Origin: a virus
Lineage: Duplodnaviria; Caudoviricetes
IMG/VR virus record: IMGVR_UViG_3300046318_000439
Location: 32,001-96,000 of that record
Reading direction: 5' to 3' (one strand)
DNA length: 64,000 nucleotides
This document shows, piece after piece, positions 1 through 64,000 of the stretch; within the stretch, counting starts at the first letter, position 1; every line of letters begins with the position of its first letter. The position numbers and the translations under genes were made by a program. The notes under the pieces are model-generated. The model was not told where the DNA came from, did not search any database, and was given only the letters and a program-made list of their open reading frames with translations.

Positions 1-528
1 ATTGTATAACTCAGTACTATAAAGTTCTATAGCTTTACGTTTTATCTCAATCACATCCGATATATCAGAATACACATTCGGATTGAACCCCCCAAACTGA
101 CCCATACCCCACATTGTACTAGGCACTACTTCTGAGTAATACAATGCGTTTACGGAGGATGAGGGCTTTGGCCTTGATGCTACTAGGCAGCCTTCCGCGA
201 CCATTCTATGATCAAGATGCACGTCATTTATACTATGAGTGTATATAATTTCTGGCGCATAATGTTGGACCACTCTGCATATATGTTCTGTAACATGTTG
301 ATTATCAAGGCTACAGTCTGGATTGTCCCATATCAGAGGAGTAGCACCTAACAAATCACATGATAGTTGAAATGCCTGGCCTCTTTGATCTTGTACATTA
401 GCTCCAGGCCTGTTACCATTGCAAAGAGACATAACAAGCACTTCATGCTGCTTGGCAAGTTTGCTTATTGTTCCAGACGGACCAAAAGCTTCATCATCTG
501 GGTGTGCAAAAATAAAAGCTATTCTCAT
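1..528 (-). CDS. PIG-L/LmbE-family de-N-acetylase, partial (runs off the window start)
   Basis: Not in the ORF track. Manual translation from ATG at 528 (ATGA overlap with the epimerase stop) is open to base 1: MRIAFIFAHPDDEAFG...YTHSINDVHLDHRMV. It contains the AHPDDE and HxDH metal-binding motifs. Confidence 0.85.
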   Translation of the reverse strand, partial: MRIAFIFAHPDDEAFGPSGTISKLAKQHEVLVMSLCNGNRPGANVQDQRGQAFQLSCDLLGATPLIWDNPDCSLDNQHVTEHICRVVQHYAPEIIYTHSINDVHLDHRMVAEGCLVASRPKPSSSVNALYYSEVVPSTMWGMGQFGGFNPNVYSDISDVIEIKRKAIELYSTELYN

Positions 529-1451
529 AACATTGCTTTTATAATGGCCTCTAAATTGTATCTTGGCTCATATTGAATGTGCCTTTTGATTTTATCTAAC
601 ACCGGCACTCGATATTGAATATCCACGAACCCGCTAGAAAACGCTTGCTCATATGGCACCATTTTAATATTCGAAGATGATCCACTAACTGCGATTACCT
701 TTTCTGCTAACTGAAGCATTGTCACAGGCTCAACATTATTACCGATATTAAACAGTTCACCATTTATCTCTGCTACCTTAATCAATGCATCAATAGCGTC
801 GTTAATGTGACAGAATGAGCGTACTTGTTGTCCATCTCCATGAACAATCAAATCATCACCAGATTTAGCAGCATTAACGAACCTAGGAAGAACCATACCG
901 AAATCTCCTAGTTGGCCTGGCCCTACTACATTGAAAAAACGTACAATGGTATATGGACATTCAGAGGTACGTATCATAAACTCCGTAAGAAGTTTGGATG
1001 TTGAATACGCCCAACGCGTTTTAGATGATGGTCCTATGTTAGCATTATCTTCTTCACTAAAAGGTCCTTCACCGTAAACTTCAGAAGTAGAAGAAAAAAC
1101 TACGTGAGTCTTTGCTTTATCAAACAAAGGAACTAATTTGTGGGCTAACTTTACATTATTGTAGAGTGTTTCTTTAGGCTTCTTATCTCCCAAAGCTACA
1201 CCAACCGAACCAGCCAAATGATATATCTTATCTTGCTTCTTAAATAACCTAAGGAGGACATCATCATCCATCTCGCCTAAGTCACCTTCTACAAACTCAA
1301 ATAGATTTTTATACTCAGCAAAATCTTCTTTATTGAACTTAGCTGTGTTTAAGTTATCAATTACTGTTACGCGATTTTGTCTGTCTTGTAGTAGTCTATG
1401 TACAAGATGTTGGCCGATGAAGCCCGCGCCGCCCAGAACTAAAATCTTCAT
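525..1451 (-). CDS. NAD-dependent nucleotide-sugar epimerase/dehydratase (extended SDR, UDP-glucuronate decarboxylase-like)
   Basis: GGAGFIG Rossmann motif, SSTSEVYG, YSTSK (YxxxK), RFFNVVGP. Confidence 0.9.
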   Translation of the reverse strand: MKILVLGGAGFIGQHLVHRLLQDRQNRVTVIDNLNTAKFNKEDFAEYKNLFEFVEGDLGEMDDDVLLRLFKKQDKIYHLAGSVGVALGDKKPKETLYNNVKLAHKLVPLFDKAKTHVVFSSTSEVYGEGPFSEEDNANIGPSSKTRWAYSTSKLLTEFMIRTSECPYTIVRFFNVVGPGQLGDFGMVLPRFVNAAKSGDDLIVHGDGQQVRSFCHINDAIDALIKVAEINGELFNIGNNVEPVTMLQLAEKVIAVSGSSSNIKMVPYEQAFSSGFVDIQYRVPVLDKIKRHIQYEPRYNLEAIIKAML

Positions 1452-2004
1452 AAATCTCTCCTAATGTAATCTCTTCAATATTAATACTTCTCAAATCAAT
1501 CAGTGCTTCTACGACCTCGTCTATATGAGCGATGTAGTGTAGAGTGTCTGGCTCGCTAGGTTTGTAAGCGTTTTTATCAACACATCTTTTTATGAAATTG
1601 CTATTATGCATTCCATAACCATACACAGATGGTATTCTATAGTTGATGTGCTTTAATGTACTATTATTTAGGTAGATCTCCATACACCGTTTTGCAACAT
1701 TATATGACCCTTGAGGTGTATCATTGATGTCTGCAGCTCCCTTAGAAGAAGCATTTATAAACAAAGCAGTTGGACATATTTGAATGGCTGCTCGTGTTGC
1801 GTCCATAATTGAATCCATCACCTCCAGTGGATTACTATTGATGCGTTCCGTAGTAGATGGAGATGCTAAGTGATATACTCTATCACATTCTATCTGAGGA
1901 AAAGGTCGACCCATAGGATGTACAACATAACCACGTTTTAGTAGTTCTTTAACTAAGTTACTTCCTATAAATCCACTAGCGCCAGTAACAACTACTTTTT
2001 CCAT
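1396..2004 (-). CDS. Short NAD-dependent epimerase/dehydratase
   Basis: Likely start is MEKVVVTGASGFIG at 2004; also YHLAS, YNVAK (YxxxK) and RIPSVYG. Confidence 0.75.
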   Translation of the reverse strand: MEKVVVTGASGFIGSNLVKELLKRGYVVHPMGRPFPQIECDRVYHLASPSTTERINSNPLEVMDSIMDATRAAIQICPTALFINASSKGAADINDTPQGSYNVAKRCMEIYLNNSTLKHINYRIPSVYGYGMHNSNFIKRCVDKNAYKPSEPDTLHYIAHIDEVVEALIDLRSINIEEITLGEIYEDFSSGRRGLHRPTSCT

Positions 2005-2483
2005 ACTTCTCCATCCCACCCCAATCTAATATACCTACACCCTTTAACTTGTAATCCTTCTTTTATGTTCTTTACAAACGTCTGTCGGTCTGGTGGATCA
2101 AAAAGTGGTATGTCTAAAGCCTGCATTAACAATTGATCATCATCCAATAAATGACCTCTTCCGCAAATAGAATAACAACCATTAGATCCAGCATTGACAA
2201 ATATTACCGATCCGTGGTGCTCTGCCCAACCTTTAACATTCAATTTTATTTGCTCGTAGGCTTTGTATAAAACAAATCCAGCAACTCCATATACAATCAC
2301 TCGCTTGCCCTGAGACGCTAAACCAGCTGCAATATTAACCATTGTAGGTTCTTGTATTCCGCAGTTAATCACTCTTTCAGGATATCTACTTACAAACTTT
2401 TTAAATCCCCACATATCAGCATGTAGAAGATAAATGTCATTATTTCCCGCTCTAGCTAAGAATGTGTCCAAAGTACTTCTCAT
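1992..2483 (-). CDS. Transketolase-like pyrimidine-binding (C-terminal) subunit
   Basis: NCGIQEPTMVNIAAGLASQG, AYEQIK, GHLLDD, YIRL motifs. Confidence 0.8.
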   Translation of the reverse strand: MRSTLDTFLARAGNNDIYLLHADMWGFKKFVSRYPERVINCGIQEPTMVNIAAGLASQGKRVIVYGVAGFVLYKAYEQIKLNVKGWAEHHGSVIFVNAGSNGCYSICGRGHLLDDDQLLMQALDIPLFDPPDRQTFVKNIKEGLQVKGCRYIRLGWDGEVWKK

Positions 2484-3175
2484 AACATACTATCCAATTC
2501 TTCTTGTGTGCTAATTTTTCTATAATGCCATTTCTGTACATTTTCCGACATGCATTGCACGCCGTTACCCTTCGTTGTATTGCAGAACACCACATTGGGG
2601 TGGTGACTGCACAGGTGGTCGAACGCTTTCCTCAATTCCTGCTTATTATGCCCATCTACCTCTTGTACACTCCAGCCGTAGTTATCAAAGAAAGATTTGC
2701 ACGGATCAATCGAAACAATGTCCTTTGTACAACCAGTGACCTGAGCGTTATTATTATCAATGGTTACAAAAATGTTACTAATCTTATGTTGACCTATAAA
2801 CTGTATCGCTTCTAAAATATTGCCCATTTGAAGACTTGCATCACTAAGATTCACCCAAACACGTTTAGGATTTACTAAAGCGATTCCAATTGCAACTCCA
2901 AGAGCATTACCGATTGTTTCGTCAGCATAATCTACAAATGATATTTCATCATGCTTAACTCCAACATTCAGTTGTTCAATATTGTCGATTAACCCCATAT
3001 CCTTCCACACGAGATAATATGCCTGAGCTCCAAACGGTTTTCCAATTACAATACCATCCGTGGGTTTGACATACTGATCTTTAAATAAAACCTCAATGTA
3101 ATCCAACATACTTAATGCTGAAGGTATGTGAGATAGTTTATTGTGGTATGAGTAGGTTAGTAATTTATTCTTCAA
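2480..3175 (-). CDS. Transketolase-like TPP-binding (N-terminal) subunit
   Basis: SHIPSALS, GNALGVAIGIA, SDASLQMG...DNN (variant of the GDG-x-NN TPP motif), VDGHN, TTKGNGV..ME...WH. Confidence 0.8.
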   Translation of the reverse strand: MKNKLLTYSYHNKLSHIPSALSMLDYIEVLFKDQYVKPTDGIVIGKPFGAQAYYLVWKDMGLIDNIEQLNVGVKHDEISFVDYADETIGNALGVAIGIALVNPKRVWVNLSDASLQMGNILEAIQFIGQHKISNIFVTIDNNNAQVTGCTKDIVSIDPCKSFFDNYGWSVQEVDGHNKQELRKAFDHLCSHHPNVVFCNTTKGNGVQCMSENVQKWHYRKISTQEELDSML

Positions 3176-4193
3176 TTTGTTTTGGGGGCTTCACTTTATT
3201 AACATAATAATCGCCAGAGCAAATATCCCAGCGACATATTGAACCACTATTATGCAATATTACCATTTTGGTTACTGCTAGGGGATCAGTTACTAAATTA
3301 GTATAAACATCTTTTGGATTCTGCTCTTGCAGGAAGTTGGTCATTGGTCTAGAGCACACAAATACATTACCATCTCCATTTAGATACATGGTGCGCTTAC
3401 CCGCATCGCATTGCCATCCAGTAAAATCAACCCCTCGTTTAAATAGATCATTAGTTGAATATTCAACTCCATCCACTTTATACATTCGTTGGGTTTTGTT
3501 GTGTTTTTTGTAGAAAGCTAAATGACTGTCTCTAATATCATCACTATATTCGTAAGCGTAATAATCGTATATCATCTCACTATTTAATATATTTTTATAT
3601 TGTAAATACTTCTCTACTCTTTCATAGAACTCATTCAATAATTCTTTAGGTATATTTTCCAACATAATATCTAGATTGTATATTGGAATACCCTTAGCTT
3701 CAAGCATCGCAAAGTTATCTTCAAAGTCTTTCAGCTTATATCCGCCACCACGCGTTTTCAATTCCATGAAGTGGTAGGATATACCAATGCGGTCAAAAAG
3801 GTGTATGATCTTCTCTAACTTAGCTGGAGGTAAAGACAAATTGGTTTGCATTTCAATAAACGCTTCTATTCCAGTTTCTTTTGACTTTTGTTTAATGTAG
3901 GATAAAATGTCATACACTCTGTTATGCCGGGTTGCCTCTCCTCCATGGCAATAAAACACAACTCGTTTAAACTTAACCTTGTTAAAGAATATAAACAATT
4001 TGTCTATGGATGTGATAATATCTTCATATGCATAATGCTTGCCAGAATACCAATAGCAATACTCACACTTTAAGTCGCAAGCTTCCGTGATTCGTATTTG
4101 TACGTGATACTCAGAGGCTATGGCATCAGTTCTTCTCTCGCCCTCAATAATCTCATAGCTCTTTGTTGGCTTTAATCTGCGATAGACATTCAC
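3165..4193 (-). CDS. Radical SAM protein (twitch-like C-terminus)
   Basis: CDLKCEYC (CxxxCxxC), GGEAT, C-terminal GWQCDAG...NGDGNVFVC. Confidence 0.9.
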   Translation of the reverse strand: MNVYRRLKPTKSYEIIEGERRTDAIASEYHVQIRITEACDLKCEYCYWYSGKHYAYEDIITSIDKLFIFFNKVKFKRVVFYCHGGEATRHNRVYDILSYIKQKSKETGIEAFIEMQTNLSLPPAKLEKIIHLFDRIGISYHFMELKTRGGGYKLKDFEDNFAMLEAKGIPIYNLDIMLENIPKELLNEFYERVEKYLQYKNILNSEMIYDYYAYEYSDDIRDSHLAFYKKHNKTQRMYKVDGVEYSTNDLFKRGVDFTGWQCDAGKRTMYLNGDGNVFVCSRPMTNFLQEQNPKDVYTNLVTDPLAVTKMVILHNSGSICRWDICSGDYYVNKVKPPKQIEE

Positions 4194-4996
4194 TGGGAGG
4201 CCTCTTTGCTTCTACTAACGTATGTCATTAGTTCTTTATAGAACTCTTCATCATTCATTTCTCGGCCTGTTATCTTGAAGCTTTTTACTCCAGCTTCCTT
4301 CAACTTTTTGAGATGAGGTGAATCGATATCCATACAGTTATATTTACTTTCTTTATTAAAGTCAAATCCTTTAATCCAACACTCCTCTACTTCCTTACTG
4401 TACGGACGACCTGCTGTGTTTTCATCTGCAATTGCCTTAAAGTGCTCATCAAACCGTGAACAATTCCAAATGCATGTATCATTCACCATCACTTCCCATT
4501 TAGTTTTATCTAGTTCTTCTGAACGCTTATCAAATATATGTTCATATCTAGGTACAATCCAGTCATAATCTTTTTCTAGTTGTTTATAGAAGTTAATGTC
4601 TTCGTCTTGTAGAGGAATATTTAACAGTCCCATTCCAGTGATACTGTATATTAAATCATATTTGGGATAGTTAGCTCTAATATATTTACGCAAATCTTCA
4701 TTAACTAAAATAATAGCGTTACCATCTTTATGAAACTTTTCCAGTAGATGATTGCCTACTGGATCATTAAGATCAATTCTATGATTAGTAAACGTGAGGG
4801 CTATACTAATACCTTTATTATAATAGTATTCAATCATACCATCATTATAGTAAATATCTCGGTTGATGCGCCCACCATTCCACTTGCATTTATTAATGCC
4901 ATCATACACAACTAGTTGATCGTTGCCGTTGTACTGAGCTAAAAACTTAATCAGAGGAATGGTTTTACTGAACGCGCCAGCTAAAAGATATCTCAT
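4190..4996 (-). CDS. Peptidase U32-like (Fe-S TIM barrel) protein
   Basis: EVMVNDTCIWNC, distal Cys residues and SFKITGRE, which resembles the U32 SLKIEGR motif. Confidence 0.6.
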   Translation of the reverse strand: MRYLLAGAFSKTIPLIKFLAQYNGNDQLVVYDGINKCKWNGGRINRDIYYNDGMIEYYYNKGISIALTFTNHRIDLNDPVGNHLLEKFHKDGNAIILVNEDLRKYIRANYPKYDLIYSITGMGLLNIPLQDEDINFYKQLEKDYDWIVPRYEHIFDKRSEELDKTKWEVMVNDTCIWNCSRFDEHFKAIADENTAGRPYSKEVEECWIKGFDFNKESKYNCMDIDSPHLKKLKEAGVKSFKITGREMNDEEFYKELMTYVSRSKEASQ

Positions 4997-4997
4997 A

Positions 4998-5753
4998 TTA
5001 CATTAAAAAACACTTGTCGTGATTGCATATGCCATCATGCTTTGTTCGATAGCAACAATTATACAATTCTAAATTGGGTCCATATAGAAAATACTTACCA
5101 TTGTACATGCATGGCTTACCTCGAGGACTGAAGTTGGGATCTCCCCACACTTCAGAACGGAACTTGCCTAAGCGCTCTACATTTTCAAACTGAATAAACT
5201 TAGTGTAATTGGAGTCCCGTCTTAAGGCATTAAATTCTTCTAAAGCCCCATTGGATATACCATCTCCAAAGTCTGATATTGGTGTTAGAAATAAACTCGG
5301 ATGATTATCTGTTAACTCTTTCACCTTTAGATAGTATTTAATAGCTTCTTTACCAGTGTACATTACATCAATCACTTTTATGTTTACTGGATTGTTATTA
5401 AACAAATCGTCAAGCTGATCCAATCTTATCTCTGTAGGATGTATGCTTATGTTGATCTGAAATGGATGTTTGATCCGCTTCATTACAGCAACACTCTTTT
5501 TGCTAAAGTTAGTTTGTATTACAAACGGAACGCTGAACTCATTAAAACATTCTATAATATGTTCAATGTGGGGATGAATGAAAGGCTCACCTCCAAATAT
5601 AAAAACTTCTACGCCAGGATACTTTTCCCCTAATCCTTTAATAAACTCGCGGAGCACATTCTTATCCATTTCAGTGCGCAATGACTGATCTAAGTTGGTG
5701 CAGTAAAAACACCCAAAATTACATTTAAGAGTTATTTCCCATTCAACTAGCAT
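4998..5753 (-). CDS. Radical SAM protein
   Basis: CNFGCFYC, GGEPFIHP, C-terminal GKPC...NCC...CNHDKC. Confidence 0.9.
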   Translation of the reverse strand: MLVEWEITLKCNFGCFYCTNLDQSLRTEMDKNVLREFIKGLGEKYPGVEVFIFGGEPFIHPHIEHIIECFNEFSVPFVIQTNFSKKSVAVMKRIKHPFQINISIHPTEIRLDQLDDLFNNNPVNIKVIDVMYTGKEAIKYYLKVKELTDNHPSLFLTPISDFGDGISNGALEEFNALRRDSNYTKFIQFENVERLGKFRSEVWGDPNFSPRGKPCMYNGKYFLYGPNLELYNCCYRTKHDGICNHDKCFLM

Positions 5754-6678
5754 CTCGCACCTTTAGTTGTTTAAGTAACCCATCGCAATTACAGGCTCGA
5801 TGAGGACACGTCATAGGAATGGTTTTAGTTATTCTTTTGAAATAGTCTGGATCATCTAATAAATTAGTACGAGCATGCTCCATACAGAATTTAATTACTC
5901 CCCCATCCACATCTATCTCATAGTTGTTATTGTAACAACTCCATCCCTTAAAGTTAGTAAGCTTCTGATTATATACTTGATAGTCATTAAACACATCATC
6001 ATCATAACATAGATCTTTTTCAAAATCTTCTAAAAACTTAAAGTACTCCCAAAAATCTTGTCTGTAGTTAAATAGCGTGTGTACGTTCTTTCCGTAAATA
6101 AAATGAGGATGAACTTTGAGACCATCAATCTTGGCACATATTTCAAACATCTCTTTTATTAAAGGCCATAATTTTTTATCATGATGAAGCATGATGTTGA
6201 CCTTACATTGATACCCACGACTTATCATCAACTTGATATTAGATATAAATCTATCTCGATCTGTACAATCAGCTGGATGATAAGAAAACAAAAAAGCTAC
6301 TCTATCACTATACTGGGGATGATCGGTGAAATCTTTCTCTGCATTAGTAACAACATATACGCGGTTAAATTTATCAATCGTGGCAAGTTGGTTTAGGATG
6401 TAATAATAATGAGGGTTGAGGGTAGGTTCTCCACCAAGCAATCCTAGATTGAATGGTAAACTACTTCGTCTTAGGGATTCAATCACCCCATCAATAACTT
6501 CTTTCTTTCCCAGCTTACCCCACTTCTCACCATACTCATTTCTAGCATAGCAGTATGAGCACTTTAACTGACAAATAGTCAAAGTATCCCAATGCACATT
6601 GATGTGATCAGGATTCTGCTGATTGTGATATTGTTTAGAGTATTTCATTTTTAGGAAAGGAGATGTTATCTCCTCCAT
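5743..6678 (-). CDS. Radical SAM protein
   Basis: CQLKCSYC, GGEPTLNP, GWSC...KFC...CPHRAC. The start may instead be at 6648. Confidence 0.9.
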   Translation of the reverse strand: MEEITSPFLKMKYSKQYHNQQNPDHINVHWDTLTICQLKCSYCYARNEYGEKWGKLGKKEVIDGVIESLRRSSLPFNLGLLGGEPTLNPHYYYILNQLATIDKFNRVYVVTNAEKDFTDHPQYSDRVAFLFSYHPADCTDRDRFISNIKLMISRGYQCKVNIMLHHDKKLWPLIKEMFEICAKIDGLKVHPHFIYGKNVHTLFNYRQDFWEYFKFLEDFEKDLCYDDDVFNDYQVYNQKLTNFKGWSCYNNNYEIDVDGGVIKFCMEHARTNLLDDPDYFKRITKTIPMTCPHRACNCDGLLKQLKVRDAS

Positions 6679-7249
6679 CTATTGTTTGGTAATATAAAAC
6701 TTTACTTAATGTTTTGATGCTGGAAGCTTTAGATGCTGCATGCATAGTTAGTTTTATGTCGTTGTGAATGTCGCCATCATTAGGAAAGTTAAAATCACAA
6801 ATCACAGACCGTTTGTATATGTGCTGAGATAGTTGTAGATGTTCTATATTAACACTATCCATAAATTCTTTAGGAGTTAACCATGCATCTTTATATAGAG
6901 TCATAAATGTTAGCATGTTTGGGGTTTCATAACGCGGACAATAATTTCCAGCGATCAAATCAGCATCTAATACTTGATCAAAGAACCCTTCTACTAAGTA
7001 ATCATCATCTTCTAAGAAATATACATACTCCCCTTGAGCTGCTGATAGTAGCAGCTGATAAACTCCACAAAGAGTATCTGTCTTATTGTAGTAATAAGTT
7101 ACTTGAGGATGGTTTATTTCCAATATATCCATACTATCATTATTAACTATAACCTCCACATCAGACGTAATTTGAGCAAGCACACTCTCTAGGCAACGAG
7201 TGAACAGCTTAGGTCTATTGTGAGTAGGTATTAGTATGGATAGCTTCAT
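6635..7249 (-). CDS. Glycosyltransferase family 2
   Basis: LSILIPTHNR..LFTRCLESVLAQ, VIVNND, YVYFLEDDD (DxD). Confidence 0.85.
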   Translation of the reverse strand: MKLSILIPTHNRPKLFTRCLESVLAQITSDVEVIVNNDSMDILEINHPQVTYYYNKTDTLCGVYQLLLSAAQGEYVYFLEDDDYLVEGFFDQVLDADLIAGNYCPRYETPNMLTFMTLYKDAWLTPKEFMDSVNIEHLQLSQHIYKRSVICDFNFPNDGDIHNDIKLTMHAASKASSIKTLSKVLYYQTIDGGDNISFPKNEIL

Positions 7250-8400
7250 CGCACATCAGTGTTTTTTCTATAGAACGTCACATACTTAATTTTATCTCCA
7301 GGTTCTGGAAATACTTCTGTATCCTTGGCTACTTCTTTCTCAATACCATCGCAAATATAAAAGTGCTTACACTTAAGACAGCTAATATCTTTTTGATAAA
7401 AACGCGCTCTATGAGTGGCACAAGCATCATACGCCAATCCAAGCTTTTCTTCTGGAGTATAAGGTTTACTAACATCGATGGTGTATGTGTACATTTCTCG
7501 ATTCCAATCCCGCACATCATAAATGTGTTGATAGGTTCCAGTGACGTACTTCTCATACCCCTTCATGTAACAGAATGGTACATATCGAACATTTACTGTG
7601 ATTCCATTTTGAAGCTTGTCAATGCATTTTTTAATACCATCTGTCATATCTTTATAAGTGGCATTTTTAAAATCGATTACATTGAAATCCCCCCAATAAT
7701 TTAACGTTAGAAAGTTAGCTTCTAATGGGTTGATAGAATTGATTAGATCTGCATATTCGTTTTCAAGTTGATGGTAATTCCTGTAATATACAGTGGCATT
7801 GGTACGAACAATCATACCAAGTTCTTTTGCGTTCTCTATTCCTTGCAATATTCTTTTGAATGAACCTTTACGTCCAGTTATTTCATCGTGAATCTCTTCG
7901 GTCGCTCCATGCAGACTAAACAATATTTCCTTTAGTCCTCTATCTTTTGACTCCTTCAAAAACTCCATATTAGCAAATTTACCACCATGCGATAAACAGC
8001 TAACACTACTAAATCTTTCATTACAATAGTCTAGTATTTGAAACCAATCTGGGCTGACGGAGCTTTCACCTCCACTAAGATCTACCTCTGTAATACCATA
8101 TGCTAGTAAATGATCTGCACGTTTCTTGACAATTTCAAAAGGAGTCTTAATATCCAACATGTCTTTATAATAGCAGAACTCACAATCATAATTGCAGAAT
8201 GTTCCAGTATCCAATCTAGCACGGTTACATGATGGAGTACTATAATCAATGTCAATACCAGCTACCCCTAACTCAGATAGAGCGTTGGGAGTGGCAGATC
8301 CAAGAGTCGCAACACGGTTTTCCGACATTCTATGCACGGCTTTATTTTCCAGCATGTTGTGGAGCTCGATAGGAATTATTTTACGAGGTTTATTACTCAT
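7246..8400 (-). CDS. Radical SAM protein
   Basis: CNYDCEFC, LSGGES, SLHG..EEIHDEITGRKGSF, C-terminal CLKCKHFYICDG. Confidence 0.9.
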   Translation of the reverse strand: MSNKPRKIIPIELHNMLENKAVHRMSENRVATLGSATPNALSELGVAGIDIDYSTPSCNRARLDTGTFCNYDCEFCYYKDMLDIKTPFEIVKKRADHLLAYGITEVDLSGGESSVSPDWFQILDYCNERFSSVSCLSHGGKFANMEFLKESKDRGLKEILFSLHGATEEIHDEITGRKGSFKRILQGIENAKELGMIVRTNATVYYRNYHQLENEYADLINSINPLEANFLTLNYWGDFNVIDFKNATYKDMTDGIKKCIDKLQNGITVNVRYVPFCYMKGYEKYVTGTYQHIYDVRDWNREMYTYTIDVSKPYTPEEKLGLAYDACATHRARFYQKDISCLKCKHFYICDGIEKEVAKDTEVFPEPGDKIKYVTFYRKNTDVR

Positions 8401-9334
8401 TGTTTACCGCCATTTGTTCTTTAACGTAACCAACAAAAAAATCATTAGGAAGAAGTTCTAACCCATTTAAATTAGAATCAATATCTTCTCTTCTTCTATC
8501 AATTCCCCTGCATTCGTAATCAATTTCATACACAACATTTTTTCCATACACGGCACACTCAACGATAAACCTTGGACTGCAGTCTATCTGCCATCTTGTA
8601 GGGGTGTATATGTACGTATCAAATTTCTCAAAGATGTTTTTAATTGGAGCTCTAACAACTTCTACATTTGGTTGCTTAATACTTTCATACAAGTCTGGAT
8701 TGTTTGTGACAATAAGATATTTCTCACATATTTTTTTATCTATAATATGTTTGATGTTATCTGCAGCAGTGGCTCTCATGCTGGTGGTTAGATACAGTAA
8801 TGCAGTGTTTGTTAAGGATTGCTTTGGGGGTTGATATCTTCCCCATAGTATCTTTTTAACATAATCTACTACTTTAATGTTTAGCTCCTCAAACCGTTCT
8901 GGATATAGTTTAAAGTCTTGCATTAAATGTGTGCGCTTGATTGTTTTATTATTATGAAAATAACCAAAATTATTTTCTGAACACCTTAACAGAAATACAT
9001 TATCAGCATACATTACACAATCAAGGATGCGCCACGAACCATCTACTATACAAACATTATTGGCTAATATTATCTTGGGACGATAACACTCAAACGTGTT
9101 GTCTAATATATCCCTCAACTCTTTGTCGTTGAAATTATATTTGTCCTTTAAAGCTGTGGTGAATATTTCTTTGGTAATTCCATCTGATAAAAGTACAGCA
9201 CATTTAATATTGTTAATACTACAAATATAATAATAGTCTATCATCTCGTAAAGATGACCAGACACTCCATGAGTATAAAAGAATGATGTTGTGAATACTA
9301 AGTCATAATCCTTTAGATTGAGTATCTTCGACAT
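8393..9334 (-). CDS. Hypothetical protein, possible glycosyltransferase (GT-B)-like
   Basis: C-terminal FDTYIYTP...DCSPRFIVECAVYGK resembles the GT-B donor-binding segment; weak match. Confidence 0.4.
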   Translation of the reverse strand: MSKILNLKDYDLVFTTSFFYTHGVSGHLYEMIDYYYICSINNIKCAVLLSDGITKEIFTTALKDKYNFNDKELRDILDNTFECYRPKIILANNVCIVDGSWRILDCVMYADNVFLLRCSENNFGYFHNNKTIKRTHLMQDFKLYPERFEELNIKVVDYVKKILWGRYQPPKQSLTNTALLYLTTSMRATAADNIKHIIDKKICEKYLIVTNNPDLYESIKQPNVEVVRAPIKNIFEKFDTYIYTPTRWQIDCSPRFIVECAVYGKNVVYEIDYECRGIDRRREDIDSNLNGLELLPNDFFVGYVKEQMAVNNE

Positions 9335-10224
9335 TATTGCTTTTCCTTATAAAAGTTTAGCATAAAGTCAGCATGACAATACTCTCTGGGGCATGTTACG
9401 TTCACGCAGGCATTCTGTTTATTGATTCGAATCGGCATAGGAGCTCTCGTGCACGAGTTAACTATTGTACCATCAGATAAGATTTCATATAACAAAGCCT
9501 TACAACGATATCCCTTGAATTTGACCATGTCATCTTTCAAGGCATTGAATATTGGAACATGCACTTCCCGACCGTCGCTATATTGAAAGCGATATGTTTG
9601 TTTATCAGCTATGTTCTTGAGTCTAGGTTCAAATATCTTATAAAACTCATCATTATACGTTATTGTATTGCCTGGAGTGGATAATAATATATTGAGATCG
9701 TATCTTACGCCATGGCGGTCGAACTGATCGATCATGTCTAATATCTGAGGCCAGTCTTTTGGATTATCTGATAAATTTATATGACAGTAGAAGTTCTTGT
9801 CTTTAAAAGCTATACACTTATCAAGAAATGTCTGATCGTAATATTGTGCATGGTATGAGGCTGCTAGTCGTATCTTATCGCTGACAAATGTCTGCTGCAA
9901 GAAATGCATGGGCTTTGATAGATTTGTTTTAATTTCTATCAGTGTACACTTAGACATATCAGATAGTTGCTGAAGGATGTCTATAAAGTTTGGATGAAGA
10001 GTGGGTTCTCCGCCATACAGATCTACTTCAAAATCTGTATCAATCATAGAAAGTCTTTGAAGTACTAGCTTGTGTTTGGATGGCGATGTATCTTTAGAAT
10101 ATCGCTCTACCATTTTGTCTGCAGCGTTACAATAGGTGCACTTAAAGTTACACCAATCTACAAGGAACCATTCAAAGTGTATTGTGTTATAATTTTCAAT
10201 ACCAACATTATCTATAGCGGTCAT
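9334..10224 (-). CDS. Radical SAM protein
   Basis: CNFKCTYC, GGEPTLHP, GYRC...NSC...CPREYC. Confidence 0.9.
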   Translation of the reverse strand: MTAIDNVGIENYNTIHFEWFLVDWCNFKCTYCNAADKMVERYSKDTSPSKHKLVLQRLSMIDTDFEVDLYGGEPTLHPNFIDILQQLSDMSKCTLIEIKTNLSKPMHFLQQTFVSDKIRLAASYHAQYYDQTFLDKCIAFKDKNFYCHINLSDNPKDWPQILDMIDQFDRHGVRYDLNILLSTPGNTITYNDEFYKIFEPRLKNIADKQTYRFQYSDGREVHVPIFNALKDDMVKFKGYRCKALLYEILSDGTIVNSCTRAPMPIRINKQNACVNVTCPREYCHADFMLNFYKEKQ

Positions 10225-10230
10225 TTTGCT

Positions 10231-11148
10231 TTATGGGGATAGCACTTGATCTGGCTGAACTTGTTCGTACCCTAAAATTTCAAACACATTGTGTGGTATC
10301 TGTGGCATTTCAGCTTGCTCATCGAGTGCTGTTAAGGCAGTGTTAATCTTAGACAAGCGCTCCAACTTCGAAGCAAACTGAGTAGTAGGAACTATGTTAG
10401 TATACTCATATTCAGTAATGTACTGGTTGTGTTTTACTATTTGAGGTATATTGATAGTTCGTTCGAGTACATTAATATACCCATTCTCAATTATATCTTC
10501 AAACTTAATGTAATGAACATTGGGTCCTCCCAACTGCCTCATCACGCACATATTTAACAATGACTCCACATACGATTGTCCAACCATATCCTCCACCAGG
10601 AACCATTCTGCAGTGGCTTGTGGGGTATTATCAATTAGATATGTTATGGAAGGATTACGTTCTATACACAAAACCACAACATTGGTTTCTCCTATATCAG
10701 CTCTAACCCGCTCAATAAAGTTTTTAGAGAACAGGCCAGAAACCACATGCACATCAAAGGGACTATTTTCATATGCTTGCATGAATTCTTCATACGATCC
10801 CCCTGTGTTTTCTGGAGGTAGTCCTAAATCTGGAGTAAGATTGTTAAACTTGTCTCCATAGTAGGTTAGTTCTGGATTTGTGAAAGATTTGAGAGTGTCA
10901 ATATTTCTAACAAATGTCAACCCTCCATCAGCAGCGTATAGCAACGTTTCCGATCCATTAGGATCTTCAGAGGAAACTGGTTTATATACAAGTTCGGAGT
11001 CGGCATTATATACTTCAATTGGAATAGTATGAATATTTGCTGTGTAGTTTCCAATTGAATAATTGTCGTAGTTATTAAAGGCGCGGGACACTTCATAAGC
11101 AATCCCTGGCTTAAACGCTCCTACCGACCCTGTTACAAATATTAACAC
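10231..11148 (-). CDS. Hypothetical protein, possible P-loop/sulfotransferase-like fold
   Basis: N-terminal IFVTGSVGAFK, VLCIERNP and HYIKFEDII echo sulfotransferase IxRNP and YEDL elements; weak match. Confidence 0.35.
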   Translation of the reverse strand: MLIFVTGSVGAFKPGIAYEVSRAFNNYDNYSIGNYTANIHTIPIEVYNADSELVYKPVSSEDPNGSETLLYAADGGLTFVRNIDTLKSFTNPELTYYGDKFNNLTPDLGLPPENTGGSYEEFMQAYENSPFDVHVVSGLFSKNFIERVRADIGETNVVVLCIERNPSITYLIDNTPQATAEWFLVEDMVGQSYVESLLNMCVMRQLGGPNVHYIKFEDIIENGYINVLERTINIPQIVKHNQYITEYEYTNIVPTTQFASKLERLSKINTALTALDEQAEMPQIPHNVFEILGYEQVQPDQVLSP

Positions 11149-11149
11149 A

Positions 11150-11551
11150 CTATCTCCTTAGATACTCTTCTACTATTGAGTTAACAGCATCCCTATCATT
11201 GTAATTGGTTAGCGATTGTAATTTACTAATAATGCCTGTATACTCTTTTTTTTGTTCTTCTAGACGCTTGATATTATCCTTAAGACTTAGATATATCTCT
11301 AAATCATTAATTAAGTATTCGTCCCCTGTCTCGATAATCTTAATGTAGCATTCTTCTTTGTTTTTATCGGTAATAATTATTCCTCTATCGAGAAACTTAT
11401 TATTAATTAGCATTATGGAAATAAAGTCTAGCAGTTTAAATGTTAATAAATCATCCCCAATTATCCCTCGCACTTTTATTTTACATGCGGCTGCCGCTTT
11501 ACCAGCATAGGTACTACTATCAATACATTCAACTTCTTTATACTTCTCCAT
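11150..11551 (-). CDS. Hypothetical protein (133 aa) coupled to the Cys-repeat gene
   Basis: ORF track; its start overlaps the stop of the upstream gene. Confidence 0.7.
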   Translation of the reverse strand: MEKYKEVECIDSSTYAGKAAAACKIKVRGIIGDDLLTFKLLDFISIMLINNKFLDRGIIITDKNKEECYIKIIETGDEYLINDLEIYLSLKDNIKRLEEQKKEYTGIISKLQSLTNYNDRDAVNSIVEEYLRR

Positions 11552-12309
11552 CAGTCACCTCTTAACATATCCACTGGTAATTTGTCATAATCTACTACGT
11601 AAAATCCATTGTCCGCTTTACTTACAGCATCAGCATATTCTGTGCCTAATAACTCTTGAGCCATAACTCCAACATATGTGGTATCTTTATCCCAAATGTA
11701 GCTAAAGGAATATAATTTTATTCCATGCTCAGAGCCAACATACTTAATATTTTCTTTTAATCGTTTGTCGCTATAGTTGCAATTACATGTGCAAGAGTAA
11801 TTACAATTACATGTACAATAATTACAATTGCATGTGCAATAATTACAGTTGCATGTACATACACCAGCAGCCCCTTGTATATCCGTTATGAGACTATTAA
11901 TGTTGGCAGCTGTGATTGTGCTTCCAATTGATACGCTTGTTGCACCAACATATCCCGCAACGGTTGGCCACAATATTAATTGATTGGCTCCATCGATGTA
12001 TCCATTATTAGGAGGAGATGCTTGAACGTTAAGAGCTGCTCGAAAGTTGTTTATATCGCTAGCAGTAATCGGGGAGCTAGGCGTATATGCCACAGTACCA
12101 ACACGACGTCGTGATCGCTCAGCATTGACAGCAGCAGCAAGTTGCGTATATTGGGATGTTGCAATTAGTTGTCCAGCACTTACATTTGTCAGTGCATGAG
12201 TAGTAGCATCTGATGCGTTTGTGCCATAAACAACAATATATGTTCCACTAAAGCCAGATGCGCTTGTGTTATTGAATGCTGGGACTGGGTACGGGGTGTA
12301 CGTCGCCAT
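11551..12309 (-). CDS. Cys-repeat fibre-like protein with C-terminal peptidase S74 intramolecular chaperone
   Basis: YSDKRLKENIKYVG...KLYSFSY...VGVMAQEL...VVDY is the S74 signature. It is preceded by 4x CTCNCNY, and the N-terminal part has ITASDIN/ITAANIN repeats. Confidence 0.85.
   Translation of the reverse strand: MATYTPYPVPAFNNTSASGFSGTYIVVYGTNASDATTHALTNVSAGQLIATSQYTQLAAAVNAERSRRRVGTVAYTPSSPITASDINNFRAALNVQASPPNNGYIDGANQLILWPTVAGYVGATSVSIGSTITAANINSLITDIQGAAGVCTCNCNYCTCNCNYCTCNCNYSCTCNCNYSDKRLKENIKYVGSEHGIKLYSFSYIWDKDTTYVGVMAQELLGTEYADAVSKADNGFYVVDYDKLPVDMLRGD
11773..11859 (-). repeat. Coding tandem repeat (CTCNCNY)3-S-(CTCNCNY), 12 Cys in 29 codons
   Basis: tgt aca tgc aac tgt aat tat / tgc aca tgc aat tgt aat tat / tgt aca tgt aat tgt aat tac / tct / tgc aca tgt aat tgc aac tat. 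Units differ only at synonymous sites. Confidence 0.95.
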
Positions 12310-12323
12310 TTAATTATTCCTTG

Positions 12324-12701
12324 TTAAATTTTTCCTGCTAAGAAGTTTAAATCTTCTTTTGCTTTTGTTTCCGCAATAAACTTTTCATAATCATCTAATT
12401 CTGATGTGATAAAGTCTAATGTTTGTTGATCAGGTTCTTTCATCATATCTACAGCAGAACCGCTTTCCACAACATAACGTACTAGGTCTGCTAAAGAAAA
12501 CCCTAATGCAGCAGAAACCATTTCTATCTGCTCACTAGCTTCAATGGTTTCCCGGCCACCTTTCAAAGCAACCTGCTCCAACGTACGTAATCCTATACCG
12601 AAGCTTTCCATCAATACTGCTCCGACTCCGGAATCTTCTTCTGCAATGTCTTTAATTGCACCAAAAATAATGTCTAATTTATCTTGTATACTCATTTTCA
12701 T
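12324..12701 (-). CDS. Hypothetical acidic protein (125 aa)
   Basis: ORF track; overlaps the upstream rSAM gene. Confidence 0.7.
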   Translation of the reverse strand: MKMSIQDKLDIIFGAIKDIAEEDSGVGAVLMESFGIGLRTLEQVALKGGRETIEASEQIEMVSAALGFSLADLVRYVVESGSAVDMMKEPDQQTLDFITSELDDYEKFIAETKAKEDLNFLAGKI

Positions 12702-13560
12702 TTTCCTTTTCTTTAAAATCGTGGAATTTTAAAGCACTTTCATCATACTTGTATGTTGTAACGTTACCTTCGTCTGTAAAATACGTTTTGGTAGCATGCA
12801 CAACACCGCACCCACTACACATATCGCAGAAAAACTCACAAACTGGTATACTATTATCCCTATTTATCCAATCAGTTCTGAAGCGATTTTTACCGGCTAA
12901 TAACAGCTGTTGATCTTCATCTGAAAGGGTATCCCACGCTATTGACGTAATTACACGCAACGGCTTGAATGTTTTAATAATTCTGTTTATGTCATCATAA
13001 AAAAACTTAATATTATTGTTATGGATAGTATAACGTACTCTGAAACCCATCCTATTTTTCATTAATTTCTTAAATACTGTAATCATGGCTGATGTTGAAT
13101 CAGACCCATCATGGAATATTCTATTACCGTTTCCTACACCATCAAAACTAACATCAATGGACATGAACCCCCTCTTATAGAAAAAGTTCTCCTTTACTTC
13201 TTGCGTAAACTTATCGCTTAGAAATTTAATGCCATTAGTCTCTAAATTAAAATGCACATTCTTTTTCTTGCTGTATGCATACTCCATTAGATAACATACA
13301 TTTTCCCACTGCAATGTTGGTTCCCCTCCAAACAACACTATTAAAGTTTGTTTGTCTGGATCCTCTCTTTCGATAATACCATCAACATATTGTTCAATAT
13401 CTTGCTTTGTTAGAATTTGGGGAGGACGATTCGCCAAATCTTGATAACAATGCTTACATGCCAAATTGCAAACGTTAGTAAAATAAATGACATTAACAGC
13501 TGTATTTTCTTCTACAGGTTTGTCGTCTTTTCTTATAAAGTTTGCAATGATCTCGTTCAT
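12679..13560 (-). CDS. Radical SAM protein (anSME/peptide-maturase-like, truncated SPASM)
   Basis: CNLACKHC, FGGEPTLQW, SFDG, C-terminal CEFFCDMCSGC. Confidence 0.9.
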   Translation of the reverse strand: MNEIIANFIRKDDKPVEENTAVNVIYFTNVCNLACKHCYQDLANRPPQILTKQDIEQYVDGIIEREDPDKQTLIVLFGGEPTLQWENVCYLMEYAYSKKKNVHFNLETNGIKFLSDKFTQEVKENFFYKRGFMSIDVSFDGVGNGNRIFHDGSDSTSAMITVFKKLMKNRMGFRVRYTIHNNNIKFFYDDINRIIKTFKPLRVITSIAWDTLSDEDQQLLLAGKNRFRTDWINRDNSIPVCEFFCDMCSGCGVVHATKTYFTDEGNVTTYKYDESALKFHDFKEKENENEYTR

Positions 13561-13862
13561 TGTATAATCATTTGATGAGAATTCTTATATCGATCATCTT
13601 TAGGACGCGATTGAGCCTCTTTGATAATGTGAGTCATATTATCTAAAAACTTAGGATAGTCAATTTGATATTCGAATAGATGGCCGCGTTCCTGATAATT
13701 AACATACTTACTATCTACACGGGCTTTACCTTTTTTAGCTTCTTCAATTTGCACTGCTAGCTCATCTACAGTCAAAGCATTTCGTGAATCATGCTCTACT
13801 TGACTCATTTCTACTCTCACTGGTATGTCTAGTATACTTTTAAAACGTCTAGGTTCACTCAT
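13557..13862 (-). CDS. Hypothetical protein (101 aa) between rSAM genes
   Basis: ORF track; overlapping junctions on both sides. Confidence 0.7.
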   Translation of the reverse strand: MSEPRRFKSILDIPVRVEMSQVEHDSRNALTVDELAVQIEEAKKGKARVDSKYVNYQERGHLFEYQIDYPKFLDNMTHIIKEAQSRPKDDRYKNSHQMIIQ

Positions 13863-14986
13863 TAGTTTCTACACTCCACGCCTTCATTTTCGACCCCAAC
13901 GTTCTCAATATAATGCAAGATTAAATCTTGGAATACTGGAACGTCTCTGCATTCATCTACCACTCTCATACCCTGCTCGTATGTAATCATAAACAATTCA
14001 CATATACTATCAAGAGGTTTGTTGTCGTTCATAATCTGGGAGTATGTACAGCCAGCATTACAAACTTGTCTTAGCTTACATTCCACACACTTGTCAAAAC
14101 TGTGAGGGCTGAACTTCTCTTGAAAATATTTAAAGTTGTATTGCTCATCAATCTTCATAATCTTTTTACTTGCAAAGCGAGCACAAGGATAAAATTCTCC
14201 ACTGCTCATAAGCACGCCGCCATTGGTACCAGCAAAACATCCTGTTTTACGTTTACCTTTTACTAGACCATACAACGTATCTAAAATAGCAAGTCTCAGG
14301 AATCCAACTGAACACGGAATGCCTGCTTTTAACTTTTCAATATATCGATCAGTTAATCTAATTAATTCTGTACGATATTCTCTGATATCATCAGCCGTCC
14401 ATACATCGTCTCTCACTAAGCTGAAATCTGGATGTTCAATCCCCCAGTCCAACAAAAACTCAAAGTTTTCTGTCATGTCCCTTACATTACCAGGCCAGAT
14501 CATAACTTTGCAACCGTTAGTCAAGTTGACTATAATATCTTTTTTGTATTTGTACAGTTCAAGAATGCCATCAAACAACTTACCAGTTTCTGGGTTTGTG
14601 TTTTCTAGCAGTGGTAGGAGAGGGCGCGTTTCGTTTGAACTCATTCCATCAAAAGACCAAGATACGCCCACACCATTGTCTGTTAGGTACTTGGCTTTCT
14701 CTGCATCAATCATTGTCAGGTTAGTAATAATGTTGATACCTTTACACTTAGGATCTGACTTGAGGTAAGGAACAGCGTGCTGGATTAACTCCCAGTTCAA
14801 TAAAGGTTCCCCGCCAAAGAAGCTAACGTGATATGTGCTATCTCCAGAATTTTTCATCAACACAGGTAAGTCTTGCATGCCTTTGTCAAATACCTCTTTA
14901 GTCATCCAAGTAGGCTTATTAGCAACATAGCAATACGGACATCCTAGATTGCATTTCTCTGTTACTGAAATTTCTAAAGTGAACAT
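13862..14986 (-). CDS. Radical SAM/SPASM peptide-maturase-like protein
   Basis: CNLGCPYC, FFGGEPLLNW, GCFAG...GEFYPCARF, CVECKLRQVCNAGC (Cx2Cx5Cx3C). Confidence 0.92.
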   Translation of the reverse strand: MFTLEISVTEKCNLGCPYCYVANKPTWMTKEVFDKGMQDLPVLMKNSGDSTYHVSFFGGEPLLNWELIQHAVPYLKSDPKCKGINIITNLTMIDAEKAKYLTDNGVGVSWSFDGMSSNETRPLLPLLENTNPETGKLFDGILELYKYKKDIIVNLTNGCKVMIWPGNVRDMTENFEFLLDWGIEHPDFSLVRDDVWTADDIREYRTELIRLTDRYIEKLKAGIPCSVGFLRLAILDTLYGLVKGKRKTGCFAGTNGGVLMSSGEFYPCARFASKKIMKIDEQYNFKYFQEKFSPHSFDKCVECKLRQVCNAGCTYSQIMNDNKPLDSICELFMITYEQGMRVVDECRDVPVFQDLILHYIENVGVENEGVECRN

Positions 14987-16080
14987 TGTTTAGCCTCAAC
15001 TTTAATAGGGATAATCTTAGAGTTCAGAGCTTTACGTAAAGCATAATGAATAACTTCGTTCATTTTAAACACTTTACATACCTGCCAATTGGATGTATGA
15101 TCACTCCACTTTTCAATATACGTTTCTTTTTCGCTCTTTTCAAACGTAGCAGCATTACACTTCATACAGAATTGAGAATCGCACGATTGACAATCAAGCG
15201 GTTGATTCTTTAAGGCATCCTTAAACATCTCTGTTTTCTCTTTGATCAGAGCATCGATATCTGGTACATTGCGAATGTTGCCTAATACGTGTGCGTGGGA
15301 TTCCTTATACATGCATCCATGACAAGGACTAATGTCACCGTTCAAATCCACGCTGACATAATTGATACCAGCAGAGCACAAGGCTCGCGATTGTTGGAAC
15401 CATCCAAACTTTTCTGGTGGAAGTTTATTTGTGTAGATATACTTTGCTATCTTTGTCAACCCAACTTTAAGTTCTTCCATGTGAACAGCAAATTCTTCCT
15501 GTGACAGAGTAGAATACAAGTCAGGAGTAGGGAAGTAGTTATCCGCCATACTAATGACGTCAAGAAATGCTTCGTAAATTAGATGAAAATGCTTAGCTGT
15601 TAATACTGATTTCATATTAACGTTCAGACCATTTTGTTTAGCAGCAAGATAGTTAGATTTAACTAACGCTGAAGATGGGTTACCTACCTTATCAATTCTC
15701 GTAATGTCGTTTACAGGTTTACCATCATATGATATTTGAAGGCGCAATCTGCCTTGACCTAATTCTTTATGCAACTGAACTAATTCAGCCATGTACTTCT
15801 TTAGATACACTCCATTTGTGTAAAAGAAGAAAGAGAAGTTAGGATCGTGTTTGTACTTATCAATCACCCCTTTGCAAAATTCCCAGTTTACAAATGGTTC
15901 TCCACCCCAAAAATACACGTCCTTTTTAGGATCGGATATTTTGGACATGAATTCGTCAATGTTGTCGAGAGTAACTGATGTGTTTTCTTCAAATTCAGTG
16001 GATAGACCGCACTCATACCCCTCTGAACAGTATGTACATGCTAGATTGCACGTGCTTGTTACGTTAATGTCAATAACCAT
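14974..16080 (-). CDS. Radical SAM/SPASM peptide-maturase-like protein
   Basis: CNLACTYC, FWGGEPF, LCSAG...NGDISPCHGC, CQSCDSQFCMKC. Confidence 0.92.
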   Translation of the reverse strand: MVIDINVTSTCNLACTYCSEGYECGLSTEFEENTSVTLDNIDEFMSKISDPKKDVYFWGGEPFVNWEFCKGVIDKYKHDPNFSFFFYTNGVYLKKYMAELVQLHKELGQGRLRLQISYDGKPVNDITRIDKVGNPSSALVKSNYLAAKQNGLNVNMKSVLTAKHFHLIYEAFLDVISMADNYFPTPDLYSTLSQEEFAVHMEELKVGLTKIAKYIYTNKLPPEKFGWFQQSRALCSAGINYVSVDLNGDISPCHGCMYKESHAHVLGNIRNVPDIDALIKEKTEMFKDALKNQPLDCQSCDSQFCMKCNAATFEKSEKETYIEKWSDHTSNWQVCKVFKMNEVIHYALRKALNSKIIPIKVEAKQCSL

Positions 16081-16111
16081 AGTATAAATCTCTCATTGTG
16101 AGTGTTACAAA

Positions 16112-16855
16112 TTACTGTTGTGATCTGTATTCGTAGTTTAATTCCAGTATGGTATTTAGCAATCTAATATCATACTGTTTTGCTAGGGCTTCAGTATCCT
16201 TTGGCAAACAAGGACCTCCAAACCCACGCTTTCCGTCTGGACCAGGTACGCTAAAGTGGGTCGTGCCCATGTATGGGTGATGGATTAACATAGATGTTAG
16301 TTCAGAAAACTCTACTCCCATTTCCTTAGCTACATCGTGTATGGAATTCATATATGTTACCTTTAGGGCTGCAAATGAATTGAGAGTGTATTTAAATAAT
16401 GCTGCAGTCTTAATATCCACGAGAAACGTTTTACCTGGAACTACCGTAGACTGTTGTTCATATATTTGGAGTAGCCGCTCAGCCTTTTCTCTATCACCAC
16501 CAATCACGAGTACTGGCGGCGCTACAAAATCGCTAAAGGATGTTGTTCGCGATAAAAACTCTGGGTTGTATAATATATCAAACTCCTCCAAATGGTGGGG
16601 GAGGATTGTTGATTTAACTACTGTAAGACCCTTGTAATTACTTTTCCTGATTTCCTGAAGTACTTGCTTTAGAATACTATAATCAGTATCGTCAGTAGGA
16701 GTGGGCACGCACACAAAAATGACGTCTGGATTTTGCATGCAGACGTCATTTATTGTTGTTGTGTTATACTGAGGATCACTTATCACAGAAGTTGTATGTT
16801 TGAAGCCGTACTCTACAGCTTTACCTACCATACCATAACCAATAATACCAATCAT
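16112..16855 (-). CDS. ugd: UDP-glucose/GDP-mannose 6-dehydrogenase family protein
   Basis: GIIGYGMVG, CVPTP, KST, NPEFL, GFGGPCLPKD catalytic motif. Confidence 0.9.
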   Translation of the reverse strand: MIGIIGYGMVGKAVEYGFKHTTSVISDPQYNTTTINDVCMQNPDVIFVCVPTPTDDTDYSILKQVLQEIRKSNYKGLTVVKSTILPHHLEEFDILYNPEFLSRTTSFSDFVAPPVLVIGGDREKAERLLQIYEQQSTVVPGKTFLVDIKTAALFKYTLNSFAALKVTYMNSIHDVAKEMGVEFSELTSMLIHHPYMGTTHFSVPGPDGKRGFGGPCLPKDTEALAKQYDIRLLNTILELNYEYRSQQ

Positions 16856-16867
16856 AAAACTCCTAAA

Positions 16868-18310
16868 TTATAAAATGTAACACTCCACTAATTTTTCTTC
16901 AAGTTGAGAGTTTGTATGTAAGGCAATAGCAATAGGATTCACTATACCCGAAATTGCGCATCCATCAAGACCAGCTACAAGAGTCTGTCCTTTTTTGATA
17001 GCCCCAACTACTCGAACAGGCACTCGCCCTTTTAGCGCAATTGGTTGACCTGCTGCATCTGCATTCATTAGGTAAGCTGGATTTGTGGATACCACGCCAA
17101 TCGCTGGTTGACTAAAATGACTTGATGCAGTGCATTCGGCTTCAGTTGTATCATCTGCTATCACCACAACAGTGCCAGGTATATATTCTTTGTCTGTAGT
17201 GTATTTTTCTGCTATGTCGGCATATCGTGCACTGGTAGCAGTTGCTGTTATAACGCCAGCGCTGAAATTGCCACTTGCATCACGAGCAACAATTGTAGAT
17301 CCCGTCGCTGCGTCTGTCGCACTACGATTGGCACCAGCATACAGTAACGTATTGGCACCCGTTGCCGTACCACTCAATGAGGCCGTTATAACACCAGCAC
17401 TGAAATTGCCACTTGCGTCTCGTGACACTACTTTATTTGCTGTGGCAGCAGACGTTGCATCAACGTTAAGAGTGATATCTGATGTTAGTGTTCCACCACC
17501 AACCATAAAGCTTCCGTTTGACACTGAACGAGCACATTGATTGGCCGTACCGTTTAATGTGCCAGTAACTCCGCCTGTGGCTGTAATTAAGCCAGTAACA
17601 CTGACTGTGTTAGAGAAAGTAGCCGCGCCTACCACCCCTAGTGTAGTAGAAACGTTCGCAGAACCAGTTACGTTTATACCAGCGCCAGGACTAAGAAGTC
17701 CTCCAACAGAAAGTGTGTTAGAGAAAGTGCCAGCGAGAACGCCAGTAAATGTTCCACCTATTCTTAAAGCACTGGCTACGTTTGCAGAACCAGTTACAGT
17801 TAAAGCAGCGTCTGGAGTAGTGTTATTAATACCTACACGGTTATTAACGCCATCAACAAACAAAACTCCACTATCAAAAATTGAGTTACCAGTTGTGACT
17901 GTAAGATTAGTTGTGGTGACGTTGGATGCAGCTGTAATGTTTGTTGCAACAAAATCGCCGATTACGTTAGCAGCACCAGTTACAACAAAAGCTACCGTTT
18001 GACCTAATGCAGTATTAACCCCGACGCGATTGTTAGTAGCATCAATAGAAAGTGTACTTGTATCGAATGTTGCATTTGCAGCACCAAATGTTGAGATGCC
18101 TGCTACTTGAAGGGTTGTCCCAACGTTGGCAAATCCACCAATTGAGGTATTACCGGTTAGTGTGCTAGTGCCAGTAACTGCTAATGTGTTTGAGAAAGCC
18201 GCTGCATTGATGACAGATAGCTGTTGAGTTATTGATACGTTTCCAGTAACCGATGCGTTTTCTGAAACGATGAGTCCTTTACGGACTCGGAAGTCTTGAA
18301 TTGCTGCCAT
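16868..18310 (-). CDS. Tail fibre with C-terminal peptidase G2-type (IMC) chaperone
   Basis: Gly/Asn/Thr beta-repeats, 2x RDASGNFSAGVITA, YADIAEKY (DxAE), GVVSTNPAYLMN, LKGRVPVRVVG. Confidence 0.8.
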   Translation of the reverse strand: MAAIQDFRVRKGLIVSENASVTGNVSITQQLSVINAAAFSNTLAVTGTSTLTGNTSIGGFANVGTTLQVAGISTFGAANATFDTSTLSIDATNNRVGVNTALGQTVAFVVTGAANVIGDFVATNITAASNVTTTNLTVTTGNSIFDSGVLFVDGVNNRVGINNTTPDAALTVTGSANVASALRIGGTFTGVLAGTFSNTLSVGGLLSPGAGINVTGSANVSTTLGVVGAATFSNTVSVTGLITATGGVTGTLNGTANQCARSVSNGSFMVGGGTLTSDITLNVDATSAATANKVVSRDASGNFSAGVITASLSGTATGANTLLYAGANRSATDAATGSTIVARDASGNFSAGVITATATSARYADIAEKYTTDKEYIPGTVVVIADDTTEAECTASSHFSQPAIGVVSTNPAYLMNADAAGQPIALKGRVPVRVVGAIKKGQTLVAGLDGCAISGIVNPIAIALHTNSQLEEKLVECYIL

Positions 18311-18344
18311 TAGTTTCCCTTTCCACTAACGTTAAATTGTATAA

Positions 18345-19079
18345 TTATGATAACATTAATCTAGCTACCTTAAATGTAGCGTTTGTTGTTGGTGTTGCAA
18401 GAAGACGTACATTACCAGCACTGATATCAGCATCGAATGTACAGAATGTTGCTACTGTGTTGACGACTGCATACTCAGTTAAGAATACAGTAGTACCATC
18501 ATGCGTAAGAAGTAATTCTTCGGACATATATCCAGTCGTTGCATTTTTTACTTCGATTAGATATTTTGTTGTTCTGTATGTAGTAGAGAATGTATCTACA
18601 ATAGTTTGACCTGCTACAGCGTTTGCATATACTGTATTGGTAGATTGAACCGATAATGTAGGTCCAACAGCAGCTCTAACACTTACTGTCAATGTGTTAC
18701 TAATAGTTGTGTTGTTAGATATTGTTACTGTATTAGAAACGTTGAGGTTTGTTGCATACACGAACCATCTATTATCTGTGGTACCTAATGATATATTATT
18801 TGTGCTCGGAACTGTTGATCCTCTAAAGGTCACAGTATTTGCAAAATCGGCTGAGTTGGCAAACAATTCCCAACGGTTGTTAGTATTACCAAGAGCGCGT
18901 CCAGACACATCAGGTACGAAGTTGCCGGTAACGTTGGCGGTAAATACAACACTTCCTCCAACCGTCAAATCTCCAACAACGTTGGCAAAGCCTCTAACGA
19001 GGATATTCTGCTCTATCTCTGCGTCACCAACAACCAGTAACCCGTGTTCTGCTTTGAAGTTTGTATTTCCAGTTGCCAT
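18345..19079 (-). CDS. Virion structural/fibre protein
   Basis: Asn/Thr-rich; C-terminal KYLIEVKN..SEELLLTHDGTTVFLTEYA domain typical of T4-like aquatic phage structural proteins. Confidence 0.65.
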   Translation of the reverse strand: MATGNTNFKAEHGLLVVGDAEIEQNILVRGFANVVGDLTVGGSVVFTANVTGNFVPDVSGRALGNTNNRWELFANSADFANTVTFRGSTVPSTNNISLGTTDNRWFVYATNLNVSNTVTISNNTTISNTLTVSVRAAVGPTLSVQSTNTVYANAVAGQTIVDTFSTTYRTTKYLIEVKNATTGYMSEELLLTHDGTTVFLTEYAVVNTVATFCTFDADISAGNVRLLATPTTNATFKVARLMLS

Positions 19080-19082
19080 ATA

Positions 19083-20033
19083 TTATGCTAGTAATGAAAC
19101 ATTTAAGGTAAGTTGAGAGTTCGGTGCAGTTTGATTAAATCTCAACAGCGCATGAGTGGTATTAGCGGATATACTATACACTCCTAAATTGGATGAAGGA
19201 GGAGAGTGGAGTGTTGCATATTCTGTTAAGTATGCATTTGTACCATCAGTAACTATTAAGAATTTAGACACACGAGATGTAGATCCATTTTTAATTACAG
19301 ATGTGAAGTCTCCGCCCTTATACATCATCATTTCCCAACTATAAACATTGAGAGGAGAACCTGTCGACGCCCCTAGATCAGTGTTTGATACGTGGGTTTG
19401 AATGCCATCCATACCGTCCGGACCGTGACGCCATTCTCCCATCATTGTTATGTTGTCTGTTACTTCTACTGATCCTGTAAACAATGTATTGGATGTGATG
19501 TTAACGCCATTGGATGTAATATTGACAGTATTGCTGGAAACTGATAATGTATTCCCAGTAATATTAATAGTATTAGATCCAAGCGTTGTATTTGCCCCTG
19601 TAAAATTAGCGTTGCTACCAACGACGATTCTATTGCCAGTTAAAGTAACGTTAGCATTGAATGTAGAATTTGAGCTAACGTTTAATGTGGGACCAGTCAC
19701 ATTCATAGCAATCGCGTTAATGGAGGTCACTGCATTAGTTATGTTTAGATTGGAACTGAAGGCAGCATTAGCACCAGTAAATATTACATTAGAAGAAACA
19801 GTTAAGTTTGCTGCAGCGTTGACTGTACCGCCTCTTATACTACTACCAACTGCAATTGTATTAGCACCAAAAATACCAATCAAGTTAGTATTGCCGGTTG
19901 TATTAGCTCCATCGTTAGATGAGTTGGCTGTAATTATCTCTGAACCAAGAGTAGAAATTATTTGATTAGTTTTTGTAATAAGTGAGGAAAACGTATCCGT
20001 CGCTATTACAATTGAGGTTATATTCTTTGCCAT
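19083..20033 (-). CDS. Virion structural/fibre protein, paralogous C-terminus to 18345-19079
   Basis: N-terminal TDTFSSLITKTN; C-terminal KFLIVTDGTNAYLTEYA. Confidence 0.65.
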   Translation of the reverse strand: MAKNITSIVIATDTFSSLITKTNQIISTLGSEIITANSSNDGANTTGNTNLIGIFGANTIAVGSSIRGGTVNAAANLTVSSNVIFTGANAAFSSNLNITNAVTSINAIAMNVTGPTLNVSSNSTFNANVTLTGNRIVVGSNANFTGANTTLGSNTINITGNTLSVSSNTVNITSNGVNITSNTLFTGSVEVTDNITMMGEWRHGPDGMDGIQTHVSNTDLGASTGSPLNVYSWEMMMYKGGDFTSVIKNGSTSRVSKFLIVTDGTNAYLTEYATLHSPPSSNLGVYSISANTTHALLRFNQTAPNSQLTLNVSLLA

Positions 20034-20248
20034 TATGCCTTACCGTTCGTTAATATTTCTAGCATACGTTTTATATCAGTCATGTCCTGCTTCAAACCGT
20101 TCACTTCCTCCACTACTTGGGTAAGAGCTAATTCTTTTGCTCTAGCATCCTTGTATGCTTGAAGTCCTGCACTATCAATATTTAGGACAGCTCGAGCACG
20201 GCCAGGAGTATCGTCCTTCATAAACCCAGGAAATTCTGTCTTTATCAT
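20033..20248 (-). CDS. Small conserved T4-like hypothetical protein (coiled-coil end)
   Basis: AVLNID..GLQAYK..R...EVNGLKQDMTDIKRML. Confidence 0.65.
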   Translation of the reverse strand: MIKTEFPGFMKDDTPGRARAVLNIDSAGLQAYKDARAKELALTQVVEEVNGLKQDMTDIKRMLEILTNGKA

Positions 20249-22296
20249 GCTGATACCGCAATCGCTCTAAGATCGTTAATATGAGGAACGCGATAATTAT
20301 TATCCGCTAATAACACAATTTTTATAGCGAAAGTTTTATAACCATCGTAAGCTCCATTTGTAGTGTTGTAATACCGAATGATATTGCCATTCTGTACATT
20401 AACAAATGCAGCATGGGTATCAGTAATTTTTTCAATTTTTAATCCAGCAGAAACCATGCTTGAATTAGAAATGGAATCCGCTACTGTTAATGTTGATGTG
20501 TTTGCAGCAGTCACAACTGATATGATGTGATTATTAGGGAAGTTAGGCTGATACACCTTAACTAAGTCATTTACGGATATAGCAGTGTTTACTACCACAT
20601 CTGTTCCAATGATAACATTGTTGCCTAGCTGAGTTGTATATAATCCATTAGCAGATACCCCAGTATGATATGATGGTACCTTATACTCAAACTCGATAAC
20701 ATCATTACGGTTAGATGGATTACTTAACAACCCCTTGTCTGTTACAAGCTCAAGAATTGTCCAATTTTTATCGTCAAACGGTTCTGGATCCACATTATTA
20801 TGAAACTTTGCATATACTTTAATATCTGTATTAGCAGGCTTGTAGGCACTTATATACACACGAAGATCTTCAGCGTCCTGGCCATCTGCTAACACAACAC
20901 GTTTAGCAACATACTTGGTAGTAGAGTTGCCAGAGTTGGTATATTCATTAGTTGCATCATTATTAATTTCGTAACGATTTACAAATAAGTCTAAGTTTTC
21001 TTCTTTAGCGTATGGAGAAGTATAGATGTTTATTGTATTGAAAGTAATTTCTGATTCTAGAGACTTAGCACCATCAAATAAAGTACCACCATTTAACACC
21101 TCATAAGAGCGAGATGCAATAATGGCTGGGTATGTATCCACAAACTTGATTTGATTGTTTTCTACAGAGGCTTTATTACCAGAAGATTGATAGTACGTAG
21201 AATTGGCTATATTAATTGCCACATTAGAATATGTACTAGCTGGTGTAATTATATTAAATGCTGGTCTAACTTGATTCGCTTCAAAATTTTCAATATACTC
21301 TATCTTACAAGAGGCACTTGAATCCACACCATGGATAACACCATTGTTTGCAAAATAAGAAGTTGAGTTTGCAGTTGAATTTTCTAAAGTCAAACGCTCA
21401 TTCAAAGTATTGAAATCATATACAGTACCGACAGGAGTCTTTAAATAAAATCCTGCAGCATTAGAGAATGAAGGAGCAGTATCAATTGTCATGTATGTGT
21501 TGTTAGCAATTGTTGCGACTGATCGAACATCTGCATTACCGACTGTACCGTCTGTAATTACAAACTTATCTCCAACTTGCAACGTTGAGGCAAACAAGGT
21601 TCCATTACCAACAATAGCTGCACTTGTTGCATTAATAGTTAGTGTGCCTGTGCTGGGAGCTGTGTTCTGATAAACATATTCGCCTCCCTTAAAGTTGCCA
21701 CTAATACTATTAGCAAACATCTTAAAGAATTCGTTATAGCTATTATTGAGTTTGTATGTGGCAGTGTTGCTTGTAAAGCGAGCAATATTCAACGCAAACT
21801 TTAAGTCAGCGTCTTTTAAGGCTGTTAACACTTTACCATTAGTAATGGTGTAAAAGAATCCATCTACCTTACCAGAAGATACTTGAGTGTTGTTTGTAGT
21901 GTTTAAAACCTTTTCGCCAGCTTTATTCCACCACAACTTAAAGTCATCATCACTACCATCGAATTTAACAAGAATAGCATACGACTGAGCTGTTTTAATA
22001 GCAACTGGGAAATTAAAGTTGAATTTTGTTGGAGTTACTGCAGTACTGGTTTCAAATATATCGTTATATTCGACTCGCGCAACTTCCGGATAGGCAGCAC
22101 TTAAATTTGGAACATCATTGTCGATTGGACAAATATAAACTTCAGCGCCTGGCTGAAATATACCAGTTTTGGTTTTACCAGCTACTGGTTTGTTTTTAAA
22201 ATATAGGTCAACGCTAGTAATAAAAATAGTGTCAGCTTGTCTAACTGAATCTTTATCTACGTAGAATGTTTGGGCTAGATCAAATTCTGTTGCCAT
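20245..22296 (-). CDS. Structural protein corresponding to the C-terminal part of DUF4815/VrlC-like proteins
   Basis: LAQTFYV...FITSVDLYFKNKP, DLKFALNIARF, KYVAKRVVL.DGQDAEDLRVY, FAIKIVL...VPHINDLRAIAV. Confidence 0.75.
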   Translation of the reverse strand: MATEFDLAQTFYVDKDSVRQADTIFITSVDLYFKNKPVAGKTKTGIFQPGAEVYICPIDNDVPNLSAAYPEVARVEYNDIFETSTAVTPTKFNFNFPVAIKTAQSYAILVKFDGSDDDFKLWWNKAGEKVLNTTNNTQVSSGKVDGFFYTITNGKVLTALKDADLKFALNIARFTSNTATYKLNNSYNEFFKMFANSISGNFKGGEYVYQNTAPSTGTLTINATSAAIVGNGTLFASTLQVGDKFVITDGTVGNADVRSVATIANNTYMTIDTAPSFSNAAGFYLKTPVGTVYDFNTLNERLTLENSTANSTSYFANNGVIHGVDSSASCKIEYIENFEANQVRPAFNIITPASTYSNVAINIANSTYYQSSGNKASVENNQIKFVDTYPAIIASRSYEVLNGGTLFDGAKSLESEITFNTINIYTSPYAKEENLDLFVNRYEINNDATNEYTNSGNSTTKYVAKRVVLADGQDAEDLRVYISAYKPANTDIKVYAKFHNNVDPEPFDDKNWTILELVTDKGLLSNPSNRNDVIEFEYKVPSYHTGVSANGLYTTQLGNNVIIGTDVVVNTAISVNDLVKVYQPNFPNNHIISVVTAANTSTLTVADSISNSSMVSAGLKIEKITDTHAAFVNVQNGNIIRYYNTTNGAYDGYKTFAIKIVLLADNNYRVPHINDLRAIAVSA

Positions 22297-22784
22297 TATT
22301 GCTCTCCGAATCCTGATTCGAATTCTGCTTGTGTGGGTCTATATGCTTCAATTGTAATAAAATTCTTGGCGTAGGAAAAGGCCAAGCTTTCGTAGTTTTC
22401 AGGTAGCGTGGATTGATTAATATTCGCTACCACTAATTCCTTCTTACCTGCTAGTAAATTAATTAGGCTGTAATATTGAGCTAGTTCTGTTGTATAACCA
22501 GGAACATTAGATGAATAATAAAAAGTAAACTGCAACTGGCCATTTTTATCACTAACTAGCGGTCCACCCAACTTACCCCCTTGAGGTTTGAATTGCGTAC
22601 TGGTAGCAAGCTTGCCCTCAAAGAATAGATAATGGTAAGTGAGTGGTAGTAAGCCACTCACTGTTATTTCGAAAGACTGATCTCTGACTAAAAATACAAT
22701 TTGGGGATTGCGATTAGTAATTGAACCGCCGCTGCCACCTCCGTAGCCGCTGCCAAAAATATTTAATCCGCTAAAAAATCTCAT
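22296..22784 (-). CDS. Structural protein corresponding to the middle part of DUF4815/VrlC-like proteins
   Basis: VRDQSFEITVSGLLPLTYHYLFFEG and LVSDKNGQLQFTF resemble the GLKPNT.Y.FFD segment. Confidence 0.55.
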   Translation of the reverse strand: MRFFSGLNIFGSGYGGGSGGSITNRNPQIVFLVRDQSFEITVSGLLPLTYHYLFFEGKLATSTQFKPQGGKLGGPLVSDKNGQLQFTFYYSSNVPGYTTELAQYYSLINLLAGKKELVVANINQSTLPENYESLAFSYAKNFITIEAYRPTQAEFESGFGEQ

Positions 22785-22815
22785 TTATTTAACCTTGTTT
22801 ATCTACTTCTATTAT

Positions 22816-25800
22816 TTATCCCTGACTTTTTAAGCTGCGTTTAGCAAACTTAGAAAAGAAGCCAGTGATTTTATTGTAAGGAATTTCGATTGCTTGAGCC
22901 ACTAAAGAAGTTGCTAGTAATACAGTACATATACCCCATACTCCATAACCTCTCAACTTAGAACTTACTGGCACAGGCTTGAAGCCTAACTTGCCGATGG
23001 TCCAACATATCGGTAAACCGACTGCCATAATAATCTTACCAGCTAAGCTGCTCTGCTTTCTTACGCCCATCATATAAGCCATCTCTTCTGCCCATGGACG
23101 AGCTAACTTATTCAAATATTTAATAGTCAACTCTTTCTCTATACGAGAATGGGTTTCATTGCTTATGAAAGGAATTACTTTAGGACCATGGCCCTCCATC
23201 CAATCTACAACAGTTTGAGCCCATGCCAAGTAACCATTGAATATCTCTGGATGAGAATCACGCAAATATCTACCAAACGCTTGGTCAGCTGCGTTAACAT
23301 CATCTTCAAAGAATCCTAACTCGTTTAACTTAGCGCAAATAATCTTGCCACCACCACCGCCACCGCCGCTGCTAGGTACTGCTTCTGTAGTGATTTTAAC
23401 TTCACCGCGTGTTCTCAAGCGGAAGGTTGATGGGCCGATCACCATTGATCCACCGTAGTTTGTTTTATTGCCATCAGAATTAACTGTAGAAGTAGCTAAA
23501 TCTTGAGTAATTAATGATTCTTCAACATAAGGCAATAAAATAGAGTTACTATTATAGATTGCATTATTCGTTGTAGAGTCTGTTCTACTGAAAATGGTAT
23601 TTAAGTTAAACTGTTTAGATCTTGGATGCAACTCACTAAGACTTTGTTCAATGGTAGCATTGAACTCTTTGCTTGACTCTTCTGCAAACATATAGTCATC
23701 AAAATCATCTACAAAGAATCCGTTTTTAAATCTATTCACCAATGGGTTAGCTGTACTAGGAATTACTAGATCTTTTACTTCTGTTTCTAGTAAGTTGAGA
23801 CTTACGTAGTATTCAAGCTGATTAATCCGTTTTTCTAGATTGCCAATATCAGTCATAGAATAACTCTTTGCCTGATTATTTTCCTCAAAAATAGAGGTAG
23901 AAATACTAGAAGAATAATTACTAATGCGTGAGTTGATTACCCCAAGCTCGTTACCTACACTCTTATCAAATATTTCTACATTGGTGTTGCTTACTGACAA
24001 CGGTAGAGAAGGATATGGGCTTGTTGAGATTATAGACAACGTTACGCTGTCGTTAGGTTTACGAGGAGGACGTGCTCCAGTCACAGATGGGTTACCTTCT
24101 AGTACTTGGAAAGATCCATCTTTCTTAGCAACTACTCTATCAACACGTGAGAGATAGTATTCAGCGTTGAAAGAGATTTCTGAATCAGGCGCTGGAAATA
24201 ATTTATCATTAGAGTTGAATACTTCAGTGTTAGCTGGATTGACCGGAGCCCCAGCTACTGTGTTAGCAATTGCCACTGTATTAGCTACGTATGGTCGGAA
24301 GTCGAACGAATCGCGCAAGTCAAAATATTGTTTGTCTGATGTAATTACTTCTGGAATTTCTACTGTATTAACAGTATTGCTAGAAGCGCTTAATGTTTTA
24401 CCATCATTGATTGAATATGAGGATACAGTTAAGAATCCTTCACCAGAAGATGTAAAATTATCACATTTAACTAACAACCATTGTGTCGATCCAATATTTA
24501 ACGTAGATGTGCTCTTCTTGACCAAATAGGACTGACCGTAGAAGTTACCATCGTGGCCTTGGTCGATGTAGAAGTGTTTAGTTACATCGAGATCAGCAGC
24601 TGTATTTCCAAGATATACCTTTTTCAAACGCACCGCATCCGGTAGACCTAAAGACCATGGTCCAGTCGATCCAGCAACGTTATTGCCAGTATATAACTTA
24701 ATGTAGTTATCACGACGTACTGTCTTTGTTGACTGAACTGCTGTTGTTCGTTTTACGTTATATGTGACAGCTGTATTTACAGTACCACTTAGCGTTTCAT
24801 TTACATACACCTTCAACGTGCTACTACTAGGACCTGTATTAACTACACGTGTATCACGTGAAGCTAAAGGGATCGGATAGAATGCAGGGAAAAACTTCTT
24901 AGCTTTAGCTGAGGTGTTAGAAAATGATCCATTACTGTTAATGGATATATGAGTTGCATTTGTAATGCCAGTAACTCGACGCACTCCTGTTGCAGTTGCG
25001 TTTGCAGCTAGCAATATGTAATCACCAACACGCAAATCGTTAGCAAAGTTGGTGGAAGATCCTATAACGACATTAGAAGTCGTAGACACCGTCAGAGTAC
25101 CACCCAAGTTAGCAGAAGCTTCAGCATTAGCCAACGGAACAACAATAATATCATTCTTTTGAGTTGTAGTTAAACTAGCATCTGGCCCATAAGGAAACTG
25201 CTCATTAGGGTTGGCTGTTAAGTCCAACGTTAGCATACCATTAGCATTTAAAGTAACCGCTTCATCAGTGGTTCGATATGTAAATCCTATATTGTTAGCT
25301 ACTTTAACGGCATTAAGTCCTGTTGGGAAAAGCAGATTGCTATTATCTGTATCTTTTAGTACAGCTTCGTTTAATGTAGTAGTTGGATTATATTCCAAAA
25401 CAGCATCAGCCACACCATCATTAGTGCCATTGTAATTAACTGAACGCACATTACGGAATACTTTACCAGCAGACATCTTTATATCAAACAAATATATGCG
25501 ATATACTGCATCTGGTGTGCCTGGTTCTCCAGCCTCATGTACTAAGGATCTGATACGAGCAGTACCAATCACTTCGCCAGTAGGCGTAATAGAAGTGCCA
25601 GAAGGAACGCCAATGTTTGTTATATAAGCTTGAGCTGTATCATATAATGATATTGTATCGCCAGACTTAAATTTGAAATTCCCAGCCAACTCTTTGATTC
25701 GTAAATAATTGCCATAGTTTGCTGTAATTACTTGCCCACTCTTTGTTAAAGTGTCTGTTGATTTTCTTACATCGAGATATGTATTTTTTAACGTCTGAAT

Positions 25801-27324
25801 GCGCTCACCAGAAATATAGGCCAATCCTGGATCAATTACTACTGCATTATGAGTGGTATTTGATAGGGAAGTGCCATCATCGAAATCTTTATCTTTAGTA
25901 ATTACTAAAAACTCATCTACGACAAAGTCTCCACTCGTTTCACTGGTGCGTCGAGCAAATTCTTTACCTAAGATATTGTATACAGTGTTTCTATTTTCTT
26001 TATATGGTTCGCCGTTCTTAAATTCAACTAAAGTAAAGAACTCAACGTTGGCAGCTGCATTTGCAGAACTAATTGTTACTAACTCTGGTACTAACTTTAA
26101 TCGATCAGCACCTGGAGCAGCATAGTTAGTGGTACCTAACGCATTATCATATAAAGTACTATCAGTATTAACGTTAGCAGTAGTTTCTGCTGTTTTGAAA
26201 CCGACCACTACATTATTAGGTTGGCCTGAGTATTTGTCAACCACAATTACTTGTGGATCCACTCTTAGGAAATATCCTTTTTGATATATGATACCTTCTG
26301 TTGTGGAGAAAGCATATCCATTACCAACAGGAGCAGTGAAGTCATTATTAGCAATAGTTACTTGTGCTTTATAATTTTTACTTGTCAAACTCAACGTGCT
26401 GATTGAAGCGGTATTGTTTGTTGGCTTAATAGTAACATGAGGTGGAATAACGTAATTGTTACCCCCTGATTGAATATTTACGTTTACAATCACTCCAAGT
26501 GAGTCGGTTGTAATCACACCCGCAGCACCACTACCAACTAAGCTAGTTACGTTTGCCACAGCTCCGGATGATCCTCCAGTAATGTTGTAGCCAGGTGTAA
26601 AGGACCACTCACTGGTATTTGCCGATGTGTTTGCTAAATCAGCATTCAATGGTTTAATCTGTAGTACTAAAGTATCTGTGATAATACTATTATTGACGCC
26701 AATAACAACAGCTTGAGCTCCAGTGGTAGCTTGTGTAATCGTTTCGCCGTTAGAGAATGCACCAGACGTTGTATTGACTCCCAACGCACTAACAACAACA
26801 AGACTGTCGGAGTTAGAGAAATTCAAACCTCCGTTATTAACATCTACTGCATAAATTGGATAATCCTTGCTGTATACGGTTAATACATCACCATTAGAGT
26901 ATAGAGTTGTATTTCCAGTATCAGAACTATTAACATATTGTAAATATAGAGTGTTTAGATCTGGATCCTTTTGCTCGAATCCTGGACTTGTTTTGACGAC
27001 GCGTGCTACTAAATTGGAGCTGTTTCTGACAAACAACCCTTCATAAGATACCGGAATTGTTGGCTGTCCGTCTACCTGCAAATCGAGAACTTTAATATAT
27101 TGGTAGTTAGGAAGATATCTAAAGTTAACACCACTGATGATGGTTCCACTCTTAAATACATGATCCCCAAAACGTTCAATTTGTTTTTGGAGAATTGATT
27201 GGAGTTGGTTTAACTCACGGGCTTGTAAAGCAACGCTTGGCTTGAATAAGATACCGTAGTAATCTTTTGCTTCAGTATAGTCGTTAAAATATGGACTACG
27301 TGATAAATTGGTCTCGAGTGGCAT
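22816..27324 (-). CDS. Large DUF4815/VrlC-like virion structural protein
   Basis: PYFNDY...LFKPSVALQARELNQLQSILQKQIERFG, RRTSETSGDF, FKNGFFVDDF. Confidence 0.85.
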   Translation of the reverse strand: MPLETNLSRSPYFNDYTEAKDYYGILFKPSVALQARELNQLQSILQKQIERFGDHVFKSGTIISGVNFRYLPNYQYIKVLDLQVDGQPTIPVSYEGLFVRNSSNLVARVVKTSPGFEQKDPDLNTLYLQYVNSSDTGNTTLYSNGDVLTVYSKDYPIYAVDVNNGGLNFSNSDSLVVVSALGVNTTSGAFSNGETITQATTGAQAVVIGVNNSIITDTLVLQIKPLNADLANTSANTSEWSFTPGYNITGGSSGAVANVTSLVGSGAAGVITTDSLGVIVNVNIQSGGNNYVIPPHVTIKPTNNTASISTLSLTSKNYKAQVTIANNDFTAPVGNGYAFSTTEGIIYQKGYFLRVDPQVIVVDKYSGQPNNVVVGFKTAETTANVNTDSTLYDNALGTTNYAAPGADRLKLVPELVTISSANAAANVEFFTLVEFKNGEPYKENRNTVYNILGKEFARRTSETSGDFVVDEFLVITKDKDFDDGTSLSNTTHNAVVIDPGLAYISGERIQTLKNTYLDVRKSTDTLTKSGQVITANYGNYLRIKELAGNFKFKSGDTISLYDTAQAYITNIGVPSGTSITPTGEVIGTARIRSLVHEAGEPGTPDAVYRIYLFDIKMSAGKVFRNVRSVNYNGTNDGVADAVLEYNPTTTLNEAVLKDTDNSNLLFPTGLNAVKVANNIGFTYRTTDEAVTLNANGMLTLDLTANPNEQFPYGPDASLTTTQKNDIIVVPLANAEASANLGGTLTVSTTSNVVIGSSTNFANDLRVGDYILLAANATATGVRRVTGITNATHISINSNGSFSNTSAKAKKFFPAFYPIPLASRDTRVVNTGPSSSTLKVYVNETLSGTVNTAVTYNVKRTTAVQSTKTVRRDNYIKLYTGNNVAGSTGPWSLGLPDAVRLKKVYLGNTAADLDVTKHFYIDQGHDGNFYGQSYLVKKSTSTLNIGSTQWLLVKCDNFTSSGEGFLTVSSYSINDGKTLSASSNTVNTVEIPEVITSDKQYFDLRDSFDFRPYVANTVAIANTVAGAPVNPANTEVFNSNDKLFPAPDSEISFNAEYYLSRVDRVVAKKDGSFQVLEGNPSVTGARPPRKPNDSVTLSIISTSPYPSLPLSVSNTNVEIFDKSVGNELGVINSRISNYSSSISTSIFEENNQAKSYSMTDIGNLEKRINQLEYYVSLNLLETEVKDLVIPSTANPLVNRFKNGFFVDDFDDYMFAEESSKEFNATIEQSLSELHPRSKQFNLNTIFSRTDSTTNNAIYNSNSILLPYVEESLITQDLATSTVNSDGNKTNYGGSMVIGPSTFRLRTRGEVKITTEAVPSSGGGGGGGKIICAKLNELGFFEDDVNAADQAFGRYLRDSHPEIFNGYLAWAQTVVDWMEGHGPKVIPFISNETHSRIEKELTIKYLNKLARPWAEEMAYMMGVRKQSSLAGKIIMAVGLPICWTIGKLGFKPVPVSSKLRGYGVWGICTVLLATSLVAQAIEIPYNKITGFFSKFAKRSLKSQG

Positions 27325-27332
27325 AGGTCCTC

Positions 27333-29093
27333 TTAGAACTTTATGATAATCTTAATAACCTCTGTTTGGTTATTAGATCGTGATATTGGGTCTGTATTTT
27401 CTATATATAACACCTCTCCAGAGCCTATTACTAAGTCTGGAGGAAGTACAGAAACAACGTTTGCAGTAGCTGAACTAGTCAGTCCGATAATGGTGTTACT
27501 GCTGTTGATGTTTCCTCTAACGTCCGTTAAATATATGTAATTAGAATCTACCGAATGGAATACTCCATTTGATAATTCGACCGACGATTGATATACTTTT
27601 TCATCTGGAACAAACGTACCAGTATTACTACTTACGACGTAGCGATACCGTTGATCGAATGTGCCAAAATCTTTTGTTGTGTTATTAATCTCAAAGCTAT
27701 CAACGTTGGCTGTAGCATTGGATGACTGACCAGTTACAACTTTGCCGCTAATGAACTGTCCACTTACATTTGATAATCTTAGGGTACTACCACTGAAGGA
27801 AGAAACAACTCCAGAAGCGTTGCTATTAGCTTGTGTAACCAGTTCTGCATCAGTAAATATTCCAACAACTGATGTTAATGAAAACTCCACGTTGGCAAAA
27901 AGAGGATCTTTCAATAGTCCAATTGTACGATAATCGTTGGTAGTAGGGATTGTGTTTGATTCGCCGTTTGCAAAAGACACAGAACAACCAATATATCTAC
28001 CACCCAACTCATATTCTGGATCAGAACCATGGCCACCTTTAGGGCCAACAACAACCGTTAAAACAGCGTTGTTGGAAACACCACCAGTATTTCCTTGTAC
28101 GGTCGCTGTCGCAAAAGAATAGTTTTGCCCTCTATTAATAATTTCTACACGATAGATTGAATTACCAGCAGCTGAATTAACAAGAGCTCGGGCACGTGCA
28201 CTACTACCATCGCCTATGATATTAACAGCAGGAGTAATTTCATATGCAGATGTTGTGTCTGGAGCTATATCAAATGCAGCGTCTAGTGTGATGATTTTAT
28301 CAGTACCAACCACTGCATAATCCAAAACTTTACGAATTTGACCAATACCGGTGCCAGACTTAATGTAAATGTAACTGTCGTTGTAAAAATCGTTATTAGC
28401 ACTTGCTACGGCAGATAAACCGTATTTCTTTGTATCCCCACCAATACGTAGATTGGTAGAGTTGAATGTGTTAGCTAGATAGGCATCGTAATTTGATCCC
28501 CTGCTACTAATAGTAATAACGTCAATGGCTCCACTAACAGCATTTGCGGTTACGTTGGCGTTAGGAATTACTGGAATAAAATCTGCTGTTGCAAATTTAT
28601 CAAACTCACTCTTAGTCATGCTGTACATGTACTTCCACACATACCCATCACTAGTGCTATAATATTCATCATCAGCACCAGTATCAGAGATTTGAGGTTG
28701 ATCAATAGAAGCTGCCCCACCATTATTATCTAATACTTTGAATACGTGATATGATGAAGCTGCGTTAGTGACGGCATAAAACGGAGTGTTAGCTAAATCT
28801 ATATTACTGCGATATGATGAATACACTACATTAGACGTCCAATCGTAACGTGGTACCATTATTTTAACATCGTCCGCTGTAACACGCTTTCCAAACACCA
28901 TGTTGCGATATGAATCTACGGAAATTTCCTCAACGCTATTAACAGGATCAGCAACGATACTATCTCCGTTTGCGTAGGGGGTATGACGGCCTGCAAACAC
29001 ATAATAAACAGTGTTTGCAGGTTCTGTAATAGACTCACGCAATTGCTTTGCGTTATTTAATCTAAAAAAATCAGTTATTAGTTGCTTTGCCAT
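27333..29093 (-). CDS. gp8: Baseplate wedge subunit gp8
   Basis: RLNNAKQL...YYVF.GR, PRYDWTS, DGYVWKYMY, GGHGSDP..ELG, C-terminal GEVLYIEN.DPISR..NQTE.IKIIIKF. Confidence 0.85.
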   Translation of the reverse strand: MAKQLITDFFRLNNAKQLRESITEPANTVYYVFAGRHTPYANGDSIVADPVNSVEEISVDSYRNMVFGKRVTADDVKIMVPRYDWTSNVVYSSYRSNIDLANTPFYAVTNAASSYHVFKVLDNNGGAASIDQPQISDTGADDEYYSTSDGYVWKYMYSMTKSEFDKFATADFIPVIPNANVTANAVSGAIDVITISSRGSNYDAYLANTFNSTNLRIGGDTKKYGLSAVASANNDFYNDSYIYIKSGTGIGQIRKVLDYAVVGTDKIITLDAAFDIAPDTTSAYEITPAVNIIGDGSSARARALVNSAAGNSIYRVEIINRGQNYSFATATVQGNTGGVSNNAVLTVVVGPKGGHGSDPEYELGGRYIGCSVSFANGESNTIPTTNDYRTIGLLKDPLFANVEFSLTSVVGIFTDAELVTQANSNASGVVSSFSGSTLRLSNVSGQFISGKVVTGQSSNATANVDSFEINNTTKDFGTFDQRYRYVVSSNTGTFVPDEKVYQSSVELSNGVFHSVDSNYIYLTDVRGNINSSNTIIGLTSSATANVVSVLPPDLVIGSGEVLYIENTDPISRSNNQTEVIKIIIKF

Positions 29094-29094
29094 A

Positions 29095-32000
29095 TTAAGT
29101 GTCTAGTGAGATGCTAATGTAAGAAGCATTAGAAGTTGCACCTGAATTAGCTCCTGATATAATGGATGAATGGACAAACTGTCCAGAAACGTTTGCTATA
29201 TGCAGAGTATTTATAGAGGTTACAACAGAGTATGTATTGGTAGAATTTGTGACAGCAGCTGTGTTAGCATATGCGTTCGACGTTGTACCATACACATTCG
29301 TGTTTGTGTTCCATGTGCCAGATACTGTCCAAATCTCCACTAAAGTGCTATTAGCAGCTACCACACTACCGTTCGCTGTGTGCGCACCATCCATCGCATT
29401 GGATTGATATACAACCTCCCCCACTGCAAAGGAACCAGTTACTGTATTACCTTGTTGAACTTCGTTAATTGTTAACTTTCTTCCAAGAATTGCCTCTATA
29501 GTATCTCCAGTATCAATTGTACCTTCTAGCATAGTTGTGTACAATGTGCTATGAGAGGCATTAGATGTCACTGTAGTAACAGTAGCGCTGCTTGCATTAC
29601 TGCTAAAACTTGGTGTTGATATTTGTGTGCCAGCTTCAATATATGGTGCATTATTAGCAATTGTGATGACACCAGTGTGACCTTTGTATGTGCCATTAGC
29701 TGACGTTTGGTAAACACTTTCTCCCACGATGTAGGTACCATTACCGTCTGCAACATTTATATTATACTGACGAGGGAGAGGCGCAATCAAATTGCTATCC
29801 TCGTAAGATGCTAGTGAATCAAATACAACTTTTCCGAAGAATTTTGTACCGGCAGTATGAACAACATCTTTTAGCACGTCCGCATACTTTTCTAATGGAA
29901 TACGAGTTTGAACTTCATAACTGTATTCTTGGTAGTACTCACCGTCGTGAATTTTAGAAGAACCATCCACAAAACCACGCTCTGTTTGATAGTAACCTTC
30001 GCTCTGTCCTTGATCATTGAGTATTACTCTAGCAGTAACGTCTTGTAATCCTCCTTCAGTAGACATCGTAACAGTCTCATCCTGTACATATCCAAATCCA
30101 GAGTCAATAACTTCTAGAGAAGATACAACGGTGTTTGCAATCTGTACGTTGGCGCTTACTATAGCATTTTCTCCAACTGGTAATGTAGACTGGTCTGAAG
30201 AAACATCTAATATAGTAGCCGCTGCTCCAGACAACTTACCAAAAATTGTTTCGTTAGCTAAAAACTCATCATTTAAATTTAAACGCTTCACTGTAATTAC
30301 AGACGAGTTGCCTGTTTTGACAGAACCTGTCGTGGTGGTTACGAGGGTTACTGTATTTGCTGAAGATATGGTAGCTGTCGCATTGGTGGTTAGAGTATTA
30401 AGAGCATATGTATTAACAAACGTACCAGTAGCATTATTGATCTTAATTGATCCAGAGCCCGCAGCTACAGAAGACTCATATACAAATCCAGATGCAGTGT
30501 TGGATGTTCCATTACTCTGCCATACATACTCTCCTATCTCCGGAGCATTGGTAGCTGCTCCGTTGGCAGCTGTTCCACTAAATCCCGTAATCTGAAGTTG
30601 TTGGCCAAAGGAATTGCTCGACATCTCTATTATTTCTCCTGGAACAAATAATCCAGTGAGATTTGACAACTTAATTGTAAAGTCGTGCTTATCGAGAGCA
30701 GATATTTCTGGCTCTATCACTACGACTTTTGGATCAGCGTTATATCCCTCACCTGGGTTAATACTCCGTAGTACAGATATCTCTCCAATTGTTTTATTAC
30801 TAAAACGTAATATATTTTGAAGGGTCGTGTTAATGTCTCCAGCAGGATACTTCGGAAACCCATACGCGTTAGCAGCTACATTTGAGTTACTACCATCTAG
30901 TAAAACATTCATGAATGCAACGTTTCCAGTATTATTAGCTCTGAGTAAATCTGAAAATACTAATACCGTCTGTTCGTTTGTCAAACCACCTACGCTAAAT
31001 CTAGCGCTTGTACCGCTACTACGAACTGAAACGTTTGCGTATGTGTTACTTGTAAGTCCAACAATATAGTTGCCTGGATAAGTTACAAATTGATTGGTAG
31101 TGTCGTATACACCAATCAGAGTATTTGATACAAACATCACATTGCCAGTGGCCGTTGAATTTGTATATGTGTCGATGACGGCTGTTACGCTATTACCACT
31201 AAGGCTAATTGTAGCATCAGAACCTACGTTTCCATTAATTGGTACTACTACCATTGTACCAGATGTATTGTTTGTTGGAGTGTTTTGTATGACAACTGCG
31301 TTCGCAGATACTACTCCATTACCGTAATAATTTTCAACAATCGCGCCTGCAGAAAAAGCTGCAGAATTGGTCGTAGTAGAATAAGCAATAGTAGCAAGGG
31401 GCTGCGAAACTGTCTCGAATCTCTGAAACCCAGTAACAGCACTGTTTGCATTTGTTGGATTGTTTATTGTTAAATTAGTACTGGATATGATTACTTGAGC
31501 GTTCGTGGTGTAACCAAACCCTCCATCCTCAATTTTAAAATTAACACGTCCCGTTTCAGTCGAAATGCCAGTAACTAAGGCTTTACCTTGCTGGCCACTT
31601 CCGGTTTTGAGAGTAAGCACATCTCCGATATTGAAATCTTGGCCACCGTTTAATACAACTAATGAAGAAAGTGATCCAATAACTTTTGGAGCTCCTTCTA
31701 CAACTGGATCAGCTGAGTCAACTATACGCTCATTGTATACAAAGTTACCCTCACGAGCACTTATATAAAAAACATCAAGGAATTTACCTTGCACTCGCTT
31801 ACGCACAATCCGTTCAATAAATGCTGTTGCGCCGGAAGTAGTACCGATAGCTGTTTTACCTACCAAGCTATCATTCTTAGCTGCAGGGCTTACTTCAATA
31901 TATTCTGGAACAAACCACTGACCATCTGATGGCTTGAGTAAATCATCTCCTGGATAATATACGTCAGCTCCAACGTTGTATATTAAACGGAATAGTAAAT

Positions 32001-32313
32001 CAATACCGCGCTCTGTTCCTTTTGTGCGATATAAGTCCTGGATATGCTTTATTAATAATCTTTTATTAGTGGATACTTCATATGGAAGATCGCGTAAATA
32101 TTTTTCTTTGAAGTGTATTACGAAATCATCAATTGTCTTGTCGATATCTCGATACTCAAACATGTTACGACTAAGCTGAGTAGCTTGTCCGTTGCTTTCC
32201 ATCCACTCATAGTATGCTTTTACAAAAGCAATAAATTCCTTACCTTCTTCCTTATAAAAAGAAGGAAATTGTGATTCGATAAATGGGGAAACGTGATCTT
32301 CTATATCTCTCAT
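29095..32313 (-). CDS. gp7: Baseplate wedge initiator gp7
   Basis: SPFIESQFPSFYKEEG..FIAFVKAYYEW, YRTKGTERG..LLFRL, YYQEYSYEV...HTAGTKFFG. Confidence 0.85.
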   Translation of the reverse strand: MRDIEDHVSPFIESQFPSFYKEEGKEFIAFVKAYYEWMESNGQATQLSRNMFEYRDIDKTIDDFVIHFKEKYLRDLPYEVSTNKRLLIKHIQDLYRTKGTERGIDLLFRLIYNVGADVYYPGDDLLKPSDGQWFVPEYIEVSPAAKNDSLVGKTAIGTTSGATAFIERIVRKRVQGKFLDVFYISAREGNFVYNERIVDSADPVVEGAPKVIGSLSSLVVLNGGQDFNIGDVLTLKTGSGQQGKALVTGISTETGRVNFKIEDGGFGYTTNAQVIISSTNLTINNPTNANSAVTGFQRFETVSQPLATIAYSTTTNSAAFSAGAIVENYYGNGVVSANAVVIQNTPTNNTSGTMVVVPINGNVGSDATISLSGNSVTAVIDTYTNSTATGNVMFVSNTLIGVYDTTNQFVTYPGNYIVGLTSNTYANVSVRSSGTSARFSVGGLTNEQTVLVFSDLLRANNTGNVAFMNVLLDGSNSNVAANAYGFPKYPAGDINTTLQNILRFSNKTIGEISVLRSINPGEGYNADPKVVVIEPEISALDKHDFTIKLSNLTGLFVPGEIIEMSSNSFGQQLQITGFSGTAANGAATNAPEIGEYVWQSNGTSNTASGFVYESSVAAGSGSIKINNATGTFVNTYALNTLTTNATATISSANTVTLVTTTTGSVKTGNSSVITVKRLNLNDEFLANETIFGKLSGAAATILDVSSDQSTLPVGENAIVSANVQIANTVVSSLEVIDSGFGYVQDETVTMSTEGGLQDVTARVILNDQGQSEGYYQTERGFVDGSSKIHDGEYYQEYSYEVQTRIPLEKYADVLKDVVHTAGTKFFGKVVFDSLASYEDSNLIAPLPRQYNINVADGNGTYIVGESVYQTSANGTYKGHTGVITIANNAPYIEAGTQISTPSFSSNASSATVTTVTSNASHSTLYTTMLEGTIDTGDTIEAILGRKLTINEVQQGNTVTGSFAVGEVVYQSNAMDGAHTANGSVVAANSTLVEIWTVSGTWNTNTNVYGTTSNAYANTAAVTNSTNTYSVVTSINTLHIANVSGQFVHSSIISGANSGATSNASYISISLDT

Positions 32314-34106
32314 TCTTTGATCGCCACTACGCTTACCTCAATATCTTCTTCACTAATTTGTAGAATGTAATTCTTGCCTGAGGTAATATCTTTTTCTACA
32401 GGGTTAACATACAGGTGAAGGTGAGGGCCATCTACACCATCTACGATAAGATCGGTAATCACTACTCTTCCATTTACATAATCGACGGTACCCACATTTA
32501 CTACTAGCGTATTTTTATCTATTCCCTCTGCCGTATAAATTCCAACATTGCCATTACGATCGTCTTGTAGATTACACAATCTTCCGCCATATTGGAACGT
32601 CTCACTATGAACGGCTTTTACATCTGATGAAACATAGTCGTCGTAGGATATAGTATATGTGGTAGATAAAGCAAATCCGAAATCAATAATATCACCAAAC
32701 GATACACCTGGAATAACTGACATCTTCTTATATGGTATTGTATATAAGTCAGCACTCACAATACTAGAATGGGCATCGTTAATATCTTCCAATAATTTAG
32801 AATAGCGTAGAGTTTTTTTGAACCCGCTCAATTTGGCATTATTGTAACTACTAATTTTAGATTTTACCAACGTAGAAATGTCTGACGTTTGCAATGTAGA
32901 AAGGTTTACATTATAACGTACTAAGCACTGTACCTCAACGTTTATAAATTCTGGATCGATAAACACAGGATCGATGGATAAAGGGGATCTAGGCTTAATG
33001 AAGTTATAATAACGTTGTTTCGCACTTTCTGGCGCTCCATCTAAATCTTTATTATCTACAGCAATGAATACTTTACCATACTGAGGAGGGGTGACGTCTT
33101 CTCCTCCGTAAGCTGATACTGCTTGAATTTCTGGAAAAGTAGTACTCAATAAAGTTTCAAAATCGGAAGAAGTGATAGCGCGTTCTTGGTTTTGGTAATG
33201 GCGAGGAGCGTTTAGTTTTATTGACTCAATTGGCTCATTAACTGCTCCGCCAGTAGCTACAGATGTCGTGATGATAGAGCTTATATTAGATTGACCAGAA
33301 ATCGATCCGTCAATGTCAAAAGATCGGGCTCCGTTTGGCAATTCTCCATTACACGTTCTATATTCAATTGATACTATTGATCCGTTTTTCGGAACTCGAC
33401 CTACAACCCCATCTCCAAACACAATTTCATATTGTGAATTTTCTGCTGGCTGCAAGAAATAACACTGGGTATTGCTCGTCAATCCAAGTAAAGAACGCGC
33501 GCCAGTGTATACTAAAGCAGAAGCTCCATTATCTTCTATAACAGTAACGTTGATGCTGCGTGTATCCACAGTGGGATTAGACAACACAAAACGTTGAGAT
33601 GTGTTAGAAGCAGTATATACAAAAGAGTCAGTGACGTAGCTACCCTCGTATATGGATAGGTTAGCATTGAACTGTCCGTTACTATTCAATGTTAATGTGG
33701 ATGATTCACTAGTAGCAAAAGAGTAATTGTTACTTCCAACTTTTGCTGTAAACGTCGTTCCTTTTGGTACAACCAATGCTCCCATCGGGATTGATGGAGT
33801 GACGGTGAACGATATCTGAGCTTGCGCTGATTGATAGGATCTTGGAATGTAGTTTAATTCCTTAGCATGAGATATAACACTATCGCGCAACTGAGCCGTA
33901 TCGAGAAACATCTCACTCGCCACCATATTCAAATAAAAAGAATTTAAATATGTGTTGTATGATAACACATCTAGCAATTGAGAAATGTTGGATCCCTCAA
34001 AGTCCACATCTTTAAATGGGGAGTCTGAGCTTTTAAGGTATGTTTTTAAATTGCTTTTTATTGTCTCAAAATCGAGATCAACTAAGCTAACGCTGGTGTT
34101 TGCCAT
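32310..34106 (-). CDS. gp6: Baseplate wedge subunit gp6
   Basis: LDFETIKSNLKTYL, FEGSNISQLLDVLSYNTY, QERAITSSDF, YGGED..PPQYGKVFI. Confidence 0.95.
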   Translation of the reverse strand: MANTSVSLVDLDFETIKSNLKTYLKSSDSPFKDVDFEGSNISQLLDVLSYNTYLNSFYLNMVASEMFLDTAQLRDSVISHAKELNYIPRSYQSAQAQISFTVTPSIPMGALVVPKGTTFTAKVGSNNYSFATSESSTLTLNSNGQFNANLSIYEGSYVTDSFVYTASNTSQRFVLSNPTVDTRSINVTVIEDNGASALVYTGARSLLGLTSNTQCYFLQPAENSQYEIVFGDGVVGRVPKNGSIVSIEYRTCNGELPNGARSFDIDGSISGQSNISSIITTSVATGGAVNEPIESIKLNAPRHYQNQERAITSSDFETLLSTTFPEIQAVSAYGGEDVTPPQYGKVFIAVDNKDLDGAPESAKQRYYNFIKPRSPLSIDPVFIDPEFINVEVQCLVRYNVNLSTLQTSDISTLVKSKISSYNNAKLSGFKKTLRYSKLLEDINDAHSSIVSADLYTIPYKKMSVIPGVSFGDIIDFGFALSTTYTISYDDYVSSDVKAVHSETFQYGGRLCNLQDDRNGNVGIYTAEGIDKNTLVVNVGTVDYVNGRVVITDLIVDGVDGPHLHLYVNPVEKDITSGKNYILQISEEDIEVSVVAIKE

Positions 34107-34534
34107 TAGCGTATCCTATTAAGTAGAATGTCAAGTACAATGGGTTCTGATTTATTTATCACACTAAAAACAACAGTTACTGAATATGCGTTAGCTTCCA
34201 GAAGTGCAGAAACTATAACATCTATTAGGTTAGCTCTAGGCTCATAGTTGTTGATAGTCGTTTCAATGTAGTCACGTAGAGAACTTTCAGTTTGGGGACT
34301 AAAGTTTTCAAAAAGTAATGATCTAATATCGCTTCCCAAAATGGGATTAAATAATCTTTCTCCTCGATCGGTTAGCAATAAATTTCGTATTGATCGTTTT
34401 ACTGCTTCATCGTTGGTGGTTGTTACCAAATCTAACTTCGTTGGGTGAATATCAAAAGAAGTCGTAAAATCGGAGTACACCGTTTCTACGCGAGAGGATT
34501 GTGTTATTGCTTGAGCTCTTTTTATGACTGCCAT
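34106..34534 (-). CDS. gp25: Baseplate wedge subunit gp25
   Basis: EAVKRSIRNLLLTDRGERLFNPILGS...NYEPRA. Confidence 0.92.
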   Translation of the reverse strand: MAVIKRAQAITQSSRVETVYSDFTTSFDIHPTKLDLVTTTNDEAVKRSIRNLLLTDRGERLFNPILGSDIRSLLFENFSPQTESSLRDYIETTINNYEPRANLIDVIVSALLEANAYSVTVVFSVINKSEPIVLDILLNRIR

Positions 34535-34535
34535 A

Positions 34536-35399
34536 TTACATTGTTCCGTTCGGCGTACCTGTTACAACTCCAATAGACTCTGGATGTGTGTGTGAATTGT
34601 AAATTGCTCTATCTGCAGACATTGTTCTCATACTATCTGATATCTGTTTCGTAGAAGATATGTTACCATTAACAGCAACATTACCAGTAATATTAACATC
34701 CCCAGTTAGATTCCAACTTGACGCTTTACCAGTTACTGTTCCATCTACATTGATATTCACACTACCCTTGACTTGTATATTGGCACTACCCCCAATATAC
34801 ACTTCATTATTCTTTACTACAACATTAATGCTATCGCCGGCCGTTTTTGTTACCATTCGACCATCTTCATTAATCTCAACGTATGTGCCTGATTTGTGAT
34901 AGATGTGAATACGTTCAAAATTTGGTGTATCGTCTACTTCAATTACATGTCCGCTTTCAGTGCGCATTACCTTATTATAAGGATATTTAGCCCTATATGC
35001 TGAACCAGGCTCTGGGCCAAGCTGCTCTTTATTGACATTATTCAGTTCACGGGCTTCTGGTGGCACATCATGGTTGTCAGCAATCTGTCCCGGTATTCCA
35101 GCTGTCGCTCCCATAATTATTGGATTGTTGCCATCCTCACCATCCATGAAAAACCCAATTACAGTGGTGCCTACCTGAATTCCGACTGGAGCTTGTCCAA
35201 CCTTATTATAGTTAGCTCCAGTTATTGGACTCATCACTACTGCCCATGGTAGGTTGTCTGTACCGACTCGGCTCTGTTTCATTGAATGTACGTTGTATAT
35301 GCGAACACGTACACGCCCAAGCTTCAAAGGATCCTCGCGGTCCTCTACCACGCCAATAAACCATCTAAATCCCTCTTCGCCTATATTTCTCGTGGTCAT
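34536..35399 (-). CDS. gp5: Baseplate central spike gp5-like (OB fold plus beta-helix, no lysozyme domain)
   Basis: WFIGVVEDREDPLKLGRVRVR, YPYNKV..TESGH..E.DDTP..ERI...HKSGT, C-terminal YNSHTH. Confidence 0.9.
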   Translation of the reverse strand: MTTRNIGEEGFRWFIGVVEDREDPLKLGRVRVRIYNVHSMKQSRVGTDNLPWAVVMSPITGANYNKVGQAPVGIQVGTTVIGFFMDGEDGNNPIIMGATAGIPGQIADNHDVPPEARELNNVNKEQLGPEPGSAYRAKYPYNKVMRTESGHVIEVDDTPNFERIHIYHKSGTYVEINEDGRMVTKTAGDSINVVVKNNEVYIGGSANIQVKGSVNINVDGTVTGKASSWNLTGDVNITGNVAVNGNISSTKQISDSMRTMSADRAIYNSHTHPESIGVVTGTPNGTM

Positions 35400-36643
35400 G
35401 CGTTGAATCCTATTTTATTACAATCAAAAGTAATATTATGTTTAAATTTCTTATCTTCTTGTACAATTAGATGTCGCAACTTTGTTATCATATATTTTCC
35501 AGAGTATCGCTTATCGCCGGATTTCTTTTCTGTTGTGCCAGAAGTATCTGGTAGATCCAGCTGGATCATATCTCCTACTGTAATATAGTTGTCACCATAA
35601 GCCATACAACGTGTTACGTTCTGATTGAATAGCTTAACAAAAGCATGTCTATATCCAATTAGATCAGATACGAAATCGTTTCCTTTGCTAGAGTCTTTAG
35701 GAGTAAACATATAATATGGAGCCCCAGCCTTAACTTCGTTTATAATCTTTTGACTGTTTGGTACCTTAGCTGCTTTATCCCCAGTTTCAAATTTATGAGC
35801 TTGTTTGTCGAGATCAAAATTAGTCTCTCCGAACTCCTTCGATAAAAGGTCAAAAGAGCGAACTGTATTTTTATACAAACCTCCGGACATTTTATCAATT
35901 GTATCAAATTTGGATAAATGCTCAAACCGTTGCAAATTGCGAAACGCAAACGCTTTTCTTTGTTTATCAGATACTGTATCGGGATTGTATGTGAACGCTC
36001 TGGATGCGATTGTCTTAGATCCATCCTCAATTAATTTTTCTAACGTAACGAAGTTTATTCCATATTGATTCTCAAAAAACACAAACACGCCACCAGATGC
36101 TCTTTTAGATATCGCCTTTTGTCTTAAAAAATCAACTGCTGCCAAAGGATTCATTTTAGGAAGCGTGACTGGAATCAATCCTCTTGTTGTTTCAACAACT
36201 ACTGGCTTTTTAGTTTTTACTTCATTGACGAGAATATCTGCTACCATCTCAGCAACAGTATTGTTGTACCCTTTGTCAATTAACTGAACGCTGTTAATAA
36301 AGTGTTCTTCAGAAACACATTTTAACATATATGCCGATCCTTTACCGGTGGCGTTGTTAACTGTGCCATCGATGCTATATGTGCGGAATTTGTACTTAGT
36401 GGGCTTATCGCGACCTGGAGTCACAAACACAATTTCAACATTTTCTTCGCCAATTATAGGAAAATCCTTTACTAAGTTGGCGCTGTCAACCATCATTAAC
36501 TCAGCATATACTGTAGGCTCTTCGATGTCTTCAAATATAGAAAGTGACATCACTTGAGCACGTATATCGACACTAGCACTTTTATTTGTGTTGGTGAGAT
36601 TGATACTAATTATTCGAATGTCGCCTGGCTCATATTGTTTCAT
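35396..36643 (-). CDS. Baseplate hub protein (gp27-like)
   Basis: Position between gp53 and gp5; SIFEDI, PIIGEE, FVFFEN..G.NF, YSGKYMITKLRH. Confidence 0.7.
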   Translation of the reverse strand: MKQYEPGDIRIISINLTNTNKSASVDIRAQVMSLSIFEDIEEPTVYAELMMVDSANLVKDFPIIGEENVEIVFVTPGRDKPTKYKFRTYSIDGTVNNATGKGSAYMLKCVSEEHFINSVQLIDKGYNNTVAEMVADILVNEVKTKKPVVVETTRGLIPVTLPKMNPLAAVDFLRQKAISKRASGGVFVFFENQYGINFVTLEKLIEDGSKTIASRAFTYNPDTVSDKQRKAFAFRNLQRFEHLSKFDTIDKMSGGLYKNTVRSFDLLSKEFGETNFDLDKQAHKFETGDKAAKVPNSQKIINEVKAGAPYYMFTPKDSSKGNDFVSDLIGYRHAFVKLFNQNVTRCMAYGDNYITVGDMIQLDLPDTSGTTEKKSGDKRYSGKYMITKLRHLIVQEDKKFKHNITFDCNKIGFNA

Positions 36644-37500
36644 AGAAGCTCTTCTAACTCTTTTTCAATTTGATCAATGTATCCTTTGTCTATTAATTTA
36701 ATGTGCCGTTTTGATTCATTAAGCTCGTTTTCGTAGTCATAAAAAGAGACGTATGTCCAATAAACTGCTTCATTAGCTGGAATTGATGTGACAATTGTAT
36801 TCACATCAGATACAGTAGCACTAGCTCCACTATTCATACCAATTAGACTGCCAACGGAACCAGCTGTATTAGCAATTGCGCCAACTACATGCTGTATAGT
36901 TAAGATGTTTTCTGCCTTATGTTTAACAATTGCAGATGCTGTAATATTGCCAGAAGTTTTTTGTGTGACTGGCTCTCCCTCTATAAAATTTGCTGTAGAG
37001 GAGACTGTTACTTCTTGTATTTTATTAGTATCTACTGCAAGAATATCTTGTGATCTTTCGTATGCGGCAATTGATCCAGAAGCTCCAATCCTAGGTGCAA
37101 AGTATTTTTTAGCGTAGCTTGGCAAAGCAGCATAACCAGCAGGCGTTAACATAGTATCATCCTCGTGCCAATTCGTACGCCAATATAAAATGCCTTCTTT
37201 AGCAGCTACCAACGACCCATACTTTTTAATAATAACGTTATTAAGTTCCTCTTCCATAAGAGGCCAATCGTACAAGGGGTCTACAATATCATTAGCCATA
37301 TAGATCACCCAACTGTATCGAGGATCATCATAGTAGTTGGCGGCAATAACATCTGCTCGTTCGCCCTCTAATATAGTGTATGGATAAAAGATAGCTCCTG
37401 CCTTTTTAGCAGCATTGCTAAATTTTACTTTAGCTAGTAAATTGACAGCAACGTTGCCATCATAGTATATTACAGGAAATTTTGTGAATAAATTAAACAT
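36640..37500 (-). CDS. gp53: Baseplate wedge component gp53
   Basis: YTILEGERADVIAANYYDDPRYSWVIYMAN.IVDPLYDWPL; YDYENELNESKRHIKLI. Confidence 0.9.
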   Translation of the reverse strand: MFNLFTKFPVIYYDGNVAVNLLAKVKFSNAAKKAGAIFYPYTILEGERADVIAANYYDDPRYSWVIYMANDIVDPLYDWPLMEEELNNVIIKKYGSLVAAKEGILYWRTNWHEDDTMLTPAGYAALPSYAKKYFAPRIGASGSIAAYERSQDILAVDTNKIQEVTVSSTANFIEGEPVTQKTSGNITASAIVKHKAENILTIQHVVGAIANTAGSVGSLIGMNSGASATVSDVNTIVTSIPANEAVYWTYVSFYDYENELNESKRHIKLIDKGYIDQIEKELEELL

Positions 37501-37513
37501 AAATTATTGTGAA

Positions 37514-38752
37514 TTAAGATGCAATTATATCTGCGCTGATGTTACCAGCCTGATCATTGCCTCCAGGACCCGCCCCTGTTCGAGCTGCGGGGGTGTTTTT
37601 CGGGACTGGCGACTTACCTTGAGTTGTTGCTGGTAGCGGTTTATTAGCAGAATTTCGGCCAAGCGGTTGTGTCAAATCGCCCGCCTGCACATCGTTACGA
37701 GTTACTGGCTCAACTTCACCAAACTCTAAACTTATTTCTGCTTCCGTTGTATATTTACCACCTTTGAAGAATGATGGAGTTCCTTGGGGAGCATAATTTA
37801 CGCTCATTGACTTCAAGTAACAATTTTTAAATGAGTACGGCATATCTCTTGTCTGGAATTCAATTGTACATATGTCAGGGAAGTTAAACAACAATCCAGA
37901 CTTTTCTGGCAACATTCTAATCTTTAATTCGCGTATAATAGCTTTAAGTGCAGCTGCCTCTGCTTCGGAGTTTGGCGAACATCTGAATCTAAACGAATGA
38001 CTCCGTAAATCAATTCCTTGGAACTGCAAAGCTTGATATGGATTCAATACAGAGCCAGTTGCGCGATCGATAGCTGCGCCTGCGTTATCAGATATTGATT
38101 TAATTCCACTTCTTGCCAAGTAAGCTAGGTTGCCTGGTGCTCCCGCAAGGTTGCCAAGATTTTTGCCAGCAGCTGCTGCTTTATCTTTTGTCATTGTTCC
38201 ACCCAACATATCCTGAGCAGATTTTAATAATCCACTTTCCTCTAAAAGACCAGCCATGCCTAGTTGTTTTTCTGCATATTGAACTGAGTAGCGCTCACTC
38301 AATTCTGATGGTAGAGGAAGATATATTGTAGCTGTCGGTAGCTCTTTACGAGGAAACACTGGGTTGGTTTGATAAGCACTTTTGAAGGAAAACTTTATAT
38401 AATAATGCCCTAAATCCAAAGGAAATTGCATTTGACCTGGTCCCTTAGTAATTTTTCCGCGAGTACCTTCAGGTCTTATCTCGCGAATCTTTTCAGCGAC
38501 GCCTAGAGTATCTTTAAATTTAGTAACTGTAGAGACAGCACTGCCTAATTGGTTAAATGCTGCAGATGCTGCTCCAGTAATGGAACTTCCAGCGGCGCTC
38601 AACTTGCCAGCAATTCCCCCCAACACTCCTTGAATGGATCCTGCAGCACCGTTAAGAGTGGTTGATCCGACGCCACTTATTGAGTTTTGAACGTTTCCAA
38701 GAGCCTGCTGAGTTTGCTGGGCGATTGAAGAAGGGTTAGTAAAATCAGGCAT
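37514..38752 (-). CDS. gp48: Baseplate tail-tube cap gp48
   Basis: IYLPLPSEL...Y, VLNPYQALQFQGIDLRSHSFRF...PNSEAEA, CYLKSMSVNYAP. Confidence 0.85.
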   Translation of the reverse strand: MPDFTNPSSIAQQTQQALGNVQNSISGVGSTTLNGAAGSIQGVLGGIAGKLSAAGSSITGAASAAFNQLGSAVSTVTKFKDTLGVAEKIREIRPEGTRGKITKGPGQMQFPLDLGHYYIKFSFKSAYQTNPVFPRKELPTATIYLPLPSELSERYSVQYAEKQLGMAGLLEESGLLKSAQDMLGGTMTKDKAAAAGKNLGNLAGAPGNLAYLARSGIKSISDNAGAAIDRATGSVLNPYQALQFQGIDLRSHSFRFRCSPNSEAEAAALKAIIRELKIRMLPEKSGLLFNFPDICTIEFQTRDMPYSFKNCYLKSMSVNYAPQGTPSFFKGGKYTTEAEISLEFGEVEPVTRNDVQAGDLTQPLGRNSANKPLPATTQGKSPVPKNTPAARTGAGPGGNDQAGNISADIIAS

Positions 38753-38757
38753 AAATA
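38750..38757 (+). promoter_or_regulatory. T4-type late promoter (CATAAATA) for the gp4-gp2 operon
   Basis: NATAAATA 7 nt before the gp4 ATG, overlapping the gp48 start codon. Confidence 0.6.
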
Positions 38758-38763
38758 TTTTCT

Positions 38764-39213
38764 ATGAGTTATAAAGGTTTCTTTAAGCCCAAAAACCCCA
38801 GTCGATATAAAGGCGATCCTACAAACATAATTTACAGAAGTTCGTGGGAGTTTAAGCTTATGACCTATTTAGACGTCCACCCAGACGTAATAGAATGGTC
38901 TAGCGAAGAGTTTTGCATACCTTATAGATCTCCCATTGATGGTAAGATACATCGTTATTTTCCAGATTTCCATGTGAAAAAGAAAAATGCAACTGGTGAA
39001 ACGGAAACAGTGGTCATTGAAGTAAAGCCAAAAAACCAAGTAGTTCCACCAAATGTAGTTAAAACTAAAACAAACAAACCAACAAAACGATATATTAGAG
39101 AAGTTATGACATACGGTGTAAATGAAGCAAAATGGAAAGCGGCCAAAGCGTTTTGCGCTGACCGTAAATGGAAGTTTTTAATAATGACCGAATCTGAATT
39201 AGGAATAAAATAA
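38764..39213 (+). CDS. gp4: Head completion protein gp4 (TnsA-like nuclease fold)
   Basis: YKG.FKPKNP..YKGDPTNIIYRSSWE, HRYFPDF, NEAKW.AA. Confidence 0.95.
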   Translation: MSYKGFFKPKNPSRYKGDPTNIIYRSSWEFKLMTYLDVHPDVIEWSSEEFCIPYRSPIDGKIHRYFPDFHVKKKNATGETETVVIEVKPKNQVVPPNVVKTKTNKPTKRYIREVMTYGVNEAKWKAAKAFCADRKWKFLIMTESELGIK

Positions 39214-39812
39214 TGGCGATTGCAGTTTTCGAGAATATTCTAAAACAGGCTCAAAAAGCTAATGTGCTAACTAACAAGGCTGAGGATGCTACTCAATGGC
39301 TTCGGAATAAGGCCATGACGTTTAGAAACGTCGATCCAAACCGCGTCATTAAACAAGGCATGGATAAATCTGTAATGCAGGTTAAACCTGGCCAGATGTT
39401 CTTGTTTCAATATGATCCTAAGTTAAAAGATAAGCTTCCATACCACGATCGGTTTCCGTTGGTATTTCCTATCAGGCGCAGTGGAGATGGATTCTATGGA
39501 CTGAACATGCATTATCTTCCAATCCCGTTCAGAGCAATATTGATGGATAATCTATATCAATTAATTAATAATTATAAAAACGACGAGACGACAAAACTCC
39601 GTCTAACATACAACCTACTTGCAGGTACTGCTAAATTTAGGTACTACAAACCATGTTTAAAATACTACCTAAATAGCCAGGTACAAAGTAAATTTATATA
39701 CATTGCCCCAAACGAATGGGACCTTGCTCTATTCCTTCCATTACATAGATTCCAGGGTGCAACAGCTGCTGCAGTGTATAAAGATAGCAAGAAAATAATA
39801 ACAGGTAGATAA
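39213..39812 (+). CDS. gp2: DNA end protector gp2
   Basis: F.YDPK.KDKLPY.DRFPLVF, GFYGLNMHYLP, PCLKYYL. Confidence 0.92.
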   Translation: MAIAVFENILKQAQKANVLTNKAEDATQWLRNKAMTFRNVDPNRVIKQGMDKSVMQVKPGQMFLFQYDPKLKDKLPYHDRFPLVFPIRRSGDGFYGLNMHYLPIPFRAILMDNLYQLINNYKNDETTKLRLTYNLLAGTAKFRYYKPCLKYYLNSQVQSKFIYIAPNEWDLALFLPLHRFQGATAAAVYKDSKKIITGR

Positions 39813-39813
39813 T

Positions 39814-40698
39814 ATGGCCAAAGCCGCTGACTTCTTCACAAAAGCTAGAAATGTAGCCGGAACTGCAAATGCACTCCGGGAATTCTTGCCAGATGAAATC
39901 ACAAATGGTATCGATTCCATCTTTGGCGGTAACATTCTACCAGTTGGAGCTCGTAAAGGAATCAGCGGTTTCAGATCCACCATTAATAACTTAAATGGAC
40001 TGCAAAGACCGAATCACTTTTACGTAACAATACCGAACCCTCCTATACTGCAGGGAGATATTGGTCCCATCTTATTGCCGTTTTTAACGGAGTCAGCAAC
40101 TATTCCTGGCGTATCTTTAGCAACATCAGATGTTAGACGTTACGGATATGGTCCAACCGAGAAAAAGCCGTATGCTCCTATATTTGTTGACCAACAGATG
40201 ACCTTTTTAGGAGACGCGTCTGGTGTTGTTCATAAGTTCTTTTATAAGTGGATGAACGGTATTGTAAAATATGATGAGTTCCCTCGAGGTAGACCAGGAT
40301 TCAATGGAGTACGTCCTTTTGAGGTTGAATATAAGCGCCAATACGCCGTCGACATTATAATCACAGCCATTGATGAAGTCGATCGGAAGATAATGGAAGT
40401 AAAGCTGTATGATGCGTTCCCAATCGCTATGGGTGATATAGGGTTGAGTTGGAACCAAAATGACAGCTACGTCGGTATACCAATCACGTTTTCTTACTAT
40501 AAATGGAAACGTACAGATATTAGTATCAATCTTGATGAATTAATTGGAGAAGACATTTCTCCAGTACAAAGATTGTTGAAGGCAGGAACTGCAATCCAGA
40601 CTCTTGCTAAAATTAAAAAGCCCAACAACGTTGCAGATATTCTCAACGTCGTCAACAATAGTAAAGTTGCTGTTGGAAGCTTAGGAGGTTTCTTTTAA
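39814..40698 (+). CDS. gp54: Tail tube initiator gp54 (gp19 fold)
   Basis: RPNHFYVTI, ESATIPG..LAT, KLYDAFPI.MGDI.LSW, ITFSYYKW. Confidence 0.75.
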   Translation: MAKAADFFTKARNVAGTANALREFLPDEITNGIDSIFGGNILPVGARKGISGFRSTINNLNGLQRPNHFYVTIPNPPILQGDIGPILLPFLTESATIPGVSLATSDVRRYGYGPTEKKPYAPIFVDQQMTFLGDASGVVHKFFYKWMNGIVKYDEFPRGRPGFNGVRPFEVEYKRQYAVDIIITAIDEVDRKIMEVKLYDAFPIAMGDIGLSWNQNDSYVGIPITFSYYKWKRTDISINLDELIGEDISPVQRLLKAGTAIQTLAKIKKPNNVADILNVVNNSKVAVGSLGGFF

Positions 40699-40707
40699 GG
40701 AGTTATT

Positions 40708-41418
40708 ATGGCATTACCAAAAATCAGTCACCCAATATTTGAATTGACATTACCATCCACCAAACAAACAATTCGCTACAGACCTTTCTTGGTCAAAGAA
40801 GAAAAGATTCTTCTAACTGCTCAAGCATCTGGCGAACCGCAAGACATTATCTTATCAATTAGACAAGTAATCAATAACTGTATTCTAACAGAAGGAATTG
40901 ATATTGAAGACTTAACAACATTTGATTTAGAGTATTTGTTTATTAAAATTAGAGCTAAATCTGTTAACAATATTATAAGTTTGACATATAGAGATTTAGA
41001 AGATGAAAAGCGTTATGATGTAGAAGTTGATCTAGATCAAATTGAAATGAAAGAAGATCCGACTCACACAAATATAGTGGATGTCGGTAACGGCATTTCT
41101 TTGACAATGCGTTATCCAAAAGCAGACATTGCATCATCATTAAAGGCTGTTGATGGTGAACTAGATGTATTCTTTGAAGTTTTGAGAAACTGCATTGCTA
41201 CAATTAATGACGGTGAGCAAACGCACGTTACGAGCGACTATGGCTCCGAAGAGATGGATGAATTTATTCAATCCCTTGACGTGAATGCATTTAAGAAGAT
41301 TCAAGAGTTTTTTTCAACTATGCCTAAACTGTACTATGAAGTCAAATATACTAATAGCTTAGGTAATGAAAAGGTCATCCCACTGACTACATTAAATGAT
41401 TTTTTTACGTTGGGCTGA
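40708..41418 (+). CDS. gp26: Baseplate hub assembly protein gp26
   Basis: MALPKI.HP.FELTLPST...YRPFLVKEEKILL, FDLEYLF.KIRAKSV, ends LNDFF. Confidence 0.92.
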   Translation: MALPKISHPIFELTLPSTKQTIRYRPFLVKEEKILLTAQASGEPQDIILSIRQVINNCILTEGIDIEDLTTFDLEYLFIKIRAKSVNNIISLTYRDLEDEKRYDVEVDLDQIEMKEDPTHTNIVDVGNGISLTMRYPKADIASSLKAVDGELDVFFEVLRNCIATINDGEQTHVTSDYGSEEMDEFIQSLDVNAFKKIQEFFSTMPKLYYEVKYTNSLGNEKVIPLTTLNDFFTLG

Positions 41419-41594
41419 GTCATAACTCATTAGCAAACTACTATACGCTAATATTCAGTTTGGCTCAGCATCATAAATGGTCAGTGACAGAGATAGAAGA
41501 TATGATACCTTTTGAGCGTGATCTTTATGTGGATATGTTGAAGGATTATTTAGAAAAAGAACAAGAGAGATTAAAATCTAAAGGACATGGCTGA
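41400..41594 (+). CDS. gp51: gp51-like baseplate hub assembly ORF with no ATG at its 5' end, in the -1 frame of gp26
   Basis: Manual translation between TGA 41397-41399 and TGA 41592-41594: FFYVGLSHNSLANYYTLIFSLAQHHKWSVTEIEDMIPFERDLYVDMLKDYLEKEQERLKSKGHG. Confidence 0.8.
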   Translation, partial: FFYVGLSHNSLANYYTLIFSLAQHHKWSVTEIEDMIPFERDLYVDMLKDYLEKEQERLKSKGHG

Positions 41595-42894
41595 TACAAA
41601 GACCACTGCAATGAACGAAGCTAAGGATGCTGCTTTAGACAGCATCGGCTTCGTTTTGTCTGCTACAAAAACTCAATCAGTTCAATTAAAGAAATCGTCA
41701 CTGCTTGCAGCACGTAACGTCGTAGCGGTGCGTAAAAATTTAGTATCTCTCGTAACTACTTTTAAAACATATCAAAATACAATCAAGCAAATACAAGCCG
41801 TCGTTGGTAAAGGCGGAGATGCTAATAGCAAGGTATCTAAAATTAGTGGCATACTTCAATCTGGAGGAGATGCATACAAAGAAAAAGAAGCAGAGCAAGA
41901 AGACAAACCAAAAGCCACCGAATTGGTGAAGGGCATTGGTAAGAATGTAGCTACTGCTGCAGGCTCTGCATTAGCCCTAGCCATTCCATTCTTATTGAGT
42001 CCAGAAATGCGCGAAATGTTGATGAGTTTCTTTAGCGGTTTCTTGGAAGGTTTGGGATTAGGTAAAGATGCCCTGGATAAAGTTAAGCTCGGATTCGGAA
42101 TAGCTGCTGGTATATTGATAGCTTATTTCTCTGCATCAGTTATATCAAGTATAGCAGGGGCATTCATGCAAATGCAAAAACTAGCGCAGGTGTTGGGATT
42201 GGCTGGTGAGGTCGTAAGCGCTGAGAAAACCAAAATAGATACAGAGAAAGATAAAGTCAAGCAAGCAGGCAAGGGAACTAAAGCAGAGTTGGATAGTGCC
42301 AAAAAGGACATGAAGAAGAATAGCAAGGGCAATCTTCTAAAACGACTAGGAGTGCTTAAAAATACACTAGGTCCTAAACTATTGAAGTTGGGCAAAAACT
42401 TTCTTAAAGCACTACCAATAGTTGGCACAGTTTTAGGCATAGGACTCATTTTGTATGATTTGTTTGATATAGGTAAAGATGTTTGGAATTTCCTTAAAGG
42501 GGAAGAAACGACGGACGCTGAAGATAAGCAAAACACAGAGCAAGAAGATGCAGCTCCTGTTTCTGCTACATCTGCTCCAGCGTCAGCTGCTGCCTCTGCC
42601 CCTGCAGCAGCTGAGGCAGAAATAAAAGCACCAACAAGTAATACATCTGCAGCAGAAATGACTTCAGCTAGCTCTGCTCCCGTTGCAGCTGAACCAGCCG
42701 ATACCCCTCGCGCTGAAGGTATGGCCATACAAGAAAGTTCCGTAAAGGTAGAGCAAGCTGATTCAGATCTTGCTCGTACTGCTGGGGGAGTAAATATTAC
42801 TACAATAGACAATTCTACAACAATAATGTCCAGCCCTAAATCAGCTACCGCACCTCCTTCAACGCTAGTATATTCAGTAACGGTAGGAATGTAA
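41587..42894 (+). CDS. Tape-measure-like protein 1 (gp29 position)
   Basis: Follows gp26/gp51; helical Ala/Gly/Lys-rich with hydrophobic segments. Confidence 0.65.
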   Translation: MADTKTTAMNEAKDAALDSIGFVLSATKTQSVQLKKSSLLAARNVVAVRKNLVSLVTTFKTYQNTIKQIQAVVGKGGDANSKVSKISGILQSGGDAYKEKEAEQEDKPKATELVKGIGKNVATAAGSALALAIPFLLSPEMREMLMSFFSGFLEGLGLGKDALDKVKLGFGIAAGILIAYFSASVISSIAGAFMQMQKLAQVLGLAGEVVSAEKTKIDTEKDKVKQAGKGTKAELDSAKKDMKKNSKGNLLKRLGVLKNTLGPKLLKLGKNFLKALPIVGTVLGIGLILYDLFDIGKDVWNFLKGEETTDAEDKQNTEQEDAAPVSATSAPASAAASAPAAAEAEIKAPTSNTSAAEMTSASSAPVAAEPADTPRAEGMAIQESSVKVEQADSDLARTAGGVNITTIDNSTTIMSSPKSATAPPSTLVYSVTVGM

Positions 42895-42897
42895 TAA

Positions 42898-44685
42898 ATG
42901 GCTAACAAAAAGAATCTTCCTAAACTATCCAAACGCACAGCAAATTTGGAAGCATGGCTCGATGAAGTTACAAAGAAACACAACTACGTTGCCAAAGAAG
43001 TGGAGTATGCACATAGCGATCTAGCATTGGTTAGAGGCAGACTTGATAAAATTGAGAAGCATGAGGAAAAGACTGATAAGAGCATCGAGGAGATGCGCGG
43101 TATTATCAATGCAGTTAACAAAAAGGCAGGTTTATTAACTAATGTTGCTGCTAAGAATGCAGGTAAGGTAAAAACTGCTGAGCAAGGTGCAACAGGGAAA
43201 CCCGACACATCCAACACAATAGCTGCATTAACTAGTTCTATGAATATAATTGCTACTTCATTAGGAATAATGAATAGTAGCCTATCGAAAGCTTTAGGTG
43301 TAAAGATGGCTCCTATGGGAGCTCAGAAAGAAGAAGCTCCAGGTCCATCAGGAATCCCAGCTCCTAAAGAAGGAGAAAAAGAACAAGGTATATTTGGTCT
43401 ACTCAAAGGATTGTTCTCAAATCCTGCTGTCGTAGCTGCAATAGCTGGCATTGTATACACCGTATTGCCAAAAGAAACACAAGAACAAATTAAAGGGTTC
43501 TTGGGGGGATTCGCTGATGGTCTCGGAGAGGCTATGGGGAAGAATGAGCAAGAAGGTATGGGAGGTTTCAACACAGCCCTTAAAGCAGCTGGTATTGCAT
43601 TGACTGCATATTTTGGCGCTAAGATGATTAGCGGGGTTGCTGGTGCAATCACAACAACGCTAAAAATTGTCAAGATGATGGGTGGCGGTAAGCTAGGCAG
43701 AGGTCTTGCTGTTGCTGGAGCTGCAGCTGCAGTTGGTGGTGCTGTTGCGATGAGTGGTGGAGACGATGAAGAGGGCGGTGGCGGTGAAGCAGCTGCTGCA
43801 GGAGGAGCAGTTCCAAGTGGCGGAGATGCTGGAGGCGCTGAATCTAAACCATCTCCCGCTGGCACGAGCTTGCCTAAACCTAAAGATACAACAGCTCCTA
43901 AGGCACCCCCTGGATCATCAAGTACAGGTAGTAACGTACCAGACAATATCGATTTAAAGAGTGTAGTCAATGCTGGTTCTGGCGTTGACTTAGAAGGTCT
44001 TGACCCATCAGCCAAAAAACGTCTTGCAGGTATGGCATATGAGTACCAGCAGAAGACTGGCAAGAAACTACAAGTTAACTCTGCTTATAGAGACCCAGAA
44101 AAGCAAGCACAGCTGTATGCTAAGATAGGACCTCCCAATGCTGCCCCTCCTGGAAAGAGCTGGCACGAAAAGGGATTGGCTTTTGATATTAACTCAGCAG
44201 ATGCTAATAAAGCAGATGAGCTTGGACTCATGGCTAAGTATGGATTCAAGCGACCTGTGGCTAAAGAGCCATGGCACGTAGAATTATCTGAGACAAGAGG
44301 CGGCCCAGCATATGCTGATAATCCAGCTGCGCCTGGGGCTGCTGTTGCTGTTGCAGATAAGAGTGGTAAACCATCAATACCCGCATCAGGTAAAACCACT
44401 GCAGCAGGTGAGGTAGCATCAGCCCCAGGTGCTGGTAGCACCCCAGCCGATAGCGCTACATTAGCACAAGATAATAATAATACCGGACAACAAGTCAATA
44501 GCTTATCGCAAAATGTCAAGGATGCTGCTAGGCCTGGATCTTCCACTTCTATGGCAAGCGTTGACAACTCACAAAAAGGTGGGACAGGAAGTCAAGAAGC
44601 AGCTCCTCAACAACCTATCCCATCACCTATTGCTTCAAGAGGCTCACTAGGAGCCTTCACAAAACATAGTACAGCTTACGCTTAA
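42898..44685 (+). CDS. Tape-measure-like protein 2 with M15 (VanY-like) D-Ala-D-Ala peptidase domain
   Basis: VNSAYRDPEKQAQLY, AAPPGKSWHEKGLAFDI (SxHxxGxAxD), EPWHVE. Confidence 0.8.
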   Translation: MANKKNLPKLSKRTANLEAWLDEVTKKHNYVAKEVEYAHSDLALVRGRLDKIEKHEEKTDKSIEEMRGIINAVNKKAGLLTNVAAKNAGKVKTAEQGATGKPDTSNTIAALTSSMNIIATSLGIMNSSLSKALGVKMAPMGAQKEEAPGPSGIPAPKEGEKEQGIFGLLKGLFSNPAVVAAIAGIVYTVLPKETQEQIKGFLGGFADGLGEAMGKNEQEGMGGFNTALKAAGIALTAYFGAKMISGVAGAITTTLKIVKMMGGGKLGRGLAVAGAAAAVGGAVAMSGGDDEEGGGGEAAAAGGAVPSGGDAGGAESKPSPAGTSLPKPKDTTAPKAPPGSSSTGSNVPDNIDLKSVVNAGSGVDLEGLDPSAKKRLAGMAYEYQQKTGKKLQVNSAYRDPEKQAQLYAKIGPPNAAPPGKSWHEKGLAFDINSADANKADELGLMAKYGFKRPVAKEPWHVELSETRGGPAYADNPAAPGAAVAVADKSGKPSIPASGKTTAAGEVASAPGAGSTPADSATLAQDNNNTGQQVNSLSQNVKDAARPGSSTSMASVDNSQKGGTGSQEAAPQQPIPSPIASRGSLGAFTKHSTAYA

Positions 44686-45626
44686 TCTTCTTCAGCTAAA
44701 CGCTTAAAGAAGTCCATGTTTTCATCATCATCATCAAAAGCAGGTTCTAATACTTTAGCAGGAGCTGCTTTAGCAGCTGCTGTTCGTTGAACCGGAGCTT
44801 GCGTTGCTGGCTCTTGATCATCCCACGGCGCTGTCTTTGACTCTGCTGCTGTTGTACGAGCAGCTGCTGGGCTACCATCTAATCCCAAAGCCTTATTTAA
44901 ACGAGCCTTCAATTCATCATATGATTTGAATTCTTTAGGATCAACAAACGCTGCTAATGAGTGTTCTTGTTTCCAGATGTTTTCCAACTCATCATCATCG
45001 TCCATTAGTGGAGCCTTAGCTTCGAACTCAGACTTATCGTAGTTGCGGTATCCCTCAACTTTACGAATCTTTAACTTAAAGTTAGCACCATCCCAGAAAT
45101 CAAATGGGTTGATCTTTGTCTCATCTTCAAACTCTGGATTCATAGCCAACTCAATCTTGTCCCAGATCTTCTTACCATATTTGAAAAGCATTACCTTGCC
45201 TTCATTTTCTGGATGAGCAGGATCTTTAACAACATAGATGTTAGAGATGAAAGATAGACGACGTTTATACTTGCGTACTAATTCTTTATTAGCTTCAATA
45301 CCAGAGTTCCACAACTGACTGTTGTATTCTGATACTGGATCTTTTTGACCTAGTGTAGTCAATGACTTATTCATATACCAACCGCCTGGACCTTGGAATC
45401 CATGATCCCAGATACGAACGTATGGTGTACCTTCGTCCCCATCAGCACCTGGTGTTGGCAAGAAGCGAATAATTGCATAGCCGTTACCTGCTTTATCTAC
45501 TTCTGGTTTCCAGAAGCGATTGTCATCTTGTGAACCTTGTGCGGGGGTGTTTAGTTTTTGAACTTCGTTGATTAGCTTATCAAATTGTGACTTGCTGTTT
45601 TTCTTGAGTGAGGCAAATGAGCTCAT
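44682..45626 (-). CDS. gp32: Single-stranded DNA-binding protein gp32
   Basis: DNRFWKPEVDKAGNGYAIIRFLP, ENEGKVMLFKYGKKI, FWDGANFKLKIRKVEGYRNYDKSEF, acidic tail. Confidence 0.97.
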   Translation of the reverse strand: MSSFASLKKNSKSQFDKLINEVQKLNTPAQGSQDDNRFWKPEVDKAGNGYAIIRFLPTPGADGDEGTPYVRIWDHGFQGPGGWYMNKSLTTLGQKDPVSEYNSQLWNSGIEANKELVRKYKRRLSFISNIYVVKDPAHPENEGKVMLFKYGKKIWDKIELAMNPEFEDETKINPFDFWDGANFKLKIRKVEGYRNYDKSEFEAKAPLMDDDDELENIWKQEHSLAAFVDPKEFKSYDELKARLNKALGLDGSPAAARTTAAESKTAPWDDQEPATQAPVQRTAAAKAAPAKVLEPAFDDDDENMDFFKRLAEED

Positions 45627-45695
45627 ATGTATTCTCCGTATAACGTTGTATGAAAGTGTATTCGTTGTATTTCACAAACTACCATAATGTAGAAG

Positions 45696-45703
45696 TATTT
45701 ATA
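45696..45703 (-). promoter_or_regulatory. T4-type late promoter TATAAATA upstream of gp32
   Basis: Exact TATAAATA on the minus strand in the gp59-gp32 gap. Confidence 0.65.
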
Positions 45704-46291
45704 TTACCTCTTTATTGCAAATTTGTCAACAACTATTTGCTTTAGTTTATCCTTTTCGAACCTAAGGAAGGGTCTGTACTTCTTACACTTCTTGTATATC
45801 ATTGGCCAAATAACATCTTCTTCAATGTTCTTGTTCCAGTGTCTAAAGAAACCACAAAGGTCATTCAAAATAATTACTGTCTCTAATGAGACCTTATTCT
45901 GTATCAATAACTTTAAAAGTATAGGGTGATTGCTACCATCCACCATAAGGTTGTTATTGTATACAGGATCAAGACTATCGAGATCATTGGTAAAGTTGTA
46001 TGTTAAAGATTCCTGGCGTTTAAGCCATATCTTGTAATTGTCCTCAGCTCGCTGCTCATTAGCTAAGTCGCCTACCCAAACGTTTGGGCTATCCTCAACG
46101 ATGTTGGCTAAAATATAAGACTGTGGATCTTTTTGTTTAGCCAACTTGCTAAAGAAGTATTTGTCATGTCGCATTTCAAATGACTTAACGTTTGCTCTTG
46201 TCTTACCGCCATAACGAAAAAAGTCATATGTATCAGAATTAAAATGATTCTTCAAAGCGACATACAGTTTGTATGCCTCATATCCTGTCAT
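45704..46291 (-). CDS. gp59: Helicase loader gp59
   Basis: GYEAYKLYVALKNHF....YDFFRYGGK, RHDKYFFSKL, SLETVIIL. Confidence 0.92.
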   Translation of the reverse strand: MTGYEAYKLYVALKNHFNSDTYDFFRYGGKTRANVKSFEMRHDKYFFSKLAKQKDPQSYILANIVEDSPNVWVGDLANEQRAEDNYKIWLKRQESLTYNFTNDLDSLDPVYNNNLMVDGSNHPILLKLLIQNKVSLETVIILNDLCGFFRHWNKNIEEDVIWPMIYKKCKKYRPFLRFEKDKLKQIVVDKFAIKR

Positions 46292-46533
46292 ATGGGTAGT
46301 TTTGCACTCTTAGGAAAATAACCAGCACTCTCAGCATCTAGTCGTACACGAGCTTTCATTTTTGCATTCTTCCGAATAAGTCCAGCAGCAGTCTCAATCT
46401 CCAGTCCTGTTTGTTCACAGTAATAGAGAACAGCATCTAAGTATTCCATTCGCTTCTCTTCAGCAATCTGTTCAATCTTCTGAAGAAAATCCTGTACGTT
46501 TATAATGCTATTGATCTGTTGTTCTTCTGTCAT
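46288..46533 (-). CDS. gp33: Late transcription coactivator gp33
   Basis: IEQIAEEKRMEYLDAVLYYCEQTGLEIE...KARVRLDAE. Confidence 0.88.
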   Translation of the reverse strand: MTEEQQINSIINVQDFLQKIEQIAEEKRMEYLDAVLYYCEQTGLEIETAAGLIRKNAKMKARVRLDAESAGYFPKSAKLPI

Positions 46534-46913
46534 TTAAAGACTACCAATCCTAGTAAAAAGGCTTGGACGAAAAACCCAACGCCTATGGTTATTATATTCA
46601 ACATATCTTTATTAATTAATGCTTTGAGGAAGAATAATAACAAGCCACCCCAGGCAAACATTACAACATCTAAAGATGGTAGTTTGTCGGATACAGCAAA
46701 TATCAACGATAGGAGAGAAGGAATCGTAGCGCAATGAATCAACACTACCGCTAACCAACCTATCCCCTCTGATGATAAATGTGATATCTTTTCAGCAGCT
46801 GTTTTCTTCATAACTTTAATAAACCTTTCCAGCTGGCTTATCTTTGTAGAAGATGTGTTGGCCGATTTTTCCAATTCGCTGTTTGTTCCAGTTTGGGTTG
46901 ACATAGTCTGCAT
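46530..46913 (-). CDS. Hypothetical membrane protein
   Basis: Three hydrophobic segments; the true start may be downstream (MKKTAAE). Confidence 0.6.
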   Translation of the reverse strand: MQTMSTQTGTNSELEKSANTSSTKISQLERFIKVMKKTAAEKISHLSSEGIGWLAVVLIHCATIPSLLSLIFAVSDKLPSLDVVMFAWGGLLLFFLKALINKDMLNIITIGVGFFVQAFLLGLVVFK

Positions 46914-47406
46914 GATAATATAAAGCCTCTCTTAATCCATCAAGTCTGAAACCTTCAAGTAATACTTTCTTTGCTACTTCTTCACTCTCTTCGTACATCT
47001 TAGGATGTACTGGTCTAGTTTTATGGTTGGTTTCACAAAACCATGAAAACTGACATACCACCTTATCGTAGAACACGTTCCGTTGTTGTACTACTCCACA
47101 AACGCTAGACGGAAACTTACCGCTATTCATTCTATTGAGTGTTACTTGCGCTACAGCTACCTTACCTTCAAAAGGTTCTCCTGCTGCTTCCCAATAAATG
47201 TTTTGTGTCAAACATTGGATCTGTTGTTCCTTTTCCTTAACAGACATATTAGCTGGTAACCCAGTTATTGCAATATACTGTTTTGTTTTTGCGTCAAGCG
47301 CAAAGCTTACACCTAGGACTACAATCAGTAATCCAATAAAAAAATAAAAGCCTCTGAACATTAGTTCGAAGTTTTTAAGGATAGGCAAAAAAATTGACCT
47401 ATTCAT
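46816..47406 (-). CDS. Cell wall hydrolase (SleB/Hydrolase_2 family)
   Basis: CLTQNIYWEAAGEPFEGKVAVAQVTLNR, CQFSW, ALYYHADYVNPNW, IGQHIFY; RBS AAAGGAGG. Confidence 0.9.
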   Translation of the reverse strand: MNRSIFLPILKNFELMFRGFYFFIGLLIVVLGVSFALDAKTKQYIAITGLPANMSVKEKEQQIQCLTQNIYWEAAGEPFEGKVAVAQVTLNRMNSGKFPSSVCGVVQQRNVFYDKVVCQFSWFCETNHKTRPVHPKMYEESEEVAKKVLLEGFRLDGLREALYYHADYVNPNWNKQRIGKIGQHIFYKDKPAGKVY

Positions 47407-47570
47407 AATACCTCCTTTGATTTGTACAGCTCTTTACATTATCCCTCAAAAGGAGATTAATGTCTACTGGCAAATAGATTCAGTAGTATTGTGTATGCGT
47501 CCTAATATCTGAAAAGGACTAAACCAATATTGCAGCCAGGCATACACCCAATATTCTACAATAAAGTTTA

Positions 47571-48236
47571 TTAACATACAAGAGCTTTATGTGTTAATTC
47601 TGCTTTAGGGAAACCAAAGTATTTGGCTTTCCAATCGTTCTGTGCAAATCCGACTAAAGAAGACCATTCGTCCTTCTTTTCTATTAATCGCTTCGCTGCG
47701 TTCTCCCAATCTGTGGCAAGAACAAACTTCTCGATGTTTTCCTTATAGGCAGTACACTCCTCTGATGTGTGAAAATCTTGCTCGATGTGGATCACTTCAA
47801 ATATTTCCTCTCCATCGAAGTAATCTAGGGCAAGATCCAATCCCCATTTTTGTTTACATTGTAACAAATAGCTTAGCTTGGGAATCTGCGGTTTGAATGA
47901 AAGAAGTTGCTGTAAAGCATCTTCCGTGAAATTGCATCGGTGGAGAACAGTGCAATGGTCTAATATGAACCCTTTAGGTTGATTAGACAAATGCATCCAA
48001 GCTTCTTGGAATGCATTATGATTTAGTATTTCATTATAGACTGGATAACCATTCACCCAATAGTACTCTCGTTCGAGTTGGGTTAATTCGAATCCGTCTT
48101 TATCAAAGTAATTAGTGGCCTGTGTTAACAGCTTATGCTGCATCACCGGCGCTTTGCATGTTGGGTTTTTATACACCAACGCATGTTTATTTACAGTGAA
48201 CATAGATTTATTTATGCTTTTTCTATGTCCAAACAA
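47571..48236 (-). CDS. Hypothetical protein
   Basis: ORF track; a plausible alternative start is at 48203, just after CATAAATA. Confidence 0.65.
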   Translation of the reverse strand: MFGHRKSINKSMFTVNKHALVYKNPTCKAPVMQHKLLTQATNYFDKDGFELTQLEREYYWVNGYPVYNEILNHNAFQEAWMHLSNQPKGFILDHCTVLHRCNFTEDALQQLLSFKPQIPKLSYLLQCKQKWGLDLALDYFDGEEIFEVIHIEQDFHTSEECTAYKENIEKFVLATDWENAAKRLIEKKDEWSSLVGFAQNDWKAKYFGFPKAELTHKALVC

Positions 48237-48267
48237 CTACTTTTTGTAGTTCCTTATTATAAACAAG

Positions 48268-48344
48268 GAGTTACTGTTGGTGGGTAATTCTGTTACGAGG
48301 AAACCCACCGAAACCCTAAGCAGTGTTTAGGCTGCTAATGCGAA
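48268..48344 (-). ncRNA. Detached 3' end of the tmRNA coding piece (second tag end FALAA* plus stems)
   Basis: TTC GCA TTA GCA GCC TAA, then GCAG/CTGC hairpin and GGTGGG...CCCACC stem. Confidence 0.7.
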
Positions 48345-48360
48345 CTTAAATGTTTGAATT

Positions 48361-48368
48361 TATAAATA
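48361..48368 (+). promoter_or_regulatory. Late promoter TATAAATA for the homing endonuclease
   Basis: Exact match 33 nt upstream of ATG 48401. Confidence 0.7.
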
Positions 48369-48400
48369 GCATTATCATATACTTTTATAGGGAAAACAAC

Positions 48401-48952
48401 ATGACAGTTCATTTTGTATATATGTGGTTTGATCGTGTGCGCAAAATGTTTTACGTCGGTCAACATACTGGATCTCTGAATGATCAATACACTTCTTCTT
48501 CACGTTGGCTAGCTGGAGAGATACGTTATCGTCCAGCCGACTTTAAACGTCGCATCATTCGTACATTCAGGACTAAGCATGAAGCTCAGCTATATGAAGG
48601 CAGACTACTAACGCTCATCCGATCCAACGAGTTTGGCTCGAGGTATTATAACCTGAAGATGGGTGCACCTAAAGGCAACTTGCCTTGGAATGCTGGTAAA
48701 ACTAATGTATATTCGAAAGATACGTTAGATAAAATGTCGACCGCCAAAAAAGGACGGCCTTCTCACAATAAAGGTAAACTGAGCCCACTATCAGCCCAAA
48801 ACGGTAAAAAGGGAGCTTCAAAGCTCGCCAAAACTGTAACAGGGAGAAGAATGGCTACTAGGCTAGATGGTACACGGTACTGGATATATCCAGATGTAGA
48901 TTGTTTGGGTGATAAGGAACAATCTACAAATCCTCATTCGATCACTGCTTAA
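48401..48952 (+). mobile_element. Free-standing GIY-YIG (Seg-like) homing endonuclease with NUMOD3-like repeats
   Basis: FVYMW...KMFYVGQH, YTSSS, YYNL, PWNAGK, KMSTAKKGRPSHNKGK. Likely start is 48401 rather than 48350. Confidence 0.8.
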
Positions 48953-49197
48953 GCAGCGAGAGCGAAGCGGCTATCATTAGCTGCAATTACATTTATTTGC
49001 TTCTTCGGCCGAGTGTCCTCAACCCTATCGTCTTTCACATTGACGTGTTGCCGTCTCTACTATCTCACGCTGTCGAAACTGTTTCAGGCCCAATAGAAAG
49101 TATACTACAGCTTTCAGTTACGATACCCCGTAGCACCCCTTAATATACTTTCTGGTGGACCTGCCCGGTACTGCCCCGGGGTCCAACATGCCTTCGC
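48949..49197 (-). ncRNA. ssrA: Circularly permuted two-piece tmRNA: acceptor piece ~49197-49153, intervening segment 49152-49092, coding piece from 49091
   Basis: Acceptor stem GGGCCTG/CAGGTCC with G3.U70, then A-CCA. T arm CCCGG-GGCAGTA-CCGGG. Helix CAGCGTG/CATGTTG. Tag frame 48984-48949 reads AANDSRFALAA*, with U-5/A-4 before the resume codon. Confidence 0.92.
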
Positions 49198-49333
49198 TTT
49201 GAAGGGATTACAACAATTCTTTTTTACGAGTTACCAAATGGTATATTACCCAAAAATATATATTAACTGTAGTAGCAATGCCCCATATAAAGGTCCAGTG
49301 CCAGTAGTCTATTAGTATCATAATTATTATATA

Positions 49334-49561
49334 TTAAAATGGAGCGTCAGGCAAGCTATTTAACCACTTCTGCTTCTCAAACTTTGGTTTCTTTAGCTTG
49401 GCTATCTCCGTCAGTGTCAAAGAAGGATCGCCGTTCATAAAGTGTTCTGCATCCTCACGAGAGAAGAACCGCCGAAGCGGTCCGTCCTCATCACTTACTA
49501 CGAATCTACGAACTGGTCTGAATGGCTCAGGCAGCTTCAGCAAATGTAACGGCAGTTTCAA
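49334..49561 (-). CDS. Hypothetical protein (start uncertain)
   Basis: ORF track. Confidence 0.45.
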   Translation of the reverse strand: MKLPLHLLKLPEPFRPVRRFVVSDEDGPLRRFFSREDAEHFMNGDPSLTLTEIAKLKKPKFEKQKWLNSLPDAPF

Positions 49562-50477
49562 GAGCTTTTACCTTTAAGTTCTTATTAGCACCAAACCATG
49601 CTGACTGCAAGCGTGTGTCTGCTGAGCGACCGATTTCATGGTCAGTCAAATATGTCACAGCATTAAATGCTTGCCACCAGCTACCTTCTGCAAACTTATG
49701 ACCTGGTTGTGTATTCAATACTTCCAAGGCACGGGTAGCAGACTTTGACAACTCTTTACGTTGTGGGCCTTTTTCTTTATTGTAGGCAAGCACTGGGAAG
49801 ATTGAGTTAAAGTATTCTTTAACAGACTCACCATTGTAACGCTTGCTACCCAAGAATGCAGCCATCTCTTTGTACTTCGCCAACTTCTCAGTAGCAATAC
49901 CAAGAGTTTGTTTCACTTCATCAGCATCAAACACTGTGCGGTGGTTTTTCTTAACCATGCGATCAGCTTTTTGGTTGAGTGATAATGTTAGCGTGTTATT
50001 GCATACAACACGAATGGGAGTAAAGCGAACATCGATGCATTGACCGAACCGATGAGGATTTGTAAACAGTAGATATGAATCAACTTGATCTCCTTTAAAT
50101 AATTCAAATGAATCTTTGACCTTAGCCAAAGCCCATACGATCTGTCCATTTCTTAATGAACCAGCTGTATGCATTTCCATATCACCAGCTTTACAGTATT
50201 CATCAAAGAAGTTAAATGCTTCATGGTTCTGAACTGGGTTCCATTCATTAGACACAACGCCTAAGATAGAATCATCAGAAGAGCGTGTTAGGGCAGACCA
50301 ACCAACATTCACTTGATTACCATTAATATCAGCAAACGCTGGAATCTTTTCTACTGTCCAATCTAAACCAGCCTTTTGTAACATCTGAGCAGGAGATAGG
50401 TCGCTAGGAACTCGCTCGCCTAAACCGTGCCATGGTAATTCGCCTGCATATGCCATTGTTTCAATTTCGTGCGCCAT
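49527..50477 (-). CDS. DUF932/DUF945 family phage/plasmid protein
   Basis: MAHEIETMAY.GELPWHGLG, PVQNHEAF.FF, TAGSL.NG, TPIRVVCNNTL, WWQAFNAVTY. Confidence 0.9.
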   Translation of the reverse strand: MAHEIETMAYAGELPWHGLGERVPSDLSPAQMLQKAGLDWTVEKIPAFADINGNQVNVGWSALTRSSDDSILGVVSNEWNPVQNHEAFNFFDEYCKAGDMEMHTAGSLRNGQIVWALAKVKDSFELFKGDQVDSYLLFTNPHRFGQCIDVRFTPIRVVCNNTLTLSLNQKADRMVKKNHRTVFDADEVKQTLGIATEKLAKYKEMAAFLGSKRYNGESVKEYFNSIFPVLAYNKEKGPQRKELSKSATRALEVLNTQPGHKFAEGSWWQAFNAVTYLTDHEIGRSADTRLQSAWFGANKNLKVKALETAVTFAEAA

Positions 50478-50542
50478 AATATAATCCTTTTCATAATATA
50501 ATCAAAAAACGGTCATGACCACTTTTTCACAACCATGAGTCT

Positions 50543-50571
50543 ATTATCACGTATTTCTCACAAAAAGGCAA
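50543..50571 (-). promoter_or_regulatory. Early sigma70-type promoter
   Basis: TTGCCT-17-GATAAT. Confidence 0.75.
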
Positions 50572-50756
50572 CAGGCTAGAAAAGCGCGTAGTTACGTACC
50601 CTATTAACCTCTTTCAAAATAACGTCGCATTCCTCTGGTTTTAAGTCCCCGGATTTTTTCTGTTTTTCCACCTCACCAACAAGCGCCATCAGCAGCTTAG
50701 GCCGGTTTTTTAGTACATGGACGCTCGCAATAAAAAGGTCGCGACTTCTGCTCATA

Positions 50757-50969
50757 TTATAAGTTATCCTTCACATGCTGTATTATAAGAGCGGCTTCAA
50801 GCATATCGCTCTTAGCCACATAATTCTCGACTTCGTCAATAATAGATGAATATATCAGAGCATGGAGCTCAATCATCTCCTCTTCAGACAATCTCTCTAG
50901 TAAACGCTCACTCACCCATTTCTTAAGAGGGATCCCTTTGTAATGTGTAGGAGTTCTTTCTTCCATCAT
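50757..50969 (-). CDS. Hypothetical protein
   Basis: ORF track; coupled junction. Confidence 0.6.
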   Translation of the reverse strand: MMEERTPTHYKGIPLKKWVSERLLERLSEEEMIELHALIYSSIIDEVENYVAKSDMLEAALIIQHVKDNL

Positions 50970-51202
50970 TCACCTTTCGGTAACGTGTTGTGATTATCAT
51001 TATATAGACCCATTGCCTCTGCATCACGAGACATCATTTCTAATACAATACGTCCTGCTGTTAGTTGATAGAATCTTCTCAGATCCGTTTCATTGCCAAT
51101 CACTACATGCCAGTTATTTGCTTTGTCAAGAGAAACAACAAACCCTGCTTCCTTAGCAATCTGCAACAACCCCTCTGTAGTCTCAAACCTTTTGTCTGTC
51201 AT
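50966..51202 (-). CDS. Hypothetical protein
   Basis: ORF track; coupled junction. Confidence 0.6.
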   Translation of the reverse strand: MTDKRFETTEGLLQIAKEAGFVVSLDKANNWHVVIGNETDLRRFYQLTAGRIVLEMMSRDAEAMGLYNDNHNTLPKGE

Positions 51203-51384
51203 TACATCATCTCCATGTCTACTACCTGCTTGGCTACGTGGTAATGCTTTGAAGAAACAACTCCCAATGTGTCCTCAATCATTTGATAGGCAGACAACCA
51301 ATTCTTATATGGGCCTGCAACATACTCATATTGATCACTCTTTGAGAATGACTTCACCACATAGTACAATTCAATCTTCTTCAT
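51202..51384 (-). CDS. Hypothetical protein
   Basis: ORF track; downstream of an early promoter. Confidence 0.6.
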   Translation of the reverse strand: MKKIELYYVVKSFSKSDQYEYVAGPYKNWLSAYQMIEDTLGVVSSKHYHVAKQVVDMEMM

Positions 51385-51420
51385 AATATAAACTCCAGTG
51401 GATTATTACCGACGTTTCCT

Positions 51421-51449
51421 ATAATACAGGAAAACGCAATATTAGGCAA
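51421..51449 (-). promoter_or_regulatory. Early sigma70-type promoter
   Basis: TTGCCT-17-TATTAT. Confidence 0.65.
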
Positions 51450-51617
51450 CCGCCCCGTAAAAAAATTTCAATGGCGCGTGAATGTTGAATTCCGGATTGC
51501 ATTTTTGTCTGGGTCCCCCCGCAAAAAAATTTCAGATGGGGAAGGGATTGGACTTCGTTGTATATACGCGTCCGGCGTGTTCTGATCCCGAAATAAAAAA
51601 TACCCCCCTATGCCTTC

Positions 51618-51962
51618 TCAGACACCGAGTCCCATCCCAGCAAAACAGAAGTCATTCGCCTTTTTCAGCATCCTGTCCTTATTCATCGCTGTTTCGATTG
51701 AATTGATGATTGCATCCTTCGTTGGCTTGTTCCCACCACCAGACTCCACTAAGGCAATACAATACTGTCTGAACTGTTCCATGCCCATATCACTATACGC
51801 TTGATAAAGAGAACGTAAACCATCTTCACCAATAGTGTCGTTCTTTAATCTGCTCTTACTGCTAGACTGTGTATCATACATGCTTACATACTCCTCTATA
51901 CTTGAACCCTGGACATGTGCACTTATTATCATGCACGTAATATACATCGCCCTTAGAACCAA
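51618..51962 (-). CDS. Hypothetical protein (true start probably near MYDTQ)
   Basis: ORF track. Confidence 0.55.
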   Translation of the reverse strand: MVLRAMYITCMIISAHVQGSSIEEYVSMYDTQSSSKSRLKNDTIGEDGLRSLYQAYSDMGMEQFRQYCIALVESGGGNKPTKDAIINSIETAMNKDRMLKKANDFCFAGMGLGV

Positions 51963-52167
51963 TCACCTTTTTATCGTACTCTACTTCTTCTAGGATTTCT
52001 GCCTTATTAAACTTACGGCCACGAATATCGAATCTGATCGGCTGTTTGAAAGTAGTCTCTTCACCATTAGAAGCCTTGATATACCCATAACACTTTGATA
52101 AATCAGCGGATAGCTTATACGTGTGATTTGGCCACTCCCAATCAGTCACCTCTACTGCTAATATCAT
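51874..52167 (-). CDS. SWIM-type zinc finger protein
   Basis: GSKGDVYYV...CTCPGFKYRGVCKH (CxCxnCxH). Confidence 0.8.
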   Translation of the reverse strand: MILAVEVTDWEWPNHTYKLSADLSKCYGYIKASNGEETTFKQPIRFDIRGRKFNKAEILEEVEYDKKVIGSKGDVYYVHDNKCTCPGFKYRGVCKHV

Positions 52168-52361
52168 GACGCGAAAATATCCTTGCTTAGAATTTCGTCT
52201 TCTACCAACTGATTACATGCATTCAATGTCATCTGAAAAATCATGTAAGCATTCGCCTTTTCTTGAGCAGGTAATCTTTCGATTTGTTCAGCAATCACCT
52301 CTAATGTTGGTGTCACAAAAAGGTTTGACCTTGGGATTGGATTTTCAACTGTGTTATACAT
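52164..52361 (-). CDS. Hypothetical protein
   Basis: ORF track; coupled junctions. Confidence 0.6.
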   Translation of the reverse strand: MYNTVENPIPRSNLFVTPTLEVIAEQIERLPAQEKANAYMIFQMTLNACNQLVEDEILSKDIFAS

Positions 52362-52573
52362 TATACTAACTCCTCTTCTTCACAAGTAGCTACTACCTCT
52401 AAACTATCACCAGCTTGCATGAAACTAGCAAAGTCTCTCATCGCGAACATTAGATTGTTATCATAATCATCAGAACCTTCTAAACCTAAATCATATGAAC
52501 CAATCACACAACCTGTACTACCCTTCATAATCAATTTCATTTTCATTCCCTTTTCTTCACTTGATGTAATCAT
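52361..52573 (-). CDS. Hypothetical protein (start likely later, MKMKLIM)
   Basis: ORF track; the annotated start lies within the promoter -10 box. Confidence 0.55.
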   Translation of the reverse strand: MITSSEEKGMKMKLIMKGSTGCVIGSYDLGLEGSDDYDNNLMFAMRDFASFMQAGDSLEVVATCEEEELV

Positions 52574-52600
52574 TGTCCCTTTTTATCACAAAAAGGTCAA
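52572..52600 (-). promoter_or_regulatory. Early sigma70-type promoter
   Basis: TTGACC-17-GACAAT. Confidence 0.8.
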
Positions 52601-52603
52601 CTG

Positions 52604-52837
52604 TTAATCCCAACTTTTCTTACCACCGAATTCTTCGTTCCAATCGTAACCAGCTAGGTAAGCATCACGCTCTTCATCAGTTAATTCAGTAATCGCTTCT
52701 GTATCATAACTACCACCAACGTAGTAATGTGGCTTACGAGGACGGTCATACCAACTATCAGCTGAACCACGGTCAAACGGGCCACCATGACGGTTATCGT
52801 ATAACACACCTTTGTATAACGTTACATTATCAATCAT
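52604..52837 (-). CDS. Conserved phage hypothetical protein
   Basis: RHGGPFDRGSADSWY...AYLAGY; RBS AAAGGG. Confidence 0.7.
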   Translation of the reverse strand: MIDNVTLYKGVLYDNRHGGPFDRGSADSWYDRPRKPHYYVGGSYDTEAITELTDEERDAYLAGYDWNEEFGGKKSWD

Positions 52838-52866
52838 CTTATTCCCTTTCTTTAACTTATGAATCT

Positions 52867-52895
52867 ATTATCCGGGTTTATGACAAAAAGGTCAA
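52867..52895 (-). promoter_or_regulatory. Early sigma70-type promoter
   Basis: TTGACC-17-GATAAT. Confidence 0.8.
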
Positions 52896-52921
52896 CAGGG
52901 CAGATCCTATCGATTATACAG

Positions 52922-52960
52922 GAAAAAAAGAACCCCGGTCCAACGAAGGTACCGGGGTGT
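52922..52960 (-). terminator. Rho-independent terminator after the tRNA region
   Basis: ACCCCGGT-ACCTTCGTTGG-ACCGGGGT followed by TCTTTTTTT. Confidence 0.8.
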
Positions 52961-53142
52961 GAAGGCCTTGTTTTTTAACAAGACTAGGGGAAAGGTGGTG
53001 GTAATGTGATGTATTGCAACATCCTCTTGACTGCTGCTACAGTCTTTCAGCCTAGCGTCAAGGCATCCTACTTGGCATCACCATATTGAAGCACACGGGC
53101 CTCTGATCAGACTTATAACGCCTAAGCCGATGTGCTTCAATA

Positions 53143-53219
53143 TGGTAACCTGTACGGGATTCGAACCTGTGAATGCCACCGTGAAAGGGTGGTGACTTAA
53201 GCCACTTGTCGAACAGGTT
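53143..53219 (-). tRNA. tRNA-Glu (anticodon TTC) with encoded CCA
   Basis: AACCTGT/ACAGGTT acceptor stem, CCACC-CTTTCAC-GGTGG anticodon arm, GGTTCGAATCC T loop. Confidence 0.93.
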
Positions 53220-53390
53220 ATATTACCATATTGAAGTACACTATCTCTACTTAAAGTTTATCGCTAGCGACACACAATGTACTTCAATATGTGCTCGTTT
53301 GCGAATCATCCCGATTGGCTTAGAGCTTTGCAGTCATCACCTGCATGTCTTTACGCTTCCCAGCGATAGACTACGATGTACGAATGAATC

Positions 53391-53531
53391 TTACGAGGCC
53401 AACTCGCCTTTAAAGTAAACACGAACCGTGCCTGGAGCTGACGGACTAACTAAAACTGCTTCAGTCGTCTCACAGTAAGTGTCACGCTCTGTTGCAAATA
53501 ACACGAATGATGCGATTGCTGCTGATTCCAT
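53391..53531 (-). CDS. Small hypothetical protein (46 aa), not in the track
   Basis: MESAAIASFVLF...KGELAS*; GGAGA RBS; follows a promoter. Confidence 0.5.
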   Translation of the reverse strand: MESAAIASFVLFATERDTYCETTEAVLVSPSAPGTVRVYFKGELAS

Positions 53532-53553
53532 ATTCTTTCTCCTTAACAAAACC

Positions 53554-53582
53554 ATTATCTAACATTTAAACGAATAAGTCAA
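53554..53582 (-). promoter_or_regulatory. Early sigma70-type promoter
   Basis: TTGACT-17-GATAAT. Confidence 0.75.
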
Positions 53583-53736
53583 CACTCTCGAGTTCAGAAG
53601 AACGAATCTCCAACAACTCCTTATTCGCATCTTCAATTGCTTCAGGAGAATCCAAATACTCCTGATACTCCAACTCAGCACAGTATGCCTCGTAACCAGC
53701 TGTGTCTTCAATTTGAATATCGTCGAATGAGTCCAT
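53566..53736 (-). CDS. Small acidic hypothetical protein (56 aa), not in the track
   Basis: MDSFDDIQIEDTAGYEAYCAELEYQEY...; AAAGGG RBS; follows a promoter. Confidence 0.6.
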   Translation of the reverse strand: MDSFDDIQIEDTAGYEAYCAELEYQEYLDSPEAIEDANKELLEIRSSELESVDLFV

Positions 53737-53765
53737 TTTGTTTCCCTTTCAATTTAATATAATTC

Positions 53766-53794
53766 ATTATCCCGAAAAAGTACAAAAAGGTCAA
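53766..53794 (-). promoter_or_regulatory. Early sigma70-type promoter
   Basis: TTGACC-17-GATAAT. Confidence 0.8.
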
Positions 53795-54060
53795 CTGCTC
53801 AAATTCATCACACGACCTGGATATTCCATGAAGTCAACTCTCCAAGGAACGAACACTGTCTGACCAACACGACTATGTTTACCTTTTGGTTGCTCTTCAC
53901 CACCATACACATCTTTAGTCACGGTAATCTTATATGACTGAAAGTACTCTTCATTGCAGTTTACAATCTCAACAATACCTTCTACGAAACAATCACCACG
54001 ACCGTCCATTGGTTTGAAGTCGTAAGATCTGATTTTATCGCCTTTTTTCACTTGTAACAT
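53791..54060 (-). CDS. Hypothetical protein
   Basis: ORF track; AAAGGG RBS. Confidence 0.65.
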   Translation of the reverse strand: MLQVKKGDKIRSYDFKPMDGRGDCFVEGIVEIVNCNEEYFQSYKITVTKDVYGGEEQPKGKHSRVGQTVFVPWRVDFMEYPGRVMNLSS

Positions 54061-54090
54061 TTTGTTTCCCTTTCTTCACTGTATGGATAC

Positions 54091-54119
54091 AGTATCCCGG
54101 AAAAAGGACAAAAGGTCAA
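54091..54119 (-). promoter_or_regulatory. Early sigma70-type promoter
   Basis: TTGACC-17-GATACT. Confidence 0.8.
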
Positions 54120-54141
54120 CAGGGCCAAAAGGCCCTATTAA

Positions 54142-54414
54142 TCAACGATTTACATTCAAGCTTGGCTCACGTTGCTCGATCATATCGCGCTCATGGTCGC
54201 GAGCTTCACGTTGAGTTTTGAATTCTGCTAACAAAACTGTGTAGAAACTCTTGAACCCATCGCGTGCAATTGCTCTAGATAGTGGCGTATGTGTTCTATC
54301 CCCACATTTCGCGTGGGATTTATGACGAGCCATACGAGCTTTGAGATCTCCAGTCATGCCGATGTACGATTGACGTGGGTTCTTTGAGTTAATTAATTGA
54401 TAAACAGCGTACAT
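54142..54414 (-). CDS. Stand-alone GIY-YIG nuclease domain protein (90 aa)
   Basis: VYQLIN......YIGMT.DL..R...H, E..A...E..MI....PSLN. Confidence 0.8.
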   Translation of the reverse strand: MYAVYQLINSKNPRQSYIGMTGDLKARMARHKSHAKCGDRTHTPLSRAIARDGFKSFYTVLLAEFKTQREARDHERDMIEQREPSLNVNR

Positions 54415-54878
54415 TATACAGCCTCCTTAGCAGTTTGTGTTGCTAAAAAGTTCTTAGCATTGTGAAAATACGTCGTTGCACCAGCTTTTGACATACTCAA
54501 TTCAGTCATAATCGCTTCGATGGCCACAGATTTGTCTGTAGTACCGAGTTTCTGCACGATTTCATACGCTTTTGCTTGCTTAGTACCGGCCTTAGCGCCA
54601 CGTAATACGCGCGTTGAACTAACTTTCATACCTACTGCTTCGATTTTCATGCTCATTTTGCTTCCTTTTTCACGTTTAATTGGTGTTACTACTGTTAACT
54701 CTTTGTCTTTAGTGGGTTTTTTCTTCTTATCAGCTGGATAACCAGGATATGTTGAAGTCATGTCACGTGTATTGTCCATCAACCACTCGTTATAATGCTT
54801 CAATCTATCTGTTAACTCTTGCTGATGAGGGTCACTATTACGGACTACCACTTCATCTTTCACTCTATTCTTCTTCAT
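54414..54878 (-). CDS. Hypothetical basic protein, C-terminal HTH-like segment
   Basis: AIEAIMTELSMSKAGATTYFHN; start uncertain. Confidence 0.5.
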   Translation of the reverse strand: MKKNRVKDEVVVRNSDPHQQELTDRLKHYNEWLMDNTRDMTSTYPGYPADKKKKPTKDKELTVVTPIKREKGSKMSMKIEAVGMKVSSTRVLRGAKAGTKQAKAYEIVQKLGTTDKSVAIEAIMTELSMSKAGATTYFHNAKNFLATQTAKEAV

Positions 54879-55428
54879 ATATTCCTTTCATGGCAGCGTC
54901 ATAAGCTTCGAGTTGTTCTACTTCCTCTCTGGTTTCTAATATCTCACTAATACCCCACAGCTCATCCATGTACTCCGGAACATCCTCGCCAATCTCATAA
55001 CAGTCATCATCACCATTATTCCACTGGCCTACGAAATTCATTCCAGGCTCGAAGTAATCGAGTACTACTGAATCAAAACCATGGCCGCCCAGCTTCTCAA
55101 TTAAAGCTATCGGTGGACTCCATGCTGTATCGAATGAAGCTATGATGTAGCCAGGGCCTTCCTCTTGAATGACACCACCACTGATGTCCCACTTCGTTCC
55201 CCACTCAGCCACACTGAATGAGTACCAGTCTGCATATCCATACTTCTCAATCAAGGCCTCCGCCTTCGGAGCATCTTGTGGTCGTGTAGGGGAAGTAGTA
55301 TCTCTCAACTCGCCTGGCATAGAGAAGAATGCATCACACAGCCTGTCATTCTCGATAGCAGTCTTCGCACGTTCCACTAACCCTTGAGGGCCTTCTAGTC
55401 TCAAATAGTTATTGCACCAGTTAGGCAT
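54865..55428 (-). CDS. DUF1281/YubB-like ferredoxin-fold protein
   Basis: MPNWCNNYL, WY.F....WGTKWD, FDTAWSPP, YFEPGM.F.G. Confidence 0.8.
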   Translation of the reverse strand: MPNWCNNYLRLEGPQGLVERAKTAIENDRLCDAFFSMPGELRDTTSPTRPQDAPKAEALIEKYGYADWYSFSVAEWGTKWDISGGVIQEEGPGYIIASFDTAWSPPIALIEKLGGHGFDSVVLDYFEPGMNFVGQWNNGDDDCYEIGEDVPEYMDELWGISEILETREEVEQLEAYDAAMKGIYEEE

Positions 55429-55732
55429 CAGCTGTCTCCTCGAATGAATCTACAATAGCATCCAACACTTCTTGTACTCTCTCAGATTCTGCTGTGTACA
55501 TTACATACTCACCATACTGCTTCACAAACTCTGAATCGATATACTCAAAGCCACCATAGTAATCTAAACTACGACGACGGTCAGCTGGAATAATAATACA
55601 TTCATAGTTGTACCAGAATAGACCAATTGCTCTCTTATCCAAACCAGTCGTTCTTGGTTCACCCTGCTTACAGTTCTTGTCGATAAAATCTTCAACAACC
55701 GTATTCACTTTATCATCTAAATCCATAATCAT
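55421..55732 (-). CDS. Hypothetical protein
   Basis: ORF track; follows a promoter. Confidence 0.65.
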   Translation of the reverse strand: MIMDLDDKVNTVVEDFIDKNCKQGEPRTTGLDKRAIGLFWYNYECIIIPADRRRSLDYYGGFEYIDSEFVKQYGEYVMYTAESERVQEVLDAIVDSFEETADA

Positions 55733-55761
55733 AATAATTCCCTTTCTTCACTTTATAAACC

Positions 55762-55790
55762 ATTGTCCCTTATTTTGACAAAAAGGTCAA
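55762..55790 (-). promoter_or_regulatory. Early sigma70-type promoter
   Basis: TTGACC-17-GACAAT. Confidence 0.8.
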
Positions 55791-56011
55791 CTGGCCTCAA
55801 ACAGCTCGTCAATTGCAGCTCTATTGAACGGAAACTCACGACGACGTTCAATCTCAGACTCTAATAGTGTCAAATATACTTCATCCGTCACTGACTTAGA
55901 TTGTAGTTCAGAATACAACTGATATGTTCTCACCAAATACTCATCTGACAAGTCAGTAGGATGTTTAGTCATACCAGATTCGAATCTTTCTTGAATAACT
56001 GCTTTACTCAT
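55787..56011 (-). CDS. Hypothetical protein (start MSKAV at 56011)
   Basis: ORF track; overlaps the stop of the upstream small ORF. Confidence 0.6.
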   Translation of the reverse strand: MSKAVIQERFESGMTKHPTDLSDEYLVRTYQLYSELQSKSVTDEVYLTLLESEIERRREFPFNRAAIDELFEAS

Positions 56012-56177
56012 CATCAAACACCTCTTCAAATTCGTTCATAATCAACATATCTTCAATCATATCAAAAGTCATATAACCAAGACAGGCCAACAACATTGTA
56101 CGAGCATCAATCATTCCTACATCTACCAACTCAATCGCTCTATCACGAGGATTGATATTCACTTCTGTATAACTCAT
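56004..56177 (-). CDS. Small hypothetical protein (57 aa), not in the track
   Basis: MSYTEVNINPRDRAIELVD...EEVFDDE*; AAAGGG RBS; follows a promoter. Confidence 0.65.
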   Translation of the reverse strand: MSYTEVNINPRDRAIELVDVGMIDARTMLLACLGYMTFDMIEDMLIMNEFEEVFDDE

Positions 56178-56204
56178 TTTCACCCTTTCTTCAACTTATG
56201 AACC

Positions 56205-56233
56205 ATTGTCCCATAAAAAGGTCAAAAGGTCAA
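56205..56233 (-). promoter_or_regulatory. Early sigma70-type promoter
   Basis: TTGACC-17-GACAAT. Confidence 0.8.
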
Positions 56234-56527
56234 CTAGAATGAAAACCGCGAGTAGTAGCGGATTGGAGTGCGTTCTAAATGCGAGCTTTTGTATTTCAGC
56301 TCTTTTCCGAACTTTTGCTGATATGCCTGCATAAACGTAGCAGCATCACAATCTTCTTCCAAATAGACAGTATCACCCTTCATATATGAGTATGGTGTGA
56401 TTCTCTCCAACACGTCCAAGAAGACGAGCTCAGATCTCTTAACAGCCAACCAACCATGGCCAGGGTCACAGTGGAAGATATATTGTTTCTTACTCATACG
56501 ATACTTGTAGTTATAGACAAATTTCAT
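56234..56527 (-). CDS. Conserved phage hypothetical protein
   Basis: FHCDPGHGWLAV...SY..GD.VYLEEDCDA..F. Confidence 0.75.
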   Translation of the reverse strand: MKFVYNYKYRMSKKQYIFHCDPGHGWLAVKRSELVFLDVLERITPYSYMKGDTVYLEEDCDAATFMQAYQQKFGKELKYKSSHLERTPIRYYSRFSF

Positions 56528-56712
56528 GACTCCTCCACATCAGCAAAGAATTCACGACCAACTTGCATGAATCTCATATAAGCTGAGATTTCATGTGGTT
56601 CGAAATCACCTAGATTATCACCCATGTACTGTACCGTCTCTAATACACCTTCGCCATGGTCTTTAGCTAATTGCTGGATGATCTCACATGCTCTAGCGAT
56701 ATCCATACTCAT
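56524..56712 (-). CDS. Hypothetical protein
   Basis: ORF track; coupled junctions. Confidence 0.6.
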   Translation of the reverse strand: MSMDIARACEIIQQLAKDHGEGVLETVQYMGDNLGDFEPHEISAYMRFMQVGREFFADVEES

Positions 56713-56927
56713 ACTACCTCCAAATTCATCATTTTAAAGTATCCATCATTACCAGGAAGCAAACAACCACTCAACTTCTTACCGTCCTGATCTGTAATCT
56801 CTTGAACCAACAACCAGGGAATTGTATCACCAGCAGCATTCAAGTCCAAGTTAATATTAGTCACCTTACCAGTAAGAGTACCAGCTTTAGCAACCCACTT
56901 TAATGTATTACCGATTTCAATCTTCAT
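56709..56927 (-). CDS. Hypothetical protein
   Basis: ORF track; AAGGGG RBS. Confidence 0.65.
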   Translation of the reverse strand: MKIEIGNTLKWVAKAGTLTGKVTNINLDLNAAGDTIPWLLVQEITDQDGKKLSGCLLPGNDGYFKMMNLEVV

Positions 56928-56939
56928 CTTTACCCCTTA

Positions 56940-57107
56940 TTAGTAATTCGTAATCACATTTTCAATCAATTCAGCAATCAGATCTGAATTATACTCATAA
57001 GACTCAAAGTAAGACTGAATGTCAGCTTTTACAGTATCCAAATCCAACTCCATCTCATTACATAAAATCTGCAACTTCTTTTCATCAACATTAATTGTAA
57101 TATTCAT
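56940..57107 (-). CDS. Small hypothetical protein (55 aa), not in the track
   Basis: MNITINVDEKKLQILCNEMELD...ITNY*; AAGGGG RBS; follows a promoter. Confidence 0.6.
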   Translation of the reverse strand: MNITINVDEKKLQILCNEMELDLDTVKADIQSYFESYEYNSDLIAELIENVITNY

Positions 57108-57136
57108 CTTTACCCCTTTTGTATTAATATATGACC

Positions 57137-57165
57137 AGTATCCGTTTTTTTAACAAAAAGGTCAA
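57137..57165 (-). promoter_or_regulatory. Early sigma70-type promoter
   Basis: TTGACC-17-GATACT. Confidence 0.8.
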
Positions 57166-57198
57166 CAGGCCTACAAACACCAGCAAGATCCGGAGGGG

Positions 57199-57227
57199 TT
57201 GACTTAATTACGTTTTTCTGGGAAAAT
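57199..57227 (+). promoter_or_regulatory. Divergent sigma70-type promoter
   Basis: TTGACT-17-GAAAAT. Confidence 0.55.
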
Positions 57228-57282
57228 GGTTTTAATGATTCGAACAGCATACTCTGGGGATGGACGTGGAGATATGGTTTAT

Positions 57283-57290
57283 TATAAATA
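57283..57290 (+). promoter_or_regulatory. Late promoter TATAAATA for the HNH gene
   Basis: Exact match followed by a CAGGAGG RBS. Confidence 0.7.
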
Positions 57291-57307
57291 CCACAGGAGG
57301 ATGCAAA

Positions 57308-57796
57308 ATGAATGATAATGAACTGTATGAATTGTTCCATAGTAAGTACCGATATGAAGATGGTCAATTGATATCCAAACTAACTGGACAAGCAATCAAA
57401 AACAAAGCAACACGATATTTAAAATGTGAGCTTAAAATTAATGGTAAGACACACAACTTCAGAGTGCATAGAGTTATATTTCTGATGCATCATGGATATC
57501 TACCAACAATCGTCGATCACATCGACCGCGACATATACAATAACCGGATAGAGAATTTAAGAGCAGCTAGTCACAGTCAGAATAGCCAGAATCGCGGTGC
57601 GCAGTCAAACAACAAACTAGGTGTGAAGGGCGTATGTTTGAACACATCAAATAATGCCAAAAGCAAACCATACGCGGCCTTCATAAAAGCCAACGGCAAA
57701 AGATATCGAATCGGCTCTTTTGAAACCATCGAAGAGGCCTCTCGCGCTTATAACGACCATGCATCGTTGCATTTTGGTGAATTCAAGTCCAGTTGA
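57308..57796 (+). mobile_element. HNH homing endonuclease with C-terminal AP2-like DNA-binding domain
   Basis: VHRVIF.MHHG..P..VDHIDRDIYNNRIENLR..SHSQN..N, GVKGV, IGSFETIEEA..AY; likely start 57308. Confidence 0.88.
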
Positions 57797-57821
57797 CCTT
57801 TTTGTCCTTTTCCCGGATAAT
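57793..57821 (+). promoter_or_regulatory. Early sigma70-type promoter, plus strand
   Basis: TTGACC-17-GATAAT. Confidence 0.75.
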
Positions 57822-57920
57822 GATTACATAGATTTGAAGAGCTAACTCTCGGAATGGACGTGGAGGGTGGCCAACGATTCCTGGGTGCGCGAAAATTGGA
57901 GTCGGCTCTCCCACATTAAC

Positions 57921-57949
57921 AGTATCCCGGAAAATGGTCAAGAGGTCAA
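57921..57949 (-). promoter_or_regulatory. Early sigma70-type promoter, convergent with 57793
   Basis: TTGACC-17-GATACT. Confidence 0.75.
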
Positions 57950-57987
57950 CGGATATGCTTACATCTCAGTCAAGTATTATTCAGCTG

Positions 57988-58016
57988 TTGACATTTTTTT
58001 CATAAACACGGATACT
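57988..58016 (+). promoter_or_regulatory. Early sigma70-type promoter, plus strand
   Basis: TTGACA-17-GATACT. Confidence 0.75.
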
Positions 58017-58033
58017 GTATAGAGTGACGTATT

Positions 58034-58231
58034 GTGCGTCTAATATTACATTATATGATTATATCGAGAAAACAAGCAATATTAGAATTAATAGAATATG
58101 ACATTAATGATATTAAATCTCTCAAGAAAAAGGAGATGTTATCATTAATCTCTGACCTATTATCAGACAGGTATTATGAATATACTAATGAAACCCTGTC
58201 CGATGAATATGTGGAGAAGATTATAGGATAA
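58034..58231 (+). CDS. Hypothetical protein
   Basis: ORF track; downstream of the promoter at 57988. Confidence 0.55.
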   Translation: MRLILHYMIISRKQAILELIEYDINDIKSLKKKEMLSLISDLLSDRYYEYTNETLSDEYVEKIIG

Positions 58232-58547
58232 TCTATATTAACTATTATAATGTATAATAGACGGGATTATATTCTCTATTACCTAGTATAATGTCTAATA
58301 TGATTATACAGGATATACTGTGTATTATCGTGAAATAATCTCCTGGATTATCAAGGGGTTATATTATCTATTATCTCGTTGAATATACAGGGATTTTATA
58401 CGGTAGATTACAGCTGAATATAGCGGTTATACACTGAACGAGGCTGTACTTACGCTGGATCTGGAGAAGGTAAAAGGTCACCGAATCTAGCAGCGATTAA
58501 AGTTGAATTAGGCCTATAGTACCCCACCTTTTTCCGGTATTCCCTGA

Positions 58548-58712
58548 GTATTAGTTTAAGTTCATGCAGTGTATTCTACGACCATATTCTACCTGTTTTA
58601 TCCTTATCCTATTCCGATTGGTATTAGTTTAAGACGGGAGATTGATTTCTTACTATACGGCTTTTATTGTATACTACTGATTACTATATTGAAGGTATTA
58701 GTTTAAGACGGG
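58548..58712. repeat. Three copies of GTATTAGTTTAAG (58548, 58621, 58695); two extend with ACGGG
   Basis: Read directly in a non-coding region. Confidence 0.85.
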
Positions 58713-58734
58713 GTATTGATATTTGATTAGTCGT

Positions 58735-59076
58735 CTAAAAGCGGACTGTATATTGTATCCTATTAGGGGATACTATTAGATAGTCTGTTATCTTTGCTGC
58801 TAGTAGTGATGAAGCGCATGTTACTATAAAGTCTTGCATTGAGCTATCACGATTCGCATACTTGCTATCCATATACTCTTTTGCTAGGCCTACACCGCAT
58901 CCTGCTAGACTACCTATTACTGGATCTTTTGTTAATAATGTGATTGAGCTTCCTATTGCTGCTCCCATGATAGCATGCTGACCTTTATCTTTACCATGCC
59001 AACTATCATTTGACCTTAATAATTCTCCGTATGATAATGATGGGACTAGCAATAAGGTTAGTAGCCACTTACTCAT
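58735..59076 (-). CDS. YfiM/VanZ-like small membrane or secreted protein
   Basis: Signal-like MSKWLLTLLLVP, DKGQH, GLAKEYMD, SMQDF. Confidence 0.6.
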   Translation of the reverse strand: MSKWLLTLLLVPSLSYGELLRSNDSWHGKDKGQHAIMGAAIGSSITLLTKDPVIGSLAGCGVGLAKEYMDSKYANRDSSMQDFIVTCASSLLAAKITDYLIVSPNRIQYTVRF

Positions 59077-59290
59077 TATACTGATAATTTCTTTTCTTAT
59101 CAAACTCTATTGCCTCTTCCAATGTTCCTAGCTTATCTTGATTGTGTGCCTCTATTAGTTGATTAACCCATTCCTTCAGTTCGTTATGCCTTTTCATAAA
59201 CTGTTGTTTATTTCCATAATACCATCCATTAGACTCAACATCATTCAAATATGACAGCAATTGCTGATAATGGGTTTCTCTTAGCTTCAT
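59069..59290 (-). CDS. Hypothetical protein
   Basis: ORF track; coupled junctions. Confidence 0.6.
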   Translation of the reverse strand: MKLRETHYQQLLSYLNDVESNGWYYGNKQQFMKRHNELKEWVNQLIEAHNQDKLGTLEEAIEFDKKRNYQYNE

Positions 59291-59478
59291 CTGATCTTAT
59301 AATCGATTTTATTGCATGATGGGCACTGAACAGTCATCTTTGGTGGCATACTGGTTAACATGACGTTTGGCATAGGATAATACATCTCTACCCTACAATC
59401 ATCACATAGAACGCCAGCCTTGTTCTCTTGCTGGATAACCTGATGGCTTTGCCTATTATGTTCACTGATAGTTTTCAT
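59287..59478 (-). CDS. Zinc-ribbon protein
   Basis: CDDC...CPSC. Confidence 0.65.
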   Translation of the reverse strand: MKTISEHNRQSHQVIQQENKAGVLCDDCRVEMYYPMPNVMLTSMPPKMTVQCPSCNKIDYKIR

Positions 59479-59765
59479 TTGTGACCTATTCTTCGTAGTG
59501 TGTTTAATTCATTCCAACGATTGGTCGTCTTATGAATAGCAACACGGAAATCCATATACTCGTCAGTAGAACCACAAAACTCTACCTTCCACGTTTGATA
59601 CTTTGTCTTCACAATCGTTCCATAAACAACATCGTCCATGTGAATAACAGTAACGTTATCGTCAGAATAGGGAGATGTCTGCCTTTCCGTGAACTCTAAC
59701 TTTGGTACCTGGATAGGCTCTTTCTTCTTAAATGGCCACATCACTTCACCTCTAACTTGAAACAA
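59475..59765 (-). CDS. Hypothetical protein
   Basis: ORF track. Confidence 0.55.
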   Translation of the reverse strand: MFQVRGEVMWPFKKKEPIQVPKLEFTERQTSPYSDDNVTVIHMDDVVYGTIVKTKYQTWKVEFCGSTDEYMDFRVAIHKTTNRWNELNTLRRIGHK

Positions 59766-60193
59766 GTCTTTTCCTTGAACTTACGATATGCCAATGATAT
59801 GAATGATGGTCTCACTTCTGGAACAATGCCACCTTCTTGATAGAACATCGCCCAATACCGTTTTTTCTCGTACCGAGCATACAGTATAATGACATAACTT
59901 ATAATACCTGCCCCACCTAATACACCAAACGTGATCCAAACAATAGCGGCCATTGGATCAATAGCGTAGTCCAGGAATAACCAACCAATGAGATTACCAA
60001 TACTGAATAATACCCAAGATACAAATAGGATTGTGACAAATGTACAAAACATCGCCTTAATGATACCAAACGCCACCAATCGTATATACTGACATATATC
60101 AATCGTCTCACCTGGCTTTAGCTTACAATAACTATCCATACCGATATTAGCAAGCCACATATGCCAACTGTCATGTTTAATCTCTTGTTTCAT
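59741..60193 (-). CDS. Hypothetical membrane protein
   Basis: Two hydrophobic segments; starts at the junction repeat. Confidence 0.65.
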   Translation of the reverse strand: MKQEIKHDSWHMWLANIGMDSYCKLKPGETIDICQYIRLVAFGIIKAMFCTFVTILFVSWVLFSIGNLIGWLFLDYAIDPMAAIVWITFGVLGGAGIISYVIILYARYEKKRYWAMFYQEGGIVPEVRPSFISLAYRKFKEKTCFKLEVK

Positions 60194-60609
60194 TTCTCAC
60201 TCGCTTTCTTTAGTATTGCTCTAGCCAACCGTCTATGTGCTACATAAATGCCAGGATTTCTAGGCACTCCATATGTTTCATCAACAACTCGGTCTATTTC
60301 CTCATCACTTAACTCTCTTGGTGCGGTGTAGAGTGGAATAGTAAAGTTCTTAGCAATATCTTTATCCATATCAGAAAAATCTTCAACATGGTAAATTGTT
60401 TTGCTTTTGCTCATAAATGCAACAGGCTTTGGATTGTTTTTTAATAGAAGTTCTTGAACTGCATTTAATACTGCTTTTGCAGTTTCATCTACTGACATAT
60501 TAGGATTTACTTCAATCTTTCTATCGGCAGTAATTCTCATAGCCCATTCAGTATCGTAATTATTGAATGTAATAGTATTTGGTGGTGTATCTATTTTTTC
60601 TAATTTCAT
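60190..60609 (-). CDS. Hypothetical protein with PRELSDEEI...AILKKASEK module
   Basis: ORF track. Confidence 0.65.
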   Translation of the reverse strand: MKLEKIDTPPNTITFNNYDTEWAMRITADRKIEVNPNMSVDETAKAVLNAVQELLLKNNPKPVAFMSKSKTIYHVEDFSDMDKDIAKNFTIPLYTAPRELSDEEIDRVVDETYGVPRNPGIYVAHRRLARAILKKASEK

Positions 60610-60788
60610 TTCTCACTCGCTTTCTTTATTTCATCAGCAGTAAATTGACCTAGTGCATATATGCCATAAACTCCAATAGTATTTAAAAAGGCAGACAACA
60701 ATCCTTCATGGTATTTACTAATAAAAGCCATTGTTAATATGACTAAAGTGAAAACTCTCCATTTATAAGACCAAATCTTTTTAATCAT
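60606..60788 (-). CDS. Small membrane protein
   Basis: ORF track; ends KKASEK. Confidence 0.6.
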   Translation of the reverse strand: MIKKIWSYKWRVFTLVILTMAFISKYHEGLLSAFLNTIGVYGIYALGQFTADEIKKASEK

Positions 60789-60791
60789 TTC

Positions 60792-60974
60792 TCACTCGCT
60801 TTCTTTAACCCAAACCCACCCAAGTAATTCTTCGGTGTTTTTAATTTGTTCAGGAGTAAATTGTTTATACATAGCAAAACTTATATAACTATATCCATCA
60901 CCTATTTTCCAATGACCTACTGGTTTAGGCGGTGTTGCCATGCTGATTATTTGTGGACTATCTAAATTTATCAT
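60792..60974 (-). CDS. Hypothetical protein
   Basis: ORF track; reads the repeat in another frame (KESE*). Confidence 0.6.
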   Translation of the reverse strand: MINLDSPQIISMATPPKPVGHWKIGDGYSYISFAMYKQFTPEQIKNTEELLGWVWVKESE

Positions 60975-60990
60975 TTCTCACTCGCTTTCT

Positions 60991-61119
60991 TTAGCTTTTG
61001 CCAACAAAATAACCAATCGTATAAAACACAATAGCTACTACCATTGGGTGTTTTAAAACACGAATAACCCATCTTCGCCAATCACCACTAAGAAACCAGT
61101 CAAGAATTTCAATAATCAT
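60991..61119 (-). CDS. Small membrane protein (42 aa), not in the track
   Basis: MIIEILDWFLSGDWRRWVIRVLKHPMVVAIVFYTIGYFVGKS*; bounded by repeats. Confidence 0.6.
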   Translation of the reverse strand: MIIEILDWFLSGDWRRWVIRVLKHPMVVAIVFYTIGYFVGKS

Positions 61120-61403
61120 TTCCCACTCGCTTTCTTTATTAGTTCTTTAGCAAAAGCAACTTCATCTAATTTGCTATTTCCGTATATATCCATATTAGAA
61201 CAGTGCATAGCAATATAAGCTATTTCCTCATCACTTAACTCTCTTGGTGTGTATTGTGCAGGTCTAGCGTCATACTCACCATAATGTTTATCGCATAAGC
61301 ATCCATAAAATACAGCAGGTTCGCATTCCCTAGTTTCACCATCCCATTCGCTTGGGAAACCGCCATATTCTGATTCACAGCCACAGGTCAGTATATAAGT
61401 CAT
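61116..61403 (-). CDS. Hypothetical protein with PRELSDEEI module
   Basis: ORF track. Confidence 0.6.
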   Translation of the reverse strand: MTYILTCGCESEYGGFPSEWDGETRECEPAVFYGCLCDKHYGEYDARPAQYTPRELSDEEIAYIAMHCSNMDIYGNSKLDEVAFAKELIKKASGK

Positions 61404-61627
61404 TTCTCACTTGCCTTCTTTAGGATTGCTCTAACCTGCTTTAAACAAACCTGAGCTTTATATCCATCCCATTCACTTTTAGGAATAAACAATTCCTCTA
61501 GTATCTCATCATCGCTCAACTCTCTATACTTAACGACTTCAACGACTTCGGAATCTTCTCCAGCAACTCTACTACTTGAGGCACATGCGCAACCTCGCTC
61601 GTAACAATCAATGTCCATGTATTTCAT
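61400..61627 (-). CDS. Hypothetical protein with RELSDDEI module
   Basis: ORF track. Confidence 0.6.
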   Translation of the reverse strand: MKYMDIDCYERGCACASSSRVAGEDSEVVEVVKYRELSDDEILEELFIPKSEWDGYKAQVCLKQVRAILKKASEK

Positions 61628-62208
61628 TTCTCACTTGCTCTCTTTAGGATTGATATACCCAACTCAACTGGGAAGTTTCTCCATTTGCCGTCTGCAGTCT
61701 TGCTATCGGTCATCCAAAAGTCGTGCTCGAGAGTTGAGAATATTTCTTCATATTCTTCTTCACTCAGTTCTTTTAATGCTGTATACAATGGAATAGCGTC
61801 TGGATAGGCTGGTGGTTTTTCTTTTGAAAAGTTATAAACACCCTCCCATACTTCATTCTCTCGCATCCATGCAACTGGTTCTTGTGATTCTACCGTTGTC
61901 CTTACTACATCCTCATAACCATCAAACTCTTCTACGGGTGCATGAATTAATCTAAACGATTTAATAGTATCTACTAATGCTTCCTCTTCTTTAGTAAGAT
62001 ATCGTCCTCGCACTTCCTTTAATGCTTGCTCTAGAGTTACTTCCAAACGACTCTTCGCTGGCCTAATGCGAAACTCCATTGCTGTATTGCCCCAATATGG
62101 GCAAGGATGCTCATGCCAAACGTCTTCCTCTTTATACTTGTATTGAATCTCAGCACCATCTGCCCATGCTTTGATCAGTTCAGCGTGTTTATGTGGTTTC
62201 ATGTTCAT
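61624..62208 (-). CDS. Mosaic hypothetical protein
   Basis: KPHKHAELIKAWADGAEIQ N-terminal domain, EPVAW...IPLYT, ELSEEE...ILKRASEK. Confidence 0.7.
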   Translation of the reverse strand: MNMKPHKHAELIKAWADGAEIQYKYKEEDVWHEHPCPYWGNTAMEFRIRPAKSRLEVTLEQALKEVRGRYLTKEEEALVDTIKSFRLIHAPVEEFDGYEDVVRTTVESQEPVAWMRENEVWEGVYNFSKEKPPAYPDAIPLYTALKELSEEEYEEIFSTLEHDFWMTDSKTADGKWRNFPVELGISILKRASEK

Positions 62209-62630
62209 TCCAAAAAGTCCTCATCAGCCTGTTCACCATTCTCTTTGCCTTCTTCCCACAAAGTATCAATCACATATTGTGGCACATTGTAACCATTGGC
62301 CTTTAACACAGCCAACTCATTACCCATACTGGTTGCAGTCTCTACATTGAACGACTTGCCATCCCACTCTAAACCAATTGGCTCACGAATTGCACCATCT
62401 TTTAACCAATCCATGTAGGCACGATGCTTCACCATGAAATCAGCAAGAGCTTCTTCTGTTATATTATCCTCACTATCTCTAGGATAGTCAACAAGATTGG
62501 GACAATGTGGGGCCTCATGTCTGTTTACAATTCTACGAGAGGCAACATGACAAGTGAATCCGCCGCTTACATCTTCATAAACGTAAACATCACAACCATA
62601 GGCATCACTTGACCATCTACAATAACTCAT
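62205..62630 (-). CDS. Conserved phage hypothetical protein
   Basis: MSYCRWSSD..CDVYVYEDV.GGFTCHVA. Confidence 0.7.
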   Translation of the reverse strand: MSYCRWSSDAYGCDVYVYEDVSGGFTCHVASRRIVNRHEAPHCPNLVDYPRDSEDNITEEALADFMVKHRAYMDWLKDGAIREPIGLEWDGKSFNVETATSMGNELAVLKANGYNVPQYVIDTLWEEGKENGEQADEDFLE

Positions 62631-62704
62631 TTTTAATTTGCTTCCTTCAGCGACTCTTTTGCTCTATCCCACACACAATGATAAATTCATGACTAGTCAT
62701 TATT

Positions 62705-63028
62705 CTACGCAACTATTGGCATTGCTAGTTTAATTGTAGATTGTTCTTCATCATTCTTAGCAATTCGTGTTTCGATGGCTTTTCTAGCACAATTCTCTGA
62801 AATGTACTCACCCATCGTGTCTCCATTCACTTCTGCATAGTATACATCACTGAAACTGATCCGTGAATACTTGCCAACGATACGGCCAGTTGCCTTATCA
62901 CAATAATATGATTGGATACTCTTTTCATGCCACTGATATTTGTTCTCATTCACTTTCGCGATTGCTTTCTTAACCTGAGATCTTGTAATGTGATCGCCTT
63001 CTCGTGGTGATCTTTTAATTTTATTCAT
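62705..63028 (-). CDS. Hypothetical protein
   Basis: ORF track. Confidence 0.6.
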   Translation of the reverse strand: MNKIKRSPREGDHITRSQVKKAIAKVNENKYQWHEKSIQSYYCDKATGRIVGKYSRISFSDVYYAEVNGDTMGEYISENCARKAIETRIAKNDEEQSTIKLAMPIVA

Positions 63029-63279
63029 TCTGCGTTTTCCTTTCTTTTTCTCCAGGAATGTAGATCTTCTTCAGTACCAGACTCGTTCCACTCGTTCCAT
63101 ACACGATTCACTTCTTCCATGGGCGTTTCTCTTACTGGGTTTAACTCCAACCACTTCTTACACCATCTAATATGATCATCCCGCTGAACTTTAATCTTAT
63201 CATGCGAAAGCTCAATCCACTCGTTAGCAATCATCTCGATCATCTGACGTGCTGTTAATTGTTCAATGTAATCATTCAT
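63025..63279 (-). CDS. Hypothetical protein
   Basis: ORF track; coupled junctions. Confidence 0.6.
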   Translation of the reverse strand: MNDYIEQLTARQMIEMIANEWIELSHDKIKVQRDDHIRWCKKWLELNPVRETPMEEVNRVWNEWNESGTEEDLHSWRKRKENAE

Positions 63280-63899
63280 CCCTCATTCTCCTTAACCCAG
63301 AATCCTAACCTATCGGCTGATGGACTAGGATACCAATCCCAACCCACTGGCGGCTCTAAATCATCACCTTTCCAACGAGGTATGATTTCGTTAGACGTAT
63401 GATTGCTGAAATCATCATTATAACGACAATGCACCTCTATAGCCTTGCCTCCAATATACTCCACATTCACCCATGGGTGCACGAGAGCGAAGCTCTCCAA
63501 CCAAGATGGTATAGGGTAGATCTTTGGTGCTGGCAACTTAACCCATCTACTGAATCGATCTAATCTGTTAGGATTGTCTCTGAACCCTTGTACAGCCAGT
63601 ACTGGGGTACCCCAAAGATAATCTACACTGATATGATCACCGGTTAATACTTGAGACCAAAAGTAACCATCCGGCACATTACTATCATCCCCTGGTTCAA
63701 TCCACACAACATCAGCACCACGACTCATCATACGTATGTTAGTGATAGGCCTTACAATGTACCAATCGGCTTTGGGTACTGATATGCCTGCAGGGCCGGC
63801 CAAGATACCTTCGTATCCAGCAACTACCAGCTTATCGTATATCCATTTCCATTCAAGCGGTACTGATTCCCAAACATCACAATCGTTGATGTACTCCAT
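63276..63899 (-). CDS. Conserved phage protein, possibly ATP-grasp-like
   Basis: WIYDKL, GPAG..VP....YIVRPI.N..MM.RGA, FW.....G.HISVDY, IEVHCR. Confidence 0.55.
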   Translation of the reverse strand: MEYINDCDVWESVPLEWKWIYDKLVVAGYEGILAGPAGISVPKADWYIVRPITNIRMMSRGADVVWIEPGDDSNVPDGYFWSQVLTGDHISVDYLWGTPVLAVQGFRDNPNRLDRFSRWVKLPAPKIYPIPSWLESFALVHPWVNVEYIGGKAIEVHCRYNDDFSNHTSNEIIPRWKGDDLEPPVGWDWYPSPSADRLGFWVKENEG

Positions 63900-64000
63900 C
63901 AGTTGCTGGCATTCTCATTCGTATTCATTGCAATGTAATGCTCGGCAATAGTAATCATGGCTTGCGCATGCTCAATACTAGTAGGCAACACAACACGCTC

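Follow-up and report, generated by a model that had tools for sequence, protein, structure and literature searches.

In quinohemoprotein amine dehydrogenase, the SPASM radical SAM (rSAM) enzyme QhpD forms several thioethers from Cys to Asp or Glu in QhpC; here one enzyme, working in a cellular setting, makes three links in a subunit that has no repeats. In PapB/PapA (freyrasin) and CteB/CteA (SCIFF), an rSAM enzyme with a seven-Cys SPASM set is encoded beside a Cys-rich repeat substrate, and PapB has been reported to link Cys to Asp or Glu (PMC12373016). CrpC of Methanococcus voltae, also a SPASM rSAM enzyme, puts ranthionine links on the Cys-rich protein CrpA (Dieter et al. 2026, PMC13692751), in a report in which phages go unmentioned. 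In phages, a "21 bp repeat" and an unusual load of rSAM genes were noted in the Campylobacter phages by Timms et al. 2010 (PMC2853527); the Firehammervirus literature has read these rSAMs as host-metabolism genes, and the protein bearing the repeat is given as "hypothetical" or as a "neuraminate lyase".

The window considered here, meaning the whole stretch of DNA that was analysed, is 64,000 nucleotides of a T4-like freshwater phage whose source is freshwater metagenomes. The features discussed below are as follows.

3165..11148, minus strand: accessory block, present in this clade only (Pfam)
9334-10224, 7246-8400, 5743-6678, 4998-5753 and 3165-4193, minus strand: the five rSAM genes of the accessory block
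4190-4996, minus strand: U32-like protein in the accessory block
6635-7249, minus strand: GT2 glycosyltransferase in the accessory block
Within 3165..11148, minus strand: proteins of 305 aa and 313 aa, role unassigned
11150..11551, minus strand: 133-aa helical protein (phrog_25260)
11551-12309, minus strand: array-protein ORF, 252 aa
11551..11772, minus strand: S74 intramolecular chaperone/autoprotease domain of the array protein, residues 180-252 and stop (PF13884)
11773..11859, minus strand: cysteine array of the array protein, 4 x C-T-C-N-C-N-Y, residues 151-179, 12 Cys, presumed rSAM target
11860..12309, minus strand: N-terminal body of the array protein, residues 1-150
12324..12701, minus strand: 125-aa ORF, role unassigned, confined to closer relatives
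12679..13560, minus strand: rS293, rSAM enzyme of 293 aa with a short C-terminal CX3CX2CX2C motif (PF04055)
13557..13862, minus strand: 101-aa ORF, role unassigned, confined to closer relatives
13862..14986, minus strand: rS374, rSAM/SPASM enzyme of 374 aa (PF04055)
14974..16080, minus strand: rS368, rSAM/SPASM enzyme of 368 aa (PF04055 and PF13186 SPASM)
16112..16855, minus strand: UDP-glucose dehydrogenase-like gene (phrog_9148, E 1.4e-39)

The array gene forms the end of the tail-fibre block, directly after the tail-fibre genes, and the UDP-glucose dehydrogenase-like gene lies between the tail-fibre genes and the rSAM genes, a position kept in related loci. The 101-, 125- and 133-aa ORFs overlap or abut their neighbors. 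The preliminary description had understated this setting, as the co-directional block 3165-16080 contains eight radical SAM genes in total. It additionally holds the GT2 glycosyltransferase and sugar-nucleotide enzymes. The accessory block occurs in about half of the layouts and is missing from distant loci that retain the array protein and the rSAMs.

The four C-T-C-N-C-N-Y heptads first noticed in the 252-aa protein are at residues 151-157, 158-164, 165-171 and 173-179, giving 12 Cys, and the array does end at Y179, with SDKRLK following immediately from S180. The repeat is conserved as protein: the four 21-nt units are alike at 16-19 of 21 bases and differ at synonymous positions only. The array is far beyond chance: it recurs throughout a family that, clustered at 50% identity, comprises at least 361 protein clusters at E<=1e-3, or 249 at E<=1e-10. 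Over 894 heptad units, position 2 is T in 75%, position 4 is N in 75%, D in 19% and Q in 4% (N/D/Q together 98%), position 6 is N in 93% and D in 5% (together 98%), and position 7 is Y in 89%, so that each heptad contains two C-x-x-(N/D/Q) motifs.

The AF2 model has pLDDT below 50 over the array and about 90 over residues 31-150 of the N-terminal body, where a conserved helix (134-148) runs into the array and E64, R67, R68 and N138 are conserved. The fold of the body found no match (best Z 5.4; none by Foldseek against the PDB). Among relatives the array proteins range from 150 to 830 aa, and the N-terminal bodies are exchanged for fibre-type domains such as Gly_rich_2. Variation, with insertions, is concentrated in the middle of the N-terminal body, and the array is the most invariant part of the protein; the earlier proposal of a variable receptor-binding tip is not supported for this reason.

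Directly behind the array, residues 180-220 match PF13884 (Peptidase_S74; 24.2 bits against a cut-off of 22), in agreement with the domain assignment made at first. The region also matches phrog_6121 (E 7e-15) and, by fold, intramolecular chaperone domains in BFVD (E 2e-6), where S74 domains are found on fibres, spikes and appendages. The expected Ser-x4-Lys dyad is present at the start of the domain as S180 and K185 (SDKRLK), with S180, D181, R183 and K185 unchanged throughout 72 homologues; cleavage is predicted between Y179 and S180. The suggestion that the array becomes a free C-terminus is supported, indirectly, by natural variation. Among 137 representative relatives, the S74 domain is fused in 15 and present only as a 12-aa stub in 58, and 40 stop at the array; relatives are found that end exactly at the residue before the Ser or at the Ser itself. 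The array-ending form is found on eight IMG/VR contigs. In the stub variants the remainder of S74 is a separate gene, sometimes with overlapping start and stop, that is common to up to four tandem paralogues; we know of no described case of a split S74 domain. Because natural variants stop at the repeat or keep a stub of 12 residues, the repeat is, judged from these sequences, the mature C-terminus.

The three flanking ORFs are radical SAM enzymes as originally called, each having a CX3CX2C motif and a match to PF04055 over the cut-off, and two have the full seven-Cys SPASM set. In rS368 the CX3CX2C motif and seven further Cys are conserved in 42 homologues; rS374 has C12, C16 and C19 and seven invariant C-terminal Cys. 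In rS293 the conserved Cys number 3+4, the second set being CX3CX2CX2C, and with only four C-terminal Cys it is not a full SPASM protein. In a phylogenetic tree the enzymes form three deep paralogue groups, one of each retained per locus, with rS368 and rS293 each on one side of a branch with an SH-aLRT value of 99.

These enzymes accompany the array protein with few exceptions. Of 49 distinct array-protein locus layouts, 47 include rS368, 43 include rS374 and 41 include rS293, so array proteins are not commonly found apart from rSAM neighbors. All 36 IMG/VR loci found have rS368- and/or rS374-type genes beside the array protein, and the same is true of six further metagenome contigs. In the reverse direction, an array ORF lies within 10 kb, or elsewhere on the genome, for every rS374 homologue of at least 32% identity whose flanks are usable; rSAMs below 30% identity to rS374 have none. 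The array gene is upstream of the enzymes in three layouts and downstream elsewhere, and the association outlasts the loss of the sugar/rSAM accessory block. The co-occurrence anticipated in the preliminary description is thus a two-way linkage that holds across deep divergence and changes of gene order. The exceptions are one 832-aa relative with no rSAM within 14.5 kb and the Campylobacter phages, which have a single rSAM close to the array gene.

The Firehammervirus proteins CPT_0180, CP21_105 and IBB_35 gene 3-9 belong to the same family, matching both the helix and a C-x-C-D/N-C-N-Y array (phrog_26958), and rS368- and rS374-type genes are likewise present in these genomes. The Firehammervirus homologue has 534 aa and no S74 domain; its array is placed mid-protein and gives way to scattered C-x-C-(N/D) motifs. 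These phages have 11-12 rSAM genes that are dispersed, whereas those of the window are in a clustered block. The product of IBB_35 gene 3-9, which is 93% identical to the array-bearing CP21_105, is among 38 proteins detected by MS in particles (PMC3322345 Table S2), this being one protein at 2.6% coverage and a distant homologue without S74 and with its array mid-protein.

A conserved cysteine repeat beside rSAM enzymes of the peptide-stapling type suggests that phages probably cross-link a structural protein enzymatically, for which we found no published description. Our preferred reading, at a probability of roughly 60%, is that this module carries out a phage-specific maturation of a small virion appendage or fibre protein by three rSAMs, with thioether linking and S74 release. 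The three dedicated enzymes would act on the cysteine array, most likely converting Cys thiols to thioether (ranthionine-type) links to side-chain carbons of neighboring Asn, Asp or Gln, the two C-x-x-(N/D/Q) motifs in each heptad providing the acceptor sites. The S74 domain would trimerise the protein and then cleave itself before S180, so that the mature trimer, with 36 Cys, would end freely in the modified array. There the array would probably serve as a constant covalent staple or core that resists reduction, and not as a variable receptor contact. Several results count against this proposal: the scores of the enzymes below every curated maturase cut-off, the lack of an RRE or other recognition domain, the restriction of the virion detection to one distant homologue, and the two exceptions to the linkage given above. 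Two general points do so as well: C-x-C motifs are typical of metal-thiolate proteins too, and rSAM enzymes are oxygen-sensitive, yet the phage is from freshwater metagenomes.

The first of these points leads to another possibility, that the array stays unmodified and forms a metal-thiolate or disulfide core in the trimer, much like metal-binding fibre tips, and that the rSAMs serve some other pathway, such as that of the adjacent sugar or glycan block. The C-x-C repeats do resemble metallothionein, AF2 yields no confident structure for the array alone, and the block in the window has five more rSAMs, the GT2 enzyme, a UDP-glucose dehydrogenase and epimerases. We nevertheless regard this explanation as unlikely, as by type the three enzymes are SPASM peptide maturases and not sugar rSAMs, they stay by the array gene in at least six lineages that have no sugar block at all, and the limitation of positions 4 and 6 to N, D or Q would be unneeded for a pure metal site.

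The proposal of thioether chemistry draws on the nearest relatives of the enzymes. In NCBIfam all three score highest against the PapB ranthipeptide maturase (NF047865), with 138.8 bits (rS374, full length), 85.4 and 77.7 bits, all below the 340-bit cut-off; the CteB-type SCIFF maturase (TIGR03974) scores 80, 60 and 56 bits against a cut-off of 425, and none of the three reaches the curated cut-off of a named maturase family in NCBIfam. By these scores the enzymes are nearest to PapB but are not members of its family. The best PDB match for all three is CteB (5WGG), with rS374 at E 4.7e-15. It could be argued that the enzymes modify the array by some other chemistry, candidates being sactionine (S-C-alpha) formation, anSME-like conversion of Cys to formylglycine, Tyr cyclophane or C-C formation, epimerisation and methylation. 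Models for the anaerobic sulfatase maturase, cyclophane (YhhB) and sactipeptide (RumMC, AlbA) enzymes match too, with weaker E-values; position 7 is always aromatic; and three different enzymes could perform three different reactions. This seems to us less likely again, given that each of the three finds its best full-length match in PapB (for rS374, E 2.4e-40 against 2e-14 for anSME) and that CteB is the best solved relative.

The three small ORFs had been proposed as partners of the module, and this stands for one of them. The 133-aa ORF is conserved widely (31 of 49 layouts), is directly downstream of the array protein in all cases and has homologues reaching distant layouts; homologues of the 101- and 125-aa ORFs are found in about half (24 and 21 of the 49 layouts). 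The further suggestion of an RRE or PqqD fold among these ORFs did not hold up. The 133-aa protein is modeled as an all-helical bundle of five helices (AF2 pLDDT 89.6) and gave no informative fold match, and neither of the other two has a PqqD hit at E<=10, or any match in Pfam, PHROG or NCBIfam even at that threshold; the 101-aa ORF also gave no usable Atlas hit. Language-model features place the 125-aa ORF near HTH_26/XRE clusters (0.93, on only 147 shared features), which we treat as a lead only. Neither the enzymes nor the small ORFs yielded an RRE or any other recognition domain; the phage enzymes start at their own CX3CX2C motif and align to 5WGG only from CteB residue 101 onward, and thus lack an RRE.

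The least probable explanation is a RiPP-like precursor: the body would be the leader, S74 would do no more than trim the C-terminus, and the array would be set free as a small product, be it a peptide, a metallophore or a cofactor. The layout does resemble a conserved leader followed by a Cys-rich core, with rSAM maturases of the RiPP type. Against this, the module has no conserved leader protease or exporter, a homologue is detected in virions, the gene closes the tail-fibre block, fibre-type domains such as Gly_rich_2 can take the place of the body, and S74 is otherwise seen on fibres, spikes and appendages. Membership of the module among RiPPs, in the sense of a leader-core arrangement with a released product, was also considered and rejected, on the same protease, exporter and virion evidence and on the lack of an RRE/PqqD-like protein.

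The array protein shares its PF13884 match, the SD.RLK start, the Ser-x4-Lys dyad and the C-terminal position of the domain with described S74 proteins (endoNF of K1F, the T5 L-shaped tail fibre pb1, neck appendages and MyRF ICA). The known S74 domains follow a triple beta-helix stalk, whereas that of the array protein follows a Cys array, and in many relatives it is split, with the 12-residue first strand and its dyad kept on the fibre protein.

Like PapB/PapA and CteB/CteA, the phage locus pairs seven-Cys SPASM rSAM enzymes with an adjacent Cys-rich repeat substrate in which acceptor-type Asp, Asn and Gln residues are at set spacing from Cys. It differs from them in scoring far under the family cut-offs (138.8 against 340), in having no RRE and in having three paralogous enzymes per locus; the substrate is a protein of 150-830 aa with S74 rather than a short leader-core peptide, and its array, with three Cys per seven residues, is much denser than PapA or CteA. 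The QhpD model (TIGR03906) matches rS374 weakly (E 9.5e-25, 87 bits, cut-off 453), and QhpC is, like the proposed phage substrate, a small protein that stays within a larger assembly.

CrpC is of a different family, whose model TIGR04463 hits rS293 with no better than E 1.3e-9 (cut-off 525 bits), and it is predicted to contain an RRE; CrpA is an archaeal, cellular protein with a 17-residue repeat, no S74 domain and no virion context. The CrpC/CrpA pair (PMC13692751) is nevertheless like the module proposed here in its C-X-X-Q/D motifs, in having the enzyme gene beside the substrate gene and in the modification of a protein rather than a peptide, and the phage loci have the corresponding features, namely the C-x-x-(N/D/Q) motifs and an adjacent rSAM gene in 47 of 49 layouts.

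The protein at the centre of this analysis, referred to here as the array protein, carries four C-T-C-N-C-N-Y heptads (residues 151-157, 158-164, 165-171 and 173-179; 12 cysteines) with SDKRLK directly after, and it is fused to an S74 domain that scores above the Pfam cut-off at residues 180-220. The four 21-nt units encoding the array differ from one another at synonymous sites only. A preliminary description had reported the four heptads, the S74 domain and three flanking radical SAM open reading frames, and it was right on each point. We consider it about an even bet (a probability of roughly 0.5) that three specialised radical SAM enzymes of the type seen in RiPP pathways staple this C-terminal cysteine array densely with thioethers on a structural virion protein, that departure of the self-cleaving S74 would then expose the stapled core, and that many lineages have S74 divided between a cis strand and a trans-acting subunit serving several fibre paralogues. 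The genes concerned are as follows.

16868-22296: fibre-like genes, running unbroken into the array-protein gene block
14974-16080: radical SAM enzyme, orthologue group rS368
13862-14986: radical SAM enzyme, orthologue group rS374
12679-13560: radical SAM enzyme, orthologue group rS293
11551-12309, minus strand: array protein, 252 aa
11150-11551, minus strand: o133, small protein of 133 aa
10231-11148: o305, protein of 305 aa
525-10224: accessory block downstream of the module, encoding a GT2 glycosyltransferase, a U32-like protein and two NAD-dependent epimerases/dehydratases, together with two transketolase-like half genes and five radical SAM genes besides the three above

The virus record that includes this window is 202 kb long with direct terminal repeats, and baseplate wedge and tube-cap PHROGs at 27-39 kb mark a T4-like myovirus; among cultured phages, Caulobacter phage Cr30 and the Sinorhizobium phiM12 group come closest to it by baseplate wedge (37-40% identity). 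The three radical SAM neighbours of the preliminary description are all present, although they understate the setting, as 3165-16080 holds eight radical SAM genes together with GT2, UDP-glucose dehydrogenase, epimerase and split transketolase-like genes. The 525-10224 block is found in no more than about half of the related loci, so we regard it as accessory to the array module. DNA nearly identical to 11150-16080 (70-99% of sampled words) occurs in metagenome runs of freshwater and other aquatic origin, spanning some nine to twelve studies, which shows the phage to be widespread in fresh water; RNA runs were absent from the matches in this sampled-word comparison. Megablast of 7000-17000 against phage records gave zero matches, and tblastn with the array protein matched S74 parts only. 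The T4 late-promoter motif TATAAATA was found 4 times in 1-64000, against 8.7 expected by chance, with no match close to the fibre or radical SAM block; the late-promoter consensus of this phage probably differs from that motif.

A word-indexed search recovered 669 relatives of the array protein, and the best 120 of the 669 all retain (C-x-C-N-C-N-Y)n up to a tyrosine followed directly by SD.RLK. With a family profile built on the body and array, S74 being left out, a search of 1.84 billion representatives returned 361 clusters at E<=1e-3, and 249 at the stricter E<=1e-10. Its members are essentially all viral: a search of bacteria and archaea, with a single genome taken for each species, gave three MAG contigs only. 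Proteins carry from 3 to 28 array units, 4 being by far the commonest number. The model of the whole array protein had no Foldseek match in the PDB, an uninformative best Z of 5.4 in VIA-wide, and a match limited to the S74 part in BFVD.

Residue use in the array heptad over 894 units, with cysteine at positions 1, 3 and 5 by definition of the unit
Position 2: T 75%
Position 4: N 75%, D 19%, Q 4%
Position 6: N 93%, D 5%
Position 7: Y 89%, F 6%, H 4%

Two side observations concern the array itself. In a close relative of locus L002 (L050:12638-13097) the array gene is in two pieces with the middle, including the array, missing and the neighbours intact, which reflects either deletion in a natural mutant or collapse of the repeat during assembly. 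In a divergent locus with rS374 at 32% identity (L073:12430-12915), a small protein with a different array, of C-T-C-N-V-D units (two cysteines per six residues), is encoded between the radical SAM genes and an o133-like gene.

The association between array proteins and radical SAM genes, which the preliminary description had put forward as a check, was found in both directions. All 36 of the IMG/VR loci recovered have rS368- and/or rS374-type genes beside the array protein; conversely, for every rS374 homologue of at least 32% identity whose flanks were usable, an array ORF lies no more than 10 kb away or in the same genome (the same-genome cases being CPt10, and L074 and L036, which are one contig), while none of roughly 45 distant phage radical SAM proteins, at 22-29% identity to rS374, has one. 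Over 49 distinct gene layouts of array-protein loci, rS368 is present in 47, rS374 in 43, rS293 in 41 and o133 in 31, with no other gene exceeding about half of them. The two layouts that lack rS368 are one truncated at the contig end and one, with an 832-aa relative, that has no radical SAM gene in 14.5 kb. The order in the window's clade (rS368, rS374, o101, rS293, o125, array protein, o133, o305, o313, rS384, and GT2 onwards) is repeated in six more metagenome contigs of up to 364 kb, and the linkage is kept despite inverted gene order (L057, L060, L077) or loss of the entire sugar and radical SAM accessory block.

Both rS368 and rS374 have the CX3CX2C motif and seven conserved C-terminal cysteines, the full SPASM set, and rS293 has CX3CX2C and CX3CX2CX2C. 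The PapB ranthipeptide maturase is the top NCBIfam model for all three, with rS374 reaching 138.8 bits over the entire model against a cut-off of 340. Their best solved relative is CteB (5WGG), and as the alignments begin at CteB residue 101, the RRE domain is missing. Judged by sequence, the three enzymes are PapB/CteB-like and lie outside every named family. In a maximum-likelihood tree a branch with SH-aLRT 99 sets the rS368 rows apart from the rest, another does so for the rS293 rows, and the rS374 rows are nearly set apart as well; thus each locus keeps one member of each of the three old paralogue groups. A complex prediction with rS374, array segment 120-185, three 4Fe-4S clusters and SAM scored 0.02, a value that weighs neither in favour of binding nor against it. 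The rule that cysteines per repeat track the number of enzymes was rejected, because loci with two adjacent radical SAM genes still have three-cysteine heptads.

Only o133 among the small partners is kept in distant loci, always just after the array gene or the gene for the rest of S74 (described below). An RRE fold had been suggested for the small ORFs, but the o133 model is confident (pLDDT 89.6) and all-helical, its fold matches being to generic helical bundles alone (Z up to 7.3), with none in AFDB and an uninformative Atlas search, so o133 is evidently not an RRE. Each of the 101-aa and 125-aa proteins (o101, o125) is limited to about half of the layouts and lacks a Pfam match even at E<=10; an Atlas search gave nothing for o101 and, for o125, an HTH-like language-model signal too weak to use except as a lead. 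Profile searches of the 305-aa and 313-aa proteins against PDB sequences found nothing, as did Pfam scans of members of the 305-aa family. That family, which has one or two paralogues in several loci (L002:17199-17888, L008:13191-13988, L011:14253-15065), shares the conserved segment N-I-I-R-N-P-S and, in its C-terminal part, the motif L-G-Y-x-P-L; a sulfotransferase identity, suggested by IRNPS and by a neighbour in L041 that resembles APS kinase, was dropped as lacking support.

Serine 180 and lysine 185 are invariant among array-protein homologues, and the C-terminal end takes several forms. The ORF stops at ...C-N-C-N-Y, or 1-3 residues past it, in 40 of 137 representatives, and this array-ending variant is found on eight IMG/VR contigs (L026-L033). 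The commonest state (58 of 137) is a 12-residue S74 stub, S-D-x-x-(L/V)-K-x-x-(I/V)-x-Y-(M/I/F/L). Directly downstream of the stub form lies a gene for the rest of S74, matching PF13884 from profile position 16-20 onward with up to 35.6 bits, the ATG of which overlaps the array-gene stop codon in L008 and L011. The occurrence of both array-ending and stub-ended states suggests that the mature protein ends at the array.

Loci with split S74
L011:11894-12789
L008:10826-11733
L010:9947-10848
L024:9848-10726
L012 and L035, after the array gene

In L011, four tandem array paralogues are all stub-ended with a single S74-rest gene, and L008 has two stub copies, one fused copy and one S74-rest gene. 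It is probable from these gene arrangements that the S74 chaperone can act in trans, and such action by an "intramolecular" chaperone would be relevant to protein engineering. One 520-aa relative (P0187) has a C-F-L-A-G-T-P-V segment after the array in place of S74; at the level of a motif impression it resembles the start of a Hint/intein-type self-cleaving domain, and Pfam gave no match at E<=0.01.

The three enzymes most likely modify the array, probably through thioethers from cysteine to side-chain carbons of Asn, Asp or Gln. Every heptad holds C1-x-x-(N/D/Q)4 and C3-x-x-(N/D)6. PapB joins Cys to an Asp or Glu located C-terminal to it (PMC12373016), and in Methanococcus voltae CrpC makes ranthionine links on a repeat protein that is rich in Cys and has C-X-X-Q/D motifs (PMC13692751). 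Other chemistry would have room too, given a third cysteine, a fixed aromatic position and a third enzyme. After modification S74 would depart, and the array would form the C-terminal end of a presumed trimer; that the enzymes act on the array, by which chemistry they do so, that a trimer forms and in what sequence the steps run are all inferred. As to the role of the array, the helix followed by the array is the constant unit of the family, while the N-terminal bodies differ and are exchangeable (for example a Gly_rich_2 domain). In the window's clade the array is invariant, with variation and insertions located mid-body, and among sets of three to four tandem paralogues (L011:9962-12526, L008:9413-11470) the array is identical and the ends conserved as the mid-body insertions differ. 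Being the part of the protein that varies least, the array would serve as a constant covalent staple or core; for the same reason the receptor-binding tip of the preliminary description, as a specificity-determining contact, is not borne out.

A link to virions comes from the Campylobacter group II phages (Firehammervirus: CP21, CP220, CPt10, IBB_35 and others), which encode a 534-aa homologue together with rS368- and rS374-type genes. Timms et al. (2010) noted a 21-bp repeat in CPT_0180 and 11-12 radical SAM genes, which they interpreted as host-metabolism genes (PMC2853527). In the mass spectrometry of particles by Carvalho et al. (2012), gene 3-9 is listed as one of 38 proteins, at 2.6% coverage (PMC3322345, Table S2); this gene is 1605 bp long, and its coordinates agree with our tblastn match at 93% identity. 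Its presence in particles is independent, if thin, evidence that the family is structural. The CP21 homologue (CP21_105, record positions 74991-76595, our L037) is annotated as a "putative N-acetylneuraminate pyruvate lyase", a name for which we found no support, and as a "hypothetical protein" in other records.

If our reading is true, there would be two firsts: a virion component cross-linked by radical enzymes, and an intramolecular chaperone that is split in nature. The module would supply a new substrate motif of very high density, at three cysteines per heptad, and three RRE-less enzymes with a dissectable division of labour; it would add a new route to reduction-proof fibre parts and explain why Campylobacter group II phages and many uncultured T4-like phages carry so many radical SAM genes, a long-standing puzzle. 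Culturable carriers exist, and the system is directly testable by co-expression and mass spectrometry.

Radical SAM/SPASM thioether chemistry has been known from small bacterial peptides and, since 2026, one archaeal protein, and it would extend to virus structure if the module acts on a virion-type protein. Full-text literature searches found no paper with the array motif, nor any that connects phage structural proteins with ranthipeptides or SPASM enzymes, and the CrpC paper does not mention phages (PMC13692751). In membership tests the phage enzymes fall outside PapB, CteB and TIGR04463 alike, and with no leader protease and no released product the system is not a strict RiPP. By analogy, it would work like ranthipeptide and CrpC/CrpA-type maturation, with two unusual extras: a virion-type target bearing a self-cleaving chaperone, and a chaperone that is naturally split.

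Follow-up and report, generated by a model that had tools for sequence, protein, structure and literature searches.

How does a phage produce a short and a long form of a tail chaperone when the part that distinguishes the long form lies in a reading frame with no ATG before its middle? The question is raised by a gp26-like gene and the gp51-like frame at its 3' end, which lie in a window of 64,000 nucleotides (positions 32,001 to 96,000 of IMG/VR virus record IMGVR_UViG_3300046318_000439) from an uncultured virus whose genome is complete at 202,272 bp and has terminal repeats. The initial annotation, made from the letters of the window, proposed that gp26 and a gp26-51 fusion are made as a frameshift pair. 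Our comparison of the sequences makes a lambda G/GT-type programmed -1 ribosomal frameshift the likely event joining the two parts, and we hold with still greater confidence that a fused long form would be made by some recoding route. The proposed pair is supported, at the first of these strengths, by codon conservation, by a collinear gp51 in T4 and by a control of nine lineages.

The two reading frames and their surroundings

The runs containing the studied stretch are freshwater metagenomes, and the source is an uncultured freshwater T4-like phage. Its gp26-like gene stands in a T4-type tail module (Table 1). The pair had been described at the outset as lying between a tube-fold gene and tape-measure genes; the tube-like character of the 5' neighbour holds, and the tape-measure identity of the two ORFs downstream was not confirmed, so that they are candidates by position. 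Both are long and of low complexity, and one carries a peptidase domain. T4 gp29 had no similarity to either of them by BLASTP, no tape-measure family match was found for either, and no homologue of phrog_1283 was found anywhere in the virus genome. The ATG of the first of these ORFs (41587) overlaps the 3' end of the gp51-like frame. A megablast search of 39800-44700 against the phage collection gave no match.

Table 1. Features of the gp26/gp51-like locus and its neighbourhood, in window coordinates
Feature	Position	Strand	Evidence
gp53-like gene	36640-37500	minus	
gp48-like gene	37514-38752	minus	
gp4-like gene	38764-39213		
gp2-like gene	39213-39812		
Tube-fold gene (gp54/gp19-like), directly 5' of the gp26-like gene	39814-40698	+	PF23849 Phage_TTP_2, E 1.6e-08; phrog_45 'tail tube', E 1.5e-33
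gp26-like gene, 236 aa, predicted zero-frame short chaperone form (TAC-N equivalent)	40708-41418	+	PF12322, phrog_150
TGA closing the -1 frame directly before the putative slip site	41397-41399	+	sequence
Slippery heptamer T_TTT_TTT in X_XXY_YYZ register (codons GA-T TTT TTT)	41400-41406	+	sequence
Predicted -1 extension, gp51-like tail, 62 codons and stop 41592-41594	41406-41594	+	phrog_634, E 1.2e-24
5' arm (GCTGAGTCA) of conserved RNA helix, 7 nt 3' of the heptamer	41414-41422	+	covariation, 44 clade members
Zero-frame stop of the short form, three codons past the heptamer, within the 5' helix arm	41416-41418	+	sequence
3' arm (TGGCTCAGC) of conserved RNA helix	41461-41469	+	covariation, 44 clade members
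First downstream ORF, 435 aa; position alone makes it a tape-measure candidate	41587-42894	+	weak PHROG matches only
Second downstream ORF, 595 aa, with a domain of the VanY/M15 peptidase type; position alone makes it a tape-measure-like candidate	42898-44685	+	PF02557, E 2.4e-08
gp32-like gene	beyond the two long ORFs	opposite strand	

The 3' end of the gp26-like ORF (41398-41418) reads GAT TTT TTT ACG TTG GGC TGA. Because a TGA shuts the -1 frame just before the heptamer, a start upstream of the heptamer is impossible for that frame. From 41400 it is open up to its stop at 41592-41594, with a translation that starts FFYVGLSHNSLANYY; the peptide read from 41400 begins FFYVGLSHNSLANYYTLIFSLAQHHKWSVTEIEDMIPFERDLYVDML. 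The earliest ATG, GTG or TTG is the TTG at 41460 (codon 21), and the earliest ATG is codon 35. The sequence thus agrees with the initial annotation on the heptamer, on the TGA before it and on a -1 frame that lacks an ATG until its middle.

The identities originally given to the two parts, gp26-like and gp51-like, also stand. The gp26-like ORF matches PF12322 (T4_baseplate; E 1.3e-55, residues 9-233 to positions 2-218 of the 219 in the profile) and phrog_150 (E 4e-63), and the -1 product carries the C-terminal gp51 tail (…NYY…HH…MIPxER…) and matches phrog_634, 'baseplate hub assembly catalyst' (E 1.2e-24). This last alignment begins at residue 2 of the product, so that gp51 homology starts 19 codons before the earliest ATG, GTG or TTG. 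The predicted long form has 295 aa and consists of gp26-like residues 1-233 followed by the -1 tail (YVGLSHNS...). The virus genome contains a single PF12322 gene and a single gp51 tail; without recoding there would therefore be no long form.

We also examined the fold of the short form. Modelled by AlphaFold2 from a 62-sequence alignment (pLDDT 87, pTM 0.80), the 236-aa product has an N-terminal domain that resembles a TAC-like fold. Exhaustive structural alignment of model residues 1-96 with 48,161 chains ranked 3fgx (Z 7.8), 2ob9 (Z 7.6, 85 residues aligned) and 3klu (Z 7.2) at the top, all below Z 8, a range that carries a warning for common arrangements, and the next match fell to Z 4.8; the three agree with one another. 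As to what these chains are, 2ob9 is the HK97 tail assembly chaperone, the sole named one among the top three, and 3klu is YqbN of B. subtilis. The fold of the whole 236-aa protein is widespread among myoviruses in BFVD and the AlphaFold DB, and a Foldseek comparison of the complete model with the PDB returned nothing below E 0.4. The PDB had no sequence match to the gp26-like protein or to its 62-sequence profile, PF12322 was the sole Pfam family recovered by either half of this protein, and neither the gp26-like nor the gp51-like product had an NCBIfam match.

Codon-level conservation of the putative slip site

To the 80 viral contigs encoding gp26 relatives (39-69% identity) we added three cyanophage isolates and eight distant isolates (Melnitz, Cr30, phiM7, RSP15, Moby, PX29, KVP40 and Va3), and we counted the 87 loci in which both the gp26 and the gp51 parts are present. 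These loci range over 26-69% gp26 identity and comprise freshwater and marine T4-like phages, KVP40, PX29, Moby, RSP15, Cr30, phiM7 and Melnitz. An in-register T_TTT_TTY heptamer occurs in every one of them (T_TTT_TTT, n=51; T_TTT_TTC, n=36). In all 87, the frame of the gp51-like tail is -1 to that of gp26 and is open from the heptamer onward, and the zero frame past the heptamer is short and terminated by a stop. The recurrence of the same heptamer with the same -1 layout in 87/87 loci places the arrangement beyond chance. A stop codon shuts the -1 frame directly before the heptamer in 21 of 79 loci, and the tail starts with a conserved motif, FF(Y/R/L/Q)(V/I/L)(G/A)(L/M)(S/A)H..L..YY.

A frame break at a run of seven T's might also stem from gene decay or from an error made in sequencing or assembly, in which case the true gene would be a single in-frame gp51-like ORF; homopolymer runs are indeed error-prone in some sequencing chemistries. 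However, contigs from three independent freshwater DNA runs, belonging to different studies, are identical across the junction with zero indels, which shows that the break is not an assembly error, and the same break is found in all 87 loci, isolate genomes included, each with its short, stop-ended zero-frame tail. Error or decay is accordingly an extremely improbable account of the locus.

As a protein feature Phe-Phe is conserved, T4 gp26 included, so that coding alone explains part of the T-run and TTY TTY by itself is weak proof of a slip site. The choice of codons is more telling. The first Phe codon is TTT in 87/87 loci, compared with a TTT share of 64% across the bodies of these genes, and the codon before Phe-Phe ends in T in 87/87 (GAT, AGT, TCT, AAT or GCT), where the T-ending share for the amino acids concerned (Asp, Ser, Asn and Ala) is 35-75%. 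Taking the 79 distinct sequences as independent, the chance of this codon pattern is 10^-28, a figure that overstates independence because the loci are related; the pattern nonetheless spans very distant lineages. On this codon evidence, the predicted slip site is conserved among the relatives beyond protein-coding need.

A natural control is provided by nine Straboviridae lineages that have a stand-alone long gp51 (T4, CC31, HX01, Roth19, VR5, AB-Navy1, G2248, PspYZU05 and AS-gz), which we drew from the phage collection. Among the viral contigs, a T4 gp26 query recovered seven loci only, of which six had 97-100% identity to T4 and the seventh 58%. Most of the nine control lineages retain the C-terminal GLKEFF of gp26, encoded for example with GAG TTC TTT or GAA TTC TTC at its end. 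None of the nine has an in-register T_TTT_TTY heptamer, the nearest being GAA TTT TTT in PspYZU05. Most of the controls thus keep Phe-Phe while lacking the heptamer, so that it is the -1 tail, and not the protein motif, with which the slippery form goes. Conservation of the Phe-Phe codons and the heptamer at the ends of T4-like gp26 genes was the check proposed along with the initial annotation, and its outcome is 87/87 where a -1 tail follows and 0/9 where gp51 stands alone.

Start codons, the downstream hairpin and the proposed mechanism

The gp51-like frame could instead be a separate small gene with its own initiation, perhaps by reinitiation once gp26 translation has ended, either at CTG 41415, which overlaps the stop codon as CTGA, or at TTG 41460; no fusion would then be made. 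GenBank records of cyanophages, KVP40, phiM7 and others annotate it as a gene of its own, and in about a quarter of the relatives the tail has an early ATG or GTG, often overlapping or adjoining the gp26 stop: approximately 13 of 79 loci carry an ATG at codon 5 or 6, and 8 carry a GTG at codon 3. Stop-start overlaps of the TGATG and TAATG kind, the usual layout of translationally coupled genes, are found in Cr30, RSP15, Moby and KVP40, and such overlaps also yield a -1 frame. The remaining loci of the 79, however, have no usable start before the conserved tail residues. The gp51-like frame of the window has its earliest ATG, GTG or TTG at codon 21, although its residues 2-20 are conserved and fit the profile of the family, and in three relatives (L008, L029 and L034) the earliest such codon is at 0-based codon 45 of a conserved frame of 61-63 codons. 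A gp51 start at CTG 41415 was the case that the initial annotation named as refuting its proposal; this case is weakened, as six relatives have CTA or TTA at the homologous codon. The starts given for the small genes in GenBank occupy differing, non-homologous positions between records, and some remove conserved residues. Separate initiation would moreover leave unexplained the T-ending preceding codon, the TTT in 87/87 loci and the absence of the heptamer beside stand-alone gp51, and the T4 version of the tail functions while fused to a gp26-like domain. We therefore consider a separate gene unlikely.

Both of these candidate start codons, CTG 41415 and TTG 41460, also lie inside a predicted hairpin, the first of them within its 5' helix arm together with the zero-frame stop, which is a further point against their use. 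The core of this hairpin is a 9-bp helix (41414-41422/41461-41469) that starts 7 nt past the heptamer, the classical spacing for a -1 stimulator. Across 44 sequences of the window's clade, 91% of cells in the helix are paired, and five of the nine pairs are changed on both sides, for example C-G to U-A, G-C to A-U and C-G to A-U. Doubly changed cells number 14, against 3.9 +/- 1.7 in shuffles (0/500 shuffles as high), and sliding the helix partner by 1-3 columns as a control left just 19-35% pairing. Some caution is due in reading this covariation because both arms are coding. The full hairpin (41411-41473) has a minimum free energy of -21.1 kcal/mol and a z-score of -4.94, and none of 200 shuffles was as stable. 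In the window's clade the hairpin is probably a frameshift stimulator. RNAalifold predicted no consensus structure over 54 sequences from all clades, and a scan for a fixed-column 7-bp helix in 28 sequences of the T_TTT_TTC type found none with more than 67% pairing; the covarying helix is thus specific to the window's clade.

As another candidate stimulator we considered an SD-like 4-mer upstream of the heptamer. It is present in just 43 of the 87 loci and absent from the window, and it may simply mirror the LEGL protein motif; we dropped it.

The same long protein would also arise by transcriptional slippage, with the polymerase adding an extra U on the T7 run so that the frames are fused in a fraction of the mRNAs. 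Six T's followed by C are too short for efficient polymerase slippage, and this is all that 36 of the 87 loci have, which is why we keep it as a minor rival. UUUUUUU runs have been noted as possible sites of such slippage (PMC4066793). What is conserved across the loci, however, is the codon register and the T before the Phe codons, not the length of the run, and a covarying helix 7 nt 3' of the heptamer fits ribosomal pausing. Transcriptional slippage is in our estimate marginally less probable than a separate gene.

Ribosomal frameshifting, our preferred reading, also accords with what is known of such heptamers: those of the H_HH.U_UU.Y class are among the most efficient in E. coli (Sharma et al., PMC4066793), a ranking that may not hold for the phage's host, and U_UU.U_UU.C is listed among the heptamers used by IS elements (PMC4066793). 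By the proposed mechanism, most ribosomes would stop at TGA 41416-41418 and release the 236-aa short chaperone. A minority would slip back by one base, with two tRNA-Phe on UUU UUU (41401-41406) of U_UUU_UUU, and would read the -1 frame to its stop at 41592-41594, yielding the 295-aa long form; ribosomes are probably made to pause by the hairpin, through its core helix, and slip more often as a result. The 236-aa product would correspond to the short T4 gp26 and the 295-aa product to the long T4 gp51. By analogy with lambda gpG/gpGT, the part shared by the two forms may bind the tape-measure-like protein and the tail may recruit hub or tube subunits, and both forms would leave the finished tail. 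We infer the occurrence of the slip, its efficiency and the binding partners of the chaperones from these comparisons.

Comparison with T4, with lambda and with bacterial -1 frameshift signals

T4 gp26 (208 aa) and gp51 (249 aa) belong to the same family as the window protein (PF12322/phrog_150). Residues 1-201 of T4 gp51 match PF12322 (E 3.9e-52), its residues 147-246 match phrog_634 (E 1.2e-23), and T4 gp26 and gp51 align directly with each other (E 2e-6). A profile of 293 positions, made from 79 conceptual -1 fusions and having its junction Phe-Phe at approximately 231-232, was compared with nine long gp51 proteins, in seven of which it aligned as a single collinear domain. For VR5 gp51, profile positions 23-283 aligned with residues 15-249 (E 2.8e-19), and for T4 gp51, positions 144-280 aligned with residues 116-246 (E 6.6e-15). 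T4 gp51 consists of a gp26-like domain and a tail with the ...NY...MIPxER motifs, collinear with the 295-aa fusion of the window, and by these alignments it is the natural in-frame equivalent of that predicted fusion. The 236-aa product of the window matches T4 gp26 through to the C-terminal Phe-Phe motif. In contrast, the two forms are separate genes in T4 and eight other sampled Straboviridae, whereas the window has one gene and a start-less -1 tail. Genes 26 and 51 of T4 are on opposite strands, and the CxxC-type motifs of the T4 proteins (CPECGK, CPKCKK) were not seen in the window protein.

The T4 proteins gp26 and gp51 act as chaperones of hub assembly, and the T4 particle does not contain gp51 (PMC3004832). 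We infer a hub-assembly chaperone role, and absence from the virion, for the predicted pair of the window as well. In T4-like phages the short tail assembly chaperone is gp26 and the long one gp51, according to a study by Vladimirov, Gautam and Davidson (Virology 2022;566:9-15) as cited in the PRFect paper (PMC10885494). The initial annotation was right that T4 gp26 and gp51 are treated as separate genes; the identity of the two as a chaperone pair was, going by this citation, already published in 2022. A full-text literature search, whose reach did not extend to the full text of the 2022 paper, found no description of a gp26/gp51 slip site.

Frameshifted tail assembly chaperones are among the most conserved viral recoding events, and T4 has long been quoted as the exception, G-T frameshifting being described as conserved in long-tailed phages 'except T4' (review, PMC5009743). 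This locus and its 86 relatives suggest that the T4 lineage follows the G/GT rule and that T4 itself has come to encode the two forms separately, in genes 26 and 51. The small 'gp51' genes of cyanophage, KVP40-type and other records, which are given differing starts or called 'hypothetical', should on this reading be annotated as a -1 extension of gp26. A wider proposal, which we put forward as a tentative and rather doubtful one, is that the T_TTT_TTY frameshift is the ancestral, near-universal route of the T4 superfamily to two chaperones, the superfamily being taken here as cyanophages, freshwater and marine jumbo relatives, and KVP40-like, Aeromonas, Stenotrophomonas and Ralstonia phages. 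The two-gene layout of T4 would then be a derived 'resolved frameshift' in part of the Straboviridae, and in the window's clade a stimulatory hairpin dedicated to the slip would have arisen as well and the start codon of the tail would have disappeared, so that the slip would have become obligatory there. If this is true and the slip site is absent from the 2022 paper, the 'gp51' annotations that we saw would be wrong and the 'T4 exception' to G/GT would need revising. What is new here is the natural control at the codon level, the covarying hairpin of the window's clade and the finding that independent metagenomes confirm the T7 run. Since the principle and the chaperone identity of gp26/gp51 are already published, the gain lies in annotation and supporting detail and not in a new concept. 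With its start-less tail, U7 heptamer and covarying hairpin at textbook spacing, the window's clade offers a clean natural test bed.

The -1 frameshift of tail assembly chaperone genes is reportedly conserved, as Xu, Hendrix and Duda are said to have described in Mol Cell in 2004. The window protein has no sequence similarity to lambda G/GT, its heptamer is T_TTT_TTY and not G_GGA_AAG, and its short form, at 236 aa, exceeds that of lambda in size and carries an additional C-terminal domain. What the locus shares with lambda gpG/gpGT is a short ORF, a heptamer a few codons before the stop and a -1 extension without a start codon, placed after the tube gene and before long genes that are tape-measure-like by position; the N-terminal domain of the window protein, as modelled, resembles the HK97 chaperone 2ob9. 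The -1 signals of IS elements and dnaX (PMC4066793) belong to unrelated proteins and serve another purpose, and the window differs from them in having no upstream SD-like stimulator. Nonetheless, it resembles them in the class of its heptamer, H_HH.U_UU.Y, and in a downstream structure as the probable stimulator.

Genes flanking the chaperone pair

Downstream of the gp26-like and gp51-like chaperone pair lie two long ORFs. The start codon of the first, ATG 41587, sits inside the last part of the gp51 frame, giving an overlap of 8 nt; the second encodes a peptidase domain of the VanY/M15 type (PF02557, E 2.4e-08). Because BLASTP found no likeness of either ORF to T4 gp29, and no homologue of phrog_1283 was found anywhere in the phage genome, one or both of these ORFs, unrelated to T4 gp29, may be the tape measure of this phage. 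For the gp4-like protein there is also a Pfam hit, at E 6.1e-22, to the N-terminal domain of TnsA-like endonucleases (PF08722).

Genes near the chaperone pair and public annotations of the small gp51 gene
Feature	Location	Strand	Match or annotated start
gp4-like head-closure protein	38764-39213	+	phrog_218, E 5.9e-58
Two long ORFs, 3' of chaperone pair	41587-44685	+	
Melnitz 'gp51'	L086 1950-2093		internal Met; ~20 conserved residues lost
phiM7 'gp51'	L088 1914-2075		MDLASYY
PX29 'gp51'	L091 1914-2087		TTG
KVP40 'gp51'	L092 2322-2489		ATG overlapping stop

Start of the gp51 tail in related phages

The public records of Melnitz, phiM7, PX29 and KVP40 place the beginning of the small 'gp51' gene at positions that are not homologous, and none of the four annotates a frameshift. 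In two cyanophage-like contigs (L050 3205-3284 and L073 1992-2071), the ATG located where the tail begins falls within a possible 9-bp helix, whose arms would be GATGTTGCA pairing with TGCAGCATC, offset by three columns from the helix of the window (41414-41422 with 41461-41469). This helix, which would mask the tail start codon in these contigs, is not conserved across the relatives whose heptamer is T_TTT_TTC.

Phages with a stand-alone gp51

Among the nine Straboviridae controls with a stand-alone long gp51, only Pseudomonas phage PspYZU05 carries a T6 run at the end of gp26, and its heptamer is not canonical. The 3' end reads GAA TTT TTT AAA (A_TTT_TTT), despite the stand-alone long gp51. 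In the T4 record, gene 26' (L084 3803-4090) is annotated as an internal in-frame product comprising the 95 C-terminal residues of gp26, so that three related forms of the chaperone may be produced in T4.

What the first reader, a model, noticed from the sequence alone, without database searches (positions are those of the whole stretch)
48268..49197. Phage two-piece tmRNA split by an antisense homing endonuclease that supplies a synonymously recoded tag end
Seen: a permuted tmRNA whose tag ends TTC GCT CTC GCT GCT TAA, with its own CTGC-TTAA-GCAG hairpin. About 600 nt further on, beyond a GIY-YIG gene on the opposite strand, lies a second end, TTC GCA TTA GCA GCC TAA, with the downstream stems. 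Both read FALAA*. The endonuclease stop (48950-48952) overlaps the tag stop in the TTAA palindrome. Known: free-standing T4 Seg/Mob endonucleases spread by intronless homing and are protected by sequence changes at the cut site. Inference: the nuclease targets the conserved tag codons, and the inserted element restores tmRNA function with a recoded, cleavage-immune tag, orphaning the ancestral 3' end. Late antisense transcription could also silence the tmRNA.
Basis: partly seen in the sequence, partly recalled or inferred. Interest (0 to 1): 0.8.

Follow-up and report, generated by a model that had tools for sequence, protein, structure and literature searches.

The report
Endonuclease cassette replaces phage tmRNA end
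A selfish homing-endonuclease gene sits inside the tmRNA (ribosome-rescue RNA) gene of a freshwater T4-like phage and keeps that gene working by bringing its own copy of the gene's last ~100 bases, pushing the phage's original end aside as a dead remnant; the same arrangement recurs in about 20 different related phages.

Summary
A permuted (two-piece) tmRNA lies on the minus strand (48877-49267). A GIY-YIG/NUMOD3 endonuclease gene lies on the plus strand (48401-48952). A second FALAA* tag end plus 3' pseudoknot lies at 48347-48279.

Relatives support the core interpretation:
- The distal copy is 90-96% identical to the working 3' ends of about 20 endonuclease-free relatives.
- None of 40 + 67 endonuclease-free alleles has a second tag end.
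- All 39 assessable homologues of this endonuclease abut a convergent tmRNA.
- 20 of 21 distinct ones carry a displaced pseudoknot behind the same junction.
- Pairs of cassettes are 82-100% alike from the first tag codon to that junction, and unrelated outside it.

So the mobile unit is tag + stop hairpin + pseudoknot + endonuclease + late-type promoter. The displaced end is the recipient's own.

Corrections: the gene is not split; its 3' end is replaced. The "recoded" tag is a natural allele type also found without the endonuclease.

Cleavage specificity, immunity and antisense silencing remain untested. The closest analogue is the fungal mitochondrial mobile ORFs that carry a replacement gene C-terminus. 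Earlier notes of this scan flagged this same stretch in overlapping windows of this genome, not on other DNA.

The parts
48877..49267 (-). Functional permuted (two-piece) tmRNA gene: acceptor piece, intervening segment, coding piece with PK1, tag, stop hairpin and 3' pseudoknot.
   Evidence: Rfam RF04321 at 48949-49215, 112 bits. Full-length beta_tmRNA match at 48877-49267, 83.7 bits. ARAGORN call.
48949..48984 (-). Tag reading frame (A)ANDSRFALAA plus TAA. It belongs to the imported cassette.
   Evidence: ARAGORN and sequence. 95.6% identical to cassette-borne tags in L087, although the tmRNA bodies are unalignable.
48895..48935 (-). Imported 3' pseudoknot ('A type'). GAGG (48935-48932) pairs with the loop CCTT. 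The stem is 48928-48918 / 48905-48895. It is encoded antisense to the last codons of the endonuclease ORF.
   Evidence: Sequence. Aligned to the post-tag helix of the beta_tmRNA model. Homologous stem-loops with compensatory changes occur in 44 distinct alleles.
48401..48952 (+). GIY-YIG / NUMOD3 homing endonuclease gene, 183 aa. Its last ~19 residues are a read-through across the antisense pseudoknot up to the TTAA.
   Evidence: phrog_314 at 1e-12. Pfam GIY-YIG at 17.4 bits for this protein and 22.9 bits, above threshold, for the 63%-identical L083 protein; NUMOD3 at 26.6 bits in L091. SegC/SegE-like hits. The I-TevI catalytic domain is the top fold match. The tail varies with pseudoknot type and has pLDDT below 50.
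48361..48368 (+). TATAAATA, a T4-type late-promoter box, 32 nt upstream of the endonuclease ATG. It is part of the cassette.
   Evidence: Only 4 copies in 64 kb against 8.7 expected. Two of them precede the two endonuclease genes of the window.
48348..48997 (.). Extent of the imported cassette: tag, stop hairpin, pseudoknot, endonuclease gene, promoter. The left edge is known to about 10 nt.
   Evidence: Homology to the syntenic endonuclease-free relative L001 (89%) ends at 48996. Homology to cassette loci L087/L088 starts at about 48998. The right edge is the conserved junction ...TTTAAG|TTCGCATT.
48327..48347 (-). Displaced remnant of the resident tag: AAG TTC GCA TTA GCA GCC TAA (KFALAA*). 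It has no tag start and no tmRNA body upstream.
   Evidence: Identical or nearly identical to the working tag ends of L001-L006, L020, L027, L044 and others. The same 18-mer is the end of an intact tag in 67 distinct endonuclease-free loci.
48279..48326 (-). Displaced resident stop hairpin and 3' pseudoknot ('B type'). AGGG is at 48317-48314. The stem is 48309-48303 / 48285-48279.
   Evidence: 90-96% identical to the functional 3' ends of about 20 relatives. Rfam partial beta_tmRNA match at 48280-48368. In the endonuclease-free relative L002 the same element is followed directly by a homologue of the next gene here.

Best explanation
This is a mobile homing-endonuclease cassette living inside the 3' part of a phage tmRNA gene.

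In tmRNA orientation the cassette (about 48997-48348) carries:
- a complete substitute tag reading frame,
- the hairpin that holds the stop codon,
- the 3' pseudoknot,
- a Seg-like GIY-YIG/NUMOD3 endonuclease gene on the opposite strand,
- that gene's own late-type promoter.

It is joined to the resident gene just upstream of the tag on one side, and immediately 5' of ...AAG TTC GCA TT... in the resident tag on the other. The working tmRNA therefore consists of the resident body plus the imported end. The resident tag end and pseudoknot (48347-48279) are left downstream without a body and are non-functional as tmRNA.

Inferred mechanism. During co-infection the endonuclease cuts endonuclease-free tmRNA alleles that have the contiguous tag ...TTC GCA TTR GCA GCC TAA. 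The break is repaired from the cassette-bearing genome, using the conserved tmRNA sequence just upstream of the tag as one homology arm and the displaced end as the other. This copies the cassette in and again displaces the recipient's end. Because both arms lie within the tmRNA gene, the element can move between phages whose tmRNA has different neighbours. The carrier allele is protected because its site is interrupted and its substitute tag differs.

Shown here: the anatomy, the presence/absence pattern, the cassette boundaries and the origin of the two ends. Inferred: cleavage site, immunity and current activity.
For: 1. The distal end is the ancestral type. It is 90-96% identical over 61-70 nt to the working 3' ends of about 20 endonuclease-free relatives. 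In the endonuclease-free relative L002 a working B-type end is followed directly by a homologue of the gene that follows the displaced end here. The B-end-to-flank continuity is seen directly in L121 compared with L002 and L017.

2. Presence/absence. None of 40 distinct endonuclease-free alleles has a second tag end. The B-type tag end is functional and endonuclease-free in 67 of 67 further distinct loci. Wherever it is displaced, an endonuclease gene lies between it and the tmRNA.

3. Association. Of 41 loci with an endonuclease at least ~43% identical and matched well beyond the N-terminal ~90 residues, all 39 assessable ones have a convergent permuted tmRNA abutting its 3' end. The 12 more distant homologues have none.

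4. 20 of 21 distinct endonuclease upstream regions carry a displaced pseudoknot, and 19 carry a TTCGCATT-like stub at one conserved junction.

5. Cassette boundaries.
- L095 vs L104: 82-100% identity (one window at 72%) from the first tag codon to the junction, and 22-80% / 32-57% outside it.
- Window vs L087: the tag and pseudoknot windows are 90-100% identical, while the bodies are unalignable.
- L087 vs L088: 100% identical across the promoter, then orphans that differ by compensatory stem changes.
- Closely related cassettes carry different orphan types and flanks: L095 is A-like, L104 is B-like.

6. Orphans decay as tags. There is a 14-nt deletion removing the stop hairpin in the L007-like clade and a 1-nt deletion in L121. 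All 19 cassette-borne functional tags are intact.

7. No cassette-bearing allele has TTCGCATT in its functional tag: 0 of 19, against 13 of 40 endonuclease-free alleles (Fisher p = 0.005; the samples are not phylogenetically independent).

8. Endonuclease-free B-type tmRNA alleles occur in the same freshwater metagenomes (joints and loose ends).

9. The enzyme is full length. The residues invariant over 26 homologues (Y7, Y18, H22, E66, N84) fit the GIY-YIG catalytic set, and the best fold match is I-TevI.
Against: No cleavage, homing or RNA data exist for this uncultured phage, so the target and present activity are inferred.

The functional end does not track the endonuclease tree. A-, C- and B-family pseudoknots are interspersed, with at least 2 switches forced by supported branches. 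The end next to the endonuclease has therefore been exchanged more than once by a route the simple model does not explain.

Endonuclease-free twins of the cassette-borne ends exist (L032 = L121 end; L017 close to the L007 end; L136/L137/L139 A type). The substitute end is therefore not element-specific.

Between the window and L087 the tag and pseudoknot are 95.6% identical, but the endonuclease genes only about 70%. This needs either strong constraint on the RNA or separate histories.

Displaced pseudoknots keep perfect stems everywhere. That fits recent capture, but also an unknown retained function.

The window protein itself is below Pfam's GIY-YIG threshold, and the Foldseek E-value is weak (0.2).
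Confidence: 0.75

Rival explanations
1. Reverse polarity. The proximal (A-type) end is the phage's own. A free-standing endonuclease gene landed just downstream of an intact tmRNA and dragged along a fragment of the tmRNA 3' end from its previous host, so the distal copy is the foreign passenger.
For: The type of functional end does not follow the endonuclease phylogeny. The break between pseudoknot type and endonuclease lies exactly at the end of the pseudoknot. Endonuclease-free alleles with the same functional ends exist.
Against: In the window, similarity to the syntenic relative L001 stops just before the tag, and similarity to other cassettes starts there. Closely related cassettes share the functional end but differ in orphan and downstream flank (L095/L104; L087/L088). 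Orphans are contiguous with the same flank that follows working B-type ends in endonuclease-free relatives. Orphans are up to 100% identical to different local functional alleles, while the endonucleases have diverged to 50-70%.
Confidence: 0.1
2. Fossil. The architecture arose by homing as described, but the window's endonuclease is no longer active. The arrangement is now inherited only vertically, and the overlap with the tmRNA has no present consequence.
For: The window protein scores below Pfam's GIY-YIG threshold. Relatives show C-terminal truncations to 128-147 aa. No expression data exist.
Against: The ORF is the longest of its family (183 aa, equal with L091). It keeps all residues invariant in 26 homologues and an exact TATAAATA box. 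Near-identical cassettes in different flanks show recent mobility in the family.
Confidence: 0.12
3. Intervening sequence. The 600-nt insert is an intron or processed spacer that is removed from the RNA, so that the tmRNA body is joined to the distal end.
For: tmRNA genes interrupted by group I introns are known in some bacteria (own knowledge). Two-piece tmRNAs are processed from one precursor (PMC9004378).
Against: No intron family matched even at E = 10. The endonuclease is antisense. The proximal copy already completes the tag, stop, hairpin and pseudoknot. Orphan tag ends are deleted or frameshifted in many relatives.
Confidence: 0.02

Closest known systems
Fungal mitochondrial mobile ORF elements (mORFs) that carry a replacement gene C-terminus: Allomyces macrogynus atp6; Glomus atp6, atp9, cox2, nad3 (PMC3630166 and the Allomyces work cited there).
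   Same: An endonuclease gene (LAGLIDADG or GIY-YIG) is inserted in a conserved gene together with a foreign copy of that gene's 3' end. The foreign copy takes over. The native end is displaced downstream and stays closest to the relatives' allele. The two ends differ mostly at synonymous sites.
   Different: Here the host is a phage, not a mitochondrion. The invaded gene is a structural RNA (tmRNA), so a tag ORF, a hairpin and a pseudoknot are replaced rather than a protein C-terminus. The endonuclease is on the opposite strand with its own promoter and overlaps the RNA's 3' structure. About 20 distinct cassette-bearing alleles are seen.
Free-standing Seg/Mob homing endonucleases of T4-like phages, especially SegB in the T4 tRNA gene cluster (PMC2330249; review PMC2988022).
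   Same: GIY-YIG catalytic domain plus NUMOD-type DNA-binding region. About 30% identity to annotated SegC/SegE-like proteins. A T4-like host genome (gp59 neighbour). Presence/absence among related phages. SegB likewise recognises a conserved motif of an RNA gene.
   Different: Seg genes sit between genes and spread with flanking markers through ordinary synteny. They do not carry a duplicate of the target gene's end or leave a displaced remnant. Here both homology arms lie inside the target gene.
Integrase-driven genomic islands and prophages in tRNA/tmRNA genes (Islander, PMC4383910).
   Same: Insertion into the 3' part of a tmRNA gene. The element supplies a sequence that regenerates the gene, and a displaced fragment of the target marks the other end.
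   Different: There is no integrase and no att-type identical repeat. The element is about 650 nt with an endonuclease. The two ends are only 13/18 identical in the tag and have different pseudoknot stems. The host gene is a phage-borne tmRNA.
Two-piece tmRNAs of aquatic T4-like phages (Methylophilales phage Melnitz, pelagimyophages; PMC9004378).
   Same: The nearest cultured relative by the neighbouring DUF932 protein is Melnitz, at 58.7%. Both have a permuted tmRNA with an ANDxxFALAA-like tag.
   Different: That paper reports no endonuclease in or next to ssrA. It describes a glutamine-riboswitch-like 3' domain, which Rfam does not find here.

Membership tests
Permuted (two-piece) tmRNA | Match to the curated covariance model above its gathering score | tested here: met
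   RF04321 at 112 bits against a gathering score of 47, full model 1-213. beta_tmRNA full length at 83.7 bits against 84.
Permuted (two-piece) tmRNA | tRNA-Ala-like acceptor with G3.U70, T arm and CCA; tag ORF ending in hydrophobic xLAA plus stop | tested here: met
   GGGCCUG / CAGGUCC-ACCA pairing with G3.U70, read from the alignment. Tag AANDSRFALAA*.
Permuted (two-piece) tmRNA | Processed into two RNAs and active in trans-translation | not testable with these tools
   No RNA run holds the stretch.
GIY-YIG homing endonuclease (Seg-like) | GIY-YIG catalytic domain | tested here: inconclusive
   Window protein: Pfam PF01541 at 17.4 bits, below the 22.6 cut-off. Its 63%-identical homologue L083 passes at 22.9 bits. 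phrog_314 'homing endonuclease' at 1e-12. The top fold match is the I-TevI catalytic domain (probability 0.94, but E 0.2, TM 0.56 by target). A PDB sequence profile found nothing.
GIY-YIG homing endonuclease (Seg-like) | Separate DNA-binding region (NUMOD3 or similar) after the catalytic domain | tested here: inconclusive
   NUMOD3 at 26.6 bits against 20.4 in family member L091. The window protein aligns over that region, but Pfam reported no NUMOD3 match for it.
GIY-YIG homing endonuclease (Seg-like) | Sporadic presence/absence at one genomic site among related genomes | tested here: met
   19-21 distinct occupied alleles against more than 100 empty tmRNA alleles.
GIY-YIG homing endonuclease (Seg-like) | Site-specific cleavage of the empty allele and biased inheritance | not testable with these tools
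   Needs protein and DNA substrates, or crosses.
Target-restoring endonuclease element (mORF-like 3'-end replacement) | The imported end is contiguous with the gene and intact; the native end is displaced downstream of the endonuclease | tested here: met
Target-restoring endonuclease element (mORF-like 3'-end replacement) | The displaced end groups with the relatives' native alleles; the imported end groups with other elements | tested here: met
   The distal copy is 90-96% identical to endonuclease-free relatives. The proximal tag and pseudoknot are 95.6% identical to L087's cassette, although the bodies are unrelated. Caveat: A-type ends also occur without the endonuclease.
Group I intron with homing endonuclease | Ribozyme core recognisable around the ORF | tested here: not met
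   No intron family matched up to E = 10 in 48000-49500.

The most novel reading that the evidence does not exclude
A whole family of free-standing endonucleases has specialised on phage tmRNA genes. It uses a third way, besides introns and inteins, to live inside an indispensable conserved gene: it substitutes the gene's 3' module and keeps the displaced module as a portable homology arm. As a by-product it drives frequent swapping of the degradation-tag and pseudoknot module among aquatic phages. This would explain the mosaic tmRNA genes, and the endonuclease-free 'twin' alleles would be footprints of past invasions. The perfectly maintained displaced pseudoknot may be under selection for that role.
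Probability: 0.4. Interest if true: 0.75.

Novelty: new variant of a known kind. Interest (0 to 1): 0.62.

Why it matters
It shows how a selfish endonuclease can colonise a structural RNA gene without an intron, by carrying a working copy of the part it displaces. Until now this strategy had been documented for protein genes of fungal mitochondria.

It gives a concrete explanation for the mosaic structure of phage tmRNA genes and for the variation of the proteolysis tag among related aquatic phages.

It offers a natural series of occupied, empty and presumably resistant alleles. From these, the recognition site of a new GIY-YIG enzyme could be read off and tested.

It also warns annotators that a tmRNA-like fragment downstream of a phage tmRNA is a displaced end, not a second gene.

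Tried and rejected
- DNA search of the region against deposited phage genomes: no match.
- Sequence profile of the endonuclease family against PDB chains: nothing meaningful.
- Foldseek against PDB: only weak E-values, although I-TevI ranks first.
- Sequencing runs: no RNA holder listed, so nothing can be said about expression, the 3' ends of the coding piece or antisense transcripts. Only contigs were laid. They show the cassette arrangement in another sample and endonuclease-free B-type alleles of relatives, not a same-strain polymorphism.
- Apparent 'orphans' in endonuclease-free loci L061 and L074, and in L049/L050/L077, were matches to the tRNA gene that follows the tmRNA, not second tmRNA ends.
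- Idea that the AANDSRFALAA tag is exclusive to cassettes: rejected. L136, L137 and L139 have it without any endonuclease.
- Idea that the functional end and the endonuclease are strictly co-inherited: rejected by the tree.
- Idea that the orphan is always B type: rejected. It is A-like in L095.
- A link between the 3' pseudoknot and the glutamine riboswitch reported in Melnitz ssrA (PMC9004378): no Rfam match here, not pursued.
- The pairing statistic is partly circular, because hairpins were selected by pairing. Only the diversity of stems (25 different 6-nt stems, 3-5 pair types per position) is informative.
- Complex prediction, the search of protein representatives and the metagenome and genome scans were not used.
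Full report
**What is in the window**

The window is part of a 202-kb virus record with terminal repeats. Its neighbours place it among T4-like phages:
- a gp59 helicase loader (Pfam T4_Gp59_N/C);
- a cell-wall hydrolase;
- a DUF932 protein.

The nearest cultured relative by the DUF932 protein is Methylophilales phage Melnitz (58.7%), followed by the Sinorhizobium phiM12 group. The runs that hold the stretch are freshwater metagenomes.

A permuted tmRNA lies on the minus strand.
- ARAGORN gives 48858-49245 with tag AANDSRFALAA*.
- Rfam tmRNA_permuted gives 48949-49215 at 112 bits.
- The two-piece beta_tmRNA model aligns full length to 48877-49267 (83.7 bits, gathering score 84), including the helix and hairpin after the tag.
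- The acceptor stem has G3.U70 and an encoded CCA (alignment).

An ORF lies on the plus strand at 48401-48952. Its TAA overlaps the tag's TAA in TTAA.

A second end lies 622 nt downstream on the tmRNA strand. It reads AAG TTC GCA TTA GCA GCC TAA (48347-48327) and is followed by a hairpin and a stem-loop to 48279. Rfam aligns 48280-48368 to the corresponding part (216-304) of the beta_tmRNA model (E 3e-4).

A 1129-nt contig from another sample covers 48307-49435 without a difference, so the arrangement is not an assembly artefact.

**The endonuclease**

The window protein matches as follows:
- phrog_314 'homing endonuclease' at 1e-12;
- Pfam GIY-YIG and SegE_GIY-YIG, only weakly (17.4 and 16.8 bits, below threshold);
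- proteins annotated as SegC, SegE or homing endonuclease in T4-like phages, at about 30% identity.

Family-level evidence is firmer. A 63%-identical family member (L083) passes the Pfam GIY-YIG threshold, and another (L091) passes NUMOD3.

An AlphaFold model built from 26 homologues has pLDDT 82-94 over residues 1-80. Its best PDB match is the I-TevI catalytic domain, at probability 0.94 but a weak E of 0.2.

The residues invariant over the 26 homologues (Y7, Y18, H22, E66, N84) fit the GIY-YIG catalytic set. That assignment is my inference.

The last ~19 residues are simply the antisense reading of the tmRNA pseudoknot.
- They differ with pseudoknot type. L083 stops 16 codons earlier, inside a different pseudoknot.
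- They are disordered in the model.

The overlap of the two stops in TTAA is therefore a consequence of read-through, not a designed feature. A distant endonuclease next to another tmRNA clade (L049, L057) ends in the same way.

**Which end is the old one**

I fetched 80 loci through the DUF932 neighbour. ARAGORN finds a permuted tmRNA downstream in about 50 of them.

The distal copy of the window is 90-96% identical over 61-70 nt to the working tag end and 3' structure of about 20 of these. The proximal copy's structure matches only L008, at 89% over 45 nt.

In the endonuclease-free relative L002, a working B-type end is followed directly by a homologue of the gene that follows the displaced copy in the window. 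The same continuity from B-type end into the flank is seen in L121 compared with L002 and L017.

The closest syntenic relative is L001 (95% DUF932). Its body is 89% identical to the window's up to 48996, just before the tag, and it has the tag end AAG TTC GCA TTG GCA GCC TAA.

From 48998 onward the window instead resembles the tag and pseudoknot of other endonuclease-bearing loci. It is 95.6% identical to L087, although the tmRNA bodies are unalignable.

**The 3' structure is a real, conserved module in both copies**

Across 44 distinct alleles the region after the tag follows one plan:
1. a hairpin with the stop codon in its loop;
2. a G-rich stretch followed by TTT;
3. a 6-11 bp stem of highly variable sequence;
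4. a loop of one of three families:
   - A: CCTTATYAMCCAA
   - B: YCCTCGTAACAGAAT
   - C: RCTTGGMAACAGAA
5. the complementary strand.

There are 25 different 6-nt stems and 3-5 pair types at each stem position.

The G-rich stretch co-varies with the start of the loop: GAGT with ACTT, AGGG with TCCT, GRGG with CCTT. I read this as a pseudoknot (inference).

The window's proximal copy is a regular A-family member, and the distal copy is a regular B-family member.

**The endonuclease family is tied to tmRNA genes and to a displaced end**

Searches with the protein and with a five-sequence alignment gave 52 loci.
- 41 have an endonuclease that matches well beyond the N-terminal ~90 residues (about 43-74% identical). 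All 39 assessable ones have a convergent permuted tmRNA abutting the endonuclease's 3' end (ARAGORN; Rfam for the seven that ARAGORN missed). The other two contigs end within 200 nt.
- The 12 more distant homologues have no tmRNA nearby.
- Of 21 distinct regions upstream of the endonuclease start, 20 contain a displaced pseudoknot and 19 contain a TTCGCATT-like stub, at one conserved junction (...AAACTTTYAAG | TTCGCATT...).

The endonuclease-free alleles show the converse.
- None of 40 distinct endonuclease-free alleles has a second tag end. The few apparent hits were the tRNA gene that follows the tmRNA.
- The 18-mer TTCGCATTRGCAGCCTAA was scanned through IMG/VR. It is the end of an intact tag with no endonuclease downstream in 67 of 67 further distinct loci. 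In the companion classification of the same scan, which needed 700 nt upstream, the one copy that is not the end of an intact tag (L172, the contig of L083) lies behind an endonuclease gene.

One endonuclease-free locus (L214) has a second pseudoknot-like hairpin beyond a small ORF, but no second tag end.

**What moves**

Pairwise profiles give the boundaries of the mobile unit.
- L095 and L104 are 82-100% identical (one window at 72%) from the first tag codon, through pseudoknot, endonuclease and promoter, to the junction. They are 22-80% identical upstream and 32-57% downstream. Their orphans belong to different families (A-like and B-like) and their flanks differ.
- L087 and L088 are 100% identical over the endonuclease start and promoter, but their orphans differ by fully compensatory stem changes.
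- L121 and L122 are identical genomes except for a patch in the displaced pseudoknot.

Different orphans are nearest to different endonuclease-free alleles, up to 100% over 44 nt, although the endonucleases have diverged to 50-70%.

This is what homing predicts. The unit made of tag, hairpin, pseudoknot, endonuclease and promoter is copied. The recipient's own end stays behind the junction.

Orphan tag ends decay. A 14-nt deletion removes the stop hairpin in one clade, and there is a 1-nt deletion in L121. All cassette-borne functional tags are intact.

**Target and immunity (inference)**

No occupied allele has TTCGCATT in its functional tag: 0 of 19, against 13 of 40 empty alleles (p = 0.005). 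The samples are not independent and were collected differently.

The orphan retains everything from AAG TTC onward. A site contained in that part would therefore be cut in the carrier as well. The recognition or cleavage site should span the junction, that is, the first tag codons plus TTCGCATT. The primary protection of the carrier would then be interruption of the site.

The substitute tag differs from the common empty allele at 5 of 18 positions in the last six codons, all synonymous. That is consistent with resistance but does not prove it.

The substitute is not a purpose-made recoding. A-type tags and pseudoknots occur without any endonuclease (L136, L137, L139), and a similar pseudoknot occurs in L008.

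**What does not fit neatly**

- The family of the functional end (A, C or B) is scattered over the endonuclease tree. The break lies exactly at the end of the pseudoknot. The end adjacent to the endonuclease has therefore been exchanged several times. Possible routes are recombination within the endonuclease gene between two occupied alleles, or conversion from the orphan. I could not decide between them.
- Endonuclease-free twins of cassette-borne ends (L032/L121, L017/L007) may be resistant natural alleles, sources of the ends, or products of loss.
- The high identity of tag and pseudoknot (95.6%) against about 70% for the endonuclease gene between the window and L087 implies strong constraint on the RNA or separate histories.
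- The displaced pseudoknots always keep perfect stems. That fits recent capture, but would also fit a retained role.

**Expression signals**

TATAAATA occurs only four times in the window, against 8.7 expected. Two of the four copies lie 18-32 nt upstream of the two endonuclease genes, at 48361-48368 and 57283-57290.

This fits T4-type late expression. That seg and mob genes are often late is from my own knowledge and the review PMC2988022.

A late transcript from 48375 would run antisense through the pseudoknot and tag. Whether this affects the tmRNA is untested.

**Comparison with what is known**

- Two-piece tmRNAs are common in aquatic phages (PMC9004378).
- I found no paper linking a homing endonuclease to a tmRNA gene.
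- The closest described system is the fungal mitochondrial mobile ORF that brings a foreign C-terminus of atp6, atp9, cox2 or nad3 and displaces the native one (PMC3630166).
- T4 SegB shows that a Seg enzyme can recognise a conserved RNA-gene motif (PMC2330249).
- Integrase-borne islands restore tmRNA genes in a formally similar way (PMC4383910).

The present case combines these. It is a Seg-like enzyme in a phage, a 3'-module replacement in a structural RNA gene, and an antisense overlap with that RNA. I rate it a new variant of a known kind.

**Earlier notes of this scan**

This same stretch had been flagged from overlapping windows of the same genome. One note pointed to a second cassette in the window, which I checked only in part.

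Noticed in passing
window 57283-57796 (+): A second free-standing endonuclease gene: Pfam HNH_3 at 3.5e-16, with an AP2-like C-terminus by eye. An exact TATAAATA lies 18 nt upstream of its start. I checked only the ORF, the domain and the promoter box.
   Followed up: partly
window 49150-49190 (-) compared with L001:1776-1915: The tmRNA body itself is mosaic. The window's T arm is the alpha-proteobacterial type (loop GGGCAGUAC; alpha_tmRNA match at 54.5 bits). The closest syntenic relative L001 has a standard GGUUCGAUUCC T arm and an unrelated intervening segment between otherwise 89-95% identical flanks.
   Followed up: partly
L145:7028-7489 (-), also L150 and L151: A different GIY-YIG-looking gene occupies the same position, next to an A-type tmRNA end. 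The YVY...YYIGKG motif was read by eye; Pfam found only a weak zinc-finger match. A conserved hairpin lies upstream of its start: a variable stem with compensatory changes and a loop GGAKAY..TCGCG. The same hairpin recurs upstream of the endonucleases in L049, L057, L077 and L090.
   Followed up: partly
L049, L050, L057, L077 (downstream of the tmRNA with tag ATYASNDNVPYSAMKVAA): A distant GIY-YIG homologue (33-38% over the N-terminal ~50-75 residues) lies antisense between another tmRNA clade and a tRNA gene. In L049 and L057 its stop again overlaps the tag stop in TTAA. L077 carries a truncated copy. No displaced pseudoknot is seen there.
   Followed up: partly
L214 and L139 (downstream of the tmRNA): These endonuclease-free loci have a small secreted-protein gene between the tmRNA and a second pseudoknot-like hairpin. 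This may be a footprint of an older insertion or a reused terminator module.
   Followed up: no
L121 compared with L122: Two otherwise identical contigs differ only in an ~80-nt patch covering the displaced pseudoknot. This looks like a gene-conversion patch.
   Followed up: no
G000:C1:189422-189790 (-), outside the window (L082): A second GIY-YIG paralogue in the same genome, 32% identical over residues 5-136. Its context was not examined.
   Followed up: no
L017 compared with L002 (tag and pseudoknot region): Two endonuclease-free relatives with near-identical tmRNA bodies and downstream flanks differ by a clean swap of the ~95-nt tag + pseudoknot module (FLMAA**/C type against KFALAA*/B type). 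The module is therefore exchanged as a unit even where no endonuclease is present now.
   Followed up: partly
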